Translations under genes and position numbers: made by a program
Virus record (IMG/VR): IMGVR_UViG_3300038974_000542
Location: 1 to 64,000 of that record
Length of the DNA stretch: 64,000 nucleotides
Source of the DNA: a virus
Taxonomy: Duplodnaviria > Caudoviricetes
Strand: one strand, 5' to 3'
Part shown: piece after piece, positions 1 through 64,000 of the stretch
Numbering within the stretch: the stretch's first letter is position 1
How the letters are laid out: the number at the start of each line of letters is the position of its first letter
The notes under the pieces: generated by a model
What the model saw: only the letters and a program-made list of their open reading frames with translations
Told to the model about the DNA's origin: nothing
Database searches by the model: none

Positions 1-255
1 CTACCTTACCTTCTCCACTATTATATCGATAGGGAATTCATAGATATCCCTATCAACAACTTTATCATCTATCCACTCTTCTATCTGATTTGTCAGATCC
101 ACACTATCAGTAGCTGTATAAAGTTCTGATATACTATCTGTATCAAAACAATATGTTACTACATACTGACTTACTTCTGGTTTATTAGTTATAATCAGAA
201 GTAGGATAGATAGTATAATTAATACACTACCTATCCTTAGACCATATCCCTTCAT
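1..255 (-). CDS. Hypothetical protein with N-terminal transmembrane helix
   Basis: 84-aa ORF with hydrophobic IGSVLIILSILLLII; start overlaps the stop of the upstream ORF (TGATG). Confidence 0.6.
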   Translation of the reverse strand: MKGYGLRIGSVLIILSILLLIITNKPEVSQYVVTYCFDTDSISELYTATDSVDLTNQIEEWIDDKVVDRDIYEFPIDIIVEKVR

Positions 256-527
256 CAGAAAGAGTATTTTACATCATTATACCTTACAATGATGTATTTG
301 TGGTAGATACTTCCAGCCTCAGACTCATATTCACCTTTGTCTTTAAGACTTAGGTCTCTTGTCTCTGAAGTTATTGTAGAAGCAAGATCATCGTGTATGA
401 GGACTTCTATCCTCAAGGAGTTTATCCAGCATCTACTCCAGCCAGTCTCTTGACCATCCTCGGTTAATTGAGCCATGAAGTTTAGGTTCTTTACACCTAA
501 AGACTCTTTAATATCATTCATTGTCAT
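255..527 (-). CDS. Hypothetical protein, first gene of the leftward (probably early) block
   Basis: 90-aa ORF with an A-rich leader (aagaaaactATG), transcribed divergently from the late module. Confidence 0.7.
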   Translation of the reverse strand: MTMNDIKESLGVKNLNFMAQLTEDGQETGWSRCWINSLRIEVLIHDDLASTITSETRDLSLKDKGEYESEAGSIYHKYIIVRYNDVKYSF

Positions 528-918
528 AGTTTTCTTAGGCTTAACCCTGTCCTATCAGGGCATTAAGTTAAACTTGATAGATCACCTACACAAATATCAA
601 GTTCAGGTTTGTTGAATATTCTAAGGACAAGTGAGGGCTTGACACTGAGGATGTGTGTCAGAGAAAGAACACACCTTCAGAGGAAGAAGCTTCACCTTCC
701 TTAGAGAAACAACATACCTTATAATATTATCCCCGCCAGAAAATCTGACTTTTCAGTCAATGGGGGGAGGGTATTTTGTTTCCTGAAAACAGGTGGGGGG
801 TTGACAGGGGGACAAAAACACTCTCACATCACCCCCAACTTTTTAAAATTTCCCCAAAAATTTTTTCAAAAACCCACAAAATTATACTTAAATATTTTTC
901 ATATTAAAATTAAAGTGC

Positions 919-926
919 TACATTTG
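919..926 (+). promoter_or_regulatory. Bacteroidota housekeeping-sigma -7 element (TAnnTTTG)
   Basis: TACATTTG 32 nt upstream of the ATG at 959. Confidence 0.65.
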
Positions 927-958
927 CAAGACAAAAGTTTTATATTAATATAAATAGT

Positions 959-1321
959 ATGGGAGTAATAAAAAAAGTTCTCTTAGTACCAAGAGAGAAG
1001 TATTTTATACAGCATTTATCCATTATAAACTCTATGTTGCCTGTAACACTTACTCCAAAAGAGATTGAAGTACTTGGGTCATTTATGTCTCTTACAGGTG
1101 ATATAGCAGAACAAGATAGATTTGGTACAACTTCCAGAAAGATAGTTAAGGAAAGACTTAACCTTTCTGATGGTGGAATAGGTAACTATATAAAGTCTTT
1201 AAAAGAAAAAGGTTTTATATATACAGGTGAAGATGGGAACTTAAGAGTACAAGAGGTACTTGAAGCTGACAAGAATAATCAGAGTTATTTATTTAAAATT
1301 GTAGAAGATGGAAACAGTTGA
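959..1321 (+). CDS. Winged helix-turn-helix DNA-binding protein
   Basis: LTPKEIEVL...IVKERLNLSDGGIGNYIKSLKEKGFI matches a MarR-like wHTH pattern. Confidence 0.7.
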   Translation: MGVIKKVLLVPREKYFIQHLSIINSMLPVTLTPKEIEVLGSFMSLTGDIAEQDRFGTTSRKIVKERLNLSDGGIGNYIKSLKEKGFIYTGEDGNLRVQEVLEADKNNQSYLFKIVEDGNS

Positions 1322-1393
1322 TATTATAAAACAAGATTCAGAAACCTAATAAAAAAATTCCTGCATACATGAAGAATTAAATATAGAGAAGAT

Positions 1394-1717
1394 ATGAGAT
1401 ACTCTGCTGATGAAATATTTAGGGATTTTGTAAAGGAAGGTCTGCCTGAAGAATATAAGGATATTCCAATAGATACTTTAAAAGATGTTTGTTATACACC
1501 TTTCCTCTTCTTAAGAAGAATAATGGATTCTTATGTACTTACGGAAGTTAGATTTAAATATTTTGGAGTTTTCCTGGTATCCCCTAAGAAATGTAAAACG
1601 CTACTTGAAAGAGCAGAATTTAGACTTGCCAAAGGATACATAACTGAAGAGGAGTACTATAAGACAAAAACAATGGTTGAAAATTATTTTGAATCAATTA
1701 GAAAAAATGAAGAGTAA
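1394..1717 (+). CDS. HU/IHF-like DNA-binding protein
   Basis: EVRFKYFGVFLV resembles the HU/IHF V-x-L-x-x-FG-x-F motif; such genes are typical of crAss-like head modules. Confidence 0.65.
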   Translation: MRYSADEIFRDFVKEGLPEEYKDIPIDTLKDVCYTPFLFLRRIMDSYVLTEVRFKYFGVFLVSPKKCKTLLERAEFRLAKGYITEEEYYKTKTMVENYFESIRKNEE

Positions 1718-1994
1718 AATAACTGTAAAGAATATAATATCTTATGTTCAAGGTAATGTAAGATATAAATTGTATTATAGTAGATTTAGATTTTTAATTA
1801 GAGAACATATTAGAGAGCAGTATGAATACAGGATTAGAGTGATGAAGAAAGAATGCTATGAGTCTGGTAACTGTGTAATATGTGGCTGTAAGACAACAAA
1901 TCTGCAATTTGCAAATAAGTCTTGTGATGGGAATTGTTACCCGAGAATGATGAGTAAGAAGGAATGGAATAAATCTTTTCTACGTTATGAGTAA
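1677..1994 (+). CDS. Cys-rich putative Zn-finger protein
   Basis: CYESGNCVICGC...KSCDGNCYP; the true start may be the internal Met (MKSKITV). Confidence 0.65.
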   Translation: MKIILNQLEKMKSKITVKNIISYVQGNVRYKLYYSRFRFLIREHIREQYEYRIRVMKKECYESGNCVICGCKTTNLQFANKSCDGNCYPRMMSKKEWNKSFLRYE

Positions 1995-2283
1995 CTTTGA
2001 GAAAAATATTATAGATCTTGGTGAGGTACTTGAAAAAACTACTATAAAAGCAGATTTTAAAGTAGTCTCTAATAGGGATATTATCAAAGTTGAAACTTCC
2101 TGTGGTTGTACACCTGCAACATTTAATAAAAAGAATGTAATAATCAGTTATAGAACAGGATATATTCCTGTACATTTACAATCAATTGGTAAATCGGAGA
2201 TTGCTAAATTTGCAGATGTATTTTTTAATGATCTTACTTCAGAGAGAATCTATTTAAAAGCAACTTTAATTAAAAGAAGATGA
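1987..2283 (+). CDS. DUF1573-like Ig-fold protein
   Basis: IIKVETSCGCTPA motif characteristic of Bacteroidota DUF1573. Confidence 0.65.
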   Translation: MSNFEKNIIDLGEVLEKTTIKADFKVVSNRDIIKVETSCGCTPATFNKKNVIISYRTGYIPVHLQSIGKSEIAKFADVFFNDLTSERIYLKATLIKRR

Positions 2284-2876
2284 TTAATAGAAAAAAATTT
2301 TATGACTGTATAAGAGAGGAATTATTTAATGGAAGACTTTCACAACTTCAAGTAGATGGTATAGAGGCTATTCTCAATAAATGGGAAAAGTCTGGATATA
2401 CAGATATTAGATGGTTGGCTTATATGTTAGGTACAACATACCATGAGACTAACAAGGTAATGTATCCTATTGAAGAATATGGGAAAGGAAGAGGGAAAAG
2501 ATATGGTACTAAAACAAGGTATGATGGTCAAAAATACTTTTATCCAGATAAATTATACTATGGACGTGGTCAAATACAACTTACATATTATGATAATTAT
2601 CTTCTAATGGGCAAGTTATTGAATCTCCCATTACTTGAACAACCTGAGTTAGCTCTTGTTCCTGAAATTTCTGCTGACATAATGTTTGAAGGTATGACAA
2701 GAGGAATATCTAATAGAGGAGATTTCACTGGTGTTTCTTTAGAAAAGTTTTTTAATGACAATACGGAGGATTGGATAAATGCTCGTAAGGTTATTAATGG
2801 TCTTGATAAAGCAGAAGTTATAGCTTCTTATGGAAAAAGATTTTTAAAATGTTTACAACATGGCATATCTATTTAA
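2280..2876 (+). CDS. Endolysin, glycoside hydrolase family 19 (lysozyme/chitinase-like)
   Basis: WLAYMLGTTYHET, IEEYGKG, YYGRGQIQLT, NARKVING motifs. Confidence 0.88.
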   Translation: MINRKKFYDCIREELFNGRLSQLQVDGIEAILNKWEKSGYTDIRWLAYMLGTTYHETNKVMYPIEEYGKGRGKRYGTKTRYDGQKYFYPDKLYYGRGQIQLTYYDNYLLMGKLLNLPLLEQPELALVPEISADIMFEGMTRGISNRGDFTGVSLEKFFNDNTEDWINARKVINGLDKAEVIASYGKRFLKCLQHGISI

Positions 2877-3450
2877 AGTGGAAGATGGGGTAGTTAAACC
2901 TACTGATGAAGCATTACAGGTTTCACCTTTTAGTGATATATGGAATAGAGATAATTCTCCACATAAGGAAGTAGCTCTACAAGAATTTACTTACATTGAG
3001 TTTATGACATCAGCTTTAAAGACTAATCCTTATAGAAATTATAATAAAGATAGAAAAGAAGAAGTTATAAGAGAGAATGTATTTAAAAATAATCCTACTT
3101 GGAGACCTGATAATTTAATTCAGGAAGGTATAAACAAAGTAATAGAATTACAAACTGAAGGTTCTGATAAATACACATTATACCTTTCAGCTATTAATGC
3201 AAAGAATAAGTTACAAGATTTCTTTAATACCTTTAATATGAATAAGGTTAATAAAAAAACAGGTGCTCCAATATTTAAACCTAAAGATATCACATCTGCT
3301 TTGCAAGATTTGGATAAAACTATCATATCTCTTGATAGTCTTGAGAAAAAGGTAGAAGAAGATTTATTCCAAAATGTAAAAATTAAGGGTCAGAAAGAGA
3401 TTAGTCCTTTTGCTGACCCAAATATTTTATTAGGAATTAAAAATAAGTAA
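2860..3450 (+). CDS. Hypothetical head-module protein (candidate terminase small subunit)
   Basis: 196-aa helical protein two genes upstream of TerL; the function is inferred from position only. Confidence 0.5.
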   Translation: MAYLFKVEDGVVKPTDEALQVSPFSDIWNRDNSPHKEVALQEFTYIEFMTSALKTNPYRNYNKDRKEEVIRENVFKNNPTWRPDNLIQEGINKVIELQTEGSDKYTLYLSAINAKNKLQDFFNTFNMNKVNKKTGAPIFKPKDITSALQDLDKTIISLDSLEKKVEEDLFQNVKIKGQKEISPFADPNILLGIKNK

Positions 3451-3473
3451 TCACACATTTAAAAATTAAAGCT

Positions 3474-3896
3474 ATGCTAAAGAATAATATTATAGAGTTA
3501 CTGAAAGATGAAAATTCAGAGAATCCAGGGAATAATGGACTTAGTGGTTTAGTAGAGATTTTGTTTAAAGCTCAAACTGATACTCATATTACACATCTTC
3601 TTCAAAGAAAGAAATTACTACGTGAGCATAATGCAATGGCAGACTTTTACACAGAAATAGAAGATTTAATTGATAGTTTTGCTGAGACTGCAATGGCACA
3701 TGATTTAATAAGTAATCTTAGTGTACCTGCATCCTCTGAAATTATGGATACTGTTAAATACTTTGAGAATCTGTATATGAAAGTAGAAACTTATAGATCT
3801 CAAGTAAACTCTTATCCTTTCTTGATTAGTAAAATAGATGAAATTCAAGAACTTATCTCACAAGTACTTTATAGATTAAAGTATATTCAAAGCTAA
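3474..3896 (+). CDS. Ferritin/Dps-like four-helix bundle protein (DUF5856-like)
   Basis: THITHLLQ...EHNAMADFYTEIEDLIDSFAET...IDEIQELISQVLYRL pattern of His/Glu/Asp ligands. Confidence 0.65.
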   Translation: MLKNNIIELLKDENSENPGNNGLSGLVEILFKAQTDTHITHLLQRKKLLREHNAMADFYTEIEDLIDSFAETAMAHDLISNLSVPASSEIMDTVKYFENLYMKVETYRSQVNSYPFLISKIDEIQELISQVLYRLKYIQS

Positions 3897-3912
3897 CTAT
3901 AAATTTATAAGT

Positions 3913-6063
3913 ATGTCATCTATAAGAAATAAGGATGGGATTTGGATAAATACAAGTGTCTTTACTGAAGAAGCAGAGCACTTTAGAAAATATGGCTACT
4001 ATTGTCCTGATCCACATGGTAGTCCAGCTTGGACTGATTACTGGGAAGAACAAACAAGAAGAATCATATTTGGATATGAATCTGGTGGTGCAAGAATTAC
4101 TGGAGATCATTACTTCTATCTAAATTTCTGTCCTATTCTTAAAACTAATGATGTAAGTAAAAATAAAAAGAGAGCCAAAAAAGAAATAGATTTTCCTGAT
4201 TTCTGGGATGGAGATTATGAATTCTTCTGGTCCAGAGCTATTGCAAGAGATGGTGTTATTGAGTTACTTATGGAGGATACAACAGTATATGATACACTTA
4301 ATCCTGAGCAACAGCAAAAAAGAAAAGAGTTACTTTTAGACTCTCTTCACATGCATAATAAGATTAGTAAGGATAGTCTTGACGGGGGTTTCAATATGAT
4401 TATTGGAAAATCTCGTCGTAAAGGGTATTCATATAAGAATAGTGCTATTGGTGTAAAGAACTATATTACAGTACCTGAATCTCTTACAATATATGGTGCT
4501 TATGAAAAGAAGTTTCTTTATCCTAAGGGTACTTTCACAATGTGTAAGAACTATATAAATTTCCTTAATGATAACACAGCTTGGGCAATGCCTTCAGATT
4601 ATATTGATAGAACTGATCATATAAAAGCAAGTTATACTGAATATAAAAATGGTATTGAACTAGAGAAAGGTTTCCGTTCTGAAATTATGGCTTTAACTTT
4701 CAAAGATAATCCTGATGCTGCTCGTGGTAAGGATGCTGTAGATATATTCTTTGAAGAAGCAGGTGCTTTTGGTACTCCTGGTCTTCTCTTGGATAGTTAT
4801 GCTGCAAGTGAAGATTGTGTTAAGGATGGTGACATTAAGACTGGTATGATTACTATCTTCGGAACTAGTGGTGACGTCTCTGGGGGTACTGCTGATTATG
4901 CTCATATGTATTTCCATCCTGAAAAATATGGTTTATTACCTTTTGAGGATATTTGGGAAGAAGGGGATACATATGAAAAGAGAGTAGGTTTCTTTCACCC
5001 TGTACATCTTAATATGAATGGATTTATAGATGAACAGGGGAATTCCGATTTGGAAGGGGCTAAGAAGAGTGTAATAGAGAGTAGGGAATATCTTATAAGT
5101 AAAGGTGCAAATACAGCAGATATGCAAAGGAAATCACAGGAAAAACCTTTAACACCTTCAGAAGCATTCTCATACACCAACATTAATGTCTTTCCAAGAA
5201 AGGAACTTGAAGCAAGAAAGTTATATCTGATAGCTAAAGGTTATGATAAACTTAAAGCTCAGCCTGTAAATCTCTTTAGAGATCCTGACACTCATAGAGT
5301 TGTATCTCATCCAGATTTAACTGGAAAGTTACAACCTATAACTTCAATGAATTATGAAGGTATCTCTATTGAAGGTGCTCCTGTAATTTATGAATATCCA
5401 ATACCTAATGCTCCAAAAGGTTTATATAAGATAGGTTATGACCCTGTTAGACAGGATATAGGTACTTCTTTAGCTGCCATTATAGTATATAAAGGTGTTA
5501 TGCAGGGTGAATATACAAAGAATTGCATAGTAGCTGAGTATATAGGAAGAAAACCTAATCCAGATGATAATCATCTTGTCGCAGAACTGTTTGCAGAACT
5601 TTATAATACTCAAATAATGTATGAGAATGAGGTCCCTGATGTCAAGACATATTTTACAAGAAGAAAGCTGTTACATCTATTAGCTTTACAACCAGATACT
5701 GTTATTAATAAGAGTATAAAGAAATCTACTGTAGCTAGAGTATATGGAAGTCATATGACACCTCAACTTAAAGATGCTGGAGAGAGATACATTAATAGTT
5801 GGTTAAAAGAAGTCCAAGATTTTGATGAAAATAACCAACCTATTACTACAATTGATAGAATAAATTCTCTAAGATTAATTGAGGAGTTATTGCTATATAA
5901 TAAGAAAGGTAATTTTGACTTGATATCTGCTCTTATTATGTGTATGTTTCAAGTACAAGAAGAGATATTAGGGAAAGAATACTCTGAAAAAACAACTAAT
6001 AGAAGTTCAGACAAACTACTTTCTATGATGAGAAGTATGTATAAAAATAGTGCAGTATATTAA
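3913..6063 (+). CDS. terL: Terminase large subunit
   Basis: Walker A-like GKSRRKGYSY, Walker B IFFEEAG, FGTSG coupling motif, RNase H-like IGYDP and terminal FDLISA. Confidence 0.95.
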   Translation: MSSIRNKDGIWINTSVFTEEAEHFRKYGYYCPDPHGSPAWTDYWEEQTRRIIFGYESGGARITGDHYFYLNFCPILKTNDVSKNKKRAKKEIDFPDFWDGDYEFFWSRAIARDGVIELLMEDTTVYDTLNPEQQQKRKELLLDSLHMHNKISKDSLDGGFNMIIGKSRRKGYSYKNSAIGVKNYITVPESLTIYGAYEKKFLYPKGTFTMCKNYINFLNDNTAWAMPSDYIDRTDHIKASYTEYKNGIELEKGFRSEIMALTFKDNPDAARGKDAVDIFFEEAGAFGTPGLLLDSYAASEDCVKDGDIKTGMITIFGTSGDVSGGTADYAHMYFHPEKYGLLPFEDIWEEGDTYEKRVGFFHPVHLNMNGFIDEQGNSDLEGAKKSVIESREYLISKGANTADMQRKSQEKPLTPSEAFSYTNINVFPRKELEARKLYLIAKGYDKLKAQPVNLFRDPDTHRVVSHPDLTGKLQPITSMNYEGISIEGAPVIYEYPIPNAPKGLYKIGYDPVRQDIGTSLAAIIVYKGVMQGEYTKNCIVAEYIGRKPNPDDNHLVAELFAELYNTQIMYENEVPDVKTYFTRRKLLHLLALQPDTVINKSIKKSTVARVYGSHMTPQLKDAGERYINSWLKEVQDFDENNQPITTIDRINSLRLIEELLLYNKKGNFDLISALIMCMFQVQEEILGKEYSEKTTNRSSDKLLSMMRSMYKNSAVY

Positions 6064-6072
6064 TTATTTAAT

Positions 6073-6080
6073 TATATTTG
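6073..6080 (+). promoter_or_regulatory. TAnnTTTG -7 promoter element upstream of portal
   Basis: TATATTTG 15 nt upstream of the portal ATG. Confidence 0.65.
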
Positions 6081-6095
6081 TAAAAAACACTAAGT

Positions 6096-8507
6096 ATGGA
6101 TTCAAGAGAGATATTTACTAGGCAAAGAATCTCCAGAAAAGAAAAAGAAGCAAATGACTTTCAATGGTACAAAGACAAGATAATAAAACTTGATTCTTTT
6201 TCAAATAGAACTGTATATGGTTTTGGTGGAGTATCGGAATACCATAGAATGAAGGTAAACTATGATCTATTCAATAATATTCTTGATGTAAGAGATTTTG
6301 AGTATGTAGTAAAACCTTTTGGAGCTGAATCTGGTGAACTTCCAGCTAAGATGGTAAATAGAGATATCTTATCTAATAAGATAAAAGCCATTCTTGGAAT
6401 GGAACAAAAAAGAGGTTTTGATTATAGAGTGTATGCAGTAAATGCTGATGCTACTACAAGAAGAGAACAGGAAGAATTTGGCAGACTCAGAGATTTTGTA
6501 GTAAATACTATAACAATGCCTATTAAACAACAGCTTGAAATTGAAGCTCAACAGAGAACGAAAGGTCAAGAACTTACTGAGGAAGAAAAACAGCAAATAC
6601 AGGCTGAAATTGCAGAAAAATTTAAAGCGATGACACCAGAGGAAGTTAAGCTTTATATGGAGAGAGAACATCAGGACCCTGCTGAAGCAATGTGTTCCCA
6701 GTTATTGACTTACCTTATACAAAAGACAAGAGCTAAAAGAAAATTCAATGAAGGTTGTAAACATGCTGCAATATCAGCTAAGGAAATATATTGGGTTGGG
6801 GAAGTAAATGGAGAACCAGAACTCAGAGTTTGCAATCCTTTGAGATTTAACTATGATAAATCTCCTGACCTTGAATTTATTGAAGACGGAGAATGGGCTA
6901 CTTATGAGTATAGAATGTCACCTTCAGAAGTAATAGCATTTTTTGGGGATGAACTGAGTGATGCTGAAATAGACTCAATTTATACAGAGTATGCTTCTTA
7001 TATTCAAGATCCAAATAACTATGATTTATTTGACTTCTCAAGACAGTACAATAAGGAAGAAAAACAGACTGTAAGAGTATTTCATGCTACATGGAGATCA
7101 TTAAGAGAGATTAAATTTCTAACCTATATAGATGAGAATGGTGAAACACAAGAAACTATTGTGGATGAATCCTATACTATTAATAAACAGGCTGGAGATA
7201 TCAGTTTAGTATCTAAGTGGATTCCTGAAGTATATGAAGGTTATAAGATAGGTGCAAGTATCTTTAAAAAACTTAGACCTATACCAGGGCAGTTTAGAGA
7301 TATGGATAATTTATATTACTCACCATTACCTTACAAAGGTGCTATTTATGACGCTACAAACAGTCTTCCTACATCTCTAATGGATAGGGGTAAGGTATGG
7401 CAATATTATCTCAATATTATATATTATAGAATCGAACTTCTATTGGCATCAGATAAGGGTAAAAAAGTATTGATGAATATCAATGCTATACCCGATAGCT
7501 CTGGTATAGATATTGAGAAATTTCAATACTTCTTTGAAAGTACACCTTTTGGATGGTTTAATCCTAATGAGGAAGGTATGACTTATTCAGATGTAAATAC
7601 TATTGCCAAAGTCATTGATCTTTCCTTGGGCACAAATATACAACAGTATCTTTTACTTGCTGAAAGAATGAAGATTGAATGTGGTAATTCTATGGGTATT
7701 ACTCCACAAGTAGAAGGTCAAATTGCACCATCGGAAGCTGTAGGGAATACTCAACAGAGTCTTGTACAGAATAGCTATATTCTTGAAACCTTCTTCAGTT
7801 TGCATAATATAGTCAGAGCTAACGTTTTAAGAGGATTACTTGAAGTTGCAAAGGTTTGCTATTCTGAAAGTAAACCTAGAAAACTTAGTTATACTTTGGA
7901 TGATATGTCTTTAAAGACTCTTGATTTAGATACTGCACTACTTGATAATACTACTTTAGGATTATTTATTGATGATGGTGGTAAGGCTAAGGAAATTAAA
8001 GATATGATTACTGCTCTTGCACAATCTGCTATTCAGAACAATCAAGCTAAAATATCTGATATTATTGCTATTCTTAAGCAAGATAGTATTTCAGTTGCTG
8101 AAGATATTCTTAGGAAATCAAGTAAAGAATTACAGGAAGATGCTTTAGCAGCTCAAAAATCTCAGCAAGAAAGCAATGAGAGAATTGAACAAATTAAGAG
8201 TGCAAATGAAGAGAGGAAGAGACAACATGAAAAAGAGATGATTATTCTTAAGGAAGAGGAAAGACGAAAGACAGTTATTGCACAAACTGCTTTAACAGGT
8301 GCTTCATTTAATCCTGAACAAGATACAGACAAAGATGGTATTAATGACTTTGTTGAAATAGCAAGATATGGATTAGATGCTGAAATTAAAAGAAAAGAAC
8401 TTGATATTAGAGAAAAAGAAAGAATTGATAATAAAGAGATAAATAATAAGAAAATTGAACTTGAAAAGAAGAAAATTTTACAAGCAAATAAAAAAGTTTC
8501 TAAATAG
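6096..8507 (+). CDS. Portal protein
   Basis: 803 aa directly after TerL, with crAss-type features (NYDLFN, coiled-coil C-terminus, DTDKDGINDFVE). Confidence 0.88.
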   Translation: MDSREIFTRQRISRKEKEANDFQWYKDKIIKLDSFSNRTVYGFGGVSEYHRMKVNYDLFNNILDVRDFEYVVKPFGAESGELPAKMVNRDILSNKIKAILGMEQKRGFDYRVYAVNADATTRREQEEFGRLRDFVVNTITMPIKQQLEIEAQQRTKGQELTEEEKQQIQAEIAEKFKAMTPEEVKLYMEREHQDPAEAMCSQLLTYLIQKTRAKRKFNEGCKHAAISAKEIYWVGEVNGEPELRVCNPLRFNYDKSPDLEFIEDGEWATYEYRMSPSEVIAFFGDELSDAEIDSIYTEYASYIQDPNNYDLFDFSRQYNKEEKQTVRVFHATWRSLREIKFLTYIDENGETQETIVDESYTINKQAGDISLVSKWIPEVYEGYKIGASIFKKLRPIPGQFRDMDNLYYSPLPYKGAIYDATNSLPTSLMDRGKVWQYYLNIIYYRIELLLASDKGKKVLMNINAIPDSSGIDIEKFQYFFESTPFGWFNPNEEGMTYSDVNTIAKVIDLSLGTNIQQYLLLAERMKIECGNSMGITPQVEGQIAPSEAVGNTQQSLVQNSYILETFFSLHNIVRANVLRGLLEVAKVCYSESKPRKLSYTLDDMSLKTLDLDTALLDNTTLGLFIDDGGKAKEIKDMITALAQSAIQNNQAKISDIIAILKQDSISVAEDILRKSSKELQEDALAAQKSQQESNERIEQIKSANEERKRQHEKEMIILKEEERRKTVIAQTALTGASFNPEQDTDKDGINDFVEIARYGLDAEIKRKELDIREKERIDNKEINNKKIELEKKKILQANKKVSK

Positions 8508-8574
8508 CTTTAATCTAAAAGAGCTATTATAAGAAACTTAATTTTTGATATTTAGAAAACTTAATTTTTATACT

Positions 8575-8582
8575 TAAATTTG
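8575..8582 (+). promoter_or_regulatory. TAnnTTTG -7 element preceded by an AAACTTAATTTTT direct repeat
   Basis: TAAATTTG 8 nt before the ATG at 8591; two copies of aaacttaattttt lie within about 8534-8570. Confidence 0.65.
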
Positions 8583-8590
8583 TAACAGTT

Positions 8591-9685
8591 ATGAATGAAG
8601 AAAGAACAAATCAGTTTGATAACTTCAATTGGGATTCAGAAATTTCAGAAGTTGATTTCTTTGGTGAAGTAGAGGAAGTAGCACCTGTAAAAGAAAAAAA
8701 GGAAGAAACAGTTGAAGAAGTAAATATAAAAGAAGCTGAGACTCAAGAAGAGGAAAATCTTTTTGAGGATTTTAAAGAAGAAGAGAAGGTCTTAAAAGAA
8801 GTTGAAGATGAGGAAACAAAAGAGACAAATTCAAAATTGTCTTCCAATGATATTAGAAACTCACTTCAATACCTAATTCAACAAGGTGTTGTTGAAGAAG
8901 AAGAACTTCCAGAAGATGTTGATGAAGATTATTTAGTAGATACTATTAATAAAACTGTTGAAAGACAATTTGAAGAAAGTATTCAAAGTTTACCAGAGGA
9001 AGTTAAAAACATTATTAAATATGTTCATAATGGAGGTAAACTAAAAGATATTATAGATACTTACTCAGAAACTTTCGAAATTGATGAGAACATAGATATG
9101 TCTGATACTAAGAATCAGGAGAAGGTTCTCAAGTATCTTATGATGGAAGATGGGGAAGAGGATGAGGAATTGATAGATGCTAATATAGAATTCTTAAAAG
9201 AATCTGGAAAGTTAGCTTCTATCTCTCAAAAGAAGTTTGATAAGTGGAAAGAGGAAAGAGAAGAATATACTAGAAGACAAATTGAGGAACAACAAAAACA
9301 AAAACAACTTGCAAGAGAAAATCAGATTAAGTTCAAGAGAGATCTTAATGAAATTCTTTCCAAAAATAATGAAATAAAAGGCTTAAATATATCTGCAAAA
9401 GAGGCTAAGGATTTACCATCATATATAAGTGATAATTCTATAAAGCTTCAGGATGGAAGAACAATAAGTCCCTTCTACAAAGACTTATTTGAAGCTCTAA
9501 AGGATCAAGAGAAAATTATTGCTCTGGCTAAAATTTTAAAAAATGACTTTGATTTCAGTGATCTTAAAAAAGGTATTGTAACAAAATCAACCAGAGAAAT
9601 AAAAAAAGATATAGAAAGACAAGAAAAGAAATCACCTCAAGAAAGAAGCTCACAAAATAAAAAAAGGTTGATTGACTATCTTTGA
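8591..9685 (+). CDS. Acidic protein upstream of MCP, probable scaffolding protein
   Basis: Very Glu/Asp-rich coiled coil located between portal and MCP. Confidence 0.65.
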   Translation: MNEERTNQFDNFNWDSEISEVDFFGEVEEVAPVKEKKEETVEEVNIKEAETQEEENLFEDFKEEEKVLKEVEDEETKETNSKLSSNDIRNSLQYLIQQGVVEEEELPEDVDEDYLVDTINKTVERQFEESIQSLPEEVKNIIKYVHNGGKLKDIIDTYSETFEIDENIDMSDTKNQEKVLKYLMMEDGEEDEELIDANIEFLKESGKLASISQKKFDKWKEEREEYTRRQIEEQQKQKQLARENQIKFKRDLNEILSKNNEIKGLNISAKEAKDLPSYISDNSIKLQDGRTISPFYKDLFEALKDQEKIIALAKILKNDFDFSDLKKGIVTKSTREIKKDIERQEKKSPQERSSQNKKRLIDYL

Positions 9686-9711
9686 GACTAACTTAATAAA
9701 TAACAAAAACT

Positions 9712-11181
9712 ATGGCTACATTAGGAAGTAAACTAATTACAAAAGAAATGCAATGGAATGCCAATATGACTGAGCAAAACCATTTAGGTGCTGCTTTGTT
9801 GGCAAAACCACAGAAATTGGTTGGTGTAATGGACCAACTCTTTTCTGCAAAAAATTACTATTCTGATAATCCACTTTCTTCTATGTTGATGGGTAATAAA
9901 CTTACAGAGGAAACAATTGGTACAACTAGTTGGGAGTGGGATTTGAAAGGGGCTAATACAAGACCCTTAATTGTGTTGGAGAATGTTGAACCACCTACTA
10001 ATACTACTCCAGGTAAATTTGGAAGACCTTTTAAAATTAAATTGGATGAGAATTGGTATCTGCATGGTGATTATATCCACCCTGGAACTTCTAACAAGAA
10101 ATTCCAACTACGTATTCAGGATAATCCTGTTCCTCATGGTGATGGCTGGGTATATACAGTAGTTATGGCATCTGGAAATCCACAAGATTTCTTGCCAGTA
10201 AAATATCTGCAGTATGGACAGCAATGGGGCAAGCTTTATTCTAAATATGAAGAAGCAGCTGAACAATCTGGTTCTACCCAGTTCAGTTTACCTATTTCTT
10301 TACAAAACAGGATGTCTCTATATCGTAAAGAGTACAAGATTACCAACTATGCTGCTACTGAAGTATTGGCTGTTGCTATTCCTGTTATTAGGGATAATGG
10401 TAAGGTTGAAATGGTAACCAACTGGGTTAAATATGCTGAAATTGAGTACTGGCAGCAATGGTATAGGGAACTTGAAAGAGGTTTCTGGTATTCTCGTAGT
10501 ACCGATAATGTTATTGGTGCTAATGGAAGACCTGTAAGATCAGGACCTGGTATTCAGGAACAACTTGAGGACTCTCATATACACCGCTATTCTGTACTGA
10601 CTGCAAAATTAATTGAAGAATATCTAATGGATATCTTCTACTCTCGTGTTAAACCTGGACAAGGTCGTCAAGTAAAAGGTTTTACTGGTGAATATGGTAT
10701 GTTACAGTTCCACAGAGCAATTCAAGACTGGCAAAACAAATCTGGATTTATCAAAAATGTTGAAGTTTATACTAATAAGGTTCAATCTGATTATCACGTT
10801 AATGCTTTAGAAGCTGGTTATCAGTTTGTTAAGTACAACATGGCTAATGGAAGTTCTTTGGAACTTGTACATAATCCTTTGTATGATGACAGGAGTATTA
10901 ACTTTGAAATTGATCCAATTACAGGTTTCCCAGTTGAGTCCCAACGTATTACTTTCCTTGATCTTAATGGTGAAGGCAATAAGTCTAATATTAAGATTAT
11001 GAATAAGAAAGATGGTTTTGCTTTTGGCTATGTTCAGGGTTTATATGGTCCTTATGGTCCTATTAATGGTGGAACTGCTGCACACTCTGGCTCTTATTAT
11101 GAAATGCACGTTGAAAAATCCTGTGGATTGCATATTCATGATGTAACAAGATGTGGTGAGCTCATACTTTCAAGAAACTAG
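9712..11181 (+). CDS. Major capsid protein (crAss-like HK97 fold)
   Basis: 489 aa with crAss MCP-type sequence (MTEQNHLGAALL, EEAAEQSGS, VHNPLYDD) in the expected position. Confidence 0.92.
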   Translation: MATLGSKLITKEMQWNANMTEQNHLGAALLAKPQKLVGVMDQLFSAKNYYSDNPLSSMLMGNKLTEETIGTTSWEWDLKGANTRPLIVLENVEPPTNTTPGKFGRPFKIKLDENWYLHGDYIHPGTSNKKFQLRIQDNPVPHGDGWVYTVVMASGNPQDFLPVKYLQYGQQWGKLYSKYEEAAEQSGSTQFSLPISLQNRMSLYRKEYKITNYAATEVLAVAIPVIRDNGKVEMVTNWVKYAEIEYWQQWYRELERGFWYSRSTDNVIGANGRPVRSGPGIQEQLEDSHIHRYSVLTAKLIEEYLMDIFYSRVKPGQGRQVKGFTGEYGMLQFHRAIQDWQNKSGFIKNVEVYTNKVQSDYHVNALEAGYQFVKYNMANGSSLELVHNPLYDDRSINFEIDPITGFPVESQRITFLDLNGEGNKSNIKIMNKKDGFAFGYVQGLYGPYGPINGGTAAHSGSYYEMHVEKSCGLHIHDVTRCGELILSRN

Positions 11182-11208
11182 TAAAAAATGTTGAAGATGT
11201 GACATCAT

Positions 11209-11268
11209 AAATTTTGCCTATCTTTGTAGAGTATGAATTTTAAAAACTCTACAAAGATGGCAGAATTT
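11209..11268 (+). promoter_or_regulatory. Long inverted repeat after MCP containing a TATCTTTG -7 element
   Basis: atctttgtagagt (11220-11232) pairs perfectly with actctacaaagat (11246-11258), extended by aaattttgcc/ggcagaattt. Confidence 0.7.
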
Positions 11269-11361
11269 AATAAAAAACAGTTTTTCTTAGAACTGAGTAA
11301 GAAGTAAAAATCTTACTGAACTTTACAATTGAGTTTTATAATTAGATAAAAAAATTTTTAT

Positions 11362-12177
11362 ATGGCAATAGTAAAAATCAAGCCCATTGAAAGAGAGAAA
11401 TGGCATGGTAAAAAAGGTAATGAAAGTTTTACAAGACCAACAACTATCAGAGCATTAGTGAATGTAGATAGTATGACCTATGCAACAGGTCTTACCGAAG
11501 AAGAAGCAAAAGAATATGGTGAAAAGTTGAAGATTGATTTGTCCAATCAATTTAATTTAGAAGAACCTCATCCATTCTGGGATACAAAGGCAGGAGAAAT
11601 TAAGTTGGAAAATAGGACAATGTTATTTGATACTGAGAATCCTTTGGACTTTATAAAGGTAAAAGTATGCAAGGCTTCAAGATTTGTAGCTAACTCATTA
11701 AAAGAGTATGAAGAAGGAATGTTCCCTGAAGCTACTCATATAATTTTTGATGAAAGCGAAGAAATTGAAGAAAAAGCTTCTAAGATTGAAATCAAAAAGA
11801 AAGCTGTAATTGAGACAGCCAAGCTATCTAAAGATAGAAAAATTCAGATGATTTTAATTTTATCTGCTGATGGAAATTATTTGAAAGCTAAAAACTTAAA
11901 AGGTAAATCTGACAATTTTATTGAGGTTGAACTGGATAAATTAATTGAAAGTAAGGCAGATGAAGTTCTTAGATACTTAAAGATGAACAAAGATGATACT
12001 GCTACTCAAGCTCTTGTTTTGGAGGCTTTGCAGAGGCACATCTTTGAAAAGGTTGGACATAAGATTATGTATCATGATTCTACATTAGGAGAAGATATTT
12101 ATGATGTTGTAAATTATCTAAATGCTCCAGAGAATCAGGAGTTTAAAATAAGAATCTTAGCACAAGTAAATGAGTGA
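11362..12177 (+). CDS. Virion-module protein immediately downstream of MCP
   Basis: 271 aa in the syntenic position of the gene that follows MCP in crAss-like phages. Confidence 0.7.
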   Translation: MAIVKIKPIEREKWHGKKGNESFTRPTTIRALVNVDSMTYATGLTEEEAKEYGEKLKIDLSNQFNLEEPHPFWDTKAGEIKLENRTMLFDTENPLDFIKVKVCKASRFVANSLKEYEEGMFPEATHIIFDESEEIEEKASKIEIKKKAVIETAKLSKDRKIQMILILSADGNYLKAKNLKGKSDNFIEVELDKLIESKADEVLRYLKMNKDDTATQALVLEALQRHIFEKVGHKIMYHDSTLGEDIYDVVNYLNAPENQEFKIRILAQVNE

Positions 12178-12881
12178 TGGAAATAGAACAAATGCACTAT
12201 GATGTCAAAATGAAGCTGAATAAGATAGACAGTCAGCAATATAGAAATCTGATAATACCTCAGATAGACTGGTTATTGAATGAAGCTCAGGAAATCTTTG
12301 TAGAGATAGTTGCTTTTCCAAGAAAAGCCATACAATATGGTTTTGAAGTTGGAACAATGACTATTATGGACATTAGAAGTGTTGTTGTTGAAAATCTCCC
12401 ATTAATACCAGATACTGATAAAAATGTAATACTGCCAGAGGATTTTTGGATATATATAAGTTCATATTCTAATATTAGAAAAGGCACATGTACAAAAGAC
12501 AGCTTTAAGACATATATAAGACAACATGATGATGACTTTGAAAATAGCCCTTTTGACTGTAGTTCTTTTGAATGGAGAACAATTAATGCAGTTTTTAATC
12601 AAAACGGTATAAAACTATATGCAAAAGATTTTATTATAGAAAGGTTTTTTTTGACTTATATAAAGAAACTAAAATATATTCATAATGCTAAGGATTTTCA
12701 AGGGGGTTCTTATAAACTTCCTGGAATTGACTTACCCTTGACAGGTTCTGTAAATTGTGAGCTTCCAGAACATACACATAGGAAAATTGTGGATATTGCA
12801 GTTTTATTAGCAACAGGACAATTACAAATTCCTGATTACCAGATTAAAAAAGACAAATTATCACTAAATCAAATTATTTAA
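12174..12881 (+). CDS. Tail/neck ring (head-tail connector) protein
   Basis: IDWLLNEAQ and CELPEHTHRKIVDIAV motifs typical of crAss ring proteins; ATGA overlap with the previous gene. Confidence 0.7.
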   Translation: MMEIEQMHYDVKMKLNKIDSQQYRNLIIPQIDWLLNEAQEIFVEIVAFPRKAIQYGFEVGTMTIMDIRSVVVENLPLIPDTDKNVILPEDFWIYISSYSNIRKGTCTKDSFKTYIRQHDDDFENSPFDCSSFEWRTINAVFNQNGIKLYAKDFIIERFFLTYIKKLKYIHNAKDFQGGSYKLPGIDLPLTGSVNCELPEHTHRKIVDIAVLLATGQLQIPDYQIKKDKLSLNQII

Positions 12882-12885
12882 AATT

Positions 12886-14178
12886 ATGAGTACAAATAAC
12901 AAAGTATTTCAAATCCTTGTTACAAAAGGTAATGCAGGTCTTCCAGCAGCAGGTTCTTCTATTGATTCTCTAGCTGATGGACAAATAGGCTTGTTTAATG
13001 CTGAGACAAATCTTGCTGTTGATGCAGCTGCAATTCCAAAAGAAGTTTATTTTGCAGTTGGTGTACATAAAGATGGTGCTCTTGCTGATGTTAATTATTC
13101 TGCAGGTCAAGTTATTCAACTTGAAAATCTGAGGGATATAAATGTAAAGAATTATACAGCAGGTAAACCCTATATTTTTGAGATTTCAAATTTCTCAAAT
13201 CTTCAATGGGATACAGAGTATGCTGTAAAATTTGAGTTCCGTAATATGCAGGTCTATATGCGTCAGGGATACAATATGTTTGCAAAAACATATGTTGTAA
13301 AAACTGACTGTGGTGATCCTAATACTTCTCCTACTGCTGAACATCTTGTTGAGAAGTTTCTTGAAGCTTTTAATGCAGATGCTTCTGGTATGTTTACTGC
13401 TGTTCCTGTAAAGAACTCTGCTGATATTACTTATGGTGCATATGGAGATACTACATCTGTAGTTACTGTTATTGGAGATAAGACTTTCACAACTACTATA
13501 GCAAGTACTGATACTACTGGCGCAATGGTTGCTGCTAAAGTTGCTGCAACTATTGATGCAGATCCAACTCTTACTGCTACTGCTACTGGTGCAGTGGTTA
13601 CAATTGATGGTTTACCTAAACCTACTCCTGCTATTACAGTAACTGGTGTAACTTCAACTATTGTAGCTCCTGCAGTATTATCTAATGCTACTGGAGCAAC
13701 AGGTATCAAAGTTACTACAAACCCTGTCGCAATTAATCAGTATTGTGATATAAATACCAAATACTACAATCCTCGTCAGACTCTTATTATAGCTTCTGCT
13801 ATTGGAGAAACTTGTCCTAATTTTAGTATTGGTGTTTTACAGGAAGCTGTTGATGAACAAGGAGCTGGATATGATATTGCACAGAAAGAGTATCATGCTG
13901 GTGGTTGGAATGGAAGACCTGGACCTTATAGAGCATCTTCTGCTGTAGGTTTGGCTTTACCTGGATTTGAATATTTTGCCGATAAATCTGCAAATTATGA
14001 CCAATTTAATGTAGTATATGATCAATATTCTACTGCTGGCTGGGGAGAGTACCTAAGTAATCTTCTTACTGTTATTGCTGTTCCTACAGCATCTACAACT
14101 ACAAGAGCAGCTTTGGTAACTATGTTGAATGCTATGGCAGTTAAAGCAGGTACTTCTGCTATTAAGACTATAGTCTAA
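12886..14178 (+). CDS. Probable auxiliary capsid (decoration) protein with a Thr/Ala-rich inserted domain
   Basis: Synteny, beta-rich composition, and its own downstream terminator (consistent with high expression). Confidence 0.6.
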   Translation: MSTNNKVFQILVTKGNAGLPAAGSSIDSLADGQIGLFNAETNLAVDAAAIPKEVYFAVGVHKDGALADVNYSAGQVIQLENLRDINVKNYTAGKPYIFEISNFSNLQWDTEYAVKFEFRNMQVYMRQGYNMFAKTYVVKTDCGDPNTSPTAEHLVEKFLEAFNADASGMFTAVPVKNSADITYGAYGDTTSVVTVIGDKTFTTTIASTDTTGAMVAAKVAATIDADPTLTATATGAVVTIDGLPKPTPAITVTGVTSTIVAPAVLSNATGATGIKVTTNPVAINQYCDINTKYYNPRQTLIIASAIGETCPNFSIGVLQEAVDEQGAGYDIAQKEYHAGGWNGRPGPYRASSAVGLALPGFEYFADKSANYDQFNVVYDQYSTAGWGEYLSNLLTVIAVPTASTTTRAALVTMLNAMAVKAGTSAIKTIV

Positions 14179-14186
14179 AATAAACT

Positions 14187-14217
14187 AAAAAGGTAAGGTT
14201 TTCTGCCTTACCTTTTT
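14187..14217 (+). terminator. Rho-independent terminator
   Basis: aaaaaggtaagg-ttttctg-ccttaccttttt, 12-bp stem including the U tract. Confidence 0.85.
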
Positions 14218-14229
14218 AATTATATTACT

Positions 14230-14448
14230 ATGGAAAAAGACTATATAAAGTTACAAGGTATAGATATTTGCATAAGACAAATAGACTATATTAATTTTGG
14301 CTTAAAACAAGCTAAGGAAACTTCATATCTGGTTTCTGTAGTTAGTATTACAAATCATTTATTGAATAATTTTTATGATATAGAGTATAAGGATAGACAA
14401 AATTTACTATCTTTACTCAATAAAATAAATATAGCATGGGAGAAGTAA
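14230..14448 (+). CDS. Hypothetical tail-module protein
   Basis: 72-aa ORF after the terminator, overlapping the next gene. Confidence 0.6.
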   Translation: MEKDYIKLQGIDICIRQIDYINFGLKQAKETSYLVSVVSITNHLLNNFYDIEYKDRQNLLSLLNKINIAWEK

Positions 14449-15413
14449 TTGTTTATGATATTTCAAATGATTTTATATATTTGAAACTTCCAAATGAGTA
14501 TGACTGTGTATATAAAGAACTTATAAAAGCTCTCTCCAATACAGGTATAAAAGGTTTACTTAGCTGTAATAGAAAATTACCCTGTAGTATAGGAACTTGT
14601 GGATATACTTCAGAGGAGTTGATGGATAGTTGGAACATGTTTCAAATAGCTTGTGCTGCTTATGAATTGGAAGAAGTAGAAAAAGCTGATAAGATAGTAA
14701 ATTTTATTATCAAAAGAATGAAATTTTCCTGTCCAACTATCATTAGAAAATATAGTAAAATTATCTACTATGGAGATAGTATAGGAGAACCTACTGTGGA
14801 AGAAATATTTGCAGGAACAAGTTTAGATTTTTATGAATATCCGCAATTTACATCTCCATTTTTTAAAAATACACAGTATATAGCAATTCCAGAAGGTGTT
14901 ATCATAGATTATATAAAAAATTCAAATATTGGAGGTGAATATTTATATAATAGAAATACATCTGATGATGAATATACAAAAAAGAGAATAATTCTTAATG
15001 AAAAGTCTTATTATCTATGGTATGTAACTTATGCAGAACCATTAGATACAAGTGTAGTTATTAATTTAATTGAAGGTATGTGGCAAACAGACACAATAAT
15101 ATATTACAATCAGGTAGATACAAAACCTGACTTAATCACTATTCTAAATAGTAATAAATTTAATATCATTACAGGAAATTCTTTAGTTATTCCTGTATAT
15201 AAAAAAGGACACTTTATTGCAGTTCCAGATGGATATATTATTAAAACTATTGAAAATGCAAGTTTTAGAGGTGATTGGCTATATAATCCTGCTTTAAATA
15301 TTGATGTCTATACTAAAGAAAGAATTGAACTAAATGGCAAATATTATACTTTATGGTACTGTGAGTTCATTGTACCTTTTAATGCAAGTATTGAAATAAT
15401 TTTAAATATATAA
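14436..15413 (+). CDS. Putative tail hub / fibre-attachment protein with a duplicated C-terminal domain
   Basis: Lies before the fibre genes; two similar units YIAIPEG...YYLWY and FIAVPDG...YTLWY. Confidence 0.55.
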   Translation: MGEVIVYDISNDFIYLKLPNEYDCVYKELIKALSNTGIKGLLSCNRKLPCSIGTCGYTSEELMDSWNMFQIACAAYELEEVEKADKIVNFIIKRMKFSCPTIIRKYSKIIYYGDSIGEPTVEEIFAGTSLDFYEYPQFTSPFFKNTQYIAIPEGVIIDYIKNSNIGGEYLYNRNTSDDEYTKKRIILNEKSYYLWYVTYAEPLDTSVVINLIEGMWQTDTIIYYNQVDTKPDLITILNSNKFNIITGNSLVIPVYKKGHFIAVPDGYIIKTIENASFRGDWLYNPALNIDVYTKERIELNGKYYTLWYCEFIVPFNASIEIILNI

Positions 15414-15418
15414 TAATT

Positions 15419-18370
15419 ATGGCTAAATATATAGGAATAAGTAAACCTTTAATGATAGTATCTGGACCTCAATCAAATTTAGATTCTAGATATGGTCCTT
15501 ATAAAAGTGTAGATCATGCTTTACAAAGTATTCCAAGAGAAATACGTGAAGTAGGTCTTACAGTAATAGTTAAAGATGCTAATGGAGAAGGTATTGAGTA
15601 TTGGTGGAAGAGGGGTATTGAAGATGCAGATCTTACTCTTAAAATTGATGAAGCTGCTTACACTAAAACTTCTCAATTGGAAAATGATGCTGATTTTCAA
15701 AATGGTACTCAAGTAGCTGCAAGTTTACAAGAACAAAAGACTATTTTAGATGCAGTAGATGCAAATTTACAGAATCAGATTAACACTACTAATATAGATC
15801 TTAATAATAAGACTACAAATCTTCAAGGTCAAATTACTACTATAAATCAAAAAGATGCTGCTCAGGATACTCAGATACAAAATATTATAACCTCTTATAT
15901 AGATAATAAAGGTTATTTTGCTTCTCTTGCATCATTACAGACATCTTATCCTTCTCCAGAAGCAGGAGATACAGCTTATGTAGCAAATGCATTATCTTCA
16001 ACTGGTTATTATATTTATAATGTAGTTAATGGAGTATGGACAGCTTCTACTGTTGAAGCACCTCCTGTTTCAGTACCGATTAATGATTATGCTCAACACG
16101 GCTATGAATCTTCTCCAAAGACGTTGAAACAGGTACATGACTTTATTTTGAGAGAACAAGTTCCTATGCTTTATAAAGCTGCAAATTTTGATATATATAT
16201 AACTGGGAATAATCTCATAATCAAAAACCAGATTCAATACGGGGAGACTTTTTTTCTTGGTGTACCTGACGCAACTACTATAATTGATCTAACTTCTTCA
16301 TCTAACTGGATGGGGGGCATTTCTCCAACAGATTATATGTTCGTATATATAAAATCAGGGGGAACTTTTCAAACAGGAAGCGAAATCAAATTGGGAGATT
16401 ATTCAAAATTTGCTTTATATACTGATTATATTCCGGTTGTTTCAATATCGAGGGAAAATGGAGCTTATTATTTAAATAATGTAGTTGGTTATCCTTTAAA
16501 GGATAGAAAAGACTTGTCCTTCGTTATACCATTTATATATTCTGGTACTAAATTCAAGACAAGTATATCTGGTAATATACTTACTTTGTATGAACAACTG
16601 CAATACGGAAATGGACATTTTTTGGGAGTAGCAGGTGGAACAAAAGAAATAGATTTATCAGATTTGAATAATTGGCTTGAAGGATCTATAAGTAATCATG
16701 TTTATTTAATGGTCAAAAATGATGGAACTTTTAGCAATCCGAGTACCTTGAAACTTATTTCTTATGAACATTATACTAAATATGGTGATTATATACCTGC
16801 TATTGCATTAGAAAAAAAGGCTGGTATATGGTATGTTCTAAATATACTTGGGTATCAACAAAAGGAAAATTTTGAATTAATTGATATTGGAGAAAATGAA
16901 ATTACAGAACACGATGGAGTTTTAACAACAGTAAATGGATATATTGGTTCAGATGGAAGTGTAAAGACTGATTCAACCGGATTTAAATCTGCCACGCCTA
17001 TAGCTATCACTGATGATAATTCTTATATTTTATTTAGAAATTCTAATTCAGGTAGAGCTCCCAATTATGTGAACTGTTATACTAACAATGATTTTACGGG
17101 ATTTCTCGGGAGGTCTGATGGTTTAGAATGGATTACATTAACGCTTAATGATAGATTAAGTAAACCTCTTAAATTAGCACCTGGAACAAAATTTATTAGT
17201 TTTTTAACTGAATCACCATATGAAGGTTCTGTTTTGACAAGTGTAAACATTGTAAGTTTTAATGATTTTAAAGAAACCATTATAAATTACGATAATACTG
17301 AATATCATTTTACAAACCCTGTTAAATTTTTACAAAGCTCTTATAGACCATATCAATCTTCACCTATACGTTTTCAGATACCGGTTAATTGCCGCATATC
17401 AGATTATTTGTCAAATACTATTGAGTTTCAAGATGGGGAAGAAATATATAATGATTGGGGAGTACTAATGTTACCAGAATCATATTCTGCTACTGGAAAA
17501 CCAACAAGGCTCATAATAGGGTGTCATGGAGCAGGAGGGTCTGTGGATGGAAATCAGAGCCAAATAGAGAATATTACTCTTTATAAATACTTGTGTGCAA
17601 ATGGTTTTGCTATTATGGATATGAATGGTCTTCCCCAAGGCTATGCTTCTCTTAAGGGTATCGATTATTATAATAATATAGGAAGCCCTATTGCTGTTCA
17701 AAGTTATATTAAAGGGGTACAATGGGTTCTTGAAAATTATAACATCTGTAAAGATGGAATTTTAATCGATGGCGGTTCTATGGGTGGCATAACAAGTTCA
17801 AATATAGTTTTATCTAAATCTTTGAATATAATTGCACATAGTATTAATTGTCCTGTTCTTGATACATACAACCATATTTGGCTTAATCCATGGTCTGGAG
17901 GGTTACCTAAAACTGCAATGATAAAAATTTACGGATTTGCAGAAACTACTCCAGGTTCGGGAATATATGTGTATGATGAGGAAAAATTAAAAGGATTCAA
18001 TCCTGTTTTAAATGGAATGATTTCATTTGATAAAACATCTAAATTATTGTCTAATAATATAGAGGTAACTACAGCTAATGCTTTGACCAATTTAGATGAA
18101 GTTAAAAAATATCCTTGTCCTGTAAAGATATGGCATTCTACGGATGATCCCATTGTGAATTTTGCTGTGTCTCAGAGACATATCAATTCTATAAGAAAGG
18201 GGGGACAAATAGCATACCTGAGATCAATTCCTTCAGGAGGGCATGCTCCTTTAGAAGTAGGTGAACCTTTGACAACTCCTTCTGGTAATACTAATTATAA
18301 AGGTACAACATTAAGTATCAAACCAATAGTAGAGGAGATTTATTTATGGTTCAAACGTTTTAATAATTAA
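15419..18370 (+). CDS. Tail fibre/spike with C-terminal alpha/beta-hydrolase (esterase) domain
   Basis: N-terminal anchor shared with the 19541 ORF, coiled coil, duplicated beta domain, then GCHGAGG, GGSMGG, WHSTDD and GGHA. Confidence 0.8.
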   Translation: MAKYIGISKPLMIVSGPQSNLDSRYGPYKSVDHALQSIPREIREVGLTVIVKDANGEGIEYWWKRGIEDADLTLKIDEAAYTKTSQLENDADFQNGTQVAASLQEQKTILDAVDANLQNQINTTNIDLNNKTTNLQGQITTINQKDAAQDTQIQNIITSYIDNKGYFASLASLQTSYPSPEAGDTAYVANALSSTGYYIYNVVNGVWTASTVEAPPVSVPINDYAQHGYESSPKTLKQVHDFILREQVPMLYKAANFDIYITGNNLIIKNQIQYGETFFLGVPDATTIIDLTSSSNWMGGISPTDYMFVYIKSGGTFQTGSEIKLGDYSKFALYTDYIPVVSISRENGAYYLNNVVGYPLKDRKDLSFVIPFIYSGTKFKTSISGNILTLYEQLQYGNGHFLGVAGGTKEIDLSDLNNWLEGSISNHVYLMVKNDGTFSNPSTLKLISYEHYTKYGDYIPAIALEKKAGIWYVLNILGYQQKENFELIDIGENEITEHDGVLTTVNGYIGSDGSVKTDSTGFKSATPIAITDDNSYILFRNSNSGRAPNYVNCYTNNDFTGFLGRSDGLEWITLTLNDRLSKPLKLAPGTKFISFLTESPYEGSVLTSVNIVSFNDFKETIINYDNTEYHFTNPVKFLQSSYRPYQSSPIRFQIPVNCRISDYLSNTIEFQDGEEIYNDWGVLMLPESYSATGKPTRLIIGCHGAGGSVDGNQSQIENITLYKYLCANGFAIMDMNGLPQGYASLKGIDYYNNIGSPIAVQSYIKGVQWVLENYNICKDGILIDGGSMGGITSSNIVLSKSLNIIAHSINCPVLDTYNHIWLNPWSGGLPKTAMIKIYGFAETTPGSGIYVYDEEKLKGFNPVLNGMISFDKTSKLLSNNIEVTTANALTNLDEVKKYPCPVKIWHSTDDPIVNFAVSQRHINSIRKGGQIAYLRSIPSGGHAPLEVGEPLTTPSGNTNYKGTTLSIKPIVEEIYLWFKRFNN

Positions 18371-18485
18371 AAACAACAATTTAGTTAAGAAAAATCAAAG
18401 TTAATATATTAGACAACTTTGTCTTAAGATGATTTAAAGTGGTAAAATTTTTATATCTTATACGTCCTAAATAATTATTAAAACA

Positions 18486-18554
18486 ATGAATAAAAATAAA
18501 ACAGTTTGGAGTATATTCCGAGATTTGGTTAATTATGTAAAACTTGACATATAA
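18486..18554 (+). CDS. Possible 22-aa peptide MNKNKTVWSIFRDLVNYVKLDI
   Basis: A-rich leader (attaaaacaATG), fills the gap before the holin; too short for the supplied ORF track. Confidence 0.3.
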   Translation: MNKNKTVWSIFRDLVNYVKLDI

Positions 18555-18628
18555 AATAATAGTACTTTGAGAAATATTTAGTTTTAAGGGTAAAGAAAAA
18601 TATTATATAACTTTCTAAAATATACAAA

Positions 18629-19090
18629 ATGAAAGAATTTGGACAGTGGTTTGAGTTACACATTTGGAACGTATTTAGCGGGCTGATTTGTGGGCTGTTC
18701 GCTTATCTAATGCCGATACGTAACATCGTTATTTTGATGTTGGCGTTTATCATATTCGATTTGATAACAGGAATAATAGCTGCACGGAAAAGGGGAGAGG
18801 CGATAACATCATCAAAGATGTGGAATACGGCTAATAAAACGCTTATATCCATTACGCTTGTTGTATTGCTGTATGCCGTCGATAAGGAATTTAATATTAT
18901 TGGAACGGTAAGCACGCATAAGATAATGGGATTGTTTGTTGTTGGTTTCGAGCTATGGAGTGTCCTGGAAAATGCGGTACAGATAACTAATCATTCCATT
19001 TTCAAAGCATCAAAGAAATTTATGCATGATAAAGTCGAAGAAAAAACGGGTGTTGACTTGGAACAAAAAGAGGAAGAAGTAAAGAAATAA
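18629..19090 (+). CDS. Holin (phage holin 4-like)
   Basis: Several TM segments, FDLITGIIAARKRGEAITSSKM, ELWSVLEN, and a charged C-terminus. Confidence 0.85.
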   Translation: MKEFGQWFELHIWNVFSGLICGLFAYLMPIRNIVILMLAFIIFDLITGIIAARKRGEAITSSKMWNTANKTLISITLVVLLYAVDKEFNIIGTVSTHKIMGLFVVGFELWSVLENAVQITNHSIFKASKKFMHDKVEEKTGVDLEQKEEEVKK

Positions 19091-19094
19091 TTAT

Positions 19095-19280
19095 ATGACA
19101 GTATATAAAAATGAGATTACTGGAGAATATCACATAGCTGAGAATAAGACAAGGGCGTGGATATATTTCTTTTACGAAGCTGAACGGAAAGGAAAAGAAA
19201 GACCAGAAATGTATAATATAAGTGAGATTGATATTAACAAAAGAATTATTGATTTCAAAGATAGACTTAAAAACAGATGA
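19095..19280 (+). CDS. Hypothetical protein
   Basis: 61-aa ORF, ATGA-coupled to the next ORF. Confidence 0.6.
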   Translation: MTVYKNEITGEYHIAENKTRAWIYFFYEAERKGKERPEMYNISEIDINKRIIDFKDRLKNR

Positions 19281-19519
19281 CAATAACAAAAGCAATTGAG
19301 ATACTTGAAAAGGGGGATGATTGGCGTAGGCCAGATCTACTACATAAATATAATCCAAAAGAGTTTGATGAAGCTATTGAAGTTGCAATTAATATTATGA
19401 TTAAATATTTGAAATTAATTAATTTAAAAAACCGAATAGATAAAACTCTCCAAAATACAAAAGATATTGATAGTGAATTTGTAGATATAGTCAATAAGAA
19501 TTTCTGGGAATTAATATAA
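19277..19519 (+). CDS. Hypothetical protein
   Basis: 80-aa ORF coupled to the previous ORF. Confidence 0.6.
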   Translation: MTITKAIEILEKGDDWRRPDLLHKYNPKEFDEAIEVAINIMIKYLKLINLKNRIDKTLQNTKDIDSEFVDIVNKNFWELI

Positions 19520-19540
19520 ACAGTTTAAATATTTTTAATT

Positions 19541-21646
19541 ATGAGTAATTATACAGGGTTAAATACAAGATTAAAAGTTGTCAGCAAACCAGTTGCCAGT
19601 ATTGATGATAACTATGGTCCATATGATAATGTAGAAGATGCTTTAAATAGTATTCCCTTAGCTTTAAGAGCTGTAGGTCTTACTGTTGGGATTCAACAGA
19701 ATAATAATATAGTAGAATATTGGTTTCAAGATGGTATTACAGATTCTCATCTTAAAGAGAAAAAACCTTTTAATACCTATTTTACTAATGAATATTTTGA
19801 TACCTATGAAGATGGTTTATTAGTTGAAGAGAGTAGTATTCATGAAATCCAAAATCAAGATGTTATCCAGCTTATAGACAGTTACACTAAAGAGAAGGTT
19901 AATTATGAGGAAACGTCAATATGGTATAATGGTTCACCAATGGATGATTCTAAGGTAGATAATTTTATCTATAGAAAAAAAGATAATACTTATTATGTAG
20001 AAACTGATTTCTTATATAATGCTATAGTTAACGTTGTAAAATTTGGTGCAGATAGAACTGGGGGTATTGATAGTACTCCATATATTCAAAAAGCTTTTGA
20101 TGCTGCTTATAAACTATATTCTACTTCTGCTGCTGCAAATAATGGATATTTAGATTTTACTATACCTACAATTATTTTTCCTAGTGGAAGATATAAATGT
20201 GGACAAGTAAATATTTATTCAAGAATTAAAATAATAGGTGAAGGACAAGTTATAATAAAAAGTTTAACTGGAACTGAAACTACATATGCAGGTAAATTTG
20301 TTGATAATGCTGTAACAAATATTGAAATTGAAAATTTATCATTTTTTTATTTTGATACTGTATTTAGAGTTCCAACTGGAAATGTTGATTTTTCCTTTAT
20401 GACGTTCCGAAAATGTCATGTTGCAGCATGTAATTTATTCGTTGACACAGTAGACTATAATTCATCAAGGAGTACAACCGTATTATTTGAACGTTGTATT
20501 GGAAATTATAATTTGAAACAATTTGCGAAAATATATACTGATAAGTCCGTTTTTAGAGAAAATTGGTTTACACATAACCAAAATACAAAATTCATTGAAG
20601 TAGATAGTTTTGCGCATTTTCACGATAATGTTTGGGTCCCGTCTGCAAGTACTCCAAACAATGCACGTTGTTGGATATATTTTACAGCTTCGGATGAGGC
20701 AAGAAGTTTATTATTTACTAATGAAAGGTTTGGAGCAGAAAGTGGTCAATGTCCTATTCTTGTTATTGGTGATGTAAATAAAAAATTAACAATACCCGCA
20801 TATAAAAATCAAGGTGTTAAATTTGTTAACTGTCAACTTTCAAGTTACAATCCTTGGAATGCGAATAATATTTCTGACGGTGCAATTAGGAGTGTTGTGA
20901 TTTTAGAAGAGCCAACACATATTCCTACTGATGGTAAATATACATCTATTGATTATATTAGTTTTGAAAATTGCAAAATATCTCCAAATGTATATGCTGT
21001 TGCTACATATAATGCTCCTAATTTTCAATCAAAAGTACATGGTGAATTTACTATTGATTTTGACAGAACAACTGCATTATCTACAACAAGAGGTATTAGT
21101 TTTATTACAACACCTGATTTAATGCTTTATGTTAATCATCCTATTCTTAATAAACATACTATTGGATTAAATAAAAATGGTAAAGCTACAAAGGCATTGG
21201 ATACAACAACGGTTGGTATTAAAAAAATTACATTTAAAGTAAATAGAGCTGCAAACAACCACCCATCAAATCCTACTTATAATTGGCATACAGGTATTGC
21301 TTATCTTGCTACATTTATAGGTCAAGGCGATAGTTCATATCCGAACGGAATATATGGTTATTCCTCAACTTATATATTGACTATTAGTGGTGGATATTCT
21401 AGTTATGGAAGAAGTAAAATTACAGCAACTAAACTTCAAGGAGATTTAGGTGGTGCTTCTTTAACTGCAAATGCAGATATAGTTTCAGCTCATTGGGGTA
21501 CTGATGAAACAGGAAGTGATGAAGATATAGTAGATGGTAATACAGTTGATGAGTGGAGAGATATAACTATTACATTTGGTAATAAGATACAATATGGTTA
21601 TGTTATACTTACCCCTTTATATGATTTTGATTTAAGAATGGGATAA
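19541..21646 (+). CDS. Tail spike with pectate-lyase-3-like beta-helix (polysaccharide depolymerase)
   Basis: VNVVKFGADRTGGIDSTPYIQKAFDAA and TIIFPSGRY motifs; N-terminal anchor homologous to the 15419 ORF. Confidence 0.82.
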   Translation: MSNYTGLNTRLKVVSKPVASIDDNYGPYDNVEDALNSIPLALRAVGLTVGIQQNNNIVEYWFQDGITDSHLKEKKPFNTYFTNEYFDTYEDGLLVEESSIHEIQNQDVIQLIDSYTKEKVNYEETSIWYNGSPMDDSKVDNFIYRKKDNTYYVETDFLYNAIVNVVKFGADRTGGIDSTPYIQKAFDAAYKLYSTSAAANNGYLDFTIPTIIFPSGRYKCGQVNIYSRIKIIGEGQVIIKSLTGTETTYAGKFVDNAVTNIEIENLSFFYFDTVFRVPTGNVDFSFMTFRKCHVAACNLFVDTVDYNSSRSTTVLFERCIGNYNLKQFAKIYTDKSVFRENWFTHNQNTKFIEVDSFAHFHDNVWVPSASTPNNARCWIYFTASDEARSLLFTNERFGAESGQCPILVIGDVNKKLTIPAYKNQGVKFVNCQLSSYNPWNANNISDGAIRSVVILEEPTHIPTDGKYTSIDYISFENCKISPNVYAVATYNAPNFQSKVHGEFTIDFDRTTALSTTRGISFITTPDLMLYVNHPILNKHTIGLNKNGKATKALDTTTVGIKKITFKVNRAANNHPSNPTYNWHTGIAYLATFIGQGDSSYPNGIYGYSSTYILTISGGYSSYGRSKITATKLQGDLGGASLTANADIVSAHWGTDETGSDEDIVDGNTVDEWRDITITFGNKIQYGYVILTPLYDFDLRMG

Positions 21647-21946
21647 TATCATATTATAGAATATGATTTTTAATTTATCTACTATAAATTAATTATCTTA
21701 TAAAACTTTACTAAAATGAATGATAGTATACAAGTCAATATTTAACAGATAGACTCCTCTAACTTCTGGATTGCAGATGACAAAATAATTTTATATTTTA
21801 TCCTATAATTAATTATTTTAATTAAGATATAAGATTCAATTCTAAGATATAAGAGTATCTCCAACATATTTATAATAGTAAAGAATATTTATCATTATTG
21901 ACAACATATTCTTAGAATGTAGTTTTAAACAATTAAAATTCTATAT

Positions 21947-22900
21947 ATGACTAATAAGAAATATACTCTTAATGAATCTCAGATGAATTTTATAGCCTCT
22001 TTAAGAGGACATTCTATAACAAAGTATAGTAAGAGAAAAGATAGACCAAGTTATAGAATTAGATTAAAGCCAAGAGAAGTAGAGTTACTTCTTGAGTATA
22101 AAAAAGAACATCAGAACTCAGATGCTAAGTTTCCTAAAATTTTGATCTTTGATATAGAGACAGCCCCACTAAAGGCTTATGTTTGGAGAAGATGGAAACA
22201 AAATATTTCTATAGACCAAACTGTATCTGAGTGGTTTATGATAAGTTGGGCAGCTAAGTGGTTAGATTCTAAAGGAATAATATCTGAGTGTCTTACCCCA
22301 CAGGAAATAATAGAAGAGGATGATAAGAGGATTATAAGACAGCTTTGGACATTATTTGATGAGGCTGACATAGTAATAGCACATAACGGAAGAAGATTTG
22401 ATGTACCCCATGCTAATGCTAGATTTGTATTACTTGGACTATTACCTCCTTCTCCTTATACTCAAATTGATACTTTAGAAGTTGTTCGTAAACAGTTTAA
22501 TTTCTCCTCTAATAAACTTGATGCACTTGCAAAATATTTTGGTATAGAGAATAAAGATGGAACTGATTTTGAGTTATGGAAAAAATGTATGGAAGGAGAT
22601 CAAGAATCTTTAAACTATATGAAAGAATATAATAAGAAGGATGTAGTTATCCTTGAGAAGATATATCTAAAAATAAGACCCTGGATCAAAAATCATCCAA
22701 ATGCAGGATTATATTTAGAAAATGAAGAAGAAACGTGTCCTTACTGTGGTTCAACTGACTTAGCAGATACTGGCACGTTTTCTTATACTGGAGTATCAAA
22801 GTTTTCAAATGTAAGATGTTCCAAATGTGGTGGTATAGCAAGAAGAAGAACTTCAGATTATCCTAAAGAAAAAAGAAAGAATTTAATTAAATCTACATAA
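21947..22900 (+). CDS. DEDD (DnaQ/RNase H-like) 3'-5' exonuclease with C-terminal Zn ribbon
   Basis: ILIFDIETAP, AHNGRRFDVP, YNKKDV, and CPYCGS...RCSKCG. Confidence 0.85.
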   Translation: MTNKKYTLNESQMNFIASLRGHSITKYSKRKDRPSYRIRLKPREVELLLEYKKEHQNSDAKFPKILIFDIETAPLKAYVWRRWKQNISIDQTVSEWFMISWAAKWLDSKGIISECLTPQEIIEEDDKRIIRQLWTLFDEADIVIAHNGRRFDVPHANARFVLLGLLPPSPYTQIDTLEVVRKQFNFSSNKLDALAKYFGIENKDGTDFELWKKCMEGDQESLNYMKEYNKKDVVILEKIYLKIRPWIKNHPNAGLYLENEEETCPYCGSTDLADTGTFSYTGVSKFSNVRCSKCGGIARRRTSDYPKEKRKNLIKST

Positions 22901-22947
22901 GATGAAAATTAAAATTTAATTTTTCTCTTTAGAATCAAAAAATATCC

Positions 22948-22955
22948 TATATTTG
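22948..22955 (+). promoter_or_regulatory. TAnnTTTG -7 element, probably giving a leaderless mRNA
   Basis: TATATTTG only 4 nt before the ATG at 22960; AT-rich inverted repeat aaaattaaa/tttaatttt just upstream. Confidence 0.6.
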
Positions 22956-22959
22956 TAAT

Positions 22960-23655
22960 ATGAAAACTGCAAATGAAATAATAGATTTTTTTAAAGACCT
23001 TGTCTTTCAGGAAGAAGGCCATCTTTACTATGTAAATGGTGTACCAATAAAAGACTCTGTCTCCAGTAAGATAAAACAGTTTTATCTTCCTTTTAATAAG
23101 TATGAGAAGAGTCTTGGAACAGCACAAAGAACTGGTCTTACTCAAGCTGAAGTTTTAAGAAGTTGGAGTGAGAAAGAAAATATTTCTATTATAAAAGGTA
23201 AGAAAGCTCACTTATTTGGTGAGTTATATCCTTTTAATAGAGATCTTAGACCTCAATCTCCTTTTGACATAGCTATAATGAAATTTTGGAATGATCTTCC
23301 TCCTTATGTGATTCCAATATTAACTGAAGCTAGAATGTATCATAAGGAACAATTATATGCTGGTACTGCTGATGCAATATTATATAATACTCTTACAGGA
23401 AAATATATAATTACTGATTATAAGACTAATATAGATCTCTTTAAGAATTACAAAGATCAAAAAATGTTAGGACCTTTCTCTCATCTACTAGATTGTCCAT
23501 ATAATAAGTATCAACTACAGTTGTCTTATTATCAGATATTACTGGAACAGATAGAATCTATAGAGGTATCCTATAGGAAGTTAATTTGGCTAAGACCTAA
23601 TGGTGAGTACATTTTATATGATACAGAAGATTTTACAAATATATTAAGAACATGA
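22960..23655 (+). CDS. PD-(D/E)XK nuclease (RecB/Cas4-like)
   Basis: AGTADAIL...ITDYKT...YQLQLSYY. Confidence 0.85.
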   Translation: MKTANEIIDFFKDLVFQEEGHLYYVNGVPIKDSVSSKIKQFYLPFNKYEKSLGTAQRTGLTQAEVLRSWSEKENISIIKGKKAHLFGELYPFNRDLRPQSPFDIAIMKFWNDLPPYVIPILTEARMYHKEQLYAGTADAILYNTLTGKYIITDYKTNIDLFKNYKDQKMLGPFSHLLDCPYNKYQLQLSYYQILLEQIESIEVSYRKLIWLRPNGEYILYDTEDFTNILRT

Positions 23656-24350
23656 AATTATTTGAAATTATACAACGTGTTCAGTCTCTTTACTCTAAAG
23701 GAGTTCAAAGTGATGACAGTAGATTATCTGCAAGACATATCTATAATAAACTTCTTACAGTAAGAACAAGACTTTTATCCCAAAAATCTAAACAGAAACA
23801 AAAGATAAGTGACTGGAGTTATCAGGTAATACCCTGTATTGAAATGATAGAAGTTTCTGAGCATGATTGTCCTTGTGCTCCTCCAACTGCTTGTACTGTA
23901 AAGAGAAGTAAGTATAAAATTCCCAGAGTACTTACAGATTATAATAGGAATCTTATAGATTATGTAATGACAATTGATGGTAGTGATAAATTTGATTTTA
24001 CTACCAAATCTGAGTTGCTTCATATTAATGGTAATAAGTATACAGCTTTAAAAAGAAGATATATTATCAGTGATGAGTACCTTTATGCTTATGGTAAAGA
24101 TGTACCTAAACTCTTACAGATGAGAGCTTTATTTGAAGATCCAGTAAAAGCTTCAGAATTTATCTCATATTGTCCTTCAGAGACTGCAGATTGTATGGAT
24201 ATCTTTGATATTGAATTTCCTATGGATGGAGATATGGTTGATGTAGCTATAGAATTTACAGTCAAAGAACTTATAGACTATTTCAAACAAAATATAGAAG
24301 ATCAAACTAATGATACAAGAGATAATCCAACAGTAATATCACAAAGATAA
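23652..24350 (+). CDS. Tail ring / structural protein
   Basis: Synteny (before the HU-like, ring and muzzle genes); FPMDGDMVD-type C-terminus. Confidence 0.65.
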   Translation: MKLFEIIQRVQSLYSKGVQSDDSRLSARHIYNKLLTVRTRLLSQKSKQKQKISDWSYQVIPCIEMIEVSEHDCPCAPPTACTVKRSKYKIPRVLTDYNRNLIDYVMTIDGSDKFDFTTKSELLHINGNKYTALKRRYIISDEYLYAYGKDVPKLLQMRALFEDPVKASEFISYCPSETADCMDIFDIEFPMDGDMVDVAIEFTVKELIDYFKQNIEDQTNDTRDNPTVISQR

Positions 24351-24826
24351 TGAGACAGCATAAGAATCTTACTGACAGCTATACTCTTTTTAAAGAGAGG
24401 TTTAAGGATACTACTATAAGTAAATCTGATTACGTAAAGATTGCAGGTGCATTTCTTAAGTATATAATGAAAAGAGTTATCTATAACAGTGATACTGTTC
24501 ATTTACCTTTTAAAACAGGTGTTATAGAAGTTATTGGATTAAGAAGTAAAATTACTATTGGAGAGAATGGAGAGATAAAAGGATTATCACCTAACTGGAA
24601 GAAAACAAAAGAACTTTATGAGAAGTGTCCTGAGTGCAAGGAAAAAAGACAGATAGTTTATAATACTAATGAACATACTGATGGTATAAGATATAAATTT
24701 AACTGGGGATTAAGGAATATGGTAATGAAGAATAAACTCTACTATGTTCTAAAGATGACCAGAGAAAATAAAAGAAATTTATATAGAGCTATTTTAAATG
24801 GTCAAGAATATGAGGTAAAACAATGA
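24350..24826 (+). CDS. Second HU/IHF-like protein
   Basis: TVHLPFKTGVIEV and NEHTDGIRYKFNW patterns typical of crAss IHF-like proteins. Confidence 0.65.
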   Translation: MRQHKNLTDSYTLFKERFKDTTISKSDYVKIAGAFLKYIMKRVIYNSDTVHLPFKTGVIEVIGLRSKITIGENGEIKGLSPNWKKTKELYEKCPECKEKRQIVYNTNEHTDGIRYKFNWGLRNMVMKNKLYYVLKMTRENKRNLYRAILNGQEYEVKQ

Positions 24827-25809
24827 GAAATTTACAATATACTTCAATAGAAACAATCTTCTCTAAATTTCAAAGGGATTTAAGAGAAACAGATATCTCA
24901 GAAGCAGATATAGTTGAATGGACAGCTGAGGCTTTAGGTTTTATGAAGATTCCTGAAATACAAGAGGAAGCTGTTGCATTCATAGAGGTAGAGAATTATC
25001 AAGCTGATTTACCTTGTGGATTTCAAGGTGTTATACAAATAGCAAGAGATAATGAATGGACACCTTTGGATAAGGAATCAGGAACTACTGCTGCCGATGT
25101 TGTAGAGACTATGGAAGAACCTTCAGCTTCTGTACCTATAATAGTAGATTGTCAAGGTAATCTTGTAGGTGAGGCAGAATTGGCTTATTATAGACCTTAT
25201 TTTGATCTCAGGTATGAGTATGCAGCATGGTCAGGTTCTGGATATTACAGAGAAAGATTTACTCCTGTAAGACTTGCAAATCATAGTTTTATAGGTTCTC
25301 TTGTAGCAGAACTCAATAAAGAATATCCAAGTGGTATTTATAATAATTCTACTGATGAATATACTATTGCTGGTAGTTTTCCAAATCTTGTATTAAGATT
25401 TAGCTTTAAAGAGGGCTTTATTGCACTCTCTTATCTTAGAACAGCATTAGATGATACTACTGGTTATCCATTAATTCCAGATGATATAAGATTTATTACA
25501 GCTATTACTTACTATATTAAATGGAAGATGGCTGAAAGATTAAGATGGAATGGAAGAGAAGGTTTTGCAGCTGAGGCTCAAGATGCTGAAACTAAATGGA
25601 ATAAATATGTAAGACAAGCTCTTAATTATGCTAAGATGCCTAGTGGTATTGATCAGTATCAAAATTTTATGGAGAATAGTTTATACCTTATACCAAGAAC
25701 AAGAAAGTATTATGGTTATTTTGGAAAACTTGGTAGAGAAGAAGATAGATTATTTAATAACCCCGACATGAGAAGGAAATATAGCTTTAACAGATATGGC
25801 AGATGGTAA
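24823..25809 (+). CDS. Tail ring (tubular) protein
   Basis: EWTAEAL, GYPLIPDD...AITYYI, W..Y..QA motifs; directly upstream of the muzzle gene. Confidence 0.7.
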   Translation: MRNLQYTSIETIFSKFQRDLRETDISEADIVEWTAEALGFMKIPEIQEEAVAFIEVENYQADLPCGFQGVIQIARDNEWTPLDKESGTTAADVVETMEEPSASVPIIVDCQGNLVGEAELAYYRPYFDLRYEYAAWSGSGYYRERFTPVRLANHSFIGSLVAELNKEYPSGIYNNSTDEYTIAGSFPNLVLRFSFKEGFIALSYLRTALDDTTGYPLIPDDIRFITAITYYIKWKMAERLRWNGREGFAAEAQDAETKWNKYVRQALNYAKMPSGIDQYQNFMENSLYLIPRTRKYYGYFGKLGREEDRLFNNPDMRRKYSFNRYGRW

Positions 25810-28800
25810 TGGAATAAATTCAAAAGAAGTTAAGCAGTTTGGAAAAGGATTACATACAGATAATTCTCCACAAGCTCAACCTGAGGGTACTCTTAGGTTT
25901 GCTCTTAACTGTGTAGATGAAACTGAGGTAGGAGATATGATGTTCCCTACCAACCTTGAATCTAATATTGAAGCTGGAGCTTTGCCTGATGGATATATTC
26001 CTATTGGTAAAGTATATATGGTGAATGGAGAAACTTGTTTATTTCTTGTTGGTCCTAATGGGGAGTCTGAAATTGGAGTTTATAATGATAATGGAACTTA
26101 TACTACATATGTAAATGATTCTCAATCTACTAATAAATTAAATTTCAGAGTAACCCATCAAATAGATGCTGTATATAGACTTAGAAGAGGTTGTGATAAA
26201 ACAGTTTATTGGACTGATAATCTTAATCCCGTAAGACAATATATACTGAATAAACCTGAGGATTATTTATCTGATAATAATTTAGATATAGATAAATTTG
26301 AACTTTTTAGATTTACAAAGAAAATACCTTTCTTTCAAGGATTTGAAATTAGAGAAGAAGGAAATTTAGAATCTGGAAGCTATAATTTTTCAATACAATA
26401 TTTAGATGAAGATTTAAATCCTACTCAATGGATTATATTATCAGATACAATAAATATATACAAAGATAAGATTACAAATAAATTTTCAGAAGTACGAGGT
26501 TCTACAAATGAAAAAAGCTATTATCATCAATTTGGAAATACAGGAAAGTGTATAGTTATTACAATTAGCAATGTAGATGAATCTTTTCCTTATTATAGAA
26601 TAGCTACAATAAAAGCTATTGCAGGGACAGGTTTTGTAAGTGAAGTTACAGTATCTGAACCAATATCAACTATTGTACATACTTATATTGAAGATGGTGC
26701 TGAAAAAGAAAAAATAAGTGTAGAAGAAATTTATCAAGAGCCTCTTATTATTGAGACTGCACAAAGTATAGAACAAATTGAAAATAGATTATTACTTGGT
26801 AATGTAAAAAATAAGCAGATTGATTTATGTGATTTACAAAAATATGCAAGTAGAATAAGGTCATACTGTGTTGTAAAAAAAGTAAACCTTACAGATTTAA
26901 AAGATCCTTCTAATGGAAAAAATCCTACTAAAAGATTTGTAGGCTATACGCCAGGTGAAATATATTCATTTGGAATAGTATATCTTTTTAAAGATGGTAC
27001 TACATCACCTGTGTACCATATACCTGGTGTAAACAGTCAAGACTATAGTTCAAGTGGAATGGACTTAACACCAGAAATAAATAATAGAGAGCTGAAAAAA
27101 TTTGGAATGAGTTCTAATAATACTATATCCACATTTTATACTGAATCTAACAGTTGTGAAGATAAAGATTATTGGGGAACTGATTCTTTCTTTATATCTC
27201 CCTCTGTAGAAAGAAATCTTCCTTTAAAGAATACCCCTGTAAGACATCATAGATTTCCAACAAGATCTGAATTAAATTCTAATTTAGTCAATAAATTAGT
27301 ACCAGGTACAAATAGAAAAATAACTAAAATATATGATAGAATCACCATTCCAGAAGATTCTACAGTAGATTACAACCAGTATAAAGATGAAAATATAAGA
27401 ATAGTATATTCAGCAAATACAGGTGTCTCTGAGACATATATGCTTCATGCAATAGGAAGAACTTCTAATACATATACATTTGAAGATATTAGCAATTTAC
27501 ATATAGGTGATAAGATAAGTGGATATAGAATAGGTGGTAACTTAATTCCAATATCTGAACCTACAAATACTGTTATAGATATAGATACTGTAAATAAAAT
27601 TGTAACATTTAGTGAAGAAGTTCATCCTGCAGATCCTTCTCAAATCTTTGTAGGTGTATATCTTATGTATATTCAAACTCAAGAATCTATATTAGGTGAA
27701 TTTAACTTTACACTTGGAAATATTCTTGACTTAGATGGAAATATAATAGATAATGAAATACTTATAGATACATTAGAATATGACATAGCTTCTAAGGTAA
27801 CTTTTACTATATATCAAAATATATCTTTAGATTTAATTCATACTCCTTCCATACGAAGTCAATATATACAAATAGAAGGTGTAGAATATGAATCTGAAAT
27901 ATTAGGTATTAGATTTGAAAATATTGAAATACCTGAATTAGAAAATGAAGAAATAGTTGGGTATTATATTGTAAGAAATGAAAGAAAAGAAGAAGATAAA
28001 ACAATACTTGATACTGCTTTACTATTTCCATTAGTTGAGTATGAAAAGTTTATAAGTTTTGGAAATATATCTCCTTCAAATATAGCTCCCAATAGTAATG
28101 CTTTTGTAAATAGAGTTTTAAGAGGTGAAGATGGATTAGTTAGTTTTAACATAGAGGAAGAAGATAGAAAAGCTTTAGAAAATCCAGTATTAATAAGAAA
28201 AGATATGTATGGCTTTATACATCCAAAGCATCTCTTTGAGAAAAAAGAGTATACAAATAATGTAGAATTTTATACTGAAGGAAATTTTATACATAAAGAC
28301 GGAAATATCTTTGAAGTTTCTTCAAACTTAGTAGAAGATACTTATCCTGGAACTACTTATGATCCAGCTTATCATAAAGGAAAAGAGAAAGATTCAGATG
28401 GTCTTACATTACATACATTATCAAAGTATAGAGATTTCTCTTATGAAAATAGTAATAATAGAAACATTAATTTATTTGGTACAGATAATATAAAAGATAT
28501 TTTTTACTTAGATGCGTTAGGTAATAAAAATATAAAGATAAATGATATCAGCAAAGAAATTTTTAATATTTCAAGTGACAATAGAATTGGCATTATACAG
28601 TTAAATTCTAATATTGATATTTTTAATGAAACTAAAAATATAATAGAAAAAGCTTATACTTGGTATAATAAAGATGATGGGGATACAGCTAATTATAGTA
28701 GTAGAGTAGAAACTTCCAACATTTCAAAATATCCTTATGTTATTTTAAAAAGAAATATTTCAACTTCATATCAAGATTTTAGAACAAGAGCATATTATAA

Positions 28801-30793
28801 AGAAAGTTCTAACTTTAATATTGAGAGTTCCTGTAATATATTTAATGGTGATTCTTATATTTCTCCTTTAACTTATAATTCAACAATATATTATGGTACT
28901 GTTCCTAAGAAGAGAGAAACTAAGAATACTACTTGGAGATTTATATTAGGAGGAATACTCACAATAGTTGGAATAGTAGGTGGCATATTTACAGCTGGAG
29001 CAACAACAACCTTAGTTGGTATTGGTGTTGGACTTATTGTAGGTGCAGCTGCAGTTACTGCTTTTAAATCTGGATTAGTATTAGAGAAACTTGCTGATGT
29101 ATATAGAGATAAATATGAAGAAGGTTTAAGGGAAACTACAAAAGATGCTACTACAATACTTAATTTTAGAAAGAATACTTTACTTGATGATGAGATACAA
29201 TGGTATAATAATATATTTGCAAATTTATGGTTTGAATCAGGAGTAAATATAAATTTAAGACAGGGAAATACAGTAGGTCTTCCAGATTTTATAGATGCAC
29301 CTACCGAATATAATGAAGAACAGATGAATTTAAGAGCTGTTAATAAAATCTCTTCTTTTGATCCAGAACAAGATCAAGGAAGACTTTACCAAGGATTTGC
29401 TATTGCAGAAGATTATGAAATAAATAAAGATTATAATAGATTTCCAAAGGAAAAATTCTTCTTTCATCTTGGTCTTGAATATGATTGTTGCTCTGACTGT
29501 ATAGAAACATTTCCTCATAGAATTCATTATTCGGAACAGAGTTTCCAAGAAGAAAATGTAGATAATTACAGAGTTTTTCTACCTAATAATTATAGGGATA
29601 TAAATGGTGAAACAGGAGAGATAACTAATATATTCAGAATACAGAATAATTTATTTGTACATACTGAAGAAGCTATATGGAAACTTCCTAAAAATTATCA
29701 GGAAAGGATTACAGATGAAATTGTATCTTTTATAGGTACAGGAAGCTATTTTTCTATTCCTCCTCAGAAATTAGTTGATGATGAAACTGGTAACTCTTAT
29801 GGAACTGTACATAAATGGTCAAGATTAAAAACACCTTATGGTTATTTCTTTGTATCTGAAAATCAAAATTGTATTTGTCAATTTGATGGAAATCAAGTAA
29901 AGAATATTTCCCAGTTAGGAAATTACTATTGGTTTTATAATCATATTCCTATCTTATCGGATACTCTATATAAGGATAATCCTTCAAACCCTAATGGTGC
30001 TGGATTTTTAGCTGCTTATGACAGTAAAAAAGATTTGATTTTTTATACCAAGATAGATAGACTCCCTACAGGTGAAAATAATTCCTGGACTATTAGTTTT
30101 AACTTAAAAAAGAATGCTTGGGGAAGTTGGCACTCATTTATACCAAACTTCTATATACAGACAACCCAATGGTACTTTTCTTGGATAAATGGGAATAATA
30201 ATATATGGCGACATAATGTTCTTGGAAACTATCAAACATACTATGGGGAACTCAAGCCATTTATTATAGAATATGTACTTACAGATAATGTACTCTCTAA
30301 TAAACTCTTTGATACGATAATGTTACAATTAGAGTCAAAGAAATATGACCCGATTTCAAAAACATTCTTTGACACAGATAGAGATTTCTTCAATAAAATA
30401 ATAGTATATAATTCAAGGCAATGTACAGGAGAATTAGATATCATTGTAAAAGACAAGGAAGATTTTGATTTCCTCTTTAATCAAATACAAAATAATAATT
30501 TACAAAGTATTGTAGTTGATAGAAATGAAAGAAATTGGTATATTAATGATTTAAGAGATATGGTAGTAGCTAAAAATGCTCCTATGTTCATAACCGATAT
30601 AAAACAATTTCAAGATAAATACTTTATTGATAAAGTTTTAAACAACGCTGTTATAAACTTCAATAAAGATTGGACACAGATTGAAAATTTTAGTGATAAA
30701 TATTTGGTAGTAAGATTAATATTTGATAAATTTGCAGATATAAAACTTATTACTAATTTTACAGTAAATGATGAAACTATTTCTCTAAGATAA
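25796..30793 (+). CDS. Muzzle / tail stabilisation protein
   Basis: 1665 aa; N-terminal GLHTDNSPQAQPEGTLRFALN, WTDNLNPVR, C-terminal WGSWHSFIP beta-propeller-like region; synteny. Confidence 0.75.
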   Translation: MADGNGINSKEVKQFGKGLHTDNSPQAQPEGTLRFALNCVDETEVGDMMFPTNLESNIEAGALPDGYIPIGKVYMVNGETCLFLVGPNGESEIGVYNDNGTYTTYVNDSQSTNKLNFRVTHQIDAVYRLRRGCDKTVYWTDNLNPVRQYILNKPEDYLSDNNLDIDKFELFRFTKKIPFFQGFEIREEGNLESGSYNFSIQYLDEDLNPTQWIILSDTINIYKDKITNKFSEVRGSTNEKSYYHQFGNTGKCIVITISNVDESFPYYRIATIKAIAGTGFVSEVTVSEPISTIVHTYIEDGAEKEKISVEEIYQEPLIIETAQSIEQIENRLLLGNVKNKQIDLCDLQKYASRIRSYCVVKKVNLTDLKDPSNGKNPTKRFVGYTPGEIYSFGIVYLFKDGTTSPVYHIPGVNSQDYSSSGMDLTPEINNRELKKFGMSSNNTISTFYTESNSCEDKDYWGTDSFFISPSVERNLPLKNTPVRHHRFPTRSELNSNLVNKLVPGTNRKITKIYDRITIPEDSTVDYNQYKDENIRIVYSANTGVSETYMLHAIGRTSNTYTFEDISNLHIGDKISGYRIGGNLIPISEPTNTVIDIDTVNKIVTFSEEVHPADPSQIFVGVYLMYIQTQESILGEFNFTLGNILDLDGNIIDNEILIDTLEYDIASKVTFTIYQNISLDLIHTPSIRSQYIQIEGVEYESEILGIRFENIEIPELENEEIVGYYIVRNERKEEDKTILDTALLFPLVEYEKFISFGNISPSNIAPNSNAFVNRVLRGEDGLVSFNIEEEDRKALENPVLIRKDMYGFIHPKHLFEKKEYTNNVEFYTEGNFIHKDGNIFEVSSNLVEDTYPGTTYDPAYHKGKEKDSDGLTLHTLSKYRDFSYENSNNRNINLFGTDNIKDIFYLDALGNKNIKINDISKEIFNISSDNRIGIIQLNSNIDIFNETKNIIEKAYTWYNKDDGDTANYSSRVETSNISKYPYVILKRNISTSYQDFRTRAYYKESSNFNIESSCNIFNGDSYISPLTYNSTIYYGTVPKKRETKNTTWRFILGGILTIVGIVGGIFTAGATTTLVGIGVGLIVGAAAVTAFKSGLVLEKLADVYRDKYEEGLRETTKDATTILNFRKNTLLDDEIQWYNNIFANLWFESGVNINLRQGNTVGLPDFIDAPTEYNEEQMNLRAVNKISSFDPEQDQGRLYQGFAIAEDYEINKDYNRFPKEKFFFHLGLEYDCCSDCIETFPHRIHYSEQSFQEENVDNYRVFLPNNYRDINGETGEITNIFRIQNNLFVHTEEAIWKLPKNYQERITDEIVSFIGTGSYFSIPPQKLVDDETGNSYGTVHKWSRLKTPYGYFFVSENQNCICQFDGNQVKNISQLGNYYWFYNHIPILSDTLYKDNPSNPNGAGFLAAYDSKKDLIFYTKIDRLPTGENNSWTISFNLKKNAWGSWHSFIPNFYIQTTQWYFSWINGNNNIWRHNVLGNYQTYYGELKPFIIEYVLTDNVLSNKLFDTIMLQLESKKYDPISKTFFDTDRDFFNKIIVYNSRQCTGELDIIVKDKEDFDFLFNQIQNNNLQSIVVDRNERNWYINDLRDMVVAKNAPMFITDIKQFQDKYFIDKVLNNAVINFNKDWTQIENFSDKYLVVRLIFDKFADIKLITNFTVNDETISLR

Positions 30794-30823
30794 ATATTAA
30801 TCTTATAAAAGCTAAAGAAAATT

Positions 30824-32455
30824 ATGAAGAAGTATAATAATAAAATTAGGAAGTTTACTACTGGAGGTAAGATTAATACTTATGTAGAGAATCCCTCCAC
30901 AGAGTTAACCAAGAATGATATCATGATGGCACAGGCTGCTTATGAGGCATCTCAAGATCCATTAGTAGTGGGATTAAGTATAGCTTCAGCTCTAATGGGA
31001 ACTGCTGGAGATATGCTACTTAATGCAGGAACTAAAAATTCAGGAAGTAAAGGTTATAGTGATACATTTTCAAATATATCTCCTATAGAACCAGGCTTAT
31101 TAGATACAGATAATTCTATAATGGAGAGAATTAAAAACTTAAACATAATAAATCCAATTAAAGCTGCTAATGGTGGTACTATACATATAAAGCCAGAGAA
31201 TAGAGGAAAATTTACAGAGTATTGTGGTGGGAAGGTTACTGCTGAATGTATAGCTAGAGGTAAAAGAAGTCCTAATCCTAAAATAAGGAAGAGGGCAATC
31301 TTTGCTGAAAATGCCAGAGAATGGAATAAAAAAGCTTTAGGTGGTGAAGTACCAGTAGAAGTTGAAGGTGGAGAAGTAGCCGAAACTCCTTTTGGTGATA
31401 TATTAGACTTTGTAGGTCCAGATCATAATAATGGTGGAATAAAAACATTGTTACAGCCTGGAACTGAGATATACTCAGATAGGATTAAAGTAGGAGGTAA
31501 GACTATGGCAGAAAGAAAAAAGGCAAGAGAAAGAAAAGAGTCTAAATTTCAAAAGCTGTCAGATAAAGGAGATGGTGTAGGAAAAAATACTCTTAATAGA
31601 GTACAAGCTGCCAACTATGCTGAAGATGTAGCCGATAGAAAAATACAGAATATTATATCTATTATAGATAATACTAAAAAAGATATACAGAAAATGGCTA
31701 ATGGTGGAGAAGTAGATTTTAATGTAGCTTTAGGTGATATTCTTGGTATGGCTGGAAATTTATATCAATCCATAGCACCCTATTTTAATACTCAGAGAAG
31801 TAGGGCTACAGACACTCCCAATATCAATCCTTATGAAGGTTTTGGTGAAGATGCTTTAAGAGCTAATGATCAAGCCAGAGCTATTGCACAATCACTATTG
31901 GATTCACAACTTCAAGGTTTGGAATCTTCTGCTATTTCTGCAAGAAAAACAGCAAGAAATTCAGCTACTGGAATTAATACCCAAAGAGCTTTAGATTTAG
32001 CTATAGAATCAAACAAAAATAAATCTGAAAGAGATATATATAATAACTTCGCTTCTCAATTGATTAATCTTCTATCTTCAAGAAGTGCACTTGAAAATCA
32101 ACAAGATTTCTATCAGATGCAAGGTAGGGGTATTCAAGACATTGCTAATAGACAAGATAAGGATGCTTACTTTACTCAACTTGGTCAAGACAAAGTTAGT
32201 ATGGGTAAGGGTATTGCTCAAACTGGAAAATCTCTCAATAATATAAAAGAAAGAAATACTACAGAGAACCTATTAAATGCTCTATATCAATATACAGGAG
32301 TTGATTCTATGAGTGGTATTCTTGTAGGAAAAGGAAATAAAGATTTAGCAATATCTCTTATCAATAATGGTAAATGGAAGGAAGTAAAAAATCCTAAAAC
32401 AGGAAAACCTTTTGATAATCTTTATGAATATCAGAAATACTTTAATATAAAATAG
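30824..32455 (+). CDS. Cargo/ejection protein 1-like
   Basis: IHIKPENRGKFT and VEVEGGE...GPDHNNGG motifs seen in crAss cargo proteins; synteny. Confidence 0.65.
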   Translation: MKKYNNKIRKFTTGGKINTYVENPSTELTKNDIMMAQAAYEASQDPLVVGLSIASALMGTAGDMLLNAGTKNSGSKGYSDTFSNISPIEPGLLDTDNSIMERIKNLNIINPIKAANGGTIHIKPENRGKFTEYCGGKVTAECIARGKRSPNPKIRKRAIFAENAREWNKKALGGEVPVEVEGGEVAETPFGDILDFVGPDHNNGGIKTLLQPGTEIYSDRIKVGGKTMAERKKARERKESKFQKLSDKGDGVGKNTLNRVQAANYAEDVADRKIQNIISIIDNTKKDIQKMANGGEVDFNVALGDILGMAGNLYQSIAPYFNTQRSRATDTPNINPYEGFGEDALRANDQARAIAQSLLDSQLQGLESSAISARKTARNSATGINTQRALDLAIESNKNKSERDIYNNFASQLINLLSSRSALENQQDFYQMQGRGIQDIANRQDKDAYFTQLGQDKVSMGKGIAQTGKSLNNIKERNTTENLLNALYQYTGVDSMSGILVGKGNKDLAISLINNGKWKEVKNPKTGKPFDNLYEYQKYFNIK

Positions 32456-32457
32456 CT

Positions 32458-34851
32458 ATGGCAAGATTCTATGAAACATCTGTACCAGAGTTTGTTGAAG
32501 ACTTTATATACCAACCTCCTTGGGAACTTGCACAAGAAGTAATGAAGACAAATGAAGAAGGTATTCAGAATACTCTTGGTGCTGCTTCTCTACTGCAAAA
32601 TATCGATATTAACTATATTCCAGATCCTGTTGAAAAAGCAAAAGTAGAAGAACTCCAGAAAAAATATGGAGATGCTGCTTCTTCTCTTGCTACAAATCTT
32701 CAAATAGGTTTACAGAATAATCCACAAGCCTGGAGAAAGACCTTGCCTGAATTGTCTAATTTAAGTTCTGAGCTTAGTAGGGATATAAAGTCTGGGGAAA
32801 TAGCAAAGATTACTCAATCCTATAATAATTATACAAAATGGCTTGAGGACAATAAAGATATAAAAGAGAAAGATCCTATTTTATATAATGCTGCTCAGAA
32901 TGCACTTATGAGAGAATGGCAGAAAAATCCTAATAGATCTCAAGATGCTGTTTGGCAAGGGGTTGATCTTGTGGACTTTGATATTCATTCTAAAGATATT
33001 ATGGAAGGACTAAAGAATTTTGAGGCCGATATTCAAACTCAGATTGCAAATGGCTACATAGTTCAAGATAAATTTCTTACAAAAGATAAAGTAATTCAAG
33101 CTTACATGGATAGAGTTTTAACAGACCCAAAAGCAAGAGCTTATTTACAGCAAGCTGTAGCCTTTAGAGTTCCTGGATTTGTGGATGAAGAAGGTAATCC
33201 CTTAAGTATTATGATACCTGTAAATACAAAAACAGGAGAAACTTTATCCAGTGAAGAATATCAGAAAGAAATTGAAAGATATAATTCAATGACTCCTAAA
33301 GAAAGAGCTGAGAAAGGTTTATCTGAGGATACATATTCAGTAGTACTTAATCCAAAACATACTTGGGCTCAAGCTTTTGAAGGTTATGGAAGTCAAAGAA
33401 GTTTTAGTCAGACAACTGTAAAGACAGATGCTACTTATAATGCAGCTATGAATAGAGCTTGGCAAAAAGAAAGATTTTATGTTGAAATGGCTTTTAAAGA
33501 AAAAGGTCTAGATTTAAAAAAGGAAGCTGAAAAAACAAAAGAACAGAAAGAGATAAGAAATGAAATAGATAAACAAAGAGATATTGTAGCTGCTTATGGA
33601 CCTACATCAAGTAAGGGAAAACTGGCTTTAGCTACAATAAACAGATTGGAAAAAGAGTCTTTAAACTTAAACCAATCTTCTGATATAACTGACTTAGAAC
33701 CTTTTACAGCTGCTTTTTTTCCTAATTTGTCCTTAGAAGAAATTCATAAAAAACTGCTTAATAGTAATAAAGAAAAACCTACTTTACAGAGTCAACTCTT
33801 AAGAGCTTATGACAAAGGTATCTCGGAATCTGTCATAAAGGATATGAATATCTCTAAACCAGAACAGATAGCCCTGATAAATTATGTAAGTAATAATACA
33901 GATGGGAGTAAAAGAAGTATTAATGAATTAGCTTCTAGATGGTTAAAAAATCATGGCTATGAACCAAAAAGAGATGAAACTGTAGCTGAGTCAATCAGTA
34001 CAAGAGTATCTGGTAAATTTATTCCAAAAGTACTTCCAACCACACAGCTTAATCAAGAAGAAGACTCCTATTCCAGTATGCTATCTCTGGTGAACGAATA
34101 TTTTAAAAATAAAGAAGCTAAGATTCAGAAGATGAATACTGAACAACCTAAATTAACGGGTTATAGATTAACAGATGCAGGTAAAAATATCTTGAAAAAT
34201 GAATTTATATCTAACTCCAGTGCTTATTCTGTTATACCATTAGATATGGTAGATAATGGAAAAGTACCTAAGGATGTCAATCCAAAAGTTTTAGCTGAAA
34301 ATGGGGATATTGAAGCAGTAGCTCCTAAAACTATATATAATCAGGGTACAATTATAGAATATAAGGGTAGACAATATCTTCTTGTAAATAATGGTACAGT
34401 AGAGGATGCTAACAATAAAAATTATAGTCTTTACAGTAAAACTGGAATGTACCTTAATAAAGAAGAAGAAGACAAAATGAAAATAAGAGGAAGAAACAGT
34501 ATAGCACAAGCTGTAACAAGTATTATCTCAAGTTTAAATACAGAAGAAGGCACAGCTCTTATAGATAAAGATAATAATCCATATTATCAAATTGAATATC
34601 CTCTTGCAGGAGCTTCTGCTTTACAAATAAGACACTATCTTAATGACAGTTCTTATAGACTTTATGTATCTGGAGAGACAGAACCTTCTTATATTATAAA
34701 GAGAGAGGAAGGAGAAACACCAGAGAGTTACTTTCAAAGGCTACTTCCAGAAATGGAATGGGCTATAGAGAAATCTCTTGAATACTCAGAAAAAGAGTTT
34801 GAAACAGCAGCCGATAGAGCTTTTAGCAATATAAAAAATAGTAGAAGATGA
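32458..34851 (+). CDS. Cargo/ejection protein 2-like
   Basis: 797 aa between cargo 1 and the RNAP; N-terminal FVEDFIYQPPWE. Confidence 0.6.
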   Translation: MARFYETSVPEFVEDFIYQPPWELAQEVMKTNEEGIQNTLGAASLLQNIDINYIPDPVEKAKVEELQKKYGDAASSLATNLQIGLQNNPQAWRKTLPELSNLSSELSRDIKSGEIAKITQSYNNYTKWLEDNKDIKEKDPILYNAAQNALMREWQKNPNRSQDAVWQGVDLVDFDIHSKDIMEGLKNFEADIQTQIANGYIVQDKFLTKDKVIQAYMDRVLTDPKARAYLQQAVAFRVPGFVDEEGNPLSIMIPVNTKTGETLSSEEYQKEIERYNSMTPKERAEKGLSEDTYSVVLNPKHTWAQAFEGYGSQRSFSQTTVKTDATYNAAMNRAWQKERFYVEMAFKEKGLDLKKEAEKTKEQKEIRNEIDKQRDIVAAYGPTSSKGKLALATINRLEKESLNLNQSSDITDLEPFTAAFFPNLSLEEIHKKLLNSNKEKPTLQSQLLRAYDKGISESVIKDMNISKPEQIALINYVSNNTDGSKRSINELASRWLKNHGYEPKRDETVAESISTRVSGKFIPKVLPTTQLNQEEDSYSSMLSLVNEYFKNKEAKIQKMNTEQPKLTGYRLTDAGKNILKNEFISNSSAYSVIPLDMVDNGKVPKDVNPKVLAENGDIEAVAPKTIYNQGTIIEYKGRQYLLVNNGTVEDANNKNYSLYSKTGMYLNKEEEDKMKIRGRNSIAQAVTSIISSLNTEEGTALIDKDNNPYYQIEYPLAGASALQIRHYLNDSSYRLYVSGETEPSYIIKREEGETPESYFQRLLPEMEWAIEKSLEYSEKEFETAADRAFSNIKNSRR

Positions 34852-37800
34852 TAGAAAAAGATGGATTAAAAAATTATCTACAGAGTTTAAAAAGTTCAGA
34901 AGATAATTATAAAGCTTTAGAACGTAGTAAAGATGTTCAAGACTTTATACAGCAAACAGATGAAGCTACATTAGAAACTCTTGGTATGCCTGTAAAGACA
35001 GGAGATATGTCTAAAAGGTATGCCAAATACTCTAATATTATAAGTCCATTTATTCCACAATCTGAGATGGAAAAACAAGCAGATATACTTCAAGGTACAG
35101 GAGAATCTTGGAGGAATGCTGTTATAGGTTTTGGAGCTAATACAGCTGCTGGATTTTTAGATGCTCTTGGTGCTACTGTATCTCCAGATAAAATATCTAA
35201 TATGTTTCTTGGAAATACAGAGAAGGATTTTACAAATAGTCTTAGTAGAACTGCAAATAGTATCAGAGAGTGGTCTAATGAAAATATACCTATCTATAAT
35301 GGAAATGAGAGCATGTGGACTTCTGCATATTGGGCAAATCAATTTTCTCAACTTGGAACTACTGCTGGAATTATAGGAGAAGGTTTTGTTGAACAAGGAG
35401 TATTAGCTCTTACTACAGGTGGTTTTGGTAATGTTGTAGGTGCTGGTGCAACAGCTACTAAGGTAGCTAAACTTTTAAATAGAGTAAAAGCTTTAAATAC
35501 AGCTAATAAGGTAAATAGAGCTGGTAATTATACTTTTGGTATGTATCAAGGGGTTAAAGAAGCTTATATAAATGGTCTTGAAAATCTCAACAATGTCTAT
35601 CAGAATTATTTACAAAAAGGTTATTCTGATGAAGAAGCAAGAAGAGTTGCATCTGAAGCAGCTTCAAGAAGTTTTAAATATGAGATAGGACCTGTTATGT
35701 TTCTTAATGCTTTACAATGGGGAAGTATAGGAAGTAGATATAATCCATATTCAAGAAAAGCTGTAGGTGGTGGAATAAGTGGTTTTACAGAAAGTGTATT
35801 CACTAAACTAGCACCAAAAACAACTTCTAAGGGAGTTAAAAAAGCAACAGATTGGGCTGGTAATATCTTATCTGAAGGTGTAGAAGAAGGTTTTCAGACT
35901 GCTGTACAAGGAATTTCTCAATATCAAGCTGATAAGGAGAGGAATCTTACAAAAGGTACTCCCTTATCTGACTATATATTTACTAAAGAACTTAGAGACT
36001 CTGTTATTGGGGGTATGATAGGTGGAGGTATGTTTAAAGCTCTTGGTTCAGTAAGAAGAGGTATTATAGATGGAAAAGATAGAAAAGCAGATGAAAGGTT
36101 TATAGAGACTTTTATAGACACTACTGCTGAAAGAACAAAAGAGAATTTAAAGAAATTAGATGCAGCTGTAAAAAGTGGAGATACAAAAGCTGCTGAAGCC
36201 ATAAAGAAACAAATGGGTTTTGATAATATTGAAGCTGCCCTCCTATTTGATTACATGAAGAATGATGAGAAGATGACTGCTTATAATGCTCAAGTTGATC
36301 AACTTAAAGAAATATCAAGAATTATAAAAGAGGGGGATATTAGAGGTTTAGAACTTCTGGAACTTAGAAATGAGAAAGATGAAAATGGAGAAAACACCTT
36401 TGCTTATCTAAGAGATAATATAGATAGAATGATTTCTGATGCTGAACTTCAGAAGGAAAATCACATCAAGAATCTTCAACTTCAGATGGATTTAACTGGA
36501 GTAGAGAATTATGATTTAGCTGAGAGAACTACAAGACTTCAAATGATGCAAAATGAGAATAATAGAACTCTTGAAAAACGTAAAGAAAGTCTTGATAGTC
36601 TTTTTAATATAGAAAGAAATGCAACTAACAATGAGGATATTCTTGAATACAAAAAGTTACAGAGTCTCGTAACTGCTTATAATTCTACTACAACTAAATT
36701 TAGTAATCCTGAAATACAAAAAGAAGTAACTGAAGCCAAAGAAAGGATAGAAACTTTAGAAAGAGACAATCCTTCCTTTATGTTTGATGAGAAGGAATAT
36801 GAAAATAAACAATTGATAGATGTTCAATCTGATATATTGAAGATAAGGGAAGCTAATTTTGAGATTAATAAGGATATTAAACAACTTACTACTAATCAAG
36901 GTATTAATGAGTATAGGAGAGATCAGATAAGACAAAGTATCCTTGATTATGATCAGATTAATAGTACTACAAAACTCAATAGTATAAAGGAAACTCTTCA
37001 GAAAGATGAAGAGATAAATAAGTACTTCTCTAAGAAAGAAATAGAAAAGATAAGTAAAGGAATAGATAATAGAATATCTAAATTACAGTCTATAGAGAAA
37101 GCACAAGCTGCTGAAAAATTAAGAAAAAATAATGAAGTTATTAAAACTAAAACAAAACCTATTATTACTCCTGAAGGTAAACTCAATACAGAAGTAGTTA
37201 CAGATGATAAAATACAGAAAGAGGTTCAAATAAATATTGATAAAATTGATAAAATCAGGAATAATACTTCTGTAGGAATTGTAGAAGATGCTAGATCTCT
37301 TATAGAAAATAGCAAAGATATTCCTGAAGATAGTTTTGTTCTATTTCAAGAACAAGAAGAGAATATCTTTTTTGAAGCTCCAAGAGAGTTTAATGACAGA
37401 AATTCTATTGTTAGAGGTAACATGAAGAAAGGTGCAACTAATTTCTTAAAAAGAAATAAGGATGCTACTTTAAAAGATTATATTACAGCTTTTATAAATA
37501 CTCCTGGTGTAGAAGTAGGAGATGTAGAAGCTTTATATTACTATATTGCTGATGGTTATTATGAAGCTAAAGATCAGAGATATTCAGATAACAGAGAAGA
37601 AGTTGAGGAAGTATATAGAGATATTTTTGAACCTTTTAATGCTCTACAATTAATACAGGATAATATAAATTTAGTTCCTGAAACAAAACCAACACCTAGT
37701 GAACAAGTTGAAATAGAAAAGAAGATAGATACCACAATTGTTGAAAAGCAAATAGAAAAAGCACAGCCAGTCAAAGTTGATAAAAATGGAAGAAATATAT

Positions 37801-40800
37801 ATTATATTGGTCCTAAAATTGCAGTTCCTGCAATAAAAGTTCCTTTTCCTGGAAATCCCTATAATGTAGTCTATAATAAAACAAAGAGTGGTTCTACTGA
37901 AGTTCTTTTCATAAGAGATAAAGAAGCAGAAACTAAGGAAGTCTTAAGTGGGGCAGCTGGATTAGAAGCTACTAAAAGAGCTTTTATGATGAACCCATTT
38001 CTGGCAAAAGCAGGTGTTCCTATACAGGTATATATCCCACCATTACAAGAATTACTTGATGATTCTAAAGGTTTTATAGTTTCTACTTGGACAAGAAAAG
38101 GTAAAGATGGTCCTTTAGAGAAGGGTACTGAATCTTTTTCAATATGGTATAATAGAGAAAAAGAAAAATTTGAAAAAGAAAATCCAGGTAAAGAATTTAT
38201 TGGTTCTGATAAATTTTTAGAAAAAGTCCCTATATTCTCTTATGTTGAGATTAATGGTGAAAGAGTACAGATAGGTTCTGCTATTCATGAAACTGCTTGG
38301 TGGAATGAACTTAATGTTGCTGATTTTAGAAACTCTGAAGATCTTAAGGCGGCTCTGAATTCTCCTAATGAAGAAGAGAGAGAGATAGCAAATCTTACAG
38401 CAAAATCAAGACAGCAAGCTGTAATTAATGAAGGAAGAGAACAAACACTTGAAGTTAGAAGAATTATATGGAATAATACAAATAAGGAAGATTGGAATGA
38501 TGGTATAGGTACTCTGGTTAAAATGAAAATCAAAGAGGTAACAGATGGCTTCTCACTTAAGATAGATCCTAAAGAACCTAAGAGAAAAATTAGGGAAGCT
38601 AATAATGATTTAAGACTTGGAATTATTTTAGTTGACAGCAATAAAAGTATCTCAGTAGCTTATGATTCAAAAAATGGAAAAGAAAGGTATATACCACAGA
38701 AATATATTTATAATCCTTCTGTACTTAGTGGAGATTATGTAGGATATGCTGTATCTCTTATTCCTTATGCTATACATGAAGATGGAAAACCTATGTATCT
38801 TGTTCAACTTGTAGATACAGGATATACTAATGCTCAGGAAACCTTAAAGTATCTTTATGATACGAGAGGTAAAATAAGACAGCTTAATCAGGATTATCAG
38901 ACTGCAAGAGCAAGAAATAATATCCCTGCAATGCAAAAGCTTGAAAAACAGCTTAAAGATATTATGACTGTTGCAGGTTTCTCTGAAGAAAAGATAAACA
39001 CTTATTTTAAACTTGAGGATAAAGATGCAAGGTATAAAATTCTAAGAGATAATCTTCTAAGATTTTATCCTAAAGAGACTGAACAAGGCAATCTTAAAAC
39101 ATCTTTTGAAAAAGATAATATTAGTGGGGATATTGCTAATATTGTAGTCTTTGATGAACAGGGAAATCCTAAAGTATATAAACCTAATCCAGAAAGTCAG
39201 GAATCCTCCTACGTTCAGATGCTAAAGGAAACTATTTATACTCAAAATGATTATATAGAAATAAGAGATTTAAGAAAAGAAGATCCAAATGCTACTATAA
39301 AAATAGCTAATGCTCAACCTAGAGTACATCTTGTTTTTGATGAAGAGGTTACTACTGAAAAATTAGAATTCAAAAGAAAAGAACTTGAACAAAGACAACA
39401 AGAAGAAGCTGAAGAAAAAAAGGAGGAAAATCTTGTTGCCACTTCAGAAGAAATTATACAAGATTCCCCAAAGTTTGAACTTACTCCTGAAAGAAAATAT
39501 ACTATTGTAAATCATCTTTTCAATAAAATACTCCAATCCTTTAAAGAAGATAAAACTTCAAGGAAGAATATTGCAATAGAAACAAGAAGAGCTATTGAAA
39601 CTCATCTTTCAGATTTAAAAGAAACCAATCCTGATTTATATAATGGTATTCTTGAGAATAAGGGTGAAATTTTAGGTCTTGGAGAATATAGAGATAAATC
39701 TCTCACTGTAAGAGAAGCCTTATTAAACCATTTTAATATGGAAACTCTTGAAGAAATGGATGATGTAGATTTAGATACAGAATCAGTTCTTGAAAAAGAT
39801 CATTCTAAAATTGCACAAGAATATGATGTAAAAACAAGTCTAAGCTCTAAGATAAAAAGAGTTTTCTCTGGAATACCTGTAAATGATAAGAATAGAAGAG
39901 GTGAATATATTGAAGGTATTACTGAATATATGGAACTTGATGATGTATTTTCTGCTTTACAGGATTTATTGTCTGATGTTCCAAATGATTTTACTGTACT
40001 TAAAGAGAGAGTAAGAGAGAGAATAAAATTAAATCCAGAAGAATTTGAATTCTTATCTTATATACAAGATATACTTGAAAATATTGATCCTCAACTTCAA
40101 CATGAAGTTCTTTTTAGACTTAATCAAACTAAGAATAGGATGTACTTTATTTATTCTAAAGAGAATAAAGGGAACTATGTATTACAAGTTTTAGATGCTA
40201 ACAGCAGACATCCTTTTATTTTTACTAAGAATACTATACTTGAACAATTTAAGAATTCTGATATAGTAGAAAATCTTGGAAATGGTGAGTACTCTCTTAA
40301 TAAAGAAAGAGCTCAAGAATTTATCAACATAGCAAATCTTATATCTAAATCTGGTAACATTGGCTATGAAACAATTAGAAACTTCTTTGCAACTGTAGGT
40401 ATTTACGTTGAGGAAAGTACTTTAGAAGCTATGGATAAGAATGATCCTGGAGCTTTTAGAAACATAGTTAAGAATCTTACAGAGCAATTAAAAAAGAATG
40501 TCATAGCATTAAAAGACTATACTAAACCTTTAAATTTTGATGAGAAAGTAGAAAATGTAGTTTTAAGAGAGAATAATAATTACTTGAATAACTTCATTGG
40601 AGAAATTATAAAATTTACTTTTAATGTTGATCAGTCAATGTATGTTGGTGGGAAAATAATTAATAGTTTTTCACAGCCAAATTTCTTTACTGAACAACTC
40701 AGAAAAATTTCTTCTTTGAAAGGTTCTGATTTAAGTCAAAATAATAAACATTTAATTAATAAGCTACTAAATAATGGTTATACAAAAAATAATCTTTTAG

Positions 40801-43800
40801 TAAAACTTATTACTCAAGTAGATGAGGAATTTGAAGAGCTTTTAAAAGAGTCAAAAGAAATTTTAGAAGAACTTAGTGTAGGATATACTTCTTTAGAAGT
40901 TTTAAAAAGAAAAGGTTTTAGAAGTAAGGACCAACAGATTACTGAACTTTCTCCCTCTGATTATGATACAGCTCTTATAGGATACTTTGGTAACATGGAT
41001 AAGAAGTTATCTGCTACAGAGAAAGGTATACCTTTAAGAATGTCCTATATGACTTCCCCTACATTATCAGATTCTTCCCAGATGTTTTTGATGAAAACTG
41101 TAGTACTGGATTTAAATAGAAGTCATTTTAAAATATCTAACAGTAATATAGATAGTTATAATAATACAGTAGCCGAGATTCTATATGAACAGTTGGTACT
41201 TCCTGAACTTACAAGAATGATTGAAGTTAAGGGTACTGAAAGAGATACTGTTGAAAATCAATTATTCTATGGTGTTCCAGCACTTAATAGTATAACTACT
41301 GCTGATGGAAAGAATATTCTCTATTATATCAGAGAAAATGATTTTGATACTGAGGAGATGTTATCCAAGATTAAAGAAAACTTTGGAGAAGCAATTAATA
41401 ATATTATCAGAAACGTTGTAAAAAATGAAGTAGAAGAAAAACTTAAAATAGATTCTGATGGAAACTTTTCTGGTAATTGGGTAAAGAATGGTTTTATCTA
41501 TAAAGAAAAAGATAAAGTAAAAGTAGAAGTTCTTGATACCAAATATCTTAACAGTAAAAATCCTGATGGTACACCTTTAAGTAAAGTAGAAACAGCTGCT
41601 TGGGAGTATGCTATAAACTATCTTGTTACACAAGCACAGATGCAAGCTTTATTTGCTGGAGATCCTGCCAATTATTCAAAAGCTAAAAGTAGTTTCTTTG
41701 AAAATAAGGATGTTGCAGTACCTAAAACAGAGAATAATACAGCTGAAGAAAAACTGAAAGTTTATATTGGAATTGCAGAAGAGACTTCTATAAATCTCTC
41801 TAAAAGATTAAAGGCTTTAATATCTCCAGGAAACAGGATTGCATACTCTGCAAGTAAACAGTATATTCAGTTAATGTTGCAAGATAGCTCTTCTATATCA
41901 GATGCTTATAAAGAATATTTAAAAGTATGGTATGGAAATATACCTTCTAATGATATGTCTATGGTTGATAGAGCCATTGAATTAAGTGAGAAAAAAAGAG
42001 ATTTTGAAGGAAAACTTAATCCTACAGAAGTAGAAAAAAAAGAATACTTGGCAGATCTTATAGAACTCTCGGATATAAAGAAGGATTTATCAAAGAAATA
42101 TCCTGAGGTATCTGGTTATCTGGAAAACATTGCTACTGATGCCCAAGAATATACTACTTGGAAAGAACATCTTGAAGTGGCTTATAATATGGGAAAAATT
42201 TCTGAAGAAGAGTATAATAATCTTAATAGAAAACTTACAGAGCAGTCAAAAGGAAATATTGAAGGTAATAGACTTTCTTCTGAAGAAAAATTTATATTTC
42301 AACCTATGAAGCCATTACACTCTGGAATGTATTTCAGAGGTATGAATAATGGTAAAACATATCAGGAATTTGTATATGTAAAAACTTCTTCATTTCCATT
42401 AATACCTGAAATGACTAAAGATCTGAAGATAGATAATCTCCGTAAAAATATGGAGAGACTTGAAGAAACTAAAGGTCTTACAGTAAGAGCAGCTTATGAA
42501 TCAGGTATTAAAGTAGGAAAAACCAAGACTTTAGCAAATACAAATCAACTTCTTGATAATGACAATGTTATTATTAGTGATAGTTTTTCTATATTAGATA
42601 GAGAGAATTTCTCTATACAACAAGAGAAACCTTTTAAAACTGATAAACATCTTGCTAATAATGAAAGAGATGAAATTGGTAGAGGTACTCAAATGGAAAA
42701 AATACTTCTATCTAATGGAATTAACAAAATATCAAGAAAGATATTCCCCAATATTTTTGGAAAAGAACTTCTTAGTAGATTAAATATTACTCCCGAAAAT
42801 GATAAAATATCTGGAGAAGATTTATACAAGATATATACAGATCTATCAATTACTGAGCAAAATCTCAAAAAAGACTTTTTCTTAAAATCTTTAGATGTAA
42901 ATGAAAATGACTACCAGATAGGTTCTGTTAGTTCTATGGAAAAACTCCAAGCTGCTCTAAATAAAAGATTAACTAATAGACAGGATAAAGAGATTTTGGA
43001 GCTTAAGTATTTTGTAAAAGATGAAGAAGGAAATGGAAAATACTATACTAAAGATGAAATAGAAGCTTTTAACCTCAAACCAGTATCTGCTGAATTTACA
43101 TTTCCAATCTGGTTATCTCCAAACTCAAGAAAGTTTGAGAGTGTATTAAACTCAATGATTACCAATGAGTTTATTAAACTTAAATTTCCTGGAAATTCTT
43201 CTCCTGTAGCCTCTGCAGAAGGTTTTGTATCTGTTAAAACTATAGAGGAACTTTCTCAAGAAGATGTTAATGGTATTGTATTTACAGACAGTTATAATGG
43301 TAAAGGACTTTTACCAGAAAGAGTTGAATATGGTATTGTAAAGCCAGCTCAAGTTCTTGTTGCTTCTAAGTTTAGAGTAAAAAGAAAAGTAAATGGGGAA
43401 TATATTGAGGAGATAATTGATTTCAATACTCCTGAATACATAAATCCTGAGACTAAAAGAATAGATAACAGTAAACTTCCTCCTGAAGTAAGACAACTGT
43501 TCTCTTTTCGTATTCCTTCTTCTGCACACCAGTCAGGTTCTTTGATTGAAATTGTAGGATTTTTACCACATCATATGGGAGATCTTATGATTGTTCCTAA
43601 AGAACATACAACTAAAATTGGAGAAGATTATGATATTGATGTAAGATATTCCTATAGTGGTAATTATGTAGTTAATGAAGACGGTTCTATAAGATTTCTA
43701 AGTGAAAAAGATGTACCTGTATACCCTAAAGAAGAGCTTGATAGAATATATAATGAATATAGAGATTACAAAGTTTCCTTAATTGAGTATATCAAAAAGA

Positions 43801-46800
43801 ATAGACCTAACAGTCCAAACAAAGAGAATGAAATTAGAAGCGAAATAGCTACTACTCAATTTCTTATTAATATATTGGAAGCTAAAGGTATTGATGAAAA
43901 TTCAGAAGAAATAGAAGCTCTTAATTTAGAACTTAATACTCTTATAGGGAGTCTTAATGAAAATAAAGAAGAGATAACTCCTGAAAGAAGAAAAGAAATT
44001 CAGGGTGAAATCAAAAACCTGCATGATAAGTTTCTTGAGGAGAAGAAATATAAAATTGAAGAGTATCTCAATGCAAGGAAGTTTTTTGGGACCAAACTGG
44101 CATCTATAGAGAATGAACTTATAAATCTTTATAAATCTGTATATTCCTCTACTGATAGTGAAATTCAGAGACTAATAACTACTACTATCAACACGGATAT
44201 GGCTCAAGAGACAGCCAAAATGATAGATACTAAAATTAAATCATCTCAAAAGAAAGACAACTTTACTATATATGGGTACGAACATCAGAAATCTACTCTA
44301 AGACTGGGGGCTTCTGGTAAACTTGGTATAGGGGTACACTCCAATTGGGTTGTATGGAATGGTCTTGTACAACAGTCTGAGAAAGAAATAGCTCTTATAG
44401 ATGATGGAGAACTATTCTCTATGAGAATAGGTAATTTCGTTTCTGATGGTAAACTTGGAAATATATATGCTCTAAGACCTAATTTAGAGAATGTCTCTGA
44501 AGATTATAAAAAGAGATATGAAAGTTTTAAGCCAAGAAGAATTTCTGATATAAATATGGAAAATCAGAATTCTGCTACTGATAATCAGAAGTTACAAATT
44601 ATGGGTAGAAGAAATGAGAACAAATATACTATTAATGTATTTGCTCTTATGAATAATCTTGGATTTGACAAGGATATTGTAGTTGTAAATGGTGAAGAAA
44701 GAGAAATACTTATTCCTTCTCTATTTATAAGTCAACCTATAATTAGAAGATATGTAGAACTTAAAGAACAATACTCTTCAACTTTTGCAGATTTTACAAG
44801 GGATATTGAATCAGTAATTACTGAGCAATTAAGGGTTGAATTCGCAAATAATGTAGAATTTCCTGTAGATCCTCTTACAAAAGAATTAATACCTTTTCTT
44901 GATACAGAGACAATGTCTAAAGTTTCTAAGGAACTTACAGGACAACTCTTATATGATAGTCTTGTGACTCCTTATAGTCAGATAACTCAATGGGCTGTAT
45001 ATCAAAAATTTGTAGAATTACAAGGACATTCAAATAATGTCAATAAGGTAATACAACTTATGAATATTGATAAAGGTCTTGGTGTATCTTATTTTAATAT
45101 TATCTCTAAGAAAAATTCTCTGATAGATGAGATGAACTCTATAAATCTCAATATTAGTAATGTAGAATTTTTATTCGGAGAAACTCCTCCTGAGCCTATT
45201 TATGACAATGAAGAATCTGCTGAAAAGATTAAGGAACTTTTGACACAAAATTATATTAAGATAGGTAAGGATGAAAATACAGGAGAAATCTTCTTAATGA
45301 AACCAAACAGCCCTAATAGTGCTAAATTACTAAATTCTATTTCAATAGGGTACTATTTATGGGGGAATATTTTTCCTTTTGAAAATAAATACTTAAAAGG
45401 TCAAATAGATGAGATCATAGGTGACAGACCTGAGATAGAAAGTACTATGGAGTTGAGATACAATATACTTTCTGCTATGAGAGAGTATATGTACTCTTCA
45501 AATATGTTTAACTTATATGATGGTATTGCTGATATAAATCAAGAGAGGAGGAGACTCTTAATGGATGAAGAGGGTAATGAATCTCTTGCAAGTTATCTTA
45601 TGAGATTAAAGAAATTGTCTACTACAGATGACACATTAAAAAATCTATTCAATAAGCATTTCTTTAGAAACTTAGAGTTTTCTATTAATAAGAAAGAACC
45701 TTCTATTATCAAATATAATGTAAATAGTAATAACTCTTTTAATAAAAATCTCCCACACTCAGAACTACTTCTGATGTCAGATTCCTTGATTGAACTTCCA
45801 GCTTATAATGGAGATGAAAACTACACTTATGAAAAGCTAGTTAAGGATCTTACCAAATATGCTATGCTTACAAATACAGAAAATGGAGCTATAGGATTTA
45901 GAAACTATATTCCAATGGCTGTATTTCAGAAGTATAATTTTGATAGTCAATTACATTATCTTGCAGATTTAAATACTGATAGTGGGAAATATTTTAATAT
46001 GACCTATAATGGTACTTTAAGTACTATTACATCTTTCTTAGGAAATAATGTTATAATAGAAGATGAGTCAGGAACTTATATTGAAGTTCCAGAAAAATTC
46101 TTATCTTCAAAGGAAATATTGGAGGAACTTATAGATAATGTAAATAGTAGCTTTGGATCTGAGAAGAAAGCTGTAGAACTTGACTCAAAGAGGGGTAGAG
46201 TAATTATTAACAGACCCTTAAGTGAAGTTAATAAGAGAAGATTTATAAGACAATTTTATCAACATAATCCTGAGCAAGCTACTAAACTTAGCTATAAAGA
46301 CTTAGGCATTAATAACAGAAATTTAATCAATAGTGTAAGTGAATTTGAATATACTTTCAAGGAGGAGATTCCTAACTATGTTTCAATAAAAGGAATTAAT
46401 GGTGAAGTATTTCTATATGAACTTGTAGAGACAGATATTAATAAGAGTAGCAAATACAGAAGAATTAATAAGTTAGGTGGATTTGGTGTTAATGAGTATA
46501 ATACTAATAGTGATGTTAATATCTCTATGTTTGACTCCAATAATCCAAAAATATCTGAGTTAAAACCTGTAGGTAAGAAGAAAGGGACAATTGGAAGAAA
46601 TGCTATCTTTAATCTCCCTACTACTCCTGAAGCTGCTATTACTATTAATGAAGTAATGACTATATTTGAGAACGCAGAACTTGACATAAACAATAAAGAA
46701 GTAATAACACTTAGTGGATTACTTGCAGATATTCAGAAATTTATAGATCCAAATACTAAAGTATATAAAGGACAATTAGAGAGTGGTTCTCCAGGAGCTT

Positions 46801-49800
46801 ATAACTCTAAGACTAATACAATTATATTAGACACTACACAATTCTCAAAAGATAGAAGAGTTAATGATTTATACAGAGTATTTTCTGAAGAAGTTTTCCA
46901 CTCCATTACAGCGAGAGAAGTAGATAAATATATAGTTGGTAATAATACTACTTTAGAGGTAGGTATTGACAGTGTTGAAGTAAAAGCAGATTATCTTACA
47001 GAAAATACCCCTGCTCATATTACAAAACTTGTGAGATTATATAAGACAGCAGCTGAAGCTTTAATTAAGGAAGAATCTCAGGAGAAAAATATCTCCTGGT
47101 CCCAAGCTTATGAAAATATCATTAAAAGGTATAAGGAAAATCCTACTAATACAGATGCTTATAGAATCTCTAATTTACATGAATTTATGGCGGGTATCTT
47201 TACCGATGATACTTTTAGAAGCAAAATGTCTAAAATTCAATTTAAAGATACTAATACATCTATCCTACAACAATTTGCAGACTTTGTAAGAAGAACTCTT
47301 CAATTTATTAGTGAAAGAATAGAAGGAAATATATCAGAGCAAACTTTGAGTACTGTATATGATTTTATATCTTCTATACATAATAATGTAGCCTCCTCTA
47401 AAGTTAAAACCACAAAAACTTTTGATGAAATGAGGAAGACAGATAATAAAGCTAAAGCTCTTGTTTCAGATCTTAAGAAGCCACTAACTTCAAGTTTATA
47501 TAGTAAATTATATAAGTCTGATAGGATTAAGTCTTTATCCCCTACCAATATAGTTTCTATACTAAATAAGAATAATAGAGAGGTTATTGCTCCTGAAGGT
47601 ATAATAACTGCAACTATTATAAATTCTGAAAGACATTTTGGAAATCCTTTTACCCCAAATCAAAGTACAAAAGATAAAAATCCTGGGATGGTTAAAGTGA
47701 AAGATACTCAGGAAGCGACTGAGAAATATATGAATTGGGTATTAAATGGAGGTCTTCCACAATTTGAAAACAGAAGACAGTGGATGCTTGAGCAATTTAA
47801 ATCTGGAAACTTAAAAGGTAAACCAATACTTGTAAATCAAGGAAGTGAGGATATATCCTACAATAATGCTATTGATTACTTCATTAATGAACACCAATGG
47901 AAACAAACTCAAAAACCCGTAGAAAAAATTCAAACTCAAACTAAATCTAATATTAAATTTGAAGAAGGAAATATTCTTGATTTATTCAAAGTGGAAACTC
48001 AGAATGAAACTATAAACATTTATGCAGGTACTAATGAAAATGCTGAGTTAAGTAATTTCGCAATAAGACCTTTTACAGTTAATGTAGAAACACCTTCTGG
48101 TGAAAAACAATACACTTTTCAAAGTGTAGAACAAGGGTTTCATTTTTACAAAGCTTTAGTAGCTAATAATCCACAAGTAGCTAAACAAATATTAGCAACT
48201 ACTAACGGAGGACAATTAAAAAGATTAACTAGAAGTAATCTTAAAATGACTCCTGAACAAGTTAAAGAGTGGGATGATACATCTAAAAGCATCATGTTAA
48301 ATCTAATGTATGAATCCTATGCTCAAAATCCAAAAGCTGCTTCAAAATTGTTGGCTACTGGCAATGCTAAAATAACTCACACACAAGATAACACAAGATG
48401 GAAAACAGATTTCCCTGAAGTTGTTATGACTGTAAGAGATATGTTGAGAGAAGAAGGTTTTGGTAATAACAATACTACTAAATTTGAAGAAGATCAATCT
48501 ACTGGCTATAAACAGAGAACAATTAAAAATGCTTCTGCTGATGCTACCATAGCTATTGCAGTTGATTTTAATAGTGCTGGAGAAATTCTTACTAAAAACT
48601 CTGTATTAAATCAAGGTAAAGTTTATATGCCTATAGATGGTAATAGACTTGAAGTTACAAAAGAAAGAGTAGATAAAATTGTTAATGCTCTTAACTCTAT
48701 AGGTAAAGATGAAATATCTCTTAATATAGCTGGTAATGGGATATATACTATGAGAGATAAATATACTCAAGAGCAAGTTGATAAATTTACCTATGATTTA
48801 CTTAAGGCTATTGTTGAGTCTTCTGATTTAAAAGTGAAAATTTCATCTATAAGAACTGGTGGACAAACAGGATTTGATGAGGCTGGTGCTAAAGCTGGTA
48901 TAAAATTAGGAATACCTGTTACTGTCTTAGCTCCCAAAGGTTGGAAATTTAGAGATATAAATGGAAAAGATATTTCAAATGAAAAACTTTTCAAAGAAAG
49001 ATTTAATAATGAGAACCAAAATGTTAAAGAACAGGGGAATGAAATAAAATCTACAGAAAAAAATGAAGATCCTAACAGAAATATTACAGGAAAGTCTAAA
49101 TTTAACTTTGCTCCAAAAGAAATTAAAAAAGAAGTTTTAGAACTGTTTGATTCCAATCCTAAGTTGGCTAATCAAGTATATAAAAAGTTTTTAGGGATTG
49201 ACCATGATTTTTCAATGGATTCATTTATGCCTAAAAAACATTGGAAAATAGGACATATTATAGACAACCCGACGGAAGCTGCAAATATATGTGATAATAC
49301 TCAAATAAAAGTATTAAATTATATTTTAAATAAATATGGCAAACCTTCAGAGAGAGGAACGTTTTATGCAAATCCTGTAACTATTTGGACAAAATCACCT
49401 ATAAATGATAAACAAATTTTTCATCATACAGTTGCTGTAAGATTAGAAGATGGTGTTTATTTATATGATATGCCACAATCTGAATTTATAGAATACATTT
49501 CAGAAAATGTAGGTAGAGTAATAAAAGAGTACTCTCCAAGATTAATAAAATATACACCTGAAAATTTAAAAAAATATTATGGAACTTCTGAAGAAAATCT
49601 ACATAAACAAGACTCTGTTATATTAACAGATGATTTAAAAATTATTCCTATTCAGGTAACTCCACAGCAAAAACAACAAGCAGTACAAAGTTATTCTGAA
49701 TATGTAGAACAAACAGGTAAGCGAGATATTGAAGGATTTAGACAGTTTGTAGATAAAACAATTCAAAAAAATCAAATAGAAAATAAAAAAGACATAGGTA

Positions 49801-49898
49801 AAGAAAATAATTATGTATCTGCTCCAAGAGAAATAAACTTAGATTTTAGTATCTTTACAGAATTAAAAGATGATATTTTTTCAAATTGTAGAAATTAA
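34848..49898 (+). CDS. Giant virion RNA polymerase polyprotein with accessory C-terminal domains
   Basis: Catalytic GEDYDID (DYDID at 43626-43640) preceded by FRIPSS...GFLP...GDLMIVP; crAss-like phages are known to package such two-barrel RNAPs. Confidence 0.92.
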   Translation: MIEKDGLKNYLQSLKSSEDNYKALERSKDVQDFIQQTDEATLETLGMPVKTGDMSKRYAKYSNIISPFIPQSEMEKQADILQGTGESWRNAVIGFGANTAAGFLDALGATVSPDKISNMFLGNTEKDFTNSLSRTANSIREWSNENIPIYNGNESMWTSAYWANQFSQLGTTAGIIGEGFVEQGVLALTTGGFGNVVGAGATATKVAKLLNRVKALNTANKVNRAGNYTFGMYQGVKEAYINGLENLNNVYQNYLQKGYSDEEARRVASEAASRSFKYEIGPVMFLNALQWGSIGSRYNPYSRKAVGGGISGFTESVFTKLAPKTTSKGVKKATDWAGNILSEGVEEGFQTAVQGISQYQADKERNLTKGTPLSDYIFTKELRDSVIGGMIGGGMFKALGSVRRGIIDGKDRKADERFIETFIDTTAERTKENLKKLDAAVKSGDTKAAEAIKKQMGFDNIEAALLFDYMKNDEKMTAYNAQVDQLKEISRIIKEGDIRGLELLELRNEKDENGENTFAYLRDNIDRMISDAELQKENHIKNLQLQMDLTGVENYDLAERTTRLQMMQNENNRTLEKRKESLDSLFNIERNATNNEDILEYKKLQSLVTAYNSTTTKFSNPEIQKEVTEAKERIETLERDNPSFMFDEKEYENKQLIDVQSDILKIREANFEINKDIKQLTTNQGINEYRRDQIRQSILDYDQINSTTKLNSIKETLQKDEEINKYFSKKEIEKISKGIDNRISKLQSIEKAQAAEKLRKNNEVIKTKTKPIITPEGKLNTEVVTDDKIQKEVQINIDKIDKIRNNTSVGIVEDARSLIENSKDIPEDSFVLFQEQEENIFFEAPREFNDRNSIVRGNMKKGATNFLKRNKDATLKDYITAFINTPGVEVGDVEALYYYIADGYYEAKDQRYSDNREEVEEVYRDIFEPFNALQLIQDNINLVPETKPTPSEQVEIEKKIDTTIVEKQIEKAQPVKVDKNGRNIYYIGPKIAVPAIKVPFPGNPYNVVYNKTKSGSTEVLFIRDKEAETKEVLSGAAGLEATKRAFMMNPFLAKAGVPIQVYIPPLQELLDDSKGFIVSTWTRKGKDGPLEKGTESFSIWYNREKEKFEKENPGKEFIGSDKFLEKVPIFSYVEINGERVQIGSAIHETAWWNELNVADFRNSEDLKAALNSPNEEEREIANLTAKSRQQAVINEGREQTLEVRRIIWNNTNKEDWNDGIGTLVKMKIKEVTDGFSLKIDPKEPKRKIREANNDLRLGIILVDSNKSISVAYDSKNGKERYIPQKYIYNPSVLSGDYVGYAVSLIPYAIHEDGKPMYLVQLVDTGYTNAQETLKYLYDTRGKIRQLNQDYQTARARNNIPAMQKLEKQLKDIMTVAGFSEEKINTYFKLEDKDARYKILRDNLLRFYPKETEQGNLKTSFEKDNISGDIANIVVFDEQGNPKVYKPNPESQESSYVQMLKETIYTQNDYIEIRDLRKEDPNATIKIANAQPRVHLVFDEEVTTEKLEFKRKELEQRQQEEAEEKKEENLVATSEEIIQDSPKFELTPERKYTIVNHLFNKILQSFKEDKTSRKNIAIETRRAIETHLSDLKETNPDLYNGILENKGEILGLGEYRDKSLTVREALLNHFNMETLEEMDDVDLDTESVLEKDHSKIAQEYDVKTSLSSKIKRVFSGIPVNDKNRRGEYIEGITEYMELDDVFSALQDLLSDVPNDFTVLKERVRERIKLNPEEFEFLSYIQDILENIDPQLQHEVLFRLNQTKNRMYFIYSKENKGNYVLQVLDANSRHPFIFTKNTILEQFKNSDIVENLGNGEYSLNKERAQEFINIANLISKSGNIGYETIRNFFATVGIYVEESTLEAMDKNDPGAFRNIVKNLTEQLKKNVIALKDYTKPLNFDEKVENVVLRENNNYLNNFIGEIIKFTFNVDQSMYVGGKIINSFSQPNFFTEQLRKISSLKGSDLSQNNKHLINKLLNNGYTKNNLLVKLITQVDEEFEELLKESKEILEELSVGYTSLEVLKRKGFRSKDQQITELSPSDYDTALIGYFGNMDKKLSATEKGIPLRMSYMTSPTLSDSSQMFLMKTVVLDLNRSHFKISNSNIDSYNNTVAEILYEQLVLPELTRMIEVKGTERDTVENQLFYGVPALNSITTADGKNILYYIRENDFDTEEMLSKIKENFGEAINNIIRNVVKNEVEEKLKIDSDGNFSGNWVKNGFIYKEKDKVKVEVLDTKYLNSKNPDGTPLSKVETAAWEYAINYLVTQAQMQALFAGDPANYSKAKSSFFENKDVAVPKTENNTAEEKLKVYIGIAEETSINLSKRLKALISPGNRIAYSASKQYIQLMLQDSSSISDAYKEYLKVWYGNIPSNDMSMVDRAIELSEKKRDFEGKLNPTEVEKKEYLADLIELSDIKKDLSKKYPEVSGYLENIATDAQEYTTWKEHLEVAYNMGKISEEEYNNLNRKLTEQSKGNIEGNRLSSEEKFIFQPMKPLHSGMYFRGMNNGKTYQEFVYVKTSSFPLIPEMTKDLKIDNLRKNMERLEETKGLTVRAAYESGIKVGKTKTLANTNQLLDNDNVIISDSFSILDRENFSIQQEKPFKTDKHLANNERDEIGRGTQMEKILLSNGINKISRKIFPNIFGKELLSRLNITPENDKISGEDLYKIYTDLSITEQNLKKDFFLKSLDVNENDYQIGSVSSMEKLQAALNKRLTNRQDKEILELKYFVKDEEGNGKYYTKDEIEAFNLKPVSAEFTFPIWLSPNSRKFESVLNSMITNEFIKLKFPGNSSPVASAEGFVSVKTIEELSQEDVNGIVFTDSYNGKGLLPERVEYGIVKPAQVLVASKFRVKRKVNGEYIEEIIDFNTPEYINPETKRIDNSKLPPEVRQLFSFRIPSSAHQSGSLIEIVGFLPHHMGDLMIVPKEHTTKIGEDYDIDVRYSYSGNYVVNEDGSIRFLSEKDVPVYPKEELDRIYNEYRDYKVSLIEYIKKNRPNSPNKENEIRSEIATTQFLINILEAKGIDENSEEIEALNLELNTLIGSLNENKEEITPERRKEIQGEIKNLHDKFLEEKKYKIEEYLNARKFFGTKLASIENELINLYKSVYSSTDSEIQRLITTTINTDMAQETAKMIDTKIKSSQKKDNFTIYGYEHQKSTLRLGASGKLGIGVHSNWVVWNGLVQQSEKEIALIDDGELFSMRIGNFVSDGKLGNIYALRPNLENVSEDYKKRYESFKPRRISDINMENQNSATDNQKLQIMGRRNENKYTINVFALMNNLGFDKDIVVVNGEEREILIPSLFISQPIIRRYVELKEQYSSTFADFTRDIESVITEQLRVEFANNVEFPVDPLTKELIPFLDTETMSKVSKELTGQLLYDSLVTPYSQITQWAVYQKFVELQGHSNNVNKVIQLMNIDKGLGVSYFNIISKKNSLIDEMNSINLNISNVEFLFGETPPEPIYDNEESAEKIKELLTQNYIKIGKDENTGEIFLMKPNSPNSAKLLNSISIGYYLWGNIFPFENKYLKGQIDEIIGDRPEIESTMELRYNILSAMREYMYSSNMFNLYDGIADINQERRRLLMDEEGNESLASYLMRLKKLSTTDDTLKNLFNKHFFRNLEFSINKKEPSIIKYNVNSNNSFNKNLPHSELLLMSDSLIELPAYNGDENYTYEKLVKDLTKYAMLTNTENGAIGFRNYIPMAVFQKYNFDSQLHYLADLNTDSGKYFNMTYNGTLSTITSFLGNNVIIEDESGTYIEVPEKFLSSKEILEELIDNVNSSFGSEKKAVELDSKRGRVIINRPLSEVNKRRFIRQFYQHNPEQATKLSYKDLGINNRNLINSVSEFEYTFKEEIPNYVSIKGINGEVFLYELVETDINKSSKYRRINKLGGFGVNEYNTNSDVNISMFDSNNPKISELKPVGKKKGTIGRNAIFNLPTTPEAAITINEVMTIFENAELDINNKEVITLSGLLADIQKFIDPNTKVYKGQLESGSPGAYNSKTNTIILDTTQFSKDRRVNDLYRVFSEEVFHSITAREVDKYIVGNNTTLEVGIDSVEVKADYLTENTPAHITKLVRLYKTAAEALIKEESQEKNISWSQAYENIIKRYKENPTNTDAYRISNLHEFMAGIFTDDTFRSKMSKIQFKDTNTSILQQFADFVRRTLQFISERIEGNISEQTLSTVYDFISSIHNNVASSKVKTTKTFDEMRKTDNKAKALVSDLKKPLTSSLYSKLYKSDRIKSLSPTNIVSILNKNNREVIAPEGIITATIINSERHFGNPFTPNQSTKDKNPGMVKVKDTQEATEKYMNWVLNGGLPQFENRRQWMLEQFKSGNLKGKPILVNQGSEDISYNNAIDYFINEHQWKQTQKPVEKIQTQTKSNIKFEEGNILDLFKVETQNETINIYAGTNENAELSNFAIRPFTVNVETPSGEKQYTFQSVEQGFHFYKALVANNPQVAKQILATTNGGQLKRLTRSNLKMTPEQVKEWDDTSKSIMLNLMYESYAQNPKAASKLLATGNAKITHTQDNTRWKTDFPEVVMTVRDMLREEGFGNNNTTKFEEDQSTGYKQRTIKNASADATIAIAVDFNSAGEILTKNSVLNQGKVYMPIDGNRLEVTKERVDKIVNALNSIGKDEISLNIAGNGIYTMRDKYTQEQVDKFTYDLLKAIVESSDLKVKISSIRTGGQTGFDEAGAKAGIKLGIPVTVLAPKGWKFRDINGKDISNEKLFKERFNNENQNVKEQGNEIKSTEKNEDPNRNITGKSKFNFAPKEIKKEVLELFDSNPKLANQVYKKFLGIDHDFSMDSFMPKKHWKIGHIIDNPTEAANICDNTQIKVLNYILNKYGKPSERGTFYANPVTIWTKSPINDKQIFHHTVAVRLEDGVYLYDMPQSEFIEYISENVGRVIKEYSPRLIKYTPENLKKYYGTSEENLHKQDSVILTDDLKIIPIQVTPQQKQQAVQSYSEYVEQTGKRDIEGFRQFVDKTIQKNQIENKKDIGKENNYVSAPREINLDFSIFTELKDDIFSNCRN

Positions 49899-49909
49899 AT
49901 ATAAATAAT

Positions 49910-52900
49910 ATGGCTTGTAATGTAGTTGAATTAGCCACAGTAAATTTTTTAGAAAAAGAAGGTTACATAAGATGGCATGAAGTAGATGGTTATCCTGGAG
50001 AATACAGAATACCGAAGAATAAAGTAGAGAAGACAAGAAAAGCTATTAAGGAATTGACTATAGCTGCAAGAAAATATGGGGTAACTAATCCTTCTCAAAT
50101 GTTTCATATAGTAGAAAAGCCTTATAATTTAACTCCTGGGACTTCAGAAAGAGTAGATAATATGATTGCTAAAGGAATTACTTCCTACTATGTATTAGAG
50201 GAAGATATACCTTTTGTTACAGAGTTTCAAGAGAAGTTTGATAGATTTCAAGAAGAGAGAAAAGTAGTACAAAGTAAGATTGATTTTGATGCTCCATTAA
50301 AAGATAAAATTAAGATAATGTTCAGTAATAATCCAGAGTTTTTTGACATAGGAAGTCAAGAAGATTATTTAGAGTATCTTAAAGCAACCAATAAAGGAGA
50401 TGTAGTAAATGAGAATGATTTTGAGGACTTTCAGAAATTTGTTGAGAATAGAAATAGAGAAATTCAATCTGAGGAAGATTTTAGAAGATACACTATGAAT
50501 GCTCCTGGTTCTTATACTAATACAAGAACAGGAGAAACTGTAGATACTACAAATCTTGCTGCTAATTCTGCTTATGTAAATTCTAAGAGACAATTATTAG
50601 AAAATCTAAAGACCCATTTAGAGGATTACTATAAACTTAATAAAGGAAAAGAACATACAGAACTTTATAAAAAAAGGGTCAAGGAATTAAATGAGGTAAT
50701 TAATGAAGTATCTGATGAACTTAGTTTACTTACAGCTACAGATGCCAAGACAATATTCAGAAGTGTTATTAATGAAATAGAAATACTTTCAGAGATATTG
50801 GATAATCCTGATACTTTTAATGCAGAAAATTTTGAGCTTATTCAAAGATTAAATATACTATCTAATTTAATTCTAGGTCAGAATATTGATGGAACATCTA
50901 TTATAGGTGATAGAATAATGTTTAATGGAGAAGGTATTGAAGGTTTTAATGACTATGTTGTTGAACCTATGACTAAACTTAAACTTAAATATGATGACTA
51001 TCTATATAATGTAGCTGAGAATGCTTTCCTTAATAATCCTATCTTCATAGAAAACAGAGATAAGTTTACAGATGAACAAATACAAGAGATGTTGAAAAGT
51101 ATTAGAGAAAAAGGCAATGATATAAATTTTTTTCAGGCCTACTTTTTAGGAGTAAATTCTAATGCTGATTCTATATTGTTTAAAACTGTAAATGATTTAT
51201 TACAGACTAATGTAAGAAAAGTAGAACAGTCTATAGGTAAAAAAGAGAGAGCTCTTTCAGAAGTTCAGGAAAGACTTAGAAAAAAGAAGTTTGATATTGA
51301 TAAATTCTATGCTAAAGATGAGAATGGTATTAAAACAGGAAGATTAATCTCTAAGTATACAGCTAAATGGTTTAGAAGTATAAATGTTCTTCAGAACTTA
51401 AAAAAGGAATTTGATTCTGCACATAATCAACTAAAACCACAAAAATATAAAGAGATTGTATCTTGGTATGACAACAATGTTTCTTTTATAGATATAAGAA
51501 AACTAAAAGTCTTTAAAGATAGGTATTCAGAAGGATATGGGAAATACTTTAAGTTCTCTGATGAAGAGATGACCCAATATGAAAAATGGTTGAGAGAAGA
51601 GTTAGGAAAAGGTTATGATGAAGCTATAGAAGCTCAGATGGAGAACATAGAAAGATTTATATCTTATAGTCTCTCTGAGAGTGATAAAAATACTATTTGG
51701 ACTCAAAAAAATATTTCTGCTGCAAGCCCTTTCAAATTTTTGGAAAATTATGATAGCAAGAATAAAAGAAATGCTATACCTACTGTTGTAGGAAGCCAGA
51801 CTACAAGTGTTTTTAATATAGGTAAATATAATCACTTTATTCCAAAGAGATATATTGTGGATAAAACTACAGAGGACCTAATAGATAATGAATATTATGA
51901 CAAGATCTTCGAAAAAGATATTGAGTCTGACCCTGATGCTTATGAAGCTCAAAGATTACTTCAAGATCTACTCTCAAATCATATTAATCCAGCTTACAGC
52001 CTTAATGGTAATGTTATATCTTCTCTTCAAATTCCTATGTTAAGAAAAGAGTTTAGTGAAACTTGGGCAGAATCTAAAAGGAAAGGTATTTTATCATTGA
52101 TAAAAGCAATGGTACATAATGTTATAAATAACTGGAAGGATATTTGGTTTGATCAAACTTATAGTTCTGATAGGAAAGGTGTTGTAGCTAATTACTCTAA
52201 TGCAGCTCTAAGAGAAATAAATAACTATAAAAGAGTACTTCAATTAAAATCTTTAGAAGACCTTCTAAAAAAAGCAGATGAATTGGGTCTTCATTTTAAA
52301 TCAAATGAAACTAAGGATAGAATAATAGATGGAATTGCAAGAGCTGAAGTGTTACCAGAATTCTCTAATGACATATTTCAAAATGTACTTACAGTATCCT
52401 CTTATGCTACCTTACACAGGGCAAGACAAGACACTTCTTTTATTGCAGAATTATTATATAAGGTACATATTAAGCCAAACTTAGATGGTAAAGTAAGGGA
52501 GTTATCCAGTAAGAAATTTAGAGCTTGGATAGACACCAATGTATATGGAAAAAGAAATGAAAAATCTCAAGAAAATAACGTAATTACTAAAGCAAACTTG
52601 AAAAGACTCTCTGATGCCGATAAAAAATTAAAGAAGGTTCTTCAAGAAATTAATGCTGATAATCTTGGAGAGGATGTTGTTTTTTATTTGGATGGTATCA
52701 GATATACTTCCAGATTAGATGATAATAATAACAGAGAATTTGTAGCTATTAAAGAGAATGAATCTGAAGAGGGTTCTGAATATAAAATTATAAGTTCTGA
52801 AGAATTTGAGGAGAAGCTTGATACTTATCTAAAAAATCAAATAGATAATTTGGGGATATCTATGACTTTTAGTAGTTTAGTTAGTGGAGTTCTACATAAT

Positions 52901-54889
52901 CTTTCTATAAAATTTTTAGGTTTTAATATCAAATCAGGTATAAAAAATAGAATTGAGGGTGCTGTAATGAATTCTATTATAGATGCTGAAGGAACTAAAT
53001 GGACAAGAGGTAATAACAGAAATTCTACAAGAATACTTTCTTTAGCAAATATTTTTAGATTATCTAATGGTAAACTTGATAATATTGCAAGAAAAAAAGC
53101 TCTGCAATTAAAGACTATAGATCAACTTGTTCAAAGACTTGGAGTACTTCAGGATAGAAAAGATTTTAGAGACAAGAAAAATCAAGTTTCTGCCTATGAT
53201 AAATATAAGGATTTTTTAGATGTATATAATTTTGCAATAGGTATGCCAGAGTACAGAAATCAGGTTGAAATTGTTCTCAATATACTTCAAGATCAAAAAA
53301 TTACTAATTATAAAGGAGAAACTGTAAGTTTTGTAAATGGTACAGGTATTGTAAAAGATTCTGAAGGAAGAGTAATTGAAACAGGACAATATATGTCTGC
53401 ATATATCCCTGGAACTCTCACACTTAAAGATGAATATAAATATACAGCTGAGGCTTTTAATGAGGATGGTACTTTAAAAGATAATATAAATTTGAATGAC
53501 TATATTAATATGGATAATATTGGATATGAGACATTTCAAGTTTTTGATGCTATTGGTGGTAAAACCGAAGGTAGTAATGCTATACATCTTATAAATGAAA
53601 AAATTCAGGATACTATTAATAAGACCCAGGGTAACTTTTCAAGTATGGATAGTATTCTTGTTATGAGGAGTACTTTGGGAAGATTTGCTATGTTTTTTAA
53701 AAGATATTTACCTGAACTTGTAAACCAAAGATTTGGAACTTTTGGAAATGATATTATTCAAGGAAAATATAAATCCGAAGGTAGATATAGAGTACTCTTC
53801 AGAAATCCTGGTGCTTTAGGTGTATTTGCTTCTACAGTTGCTACTGTATTTTTCGGACCACTTATAGGTGGAGGATTTCTAGCTACAGCATTTCTTCCTT
53901 ACTTATTCCACAGTGTTTCAAATAGATGGTTTAATCGTGAGATTAATGTAAGTTTAGCAGATAATCTTGAAGAATCTGTGGGGATGTTGAAAGAAATTTT
54001 AATAAGAACTATGGATTTCCCTTTGGGAATAGTACATTCTAAGTGGAGATTCAGAGATATAAAATCTCTTGGAGATAATCAGTTTTTTGAAAAACTCAAA
54101 GATAAAGAAGTACTTACAGAAGATGAGGCTGGAGCTTTAATAGCTTGTGCTGAGGAGATAGCTATAACTATAGGAAGTATGTTATTTATAATGTTGGCTA
54201 AGAATGCCTTTGGTGGTGGAGATGATGATGATGAAGATAAAAAGCAACTTAGAAATTTTATTGACAATTATGGAAACCAGATTATGAGTAACTTAACACA
54301 ATTCTATGATCCAGTAGGTTTTGTTAAAGACAACTTTTCAAGACTTGTATTATTTTCTACATTAGAGGATACTGAAAAATTTCTAACTGCTTTTAGAAAG
54401 TATATTGACTATGATGAAGGTACTCTAAGGGAAGTCACTATGAAGGGTCTCAAGGCACAACCTCTTGTACCTATAATTAATTTCGCAGCTAAACCTATTG
54501 AGGTTGGAGATATTTCAGGTATTTGGAAAGACGAAAAAGAATATGATTCTGGACAGTGGTTTGATAAGGTTGTAAAATCTAAAGAGGCAATTTCGAAGGA
54601 AAAACTCACTAACAGAAGAGAATCTTTGAAGAAAAAATATATTGATTTACTTTCTGATAGATATAGGGAAGAATTAGGTTTTAGTAAATCTGAGGCAGAT
54701 GTAGTAGCAGAAAAGACAGCTAGGAAGATGATGAATAATCCTGAAATTTCAAGGCAATATAGAGAAGGTGAAACCTTTGAGGATGCCTTAGAAAGAATAG
54801 ATTTCAAAGAGGCTACTAAATTAGCTGAGGAAGCTGTAGCTGAAGTTGAGTTAGAAGAACCAGAAGAGGAAGAAGAAACTACAGAATAA
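49910..54889 (+). CDS. Large virion cargo protein downstream of the RNAP
   Basis: 1659-aa helical protein with a hydrophobic segment near the C-terminus; last gene of the late operon. Confidence 0.7.
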   Translation: MACNVVELATVNFLEKEGYIRWHEVDGYPGEYRIPKNKVEKTRKAIKELTIAARKYGVTNPSQMFHIVEKPYNLTPGTSERVDNMIAKGITSYYVLEEDIPFVTEFQEKFDRFQEERKVVQSKIDFDAPLKDKIKIMFSNNPEFFDIGSQEDYLEYLKATNKGDVVNENDFEDFQKFVENRNREIQSEEDFRRYTMNAPGSYTNTRTGETVDTTNLAANSAYVNSKRQLLENLKTHLEDYYKLNKGKEHTELYKKRVKELNEVINEVSDELSLLTATDAKTIFRSVINEIEILSEILDNPDTFNAENFELIQRLNILSNLILGQNIDGTSIIGDRIMFNGEGIEGFNDYVVEPMTKLKLKYDDYLYNVAENAFLNNPIFIENRDKFTDEQIQEMLKSIREKGNDINFFQAYFLGVNSNADSILFKTVNDLLQTNVRKVEQSIGKKERALSEVQERLRKKKFDIDKFYAKDENGIKTGRLISKYTAKWFRSINVLQNLKKEFDSAHNQLKPQKYKEIVSWYDNNVSFIDIRKLKVFKDRYSEGYGKYFKFSDEEMTQYEKWLREELGKGYDEAIEAQMENIERFISYSLSESDKNTIWTQKNISAASPFKFLENYDSKNKRNAIPTVVGSQTTSVFNIGKYNHFIPKRYIVDKTTEDLIDNEYYDKIFEKDIESDPDAYEAQRLLQDLLSNHINPAYSLNGNVISSLQIPMLRKEFSETWAESKRKGILSLIKAMVHNVINNWKDIWFDQTYSSDRKGVVANYSNAALREINNYKRVLQLKSLEDLLKKADELGLHFKSNETKDRIIDGIARAEVLPEFSNDIFQNVLTVSSYATLHRARQDTSFIAELLYKVHIKPNLDGKVRELSSKKFRAWIDTNVYGKRNEKSQENNVITKANLKRLSDADKKLKKVLQEINADNLGEDVVFYLDGIRYTSRLDDNNNREFVAIKENESEEGSEYKIISSEEFEEKLDTYLKNQIDNLGISMTFSSLVSGVLHNLSIKFLGFNIKSGIKNRIEGAVMNSIIDAEGTKWTRGNNRNSTRILSLANIFRLSNGKLDNIARKKALQLKTIDQLVQRLGVLQDRKDFRDKKNQVSAYDKYKDFLDVYNFAIGMPEYRNQVEIVLNILQDQKITNYKGETVSFVNGTGIVKDSEGRVIETGQYMSAYIPGTLTLKDEYKYTAEAFNEDGTLKDNINLNDYINMDNIGYETFQVFDAIGGKTEGSNAIHLINEKIQDTINKTQGNFSSMDSILVMRSTLGRFAMFFKRYLPELVNQRFGTFGNDIIQGKYKSEGRYRVLFRNPGALGVFASTVATVFFGPLIGGGFLATAFLPYLFHSVSNRWFNREINVSLADNLEESVGMLKEILIRTMDFPLGIVHSKWRFRDIKSLGDNQFFEKLKDKEVLTEDEAGALIACAEEIAITIGSMLFIMLAKNAFGGGDDDDEDKKQLRNFIDNYGNQIMSNLTQFYDPVGFVKDNFSRLVLFSTLEDTEKFLTAFRKYIDYDEGTLREVTMKGLKAQPLVPIINFAAKPIEVGDISGIWKDEKEYDSGQWFDKVVKSKEAISKEKLTNRRESLKKKYIDLLSDRYREELGFSKSEADVVAEKTARKMMNNPEISRQYREGETFEDALERIDFKEATKLAEEAVAEVELEEPEEEEETTE

Positions 54890-54896
54890 AAAAAAT

Positions 54897-54921
54897 AAAG
54901 TGGGGTGTAAAACCCCACTTT
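54897..54921. terminator. Bidirectional Rho-independent terminator between convergent blocks
   Basis: aaagtggggt-gtaaa-accccacttt, 10-bp perfect stem flanked by A and T tracts. Confidence 0.9.
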
Positions 54922-55001
54922 TATTATTCTACCTTTATCAAGAAATCAATTCTCCAAAACCTTCAGCATATGCAAATGCTATCTTTGTGTTCCACTCTAT
55001 T

Positions 55002-55715
55002 TTACCATTCTATTATATTATAGTTAATCCCTAAACCTACATATGGACCATAATCAAGTTTTCTACTATTTAATCCATAGTTTATACCAAAACCTAAATC
55101 AATTCCAATACCACATTTCTTCTGTTTTGGAACAGCTACATTAAAAACTCTTATATCCTTAGTGGTAGAATAGGGATTTAGATTAGTTATTTCAGCATAG
55201 TAACCCTGCTTTGAGTCTTTTATAGCTATAGTAAATTCATCTCTGGATTTCATTGTAAAGTAACTTTTCCCATATTGAAAACCATATCTTGCATTAATCC
55301 AGCTATTGTTTATACTATCCAGAAGAATTGATTCTGAGAAAACTATGGTATCCCCACCTATAGGATAATAGTCTCTAATTGTATCTATATATGTAATTTG
55401 ATTAGCAATATATAAAGCAGTTTTCAAATCTTTTATTTGTTTACCCTGAGAATTAATAAAGTTTTGAAGCTTTAAATTTCCATCTTTAAGATTTTGTATT
55501 TCTAGAAAATCTTTAGCTTTGTCCATTTGCATTACAAAAATTCGAGATACATTAAGACTATCTTTATTCCTATAGGTTTTAAGGGAATCTGTAATAGAAT
55601 TATATAAACTTACTTGTTCTTCATAATTTTCCTTATAACTATTCCCTCTTCTAATAAAGAAAATAATAAGAAAGAAAGCAAACAAAGAAATAAAATACCA
55701 ATACTCTTTTTTCAT
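55002..55715 (-). CDS. Spanin-like membrane protein
   Basis: N-terminal TM (YWYFISLFAFFLIIFFI), coiled coil, and C-terminal amphipathic Gly/aromatic beta strands. Confidence 0.55.
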   Translation of the reverse strand: MKKEYWYFISLFAFFLIIFFIRRGNSYKENYEEQVSLYNSITDSLKTYRNKDSLNVSRIFVMQMDKAKDFLEIQNLKDGNLKLQNFINSQGKQIKDLKTALYIANQITYIDTIRDYYPIGGDTIVFSESILLDSINNSWINARYGFQYGKSYFTMKSRDEFTIAIKDSKQGYYAEITNLNPYSTTKDIRVFNVAVPKQKKCGIGIDLGFGINYGLNSRKLDYGPYVGLGINYNIIEW

Positions 55716-56035
55716 TTTGATCTAAGTGTTTTGGGGGAGGCTTCTTTTAAGGCTACCCAAATAGCCTTTCTTACTTTATGACTTGGGACATTCTTTAGTA
55801 CTTTTTCAAGAGAACGTTTTCTTCCAATATTCTTATTGAAATTATCTAATGGAAAACAATAAGATTTCTCAGAAACCATTACTCCAGTATTTTCATTTAC
55901 AAGAATACATTCAGTGAAACTTGTTGATTCTGGAAGTGCAGTTTTATTCTTCTTACTCTGAAGATAATTATTTCTATCTACAGAGTTATTATTTACATGT
56001 CTCCAGTAAATTCTTAAATTGTTAATCTTAATCAT
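55712..56035 (-). CDS. Hypothetical protein
   Basis: 107 aa with DNFNKNIGRKRSL motif; ATGA-coupled. Confidence 0.65.
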   Translation of the reverse strand: MIKINNLRIYWRHVNNNSVDRNNYLQSKKNKTALPESTSFTECILVNENTGVMVSEKSYCFPLDNFNKNIGRKRSLEKVLKNVPSHKVRKAIWVALKEASPKTLRSK

Positions 56036-56721
56036 AGTGAAAATTCTTTTTCTACAAAAATATGAAAATCTTTGTGTTGTTGTATGTAATTTAAAGGATG
56101 AGCTTGTTTTAGAGAAAAAGTAACATGGTTATATAAAGACCATAAATTTTCATCTCTAAACTGTTCAAACTGAGGTTCTTCAAATTCTTTTTTAATAATG
56201 TTAAGTTGAGTTGAAGTGACTAAGTTTTCTTGGAAATACATTCTTCCAAGTAGTTTTGCCATCTCTTCTTTTGGGAGCTCAATCCTCTTCATTTCTTCAG
56301 AATGCTGTATCATCCTTTGGAAGTGCTCATCCAAGTGATTTATTGCTGTAACAACTTTCTCGTGAAGCTCTTGATTTACTGAACCAGTATGTTTTCTAAG
56401 AAAATATTCCTCCCCTGAAATCATACCATTACTGCAAATCCACACTGAAGCTCCACTCACAAATGCTACACTCATAGATTTATCATAGCTATTTCTAAAA
56501 GCTAATCTCATACCTAAATCAGAGTTATCTGGATGTCTTATATCCATATAACCAATAACCTGAGTACCCTGTCTATTTGTATTATACTTTTCATTTACAG
56601 GTACTAAATTGTGTCTATCAAGTTCCTCTTGAACAACCTCAATAATAGCTCTATGTGGAACTGCTGAATAAGTATCAGTTGAGGGAGGAACTTGTACACA
56701 TAGTAATTCTTCTCTATTCAT
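56032..56721 (-). CDS. DUF932/DUF945 family protein
   Basis: RNSYDKSMSV...GASVWICSNGMI...HTG, NLWSLYNHVT. Confidence 0.8.
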   Translation of the reverse strand: MNREELLCVQVPPSTDTYSAVPHRAIIEVVQEELDRHNLVPVNEKYNTNRQGTQVIGYMDIRHPDNSDLGMRLAFRNSYDKSMSVAFVSGASVWICSNGMISGEEYFLRKHTGSVNQELHEKVVTAINHLDEHFQRMIQHSEEMKRIELPKEEMAKLLGRMYFQENLVTSTQLNIIKKEFEEPQFEQFRDENLWSLYNHVTFSLKQAHPLNYIQQHKDFHIFVEKEFSL

Positions 56722-57047
56722 TTTCTTTTCTTTTTTAATAAATTGTTTTTTTCAAGAGCTTTTATTCTTTTTAAAGTAATCTCATCTTTAAAAACAGAAG
56801 CAAGAGTATCTATAGTAGAAACTCCTCTATAGTACTCACTTCTGTTCTTTCTAAAAATAAACTTTGTTACATTTTCAGGAGATATCATAGGAAATCTTTT
56901 ACTACAAGAATAATAAAAGAGGTCCTTATAACTAGATACTATCCCATCAACCCTTTTCTTATGGAAACTATCCTTATCCAGGAAAAATAAATCACAGAAC
57001 TTCTCAAAATGTTCCTCTAATTCTTCTATATAATTCATCATCAACAA
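56718..57047 (-). CDS. Small protein resembling the DnaA C-terminal (domain IV) HTH
   Basis: Pattern F..D....KKR...IVS.......Y......S.E.V..F..RKNRS.Y...V..I..L parallels DnaA domain IV; similarity judged by eye only. Confidence 0.4.
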   Translation of the reverse strand: MLMMNYIEELEEHFEKFCDLFFLDKDSFHKKRVDGIVSSYKDLFYYSCSKRFPMISPENVTKFIFRKNRSEYYRGVSTIDTLASVFKDEITLKRIKALEKNNLLKKKRK

Positions 57048-57396
57048 AAATTTTTATTTTATTATTTTCTATCATAAAAAAAGATATTGCCTTATTTTTT
57101 GATAAAGCATATTTTATCTCTGCTTGAACACCATTAGATTCCTTCGTTGTATGCCAGCCTTCTTTGGGAACTAATACCCAAACTTCATCAGCCCAATCAA
57201 TAAATTGAAAATCCACTTTCTTCCAAAAATTCCAGTTAGTAGGAAGATTATATTCTCTTGTAATAATATGACAATGACTAATAGGACTAAAAACATTATA
57301 CCCCTCATTAAGAAGTACTGCAGCTGCTTCATTAGCCTGTTTAAAAGAACTTTCTGTCATACCTGTATAAGGAATAGCCAAATATATCTTCTTCAT
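57004..57396 (-). CDS. DUF1937 / nucleoside 2-deoxyribosyltransferase-like protein
   Basis: KKIYLAIPYTG, NVFSPISHCH, FIDWADEVWV, SNGVQAEIKYA. Confidence 0.8.
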   Translation of the reverse strand: MKKIYLAIPYTGMTESSFKQANEAAAVLLNEGYNVFSPISHCHIITREYNLPTNWNFWKKVDFQFIDWADEVWVLVPKEGWHTTKESNGVQAEIKYALSKNKAISFFMIENNKIKIFVDDELYRRIRGTF

Positions 57397-57557
57397 ACTT
57401 TATTCTTAATTTGATAAATACAAATGCTCTTTACTGGTTTAAACTTTGAATACCACATATATTTATTATTACCTTTATCAATAAATCTTAAACAACTCTT
57501 CTTTAAATGGCAGGTAGTATTTTCACACCTTGTACAATCATTAGACAAATCATTCAT
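57393..57557 (-). CDS. Small Cys-rich protein (54 aa), absent from the ORF track
   Basis: MNDLSNDCTRCENTTCHLKKSCLRF...KNKV*; ATGA overlaps with both neighbours. Confidence 0.75.
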   Translation of the reverse strand: MNDLSNDCTRCENTTCHLKKSCLRFIDKGNNKYMWYSKFKPVKSICIYQIKNKV

Positions 57558-57784
57558 ACCATTAAAACATATTTAATATCAACTTTGTATGAAGCAAAAT
57601 CATCAGGATCTTCTGAGAAGAAAACCATCTCAGCTCCCATATCTTCATAGGCCTTTTTAACTGCGAGATCTTCTACTTTTTTAAAAGAAAGGTCTTCTCC
57701 TTTTTCTCTTAGCTCTTCTTCTAAAGAGCTTGAAGTATACTCATATACTCTACTTAGAGTTACTCTTAGTATCTTGTCCATCAT
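57554..57784 (-). CDS. Hypothetical protein
   Basis: 76-aa ORF within a tightly packed operon. Confidence 0.6.
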   Translation of the reverse strand: MMDKILRVTLSRVYEYTSSSLEEELREKGEDLSFKKVEDLAVKKAYEDMGAEMVFFSEDPDDFASYKVDIKYVLMV

Positions 57785-58571
57785 ATAAAAATTCTTTAAC
57801 TTTTTCTAATAAAGATAGGATATCAGAGTCATTATTAATAATATAATCAAAATATTGATAATTATCTAAAGCTATTTCTGAAGGATGAATATCATTATCC
57901 TCAAATCCAGACCTATTAACTCTAATTACAATTCCACCTCTTTTCTTTATTGCTTTAACTTCATTAGGAAATCTTACATCTGGTATAATATAATTAGGTT
58001 GTCTTATACCATAAGAACCATCAGTTTTAGAGTTTAATTGTTTTATTAATTCATCAGAAGGATAATTAACAAATAAAGCATTAACCCAAATATTAGGATG
58101 TATAATATTTCTTCCACAATCAGTACCAAGAAGTTGAAGCAACAATCTGGGAGTAAGTTTTACTAGTTCATGCCCAAAGAAATTTTCAGGAGATTCATGA
58201 AGCTGTTTATAAACATCTAATTCTCCAGTAAAAGGAACTAATTCATAGTCATGATAGTAATATTTAGTATCTAGATAAACTTTCCAACACCACCATTCTT
58301 CAGGTAATTCTTTCTCCTTAAAATCTCTATCTTCAAGTTGCTCTCTTGTACAACCTAAAAGAATACAGACTATATCTTTAAGTTTATCTGCAAATCTTTT
58401 AATACAAAAAGAAGAATCAGTAACACTTTGTTTGTTTTCTTTTAAATATTGAAGAAATTCCATCTTTGGATAATAAGAAGAAGTAAGATACTGTATCATA
58501 TTAGCTACCAGGTCTTTACCCGAATTCTTATGTCCTGAAATGCCAATAAGATTATATTTAATCCCCTCCAT
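57750..58571 (-). CDS. Deoxynucleoside monophosphate kinase
   Basis: P-loop GISGHKNSGKD, FADKLK, PRLLLQLLGT, IIPDVRFPNE, HPSE. Confidence 0.9.
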   Translation of the reverse strand: MEGIKYNLIGISGHKNSGKDLVANMIQYLTSSYYPKMEFLQYLKENKQSVTDSSFCIKRFADKLKDIVCILLGCTREQLEDRDFKEKELPEEWWCWKVYLDTKYYYHDYELVPFTGELDVYKQLHESPENFFGHELVKLTPRLLLQLLGTDCGRNIIHPNIWVNALFVNYPSDELIKQLNSKTDGSYGIRQPNYIIPDVRFPNEVKAIKKRGGIVIRVNRSGFEDNDIHPSEIALDNYQYFDYIINNDSDILSLLEKVKEFLYDGQDTKSNSK

Positions 58572-58815
58572 TTTTGTATATTATTTTAGAGTCTTCATAT
58601 ACTTCAATAGTAGAATAACCATCATTCTCTTCCACAGATAAATGACTCTCTGTATCAAACATAGTTTCTTCTTCTTTAAAGCCTAAATTTTCATCAAAGA
58701 TACTATATATGTCTCCTTGTTTAATAAGATCAATTATTTCCTGCATATTTGCCTCATCTGAAAAATAAGCTCTATTCCAGACTTTTACCTTTATATCTAC
58801 AAAATTTTTCAACAT
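58558..58815 (-). CDS. Hypothetical acidic protein
   Basis: 85-aa ORF overlapping the next gene. Confidence 0.6.
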   Translation of the reverse strand: MLKNFVDIKVKVWNRAYFSDEANMQEIIDLIKQGDIYSIFDENLGFKEEETMFDTESHLSVEENDGYSTIEVYEDSKIIYKNGGD

Positions 58816-58894
58816 AATACTTAATATTTAATGTTTAAAAAAAGAAGGTTTTTCAGTATTATGGGTAACCTACAACCATTAGTGATTTACAATA

Positions 58895-59479
58895 CTAACT
58901 ATTAAAAATCTCTTCCTTTAAATTCATAGTATAAGGAAGTTCCAACTCTGAGTCTTCAAGATCTCTATCACTAAGATTTTTTAAATCAAAGATCTTCCTC
59001 AACTTATTAGTAAAATCAGGTAGTAGTAGTTTATTCTTAGTTAATACTTTGTACTCTTTACTGTCTTCTTTAAAGAGTTTCAAAATCTCTTCTTTTGTAA
59101 ACATTTCAGAGTATTTGCCTTCTAAAAATTTATCATAAGCATTTTTATATTTCTTAGGAAAATCAAGAATTATCATATGTCCTCTTCCTTCCATATCAGC
59201 TATATAATCATAGATATAATAGTCCTGATATCTTATCCAATATATAAAATCCTCTGATTTTCTCTTATTAGCAAAGGTATCTATAAGAATGAATATTGGT
59301 GACTTATTTCCTATAATAAAATTAGGATTTTCTTCAATAACTTTATCACCAATACCATAAGCTAATACAAACATTTCTTTAAATTTCACTTCAAAAATTC
59401 TGCTATAACCTTCTTTTAAACAAGGAGAAAGGTATTCTGAAGTTTTATTCTCATATTGTTCTCTATACTTAATAACCAT
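58895..59479 (-). CDS. Hypothetical protein
   Basis: 194-aa ORF coupled to the nuclease gene. Confidence 0.7.
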   Translation of the reverse strand: MVIKYREQYENKTSEYLSPCLKEGYSRIFEVKFKEMFVLAYGIGDKVIEENPNFIIGNKSPIFILIDTFANKRKSEDFIYWIRYQDYYIYDYIADMEGRGHMIILDFPKKYKNAYDKFLEGKYSEMFTKEEILKLFKEDSKEYKVLTKNKLLLPDFTNKLRKIFDLKNLSDRDLEDSELELPYTMNLKEEIFNS

Positions 59480-60536
59480 GAATCTTATCCCAATCTAGTA
59501 CTAAAACTCCATTACTATCATAGATTAGCTTTTCTTTTTGCCAACCTTGCTTTTGATAATAACTATAAAGCTCAAGTAATTGTCGGTATCCTAAGATTTC
59601 TTGTCTTACTACTCTACCATCTATTACAATTTCAGGTAATCCATTTCTACCAATCTCTAAAAATTCATCTGAAGACTCTAATAACAATGGTGTCCCTGTC
59701 TCTGTATAAGATTCTACTACAAATTTGAAATTTCTAATAGTATTCTCATTAACTTCAAAAGGTAGACTATTAGAGAGTAAAAGTCCATCAGTATAGTAAG
59801 AACCTTGGATGTCATATCTTCTTAATCTGGCATTATTATGAAAGTTAAGAACTTTATCCATAATAATTTTCAAATCAATAGGAATAACATCTTTCACAAT
59901 TCCATCTTCTTTCCTTACTATAACTATATCTAATAAACCTTTACAATCTATACCTTGATAACTCCAATATATAGGAAGCTGATAATAAATATCCCAATTT
60001 AGATTATTTGCATATTTCTCTCTTGCAAAGAAACTTTCTGTAGTCATATTTGTTCTAAGAGAGTCTACAATAGAAGTAATAATAGACAATTGTTCTTCTG
60101 AGATGACAACTTTATCAAGACTCTTCTGTAAAAACTCATAATAAGCAGCATTCTCTAAGACTTTATTAACTCTTGTAGCTATTTTCCAATTTGGTTGATA
60201 ACTAAAAGCTTCAATAACTTCTTCAAGTATTTGTTGATTATCTTCCAGTGGAAGCTGCTTATCCTGACTTCTGTCTAACACCTCTTGTAGTATAGAACAT
60301 AATAAATCTGATGGTTTTGGACAACTTGAGATATAAAACAATTCCTCAAAATCTCCCTCCTCACCAGTAAGTATTGTATCTACTGCACTCCCAATAATCA
60401 TTGGTTCTGTTATTTTTTCTTCCCTTTCACTAAGAAACTCTTTCATACCAGATAAAAGTTTCTTTAAGCTACTCTGATCGATAGCTGGGCTATCTCTATA
60501 CTCCTGTATCTTCTGTCTGTTTGTTATGTATAGCAT
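59469..60536 (-). CDS. PD-(D/E)XK exonuclease (ExoVIII/RecE-like)
   Basis: QSSLKKLL, IGSAVD, CKGLLDIV, IDLK, YDIQGSYY. Confidence 0.8.
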   Translation of the reverse strand: MLYITNRQKIQEYRDSPAIDQSSLKKLLSGMKEFLSEREEKITEPMIIGSAVDTILTGEEGDFEELFYISSCPKPSDLLCSILQEVLDRSQDKQLPLEDNQQILEEVIEAFSYQPNWKIATRVNKVLENAAYYEFLQKSLDKVVISEEQLSIITSIVDSLRTNMTTESFFAREKYANNLNWDIYYQLPIYWSYQGIDCKGLLDIVIVRKEDGIVKDVIPIDLKIIMDKVLNFHNNARLRRYDIQGSYYTDGLLLSNSLPFEVNENTIRNFKFVVESYTETGTPLLLESSDEFLEIGRNGLPEIVIDGRVVRQEILGYRQLLELYSYYQKQGWQKEKLIYDSNGVLVLDWDKIHGY

Positions 60537-61050
60537 CTTTTAATAAGATTAGGTTTTTAAAATTTTCAAAAGTTATACTCACTATTGTACTATATTCACT
60601 ATTATACATTCCTTTCCTTTGTTTATAAGTTTCATATCTTAGATCTGGACTAACTTCTTTAAATCTAAGATGTTGCCTATGAGTCATATATACAATGTCC
60701 TCATTTGTATTATTGCTAAAAGGATTTAATCTATGAATAAGTATAATGGGATATTTTCTAACTTCTGAATCTTCTGGGAATAAAGCTTTAATCTGATTTT
60801 CAATATCAAATAAAACTTTACCAGGAGACATGTTTTTTTGAGTCCCAGCTTTTATCTGAATATTATAAGGAATATTCATTAAATCTATTCCTGCATTATC
60901 ATAAATTCTACCACCTTGTCTTGAAGTTATACAATAATTATAACCTAAACTTCTAAAGAGTTTTGCATAAAACCTCTCAGCATGTGAACCTTTGTGTTTA
61001 TTTTTTGCTCCTACACTTCTTACTTTTTTACTTTGTTGTTCATTACTCAT
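60496..61050 (-). CDS. PD-(D/E)XK Holliday junction resolvase-like nuclease
   Basis: KHKGSHAERFYAKLFRSLGY...GIDL...IQIKAG. Confidence 0.75.
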   Translation of the reverse strand: MSNEQQSKKVRSVGAKNKHKGSHAERFYAKLFRSLGYNYCITSRQGGRIYDNAGIDLMNIPYNIQIKAGTQKNMSPGKVLFDIENQIKALFPEDSEVRKYPIILIHRLNPFSNNTNEDIVYMTHRQHLRFKEVSPDLRYETYKQRKGMYNSEYSTIVSITFENFKNLILLKDAIHNKQTEDTGV

Positions 61051-61053
61051 ACT

Positions 61054-61716
61054 CTATAAAATAGTATTCTTAAAAAAGTCAATAAAAGATTTCTTATCTT
61101 CTACTGTTTCCAAATTTAATGAACTTTCAAACTCATTTCCATACACCACTTTTTCAATACTTTCTGAACTCATAATGGATAACTCACAACCACTATCCAA
61201 ATAATCATCGAGAAAGGTTTCTTTGACCTTTTTATATACCTTCTTATAAGATTTTAATTCTGTAGAGATATATATTTTTTTATCTCTAATTGAGAGAGTA
61301 TCAAAACTAACTCTCCCCAACTCTACTACTGTCTTCAGAAAAGCTTCAGAACTTATTGCTGTTAGAAATAGTATTTTACCCCTTTCATCTAAAATAGTTC
61401 CAAAAGCTGCATATATTGTTTTTTCAACTTTATCTTCCTTGAAACTTATTTTTCCAAAATAACGAAAACCTGTAAGAAAATTTACAAGTTGAGTAAAATA
61501 CACATGATAACTAATATATAGACTATTATCTCTACTAAATAGACTTATCTTTGGATAGGCATACTTATAATCCTCTAAATAAATTGTATTATGAAGTAAA
61601 GCTAAAGGTATATATTTATTATAAGAAACAGTTGATAAACTATAGTTATCTACGGAAGTGAGACTACTACCAGGATCTCTGAAGAGTTTTTCTATAGGTT
61701 TCTCATATCTACTCAT
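61054..61716 (-). CDS. Hypothetical protein coupled to the ThiF/E1-like gene
   Basis: 220 aa; ATGA overlap with the stop of ThiF exon 2. Confidence 0.7.
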   Translation of the reverse strand: MSRYEKPIEKLFRDPGSSLTSVDNYSLSTVSYNKYIPLALLHNTIYLEDYKYAYPKISLFSRDNSLYISYHVYFTQLVNFLTGFRYFGKISFKEDKVEKTIYAAFGTILDERGKILFLTAISSEAFLKTVVELGRVSFDTLSIRDKKIYISTELKSYKKVYKKVKETFLDDYLDSGCELSIMSSESIEKVVYGNEFESSLNLETVEDKKSFIDFFKNTIL

Positions 61717-61976
61717 CTTGAAATCAAATTAAGTGGTGTAAAGACTTCGAATTTAAAAGGTACATCTCTTACATATTCCTTATATCGAATATTAGTAACA
61801 TGATTAGTAAACATGACAGTCATAAATGAGGCTATCATAGCTGCTACATGAGATGTTTGTTTCATTGTACAGGCAACATCTTCTACCTCAGAATCATCAA
61901 ATAAATATTTCTCTTCATATTCTTTAATTCTTTCTTTAGTAACACAAAATATTTGAAGCTGTTCGGATTCCAATCT
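61713..61976 (-). CDS. ThiF/E1-like enzyme, exon 2 (87 aa: RLESEQLQIF...ACTMKQTSH...)
   Basis: Continues IDG|RLESEQ in frame after intron removal; carries the candidate active-site Cys. Confidence 0.85.
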   Translation of the reverse strand, partial: RLESEQLQIFCVTKERIKEYEEKYLFDDSEVEDVACTMKQTSHVAAMIASFMTVMFTNHVTNIRYKEYVRDVPFKFEVFTPLNLISR

Positions 61977-62166
61977 CACATTACCCACTACTTTCATAAT
62001 GGTGTGGACTATATCTTTATCCAATTACTTGGATAGAGGACACTTTTTCACTTATATACTACTATAAGTTACTTCCTGTTATTAAGCAAACTTTATTGCT
62101 CAGGTAGTCTCTGAACCTTCATAAGGTGTACCTTATGCTTGGCTGCTGATTAGCATAGATTTCTCC

Positions 62167-62982
62167 TTAGCTTTCCAGCAATTCATCCTCTTCAGACAAA
62201 GTATTACTACTTTGAGGGGCAGTTTTAAGTGTAAAATTATTTTTACAGTCTTTGCATAATACTCTAGGTAATTTAATACCTTTGTAAATATAATTACCAT
62301 TGAATACTGTATTACTTGAATTACAAAACTTACAATTTGGGGTTACTCTTTGAATAAATAAATTAGAGTCTAATATCTTCTCAAATAAAATTCTCTTTCT
62401 TAATAAATATATTTCACAATCTTGATAAAGAAGATTATAAAATCTTTTATAACTAAGACTGAATATAGTTAATTTATAAACAGATTTTGCATCTGTAATA
62501 CTACAATCTATATTATTATCATTAAGAAAATCTCTTATCTCTTTAATAAAGATCAAAGAATTAGAGTAAATATAAACTCTCTTTTGCTCTTTTCTTGAAT
62601 TATTGATATAAGTACAACCCCCATCACCATCAAAAAAACCTCTAATAAAATGTCTTGTTAATTCATTTTTAAAAGGTATATGAAGGTTAGTTTTATTTTC
62701 AAAAGATTTATCTGGAAGACAACCATTAGATATAAAATGTTCTTTTAAAACTTTTAATCCAGAATATAAATAATGCATATTTTGTCTATTCCCAATATAT
62801 TCTACTATATAATATCTAAAGAAAGGAAATTTTTCTTTTAATAATAGAATTAAATCTTCATCTGTTAAACCTAATCTTATATGATGTTGATTCTTACTTA
62901 TATTCCCATCTGCATAAAATAATCCTAACAAATAAGCTTTGTTCTGATTATCGATACTTTGTAATTCATTATTATAATCCAT
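62167..62982 (-). CDS. Intron-encoded LAGLIDADG homing endonuclease with C-terminal Zn ribbon
   Basis: AYLLGLFYADG and HFIRGFFDGDG; CKFC...CKDC. Confidence 0.9.
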   Translation of the reverse strand: MDYNNELQSIDNQNKAYLLGLFYADGNISKNQHHIRLGLTDEDLILLLKEKFPFFRYYIVEYIGNRQNMHYLYSGLKVLKEHFISNGCLPDKSFENKTNLHIPFKNELTRHFIRGFFDGDGGCTYINNSRKEQKRVYIYSNSLIFIKEIRDFLNDNNIDCSITDAKSVYKLTIFSLSYKRFYNLLYQDCEIYLLRKRILFEKILDSNLFIQRVTPNCKFCNSSNTVFNGNYIYKGIKLPRVLCKDCKNNFTLKTAPQSSNTLSEEDELLES

Positions 62983-62999
62983 ATCCTTGTATTTTTGTA

Positions 63000-63007
63000 C
63001 AAAGATA
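63000..63007 (-). promoter_or_regulatory. TAnnTTTG -7 element inside the intron, upstream of the endonuclease
   Basis: TATCTTTG on the minus strand, 17 nt upstream of the ATG at 62982. Confidence 0.6.
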
Positions 63008-63029
63008 GTAAAAATTATTTTACTAACCT

Positions 63030-63650
63030 ACCATCAATAAATATAGGAACATTCTTTATAGTACTATTTTCATTACTTAACTCACAATCCTGAACATTTC
63101 TCTTCCAGACATTAAAGAAATTTTTTCTTGCTTCCATATTGTCAAAAGCTGAGAAGAAGTATGGTCCTAATATTTTTGTATTGGAATCAATTCTTTTAGT
63201 AATAGTATAAATAGTAGAGCTTGGAGAAAACTCTTTTACATTATGATAAACAGCAGTTGTTTTATACTCCCCTATATTAGAATTTTTAAAAAATTGACCA
63301 GACAAGTTTACCTTTTCAACCATATCAAAATCATAAATGCTAATAGTAAAACCAGCTCTTGCAAGAAATAAAGCTAAGTAACTACCAATTCCACCAGCAC
63401 CACCTATAATTAATGAATTATCAATAAAATCAAACCAGGGGAGACCTTTAAATCTAGTAAACTGTTCATCATTATTACTTGGTTCAAAGTCATCCTCTAT
63501 AATACTATTTTCTTCATCTTCTACTAAGGGTTCTTGAACTGTCTCATTGTTTTCTTCTTCAGTTTCTGGTTCTTCTACAGAAGAACTCCTTAGACTTTCA
63601 CCAAAGATTTCTTCAAACTCTCTTTCCAAATTATCAATTTCTCCACTCAT
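63030..63650 (-). CDS. ThiF/E1-like adenylyltransferase, exon 1 (207 aa)
   Basis: GGAGGIGS nucleotide-binding loop, YDFDMVEKVNLSGQ, AFDNMEARK, FIDG; acidic N-terminal extension. Confidence 0.88.
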
Positions 63651-64000
63651 TTTCTATTCCTATTAAAAAGTTAATAATATCCCCTAAGAATCCAAATTGT
63701 TTTCTATATTCTTGAAGCTTTTTCCTCATAATCTTTACTATAACAAAATCATCCATTGCAATACTTCTGAAATAAGTATCAAATTCATTTTGAAAATTAA
63801 CAATAAAATCCTCAAGGATCTCTGGAGGAGTGAACTCTCCACTTACAATAGATTCATCAATAGAACTAAGCACATCTTCTAGAGATAACTCAAAGAAATC
63901 ATCATAGTCAAAACAAACTTTAATGAAGTCCTCACAGTTACTCTCAACAAATATTGAGAAATCTTCCTCAGATGTTTTACTTTTTGGCTTTTTTTTATTC
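63634..64000 (-). CDS. C-terminal part of a protein running off the window edge
   Basis: The frame of the 63634-63873 ORF stays open from 63999 (NKKKPKSKTSEEDFSIFVESNCEDF...), so the listed start is internal. Confidence 0.75.
   Translation of the reverse strand, partial: NKKKPKSKTSEEDFSIFVESNCEDFIKVCFDYDDFFELSLEDVLSSIDESIVSGEFTPPEILEDFIVNFQNEFDTYFRSIAMDDFVIVKIMRKKLQEYRKQFGFLGDIINFLIGIENEWRN

Follow-up and report, generated by a model that had tools for sequence, protein, structure and literature searches.

Exchangeable NADAR, SLOG and Cys-His-Asp cassettes in the C-terminal tail of a putative virion RNA polymerase protein of a crAss-like phage

Background

Why would a giant phage protein that is apparently packaged in the virion end in a row of small, enzyme-like domains that have little in common with transcription? 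The question is raised by a Caudoviricetes genome (IMG/VR record IMGVR_UViG_3300038974_000542), of which the first 64,000 nucleotides (the window) were analyzed. A first-pass annotation, made from the letters of the window, had proposed that a virion RNA polymerase is fused to DUF4326-like, NADAR, SLOG/YpsA-like and papain-like domains, that these would be delivered with the phage genome to neutralise ADP-ribosylation and NAD-based immunity, and that the whole could be an undescribed system. Here we consider what carries these domains, whether each of them is what it was taken for, how they are distributed among related proteins, and which explanation fits them best.

Results

A crAss-type polymerase protein with a C-terminal add-on

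All four modules are in frame within one giant ORF (34848..49898, 5016 aa in the ORF list and translation; plus strand, as are all features below), in the order and close to the places originally proposed. Judged by its sequence, the ORF is a crAss-type virion cargo protein that bears an RNA polymerase and, in addition, a C-terminal effector tail. It matches phrog_16227 ('virion structural protein', Fpv1 gp33; E 7.7e-123 in PHROG), its neighbours are muzzle and cargo genes, and its relative P0002, 58.7% identical over residues 65-4373, is encoded on a syntenic crAss-like contig where it adjoins CrAss_Ring_2 and crAss_MUZ genes. The polymerase identity is supported by the putative catalytic motif DYDIDV (43626..43643, residues 2927-2932), the DxDxD of crAss-type virion RNA polymerases, and by tblastn matches of residues 2700-3200 (501 aa) to phi14:2 g066 (E 1e-6, 31% over 113 aa) and to crAssphage KP06_gp44; together with the single ORF, this upholds the proposed fusion to a virion RNA polymerase. 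The annotation of phi14:2 g066 is that of the catalytic RNA polymerase subunit. Residues 1501-4184 had no match, and thus no solved relative, among PDB sequences (phmmer). The motif EEVFHSITA (46887-46913) is kept in P0002, P0067 and Fpv1; a zincin reading of it was rejected, as it is not HExxH.

The described crAss-type virion polymerase and cargo proteins (phi14:2 gp66; PhiCrAss001 gp47/gp49/gp50; PMC10172136; 10.1101/2020.03.07.982082) share with this ORF the DxDxD motif and a place behind the muzzle and cargo genes in the gene order, and in some phages neighbouring polymerase-associated proteins are likewise fused into one huge protein; unlike the giant ORF, they are described in these papers without enzymatic effector tails. 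The source is best explained as a crAss-like phage of Bacteroidota, with Flavobacterium psychrophilum phages as its nearest cultured kin.

The match to Fpv1 gp33 stops about 70 aa short of the end of gp33, at residue ~4240 of the giant ORF, and the remainder (47565..49895, residues ~4240-5016) is absent from gp33. Since gp33 ends where the tail begins, these ~775 residues are an add-on to the crAss-type virion polymerase protein. Across 29 Flavobacterium phage records the tail had no match (0/29). Its frame stays open over 2.3 kb and holds, in order, the DUF4326-like module, the NADAR, the YpsA-clade SLOG and a module with a Cys-His-Asp triad (CHD). With the tail as query, phmmer against PDB gave only weak matches (YbiA, E 0.028; 3imk, E 0.26). 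PADLOC returned only the NADAR-type candidate model PDC-M42C, and a riboflavin N-glycosidase match in NCBIfam fell below the cut-off.

Identity of the four modules

Profile searches placed two of the modules, NADAR and cpYpsA, above their Pfam cut-offs, but left DUF4326 below its own and the CHD module without any match, while in Foldseek the DUF4326-like model found counterparts in BFVD and the CHD model found none of significance.

The NADAR cassette spans 47997..48461 (residues 4384-4538), limits that were taken from a 90% identical copy in P0014. It matches PF08719 at 48033-48392 (E 5.3e-16, 59.7 bits vs. a Pfam cut-off of 35.1; 63.8 bits in a six-frame search) along profile positions 8-125 of 163, its C-terminal part being divergent. 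Glu4428 and Lys4435, both in SVEQGFHFYK (48123-48152), are invariant in 24 homologues and stand seven positions apart (+7), as do E36/K43 of AdfN and E43/K50 of PnNADAR; the catalytic roles of the NADAR Glu and Lys have been described (PMC11543638; 10.1101/2024.07.11.602962). His4511 of KITHTQD (48369-48389) belongs to an invariant TH pair on the last strand and falls in the same alignment column as the T4 gp30.3/AdfN His, and at the position of the YbiA Glu there is a Thr, which makes this a NADAR of the His type. The alignments thus assign to it a Glu/Lys/His active-site set, and the original NADAR call stands, with the match above the cut-off and the presumed catalytic residues kept. The closest functional parallel, T4 AdfN (gp30.3), is a phage NADAR that defeats DarTG1 (Johannesman, Carlson, LeRoux; 10.1101/2024.07.11.602962); it belongs to the same fold family, with the Glu-Lys spacing of 7 and with a last-strand His in place of the Glu of YbiA and the Asp of DarG1. 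It differs in that identity is only 22% (pairwise E 0.014) and in that AdfN is a free, early-expressed protein, whereas the NADAR here is built into a virion protein.

The YpsA-clade SLOG module (48483..49013, residues 4546-4722) matches Pfam cpYpsA PF12694 (E 1.7e-8, 34.8 bits vs. a cut-off of 26.2), over profile positions 44-125 only, and phrog_10774 (E 6.9e-27, about 48486-48983), which bears out the SLOG/YpsA-like assignment. The cpYpsA family owes its name to a circular permutation that puts the Gly-rich segment first, as in 3imk, and in the weak match of the tail to 3imk the halves are swapped (query 476-514 on 3-41 and 358-445 on 51-136). GGQTGFD (48858-48878, residues 4671-4677) is invariant in the SLOG alignment, 47 invariant columns are shared with 20 free-standing proteins of ~180 aa, and copies that are ~70% identical occur in >100 other giant proteins, with one in a diverged carrier reaching 94%; the module is under very strong conservation. 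Among GTDB species genomes, the alignment retrieved five MAG contigs and a single-sequence scan none.

For the DUF4326-like module (47586..47885, with RHFGNPF at 47631-47651), the match to PF14216 was below the Pfam cut-off (E 0.014, 16.4 bits vs. 25), and the relatives P0002, P0005, P0010, P0026 and P0032 likewise had no PF14216 match. Nevertheless, a profile of the module and seven relatives aligned with P0266, itself above the DUF4326 cut-off (26.1 bits vs. 25), over 95 columns with 98.6% probability (hhalign, E 9.4e-16). The AF2 model (pLDDT 74) matched BFVD structures (Foldseek probability 1.00, TM 0.54-0.59), the best named of which were almost all DUF4326, and the three best named clusters in the ESM Atlas were also DUF4326, while VIA against PDB was uninformative (Z ≤ 3.4). 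The assignment can thus be retained on the link to P0266 and on the fold matches, despite the Pfam score. Tyr4338, in EDISYNNAI (ISYNNAI at 47853-47873), replaces the His of a conserved C-terminal motif, which is kept in all seven relatives (7/7) and in P0266 (subfamily motif EPSHATAL). Neither near relatives on viral contigs nor free-standing DUF4326-like proteins of 85-273 aa (word-index search) were found.

The last module (49218..49652) has no Pfam match and represents a family without a name, for which 46 representatives were collected. Its triad, Cys4815 (49290-49292), His4859 (49422-49424) and Asp4874 (49467-49469), is invariant in 24 sequences, and the residues invariant across the family are C, T, H, Y, D, P, Q and E. 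In the AF2 model (pLDDT 88, pTM 0.83), where the triad is numbered C46, H90 and D105, DSSP assigns a helix to 39-61 and strands to 87-97 and 100-105. The model weakly resembles transglutaminase/papain-like enzymes (LapG, protein-glutaminase, arylamine N-acetyltransferase, the PMT-C3/SseI deamidases, NTAQ1) in having the Cys on a helix and the His, then the Asp, on consecutive strands 15 residues apart, but it differs from them in lacking membership of their sequence families and in its additional invariant T, Y and P-Q-x-E. The best VIA matches were nearly all of this same kind (LapG, TglA, protein-glutaminase, NAT, SpvD, PMT-C3, NTAQ1 and SseI; Z 5.0-3.6), led by LapG (Z 5.0, rmsd 3.4, 98 aligned), TglA (4.5) and protein-glutaminase (4.3); scores of this size are within the range of chance arrangements. 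Foldseek against PDB and BFVD gave nothing at E ≤ 0.001 (best E 0.066), the ESM Atlas gave a lead to the SseI/Tox-PLDMTX family, and Pfam searches with ten relatives gave no family, only a sub-threshold transglutaminase-like hint for P0137. Three loci with near relatives were present on viral contigs. The claim of a papain-like domain agrees with the invariant Cys-His-Asp and with the kind of fold matched; the structural matches are weak, at most Z 5.0, and were non-significant in Foldseek.

Slots, flanks and spread of the cassettes

The CHD module is preceded by a linker (49116..49217) that contains an 'A' flank (FDSNPKL, 49146-49166), which in P0011, P0014, P0015 and P0002 also stands ahead of CHD, NADAR or ADP-ribosyltransferase (ART) cassettes. 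Behind the CHD module, at 49665..49751, an ART-PolyVal cassette has left only its flanks: 'B' (QQKQQA, 49665-49682) runs almost straight into 'C' (DIEGFRQFV, 49725-49751), whereas in P0002, P0003, P0014, P0020, P0124 and P0131 the two bracket an ART-like core. The layout is thus A-X-B-ART-C, where X is CHD or NADAR, and in this ORF X is CHD, while the ART-PolyVal cassette downstream of it has lost its core. ART-PolyVal had no match anywhere in the 84-kb record. The next gene has an 'empty' slot.

Beyond the C flank, the protein closes with a conserved end (49752..49895) that has 93% protein identity to P0002, and in DNA the segment 49718-49898 is 95% identical to P0002/L007. Identity to L007 is a mosaic, with 70% in the body, 87% (86.8%) in the SLOG and 95% at the tail end. 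The body of P0014 has no detectable homology to the giant ORF despite its 90% identical NADAR. In both the conserved flanks around interchangeable effector modules and the mosaic of DNA identity across junctions, the tail is similar to the C-terminal cassette exchange of polymorphic toxins (PMC3482391), from which it differs in being inside a phage virion protein, in having internal as well as terminal slots, and in having no evident immunity gene.

At E ≤ 1e-3, there were 642 giant relatives, and shorter carriers numbered 636. Among the matches listed, D[FY]DxD was found in 111 of 119 giant proteins, and 62 align across the catalytic site. The modules stand at varied positions in the 119 giant proteins listed. 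The polymerase proteins of cr10_1 and of the Bacteroides phage PhiCrAssBcn1 also contain the SLOG, which in the latter (2608 aa) covers residues 86-258. The cassettes are bounded modules, 60-90% identical, shared with hundreds of other giant proteins (mostly with DxDxD) and with free-standing phage proteins. Relatives carry ART-PolyVal, Zeta/AAA_33 kinase or PIF1-type helicase domains.

Discussion

What the tail may do, and alternatives

We think it rather probable that the giant ORF is a virion-packaged RNA-polymerase cargo protein of a crAss-like phage which has acquired a ~775-aa 'polyvalent' tail of self-contained, exchangeable cassettes. Mass spectrometry of PhiCrAss001 virions detected RNA-polymerase-associated proteins, which the published model treats as cargo that is ejected (PMC10172136), and it is from this homologous cargo and from the annotation of Fpv1 gp33 that we infer delivery into the host. 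The tail would enter the cell together with the polymerase, either before the DNA or along with it, refold, and act before the expression of any phage gene. The NADAR may then cleave N-glycosidic linkages of ADP-ribose, be it bound to guanine in DNA or part of a soluble derivative, the SLOG may bind or hydrolyse an ADP-ribose-derived nucleotide, and the CHD module, as a putative thiol hydrolase, could cut the modules free or modify a host protein. The purpose of the tail is probably to blunt host immunity on entry. As to the substrate, the targets of phage NADAR and SLOG proteins have been argued to be soluble ADP-ribose derivatives and not DNA adducts (PMC9503650). DarT1 and Thoeris are putative targets, and the case for DarT1 is weakened by what the presumed host phylum, Bacteroidota, contains: DarT was present in 34 of 401 genomes; the six best loci were Macro-linked and of the DarTG2 type, five further loci had no adjacent NADAR, and no DarT1-NADAR pair was seen at the 11 DarT loci inspected. 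NADARs do not remove the thymine adducts of DarTG2 (PMC11125620). It also counts against packaging of the tail that polyvalent proteins can be trimmed beforehand, as in P1 DdrB (PMC5512222).

A bolder version, which we hold to be possible but unlikely, is that ejected crAss-type proteins carry a flank-defined A-X-B-ART-C slot that swaps pre-packaged counter-defence enzymes (NADAR, ADP-ribosyltransferase, CHD) between unrelated phages, where CHD would be a thiol peptidase that becomes active in the cytoplasm and releases the modules, and where the NADAR and SLOG, tethered to the polymerase, would eliminate lesions or signals based on ADP-ribose at the incoming genome before transcription begins.

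The fusion of the modules to a polymerase in most carriers could also mean that they serve transcription or RNA, processing the phage's own nucleic acids instead of evading immunity: they might remove by-products of RNA repair of the ADP-ribose 1''-phosphate type or NAD-derived 5' ends, or clear template lesions. NADAR, Macro, 2H and KptA have been linked to RNA repair, and for DUF4326 a role in stripping terminal phosphates off the breakdown products of ADP-ribose has been suggested (PMC9503650). We nevertheless regard such housekeeping as improbable: the same cassettes can stand anywhere in the giant proteins and are also found as separate genes, Pfam showed neither an RNA ligase nor KptA in the tail, and the closest relative, P0002, shares the polymerase but has no NADAR, so the polymerase does not need one. 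P0002 also bears on the idea that the NADAR and SLOG contain the phage's own injected ART-PolyVal, shielding phage DNA and proteins like an antitoxin, as its ART-like core is present in spite of the missing NADAR. That idea draws on P0014, where the slot filled by a NADAR immediately precedes an ART-like core, on P0003, where NADAR-SLOG is followed by one, and on the existence of ART-YbiA and DarT-NADAR toxin-antitoxin pairs (PMC11125620); yet the NADAR is intact here in a genome with no ART-PolyVal match, few carriers have both domains by Pfam annotation, and we judge it quite improbable.

The Tyr in place of a conserved His and the loss of the ART core imply that parts of the tail may be decaying. 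That the whole tail is a scar left by recombination, a set of shuffled cassettes that do nothing for the source phage today, as these two losses and the empty slot in the next gene could suggest, is nonetheless highly improbable, given the open frame, the intact invariant residues of the NADAR, SLOG and CHD modules, and the high identity of the SLOG (94%) and NADAR (90%) to copies in diverged or unrelated carriers.

Relation to known systems

The suggestion that this is an undescribed system does not survive comparison with the literature: virion-delivered polyvalent phage proteins (Iyer, Burroughs, Anand, de Souza, Aravind 2017; PMC5512222), virion-packaged NADAR/Macro/Nudix proteins together with DUF4326-SLOG-Macro-NADAR fusions (Iyer et al. 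2022; PMC9503650), and AdfN (10.1101/2024.07.11.602962) have all been published. Because the general idea already exists, the gain lies in the carrier, the scale and a new module, and not in the principle. The giant ORF is like polyvalent proteins in being a giant multidomain protein of a virion/late gene block with several enzymatic effector domains that are unrelated to one another, are shuffled between proteins and are predicted to reach the host along with the DNA. However, the polyvalent carrier named in PMC5512222 is the N4-like virion polymerase, while here it is the crAss-type two-barrel polymerase, the main text of that paper does not mention SLOG, YbiA/NADAR or a thiol peptidase, and the giant ORF has no PolyVal-named Pfam domain. 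With the viral NAD+/ADP-ribose network (PMC9503650) it shares the presence of DUF4326, SLOG and NADAR in one DNA-virus polypeptide and the prediction that ADP-ribose-derived immune signals are countered early; it differs from those fusions in having no Macro domain and in the addition of the CHD module. That survey found packaging mainly in myoviruses and in MuF/portal fusions, with NADAR in ~1% of non-myoviruses, and crAss-like phages are not mentioned in it. We found no relevant paper that links crAss-like phages with NADAR, SLOG, YbiA or polyvalent proteins, and none on a crAss-type polymerase as a carrier (642 giant relatives), on the CHD family, or on a flanked slot that swaps NADAR, CHD and ADP-ribosyltransferase cassettes.

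If the tail is indeed ejected with the polymerase, it would constitute a pre-made kit for removing ADP-ribose that works without gene expression, and since the same cassettes are present in hundreds of related giant proteins, such kits would be the general rule in the group. Among the Crassvirales are the most abundant human gut phages. Given their small size, sharp borders and high conservation, the cassettes can be directly expressed and assayed; the SLOG family, which is almost confined to phages, and the unnamed CHD family are good targets for new anti-defence activities.

Source phage and carrier protein

The window makes up the larger part of a virus record of 84 kb (IMG/VR) and encodes a terminase (3913-6063), a portal (6096-8507), a major head protein (9712-11181), a crAss muzzle-type protein (25796-30793), two genes of 543 and 797 aa (30824-34851) and a giant ORF of 5016 aa (34848-49898, + strand) with the modules analyzed here at its end. 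Based on the head protein, which is 72% identical to that of the Flavobacterium psychrophilum phages Fpv1/FpV4, the source virus was classified as a crAss-like phage, and its host most likely belongs to the Bacteroidota. The 543-aa and 797-aa genes stand where PhiCrAss001 has the cargo proteins gp45 and gp46; the former matched phrog_15413, and the PHROG search gave no match for the latter.

The body of the giant ORF matched phrog_16227 (Fpv1 gp33, 4401 aa, annotated as "virion structural protein") at E 7.7e-123. DYDIDV was found at residues 2927-2932, and the 501 aa around it matched phi14:2 g066 ("catalytic RNA polymerase subunit", E 1e-6) as well as crAssphage KP06_gp44. By this motif and these matches, the carrier is identified at the sequence level as a crAss-type virion polymerase protein fused with its neighbours into a single huge protein, an arrangement noted for some crAss-like phages (10.1101/2020.03.07.982082). 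The fusion to the virion RNAP proposed by the first-pass annotation is supported. A zincin reading of EEVFHSITA (46887-46913) was rejected: it is not HExxH, the first His being replaced by Glu. The motif is conserved in the closest relative (P0002), P0067 and Fpv1 gp33 (EVIHTVT), and a true HExxH occurs near similar text in some distant carriers (HELLH in P0150, HEYAH in P0148).

Fpv1 gp33 can be aligned to the giant ORF until residue ~4175 and extends only some 70 aa beyond that point. The last 832 aa of the ORF had no match among 29 Flavobacterium phage records; residues ~4240-5016 are therefore extra in comparison with gp33.

Modules of the tail

The first module (47586-47885) is a divergent DUF4326 relative, although the Pfam model scored below its cut-off (E 0.014, 16.4 bits vs. 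25), as it also did for the corresponding module of five relatives. The assignment is based on a profile of the module and seven relatives, which matched P0266, a DUF4326-SLOG fusion above the DUF4326 cut-off (98.6% probability, E 9.4e-16), on BFVD matches of the AF2 model (pLDDT 74) that were almost exclusively named DUF4326 (probability 1.00, TM 0.54-0.59), and on an ESM Atlas lead, the three best named clusters being DUF4326. The original DUF4326-like call holds by profile comparison and not by the Pfam threshold. The window copy reads EDISYNNAI (Tyr4338) where the seven relatives and P0266 have ...EPSHATAL..., and it may be inactive. Weak matches of the model (47535-47897) among 48,161 solved chains include the NADAR structures 8bau (Z 2.9) and 2b3w (YbiA, Z 2.7), which may reflect chance or a distant DUF4326-NADAR likeness. 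In P0147 (852 aa) the module is in two parts (residues 251-309 and 573-610), and the domain inserted within residues 251-610 starts with ...IFVFGSNPEGRHGAGAAK..., a Rossmann-like nucleotide-binding signature.

The NADAR module (47997-48461; Pfam 59.7 bits vs. a cut-off of 35.1) was called correctly at first pass, with Glu4428, Lys4435 and the last-strand "TH" pair present in the window and invariant among 24 homologues. Identity to T4 AdfN is only 22%. Glu4428 and Lys4435 are spaced as E36/K43, essential in that protein, and E43/K50 in the Phytophthora enzyme (PMC11543638; 10.1101/2024.07.11.602962). The His of the "TH" pair aligned with the His of T4 gp30.3; a His at this position marks phage-type NADARs (PMC11125620).

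The SLOG module (48483-49013), likewise recognized in the first-pass annotation, matched Pfam cpYpsA (34.8 bits vs. a cut-off of 26.2) and phrog_10774 (E 6.9e-27). Free-standing phage proteins of ~180 aa match its extent exactly, and 47 columns, including GGQTGFDE, were invariant across 21 sequences of the module and these proteins. PDB 3imk matched in two pieces with the halves in swapped order, hence the sequence-based name YpsA-clade SLOG. Among 185,579 species genomes the family occurred at 5 loci, all on MAG contigs that belong to unrelated phyla and are probably of phage origin.

The Cys-His-Asp module (49218-49652) had no match by Pfam, PHROG or PDB sequence search, and 46 relatives were recovered when all 1.84 billion representatives were scanned. 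Cys4815, Thr, His4859, Tyr, Asp4874 and P-Q-x-E were invariant across 24 aligned sequences, and the confident AF2 model (pLDDT 88, pTM 0.83) has the Cys in a helix, followed by two successive strands that bear the His and the Asp. The best VIA rows were almost all transglutaminase/papain-like Cys-His-Asp enzymes (LapG Z 5.0, TglA 4.5, protein-glutaminase 4.3; further rows arylamine N-acetyltransferase, SpvD, PMT-C3, NTAQ1, SseI), and ESM Atlas led to the SseI/Tox-PLDMTX family. Since the VIA scores are weak (Z ≤ 5.0) and Foldseek returned no significant match for the model, the papain-like fold originally proposed is retained as probable (transglutaminase/papain-like), with peptidase, deamidase or acyl transfer as candidate reactions.

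Spread and exchange of the cassettes

Searching with residues 4230-5016 against proteins 2758 to 8778 aa long (E ≤ 1e-3), we found 642 giant proteins that match the tail, and the cassettes also occur on 636 further, shorter proteins. This survey of tail variation, suggested at first pass, revealed modules in differing positions and orders among the best 119 of the 642: 106 have SLOG, 23 have NADAR, 10 have the DUF4326-like module and 3 have Cys-His-Asp. D[FY]DxD was present in 111 of these 119, and 62 align to the body of the giant ORF over the catalytic site, so that most giant carriers are crAss-type polymerase proteins. The published genome cr10_1 has a polymerase region with SLOG near the C-terminus, and in PhiCrAssBcn1 SLOG forms residues 86-258 of a "putative RNA polymerase".

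Domain limits coincide with cassette limits. P0014 has a NADAR 90% identical to that of the giant ORF on a body without detectable homology to the body of that ORF. P0002 (4845 aa) comes from a syntenic crAss-like contig of 85.7 kb, where CrAss_Ring_2 and crAss_MUZ genes are its neighbours. Over residues 65-4373 its identity to the giant ORF is 58.7%; NADAR is missing from P0002, and an ART-like core occupies the place of the Cys-His-Asp module. At the DNA level (34848-49898 vs. 10001-24538 of the P0002 locus, L007), identity was ~70% in the body, rising to 86.8% over SLOG (48483-49128) and to 95% over the final 181 bases (49718-49898), and the NADAR and Cys-His-Asp stretches had no alignment, a mosaic that suggests recent cassette recombination.

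A recurrent slot is delimited, in this order, by flanks A (F-x-S-N-P-E-L), B (QQKQQA) and C (DIEGFxxFV), with a module between A and B and an ART-like core (...VYHG...) between B and C. Cys-His-Asp fills the module position of P0015, P0020 and the window, and NADAR that of P0014; P0002, P0003, P0014 and P0020 all have the ART-like core. In the window, flank C follows flank B almost immediately, and ART-PolyVal had no match anywhere in the 84-kb record. Flanks A (FDSNPKL) and C (DIEGFRQFV) lie at 49146-49751 of the giant tail, and the next gene (49910-54889) has A (FSNNPEF) and C (DFEDFQKFV) near its start (50318-50446) with nothing between; in relatives the same A/C flanks enclose NADAR, Cys-His-Asp or ART-like cores.

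Relation to published systems

T4 Alt is the classic packaged enzyme. Multi-enzyme proteins delivered alongside the genome (PMC5512222), the packaging of NADAR/Macro/Nudix in virions as well as DUF4326-SLOG-Macro-NADAR fusions (PMC9503650), and a phage NADAR defeating DarTG1 (10.1101/2024.07.11.602962) are all published, so the claim of an undescribed system was abandoned. Within the papers reachable, none linked these modules to crAss-like polymerase proteins, and papers on the crAss polymerase and cargo proteins make no mention of them. What is new is the crAss-type carrier and the scale on which it occurs, together with the unnamed Cys-His-Asp family and the arrangement of the slot.

Proposed mechanism and target

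The analysis established the architecture of the tail, the bounded nature of its modules, their conservation and exchange, and the active-site residues. The tail is predicted to enter the cell together with the polymerase; PhiCrAss001 virions contain, by mass spectrometry, homologous cargo proteins associated with the polymerase, which were modelled as ejected, partly unfolded, before the DNA (PMC10172136). The refolded NADAR would then cleave N-glycosidic ADP-ribose links, SLOG would act on a nucleotide derived from ADP-ribose by binding or cutting it, and the thiol module may release the other modules, a role given to metallopeptidases in polyvalent proteins (PMC5512222), or modify a host protein.

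Either DNA or soluble ADP-ribose derivatives could be the target. DarT (PF14487) was present in 34 of 401 genomes from the phylum of a Bacteroidales MAG. Each of the six best loci (L020-L025, Bacteroidota genomes) is followed by a ~355-aa Macro-domain protein, i.e., a DarTG2-type pair, whose thymine adducts are not reversed by NADARs (PMC11125620), and five further DarT loci in that phylum had no adjacent NADAR. This favours the view that soluble ADP-ribose derivatives are the main substrates of NADAR and SLOG in phages (PMC9503650), with DNA as a less favoured but possible target. One of the six DarTG2-type loci also carries a sub-threshold SocA/Panacea match.

Follow-up and report, generated by a model that had tools for sequence, protein, structure and literature searches.

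A predicted mobile group I intron with a LAGLIDADG endonuclease gene in its P1 loop interrupts the E1/ThiF-like gene of a crAss-like phage

Results

An E1/ThiF-like gene interrupted by a group I intron

The window, which is the whole stretch of 64,000 nt that was analysed (positions 1 to 64,000 of IMG/VR virus record IMGVR_UViG_3300038974_000542), comes from a crAss-like sludge phage and carries a group I intron in an E1/ThiF-like gene. The genes and boundaries of the locus are as follows.

63030-63650, minus strand: E1/ThiF-like exon 1; 207 codons with GxGxxG and FDNM..AR, ending ...IDG (ORF list; Pfam ThiF, 2e-16; colinear with FpV4 ThiF)
61977-63029, minus strand: group I intron; 1053 nt, phase 0, between the invariant G207 and R208
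62167-62982, minus strand: predicted LAGLIDADG homing endonuclease ORF; 271 aa with CxxC...CxxC (Pfam LAGLIDADG_3, PF14528, 5.9e-13; phrog_4645, 5e-31)
61977, minus strand: terminal G (omega G) at the 3' splice site; junction fixed by intron-less alleles
61713-61976, minus strand: E1/ThiF-like exon 2; 87 codons plus stop, with the invariant C243 in CTMKQTSH

The exon 1 ORF starts at 63650, encodes a ThiF-type Rossmann domain and runs to ...PIFIDG, after which it reads RLVK and meets a stop five codons on. Exon 1 ends with ...ATT GAT GGT at 63030, and exon 2 begins with AGA TTG GAA at 61976, its frame continuing to 61713 as RLESEQLQIFCVT... The insert between them, read from 63029 to 61977, is preceded by U, starts with A and ends with G. 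Both exon lengths are multiples of three and the join reads ...PIFIDG/RLESEQLQIF.... Joining GGT to AGA gives a 294-aa protein that aligns without a gap across IDG/RLE with the uninterrupted ThiF of Flavobacterium phage FpV4 (52% identity) and equals the database protein P0001 (294 aa) except for S22N. The 90% cluster of P0001 holds six uninterrupted 294-aa variants, on contigs of up to 63 kb, and four split 211-aa variants with 94-aa exon-2 ORFs, on contigs of 82,673 and 84,003 nt; gene callers thus report the E1 as two 'hypothetical' ORFs of 211 and 94 aa. The original prediction had placed the intron at 61977-63029, and these coordinates (minus strand) and the junction proved exact, as the join restores the frame and fits both FpV4 ThiF and the intron-less alleles. 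Such alleles, which that prediction had proposed to look for, were found in the P0001 cluster and in contigs of a DNA run (X3, below).

The host protein is a true E1-superfamily adenylation domain, of the Rossmann type with a glycine-rich loop and the conserved Asp in DN..AR. In an alignment of 34 homologues, GGAGGIGS and FDNMEAR were invariant or nearly so, and D206, G207, R208 and L209 around the insertion site and C243 in exon 2 were invariant. The AF2 model of the joined protein (pLDDT 82) had UBA5, ThiF, MoeB and MccB as its top Foldseek matches, with E values of 1e-11 to 1e-10 for the first three. As the insertion site lies in a core beta strand of the model and the whole chain matches these E1 folds, both exons are needed for one domain. 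It is a reasonable inference from the invariant residues in both exons that the enzyme matters to the phage.

The first 60 or so residues of the E1 (63470-63650) form an acidic N-terminal extension of low model confidence, which neither the FpV4 nor the crAss001-type homologues have; P0002-P0004, the closest relatives, carry different long extensions. Three genes follow the E1 at 59469-61716 on the minus strand: a 220-aa gene with no assigned function, the start of which overlaps the E1 stop, a RusA-like resolvase (phrog_15993, phrog_244) and an exonuclease VIII/PDDEXK-like gene (phrog_412). On the upstream side, the genes of 384, 371 and 175 aa in L146 (G000:C1:63000-69000; 638-3449, minus strand) had no Pfam or PADLOC match, and the PHROGs that they matched all lack an assigned function; further upstream are a UDG-like gene and a primase.

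The ribozyme core and its guide sequence

A targeted cmscan of 61600-63300 matched RF00028 (Intron_gpI) at 62248-61985 over the full model (1-253/253) with 81.8 bits (E 7.8e-21), about 32 bits above the curated threshold of 50 bits. This Infernal check, which had been suggested together with the prediction, bears out a group I intron. The core was not reported by whole-window scans in either 'gathering' or 'evalue' mode, nor by a scan of the whole 84-kb record. Because the targeted scan scores far over the threshold, we attribute the misses in large scans to speed filters. Helices P2 to P9, including P7.1 and P7.2, could all be traced and were checked base by base.

63028-63032, minus strand: P1 5' strand, GGU/AG, with U63030 just before the 5' splice site; paired in the MFE fold of the ORF-less intron
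63006-63025, minus strand: upstream L1 hairpin copy (UAGUAAAA with UUUUACUA), holding the 11-nt direct repeat 63011-63021
62231-62246, minus strand: downstream L1 hairpin copy, holding the 11-nt direct repeat 62233-62243
62218-62222, minus strand: internal guide sequence (IGS) CUGCC, P1 3' strand; conserved as ACUGCCCC in L268 and L269
62198-62213, minus strand: P2 hairpin, AAAGUA-GUAA-UACUUU
62184-62191 with 62035-62042, minus strand: P3, 8 bp; encloses P4, P5, P6-P6a, the P7 5' strand, P7.1 and P7.2
62175-62180 with 62144-62149, minus strand: P4
62168-62171 with 62153-62157, minus strand: P5
62115-62143, minus strand: P6-P6a
62105-62109 (5' strand) with 62007-62011 (3' strand), minus strand: P7, 5 bp
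62075-62104, minus strand: P7.1 hairpin
62050-62069, minus strand: P7.2 hairpin
62019-62034, minus strand: P8
62012-62018, minus strand: J8/7
61985-62002, minus strand: P9, GAAA loop

The P3/P7 pseudoknot is present with its J6/7 and J8/7 joiners (UUCAGA-GACUA and AAAGAUA-UAGUC). Since the predicted P7.1 and P7.2 lie between P7 and P3', the intron is assigned to the IA type.

The guide CUGCC lies 4 nt 5' of P2 and pairs with GGU/AG, with a U.G pair at the splice site. This pairing had been proposed for 62218-62222, and both the sequence and the fold of the ORF-less form agree with it. P1 consists of 5 bp and a 2-bp extension (UU/AA after a mismatch), with its strands about 800 nt apart in the full intron. 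The start of exon 2 (AGAUU) resembles the start of the intron (AGGUU), so that a short P10 with the guide bases of P1 is possible, though a weak one (AG + UU). A 5-bp guide pairing is not unique in itself, as 16 G positions in the intron give at least 5 contiguous pairs; CUGCC was assigned as the guide because it is directly 5' of P2 and because of the natural ORF-less variant.

The endonuclease ORF in loop L1

The ORF between the 5' splice site and the guide, that is in L1, has an intact frame without an internal stop and both motifs of the family, LLGLFYADG at residue 18 and IRGFFDGDG at residue 113, with both acidic residues present. Its product is a predicted single-chain LAGLIDADG homing endonuclease. 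The claim that the ORF sits in L1 and overlaps the core with its 3' end also held, since the last 21 codons (251-271) and the stop of the ORF (62982-62167) are ribozyme sequence: with no stop of its own, the endonuclease cassette reads through the IGS, P2, P3 and P4 to a UAA in P5.

Homologues of the endonuclease fall into at least 238 clusters at E <= 1e-10 in the protein database. The tail ...TAP.SSN..SGE.ELLE. before the stop, which is the translation of IGS-P2-P3-P4-P5 (62167-62232), is the C-terminus of most of the best 120 homologue clusters, and the overlap between ORF and ribozyme is therefore old and shared. Among the endonuclease proteins P0160-P0239, one subclade carries SAS instead of TAP; this implies a different guide sequence and perhaps a different target site. 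The length of the tail on an endonuclease tree was also considered as a marker of core type and was rejected as not diagnostic, since a stop in P2 suffices for a short tail.

The nearest named endonucleases are those of Staphylococcus Twort/K-like phages (I-MsaII and relatives) and of Bacillus phage 0305phi8-36, with 25-33% identity over about 200 residues. They belong to the same PHROG family, but the relationship is distant; they lack the C-terminal CxxC...CxxC part and the ribozyme-encoded tail, and their host genes encode a recombinase or polymerase, in contrast to the E1-like enzyme here.

Three states of the site in public DNA

Logan contigs from four runs (X1-X4) were aligned to 61500-63800; run X1 is possibly the sample from which the window came, and does not count as independent. 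The E1 site occurred in the public DNA contigs in three states: empty, with an ORF-less intron of about 275 nt, and with the full intron. The intron is thus optional among near-identical phages.

For the empty site, contigs of X3 (sludge, DNA) join 61976 to 63031. Exon 1 of this empty allele ends in GGC and not GGT, a synonymous difference by which the U.G pair loses its U. The same run holds a second, more diverged empty-site haplotype, and an AGG variant was also seen in it. The allele with GGC is the commonest intron-less allele in X3 and X4. A 9.6-kb contig from the RNA library X4, also joined 61976 to 63031, was considered as spliced RNA and rejected, as GGC and about 2% differences identify it as coming from intron-less strains; it is the sole joined form in an RNA library. 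At position -1, the 50 distinct sites compared in uninterrupted relatives have T (34 sites), A (9), C (4) or G (3). The DNA flanking the empty site is conserved, with 23-26 of 30 nt shared in the closest uninterrupted relatives (consensus ATATTTATTGATGGT before and AGATTAGAA after the site), which would suit a homing target.

The ORF-less form was found on a 320-nt X3 contig, in which a 275-nt intron is flanked by 15 nt from exon 1 and 30 nt from exon 2. This intron is joined from 62232 to 63011, with 778 nt missing, and the ends of the missing segment are an 11-nt direct repeat, AAAAUAAUUUU (63021-63011 and 62243-62233), each copy of which lies in a small hairpin. Folded in silico, this form gave P1 (GGUAG with CUGCC) and a hairpin extension, followed by P2-P9. 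In run X2 (wastewater, from another study), pieces of the core and of the endonuclease were present at about the depth of the exon contigs, and no X2 contig bridged a splice site by at least 31 nt; an X2 joint of 62300 to 62735 has only 21 letters on its shorter side and is weak.

Just upstream of the insertion (about 63050-63090, E1 residues 188-200), the intron-bearing P0123 and P0128 have 8-9 substitutions, which may be a co-conversion tract from a diverged donor. In the same residues, the intron-bearing allele of the window matches intron-less alleles.

The ORF-less form also bears indirectly on whether the ribozyme acts alone. With an 800-nt ORF parting the P1 strands, it could need its own LAGLIDADG protein as a maturase, or a host factor. 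P1 is indeed long-range in the full form, and some LAGLIDADG proteins of organellar introns act as maturases. The legend of Fig. 3 in Yutin et al. 2021 (PMC7886860), on crAss-like phages, likewise labels LAGLIDADG as an intron-encoded endonuclease maturase. However, a natural variant without the ORF exists and folds alone in silico. Phage IA introns also generally self-splice. Dependence on a protein is rather unlikely, and guanosine-dependent self-splicing is predicted from the sequence.

Homologous introns at the same site in other phages

Three IMG/VR contigs (L268, L269 and L270) carry a homologous endonuclease (43-46% identical) flanked by exons of an E1 that is about 40% identical. The introns are 1107 nt in L268 (2428-3534), at IDG/RLS, and 1120 nt in L269 (2430-3549), at LDG/RLS, and the joined E1 of both contigs is colinear with the window E1 and FpV4 ThiF. 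Both introns keep ACUGCCCC and P2. RF00028 gave no match to either, even in a targeted 341-nt scan, and this intron lineage is beyond the reach of the Rfam model. Their J6/7-P7, P3', P8, J8/7-P7' and P9 align with those of the window and the helices covary, as in P7 of L269 (GAGUAU/GUACUC), with 12 compensatory pairs between L268 and L269. Because of this alignment and covariation, the two introns are diverged homologues and not a different element. The same aligned, covarying segments ruled out a swap of the core, in which the endonuclease and IGS would have formed a specificity cassette on an unrelated core.

Split E1 ORFs were also present in the protein database, ending in IDGRLVK, IDGRLT, IDGRLLN, IDGRM and IDGRIKC before the stop (P0024, P0047, P0146, P0148, P0151, P0158), and the exon-2 ORFs P0141 and P0155 begin with translated P7-P9 sequence. 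The lineages of the split ORFs are 35-75% identical to FpV4 ThiF. For three short E1 ORFs, the longest contigs are equally long as those of an endonuclease homologue, and the pairing of the two rests on this.

The filled site is in the minority, as about 170 other homologues examined were uninterrupted. Among the E1 loci in IMG/VR, both halves were contiguous in 112 of 112, outside which three further loci end at a contig end, without exon 2. In GenBank, the 60 records listed of 74 matching were all uninterrupted, including crAss001, DAC15/17 and the FpV4 group. Exact-pattern scans for the 5' junction in viral and metagenome contigs found none, and no related locus was found with the exon 1 protein alone. 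At least 120 metagenome loci contained a P7-P9 17-mer; E1 exons were absent from all of them, and no core sequence among them was close to that of the window. No second intron was found in this genome by pattern scans and a targeted cmscan of 57400-59400.

The rarity of the filled site could fit a dead relic, in which a group I-derived insert no longer splices and the E1 is a pseudogene in this phage. Intron-less alleles also dominate the runs examined, P1 and P10 are short, and the splicing of the intron is predicted from sequence. However, the core helices are all intact with the U.G pair and the terminal G in place, the score is 32 bits above the Rfam threshold, and the insert has an exact junction in phase 0, with exons that are one residue off intact alleles and keep every invariant position. 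A relic is therefore very unlikely.

As the record is a metagenome-assembled virus, the insert could also be a chimeric join of unrelated reads. Against this, two long contigs (82,673 and 84,003 nt) encode the 211-aa and 94-aa halves of the split gene, X2 holds intron pieces from another study, an X3 contig spans exon, intron and exon in the ORF-less form, and the three IMG/VR contigs have homologous introns at the site. We regard the probability of such an artefact as close to nil.

Discussion

The locus is best explained by a mobile group I intron of the IA type, with a LAGLIDADG endonuclease gene in L1, lying in phase 0 in the E1 gene of a crAss-like phage and predicted to splice and to home. 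We put the probability of this reading at roughly 90%. In it, the guide CUGCC would pair with GGU at the end of the exon and AG at the start of the intron, placing the U.G pair at the cleavage site, the P3-P9 core would fold and a guanosine would attack after U63030. The exons would then be ligated after G61977, giving an mRNA for the 294-aa E1.

For mobility, the LAGLIDADG endonuclease would cut intron-less E1 alleles during co-infection, and repair would copy the intron in. The activity of the endonuclease, its target and homing itself are predictions; cleavage of the intron-less allele has indirect support from the presence/absence polymorphism and the conserved DNA around the site. Homing would explain the presence of empty, ORF-less and full states in near-identical phages and of homologous introns at the same site in diverged phages. 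The endonuclease gene itself probably entered the P1 loop as a unit, as a 778-nt insert between the 11-nt direct repeats. ORFs in P1 loops are known from other introns.

Another explanation is that the intron is an old resident of the E1, co-diverging with it across a crAss-like branch, and acts as a gate, with endonuclease synthesis and maturation of the E1 mRNA being mutually exclusive and timed within infection. As the endonuclease frame passes through the IGS, P2, P3 and P4, translating ribosomes would in this case have to unfold the ribozyme. We consider this reading unlikely.

The td, nrdB and nrdD (sunY) introns of T4 are the classical phage IA2 introns with homing endonucleases. The intron described here is like them in having an IA core with P7.1 and P7.2, a site in a conserved catalytic-domain motif, optional presence in close relatives and, by prediction, endonuclease-driven mobility. 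It differs in that the T4 endonucleases are GIY-YIG or HNH enzymes in other loops, whereas a LAGLIDADG enzyme is found in L1 here, and in that the T4 host genes belong to nucleotide metabolism. In the homing cycle that Goddard and Burt are said to have proposed, invasion is followed by loss of the endonuclease and then of the intron. All three site states of such a cycle were seen in the public DNA contigs.

The closest relative of the core is in the crAss-like phage cr116_1 (MT774389), of the same phage order, where an intron in a rIIA-like gene has a core 84% identical over about 190 nt. The layout is also the same, with an ORF that precedes the core and extends across a guide sequence fitting the exon of that intron, but the host gene is rIIA-like and not an E1, and a tblastn search with the window endonuclease did not list that of cr116_1 among its matches. 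At this locus (L082, 2470-3500, minus strand), GenBank annotates a split 'protector from prophage-induced early lysis'/rIIA-like gene and an 'endonuclease', without an intron; GUGGGU/U pairs there with GCUCAC upstream of P3. A more distant core is that of the PolB intron in Cellulophaga phage phi14:2, where the CDS is annotated as joined, and further distant core relatives are the terminase-gene introns of Vibrio phages and the psbA intron of S-PM2.

The host gene had been called unusual, and this can be kept in part. A literature search found no paper linking a group I intron to a ThiF/E1 gene. However, homologous introns occupy the site in several diverged phages, and group I introns are well known in crAss-like phages, where those with LAGLIDADG genes have been described in MCP, PolB, primase, ATP_43b and RNAP genes in a paper that does not mention ThiF or ubiquitin (Yutin et al. 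2021, PMC7886860). The E1/ThiF type is therefore a new host gene for phage homing introns, and the element is an ordinary kind of selfish element whose mechanism is already known.

The practical value of the finding is in annotation, as the E1 is split by gene callers and the intron is missed by routine genome-scale Rfam scans, and RF00028 does not detect the diverged introns of L268 and L269 even in targeted scans. Because of such split calls and missed introns, the conserved E1-like gene will seem to be missing or disrupted in some genomes of crAss-like phages. With an E1/ThiF-type enzyme joining the phage genes that host homing introns, the natural series of empty, ORF-less and ORF-bearing sites and diverged homologues suits the study of how an endonuclease cassette may enter a P1 loop and come to share its codons with the ribozyme.
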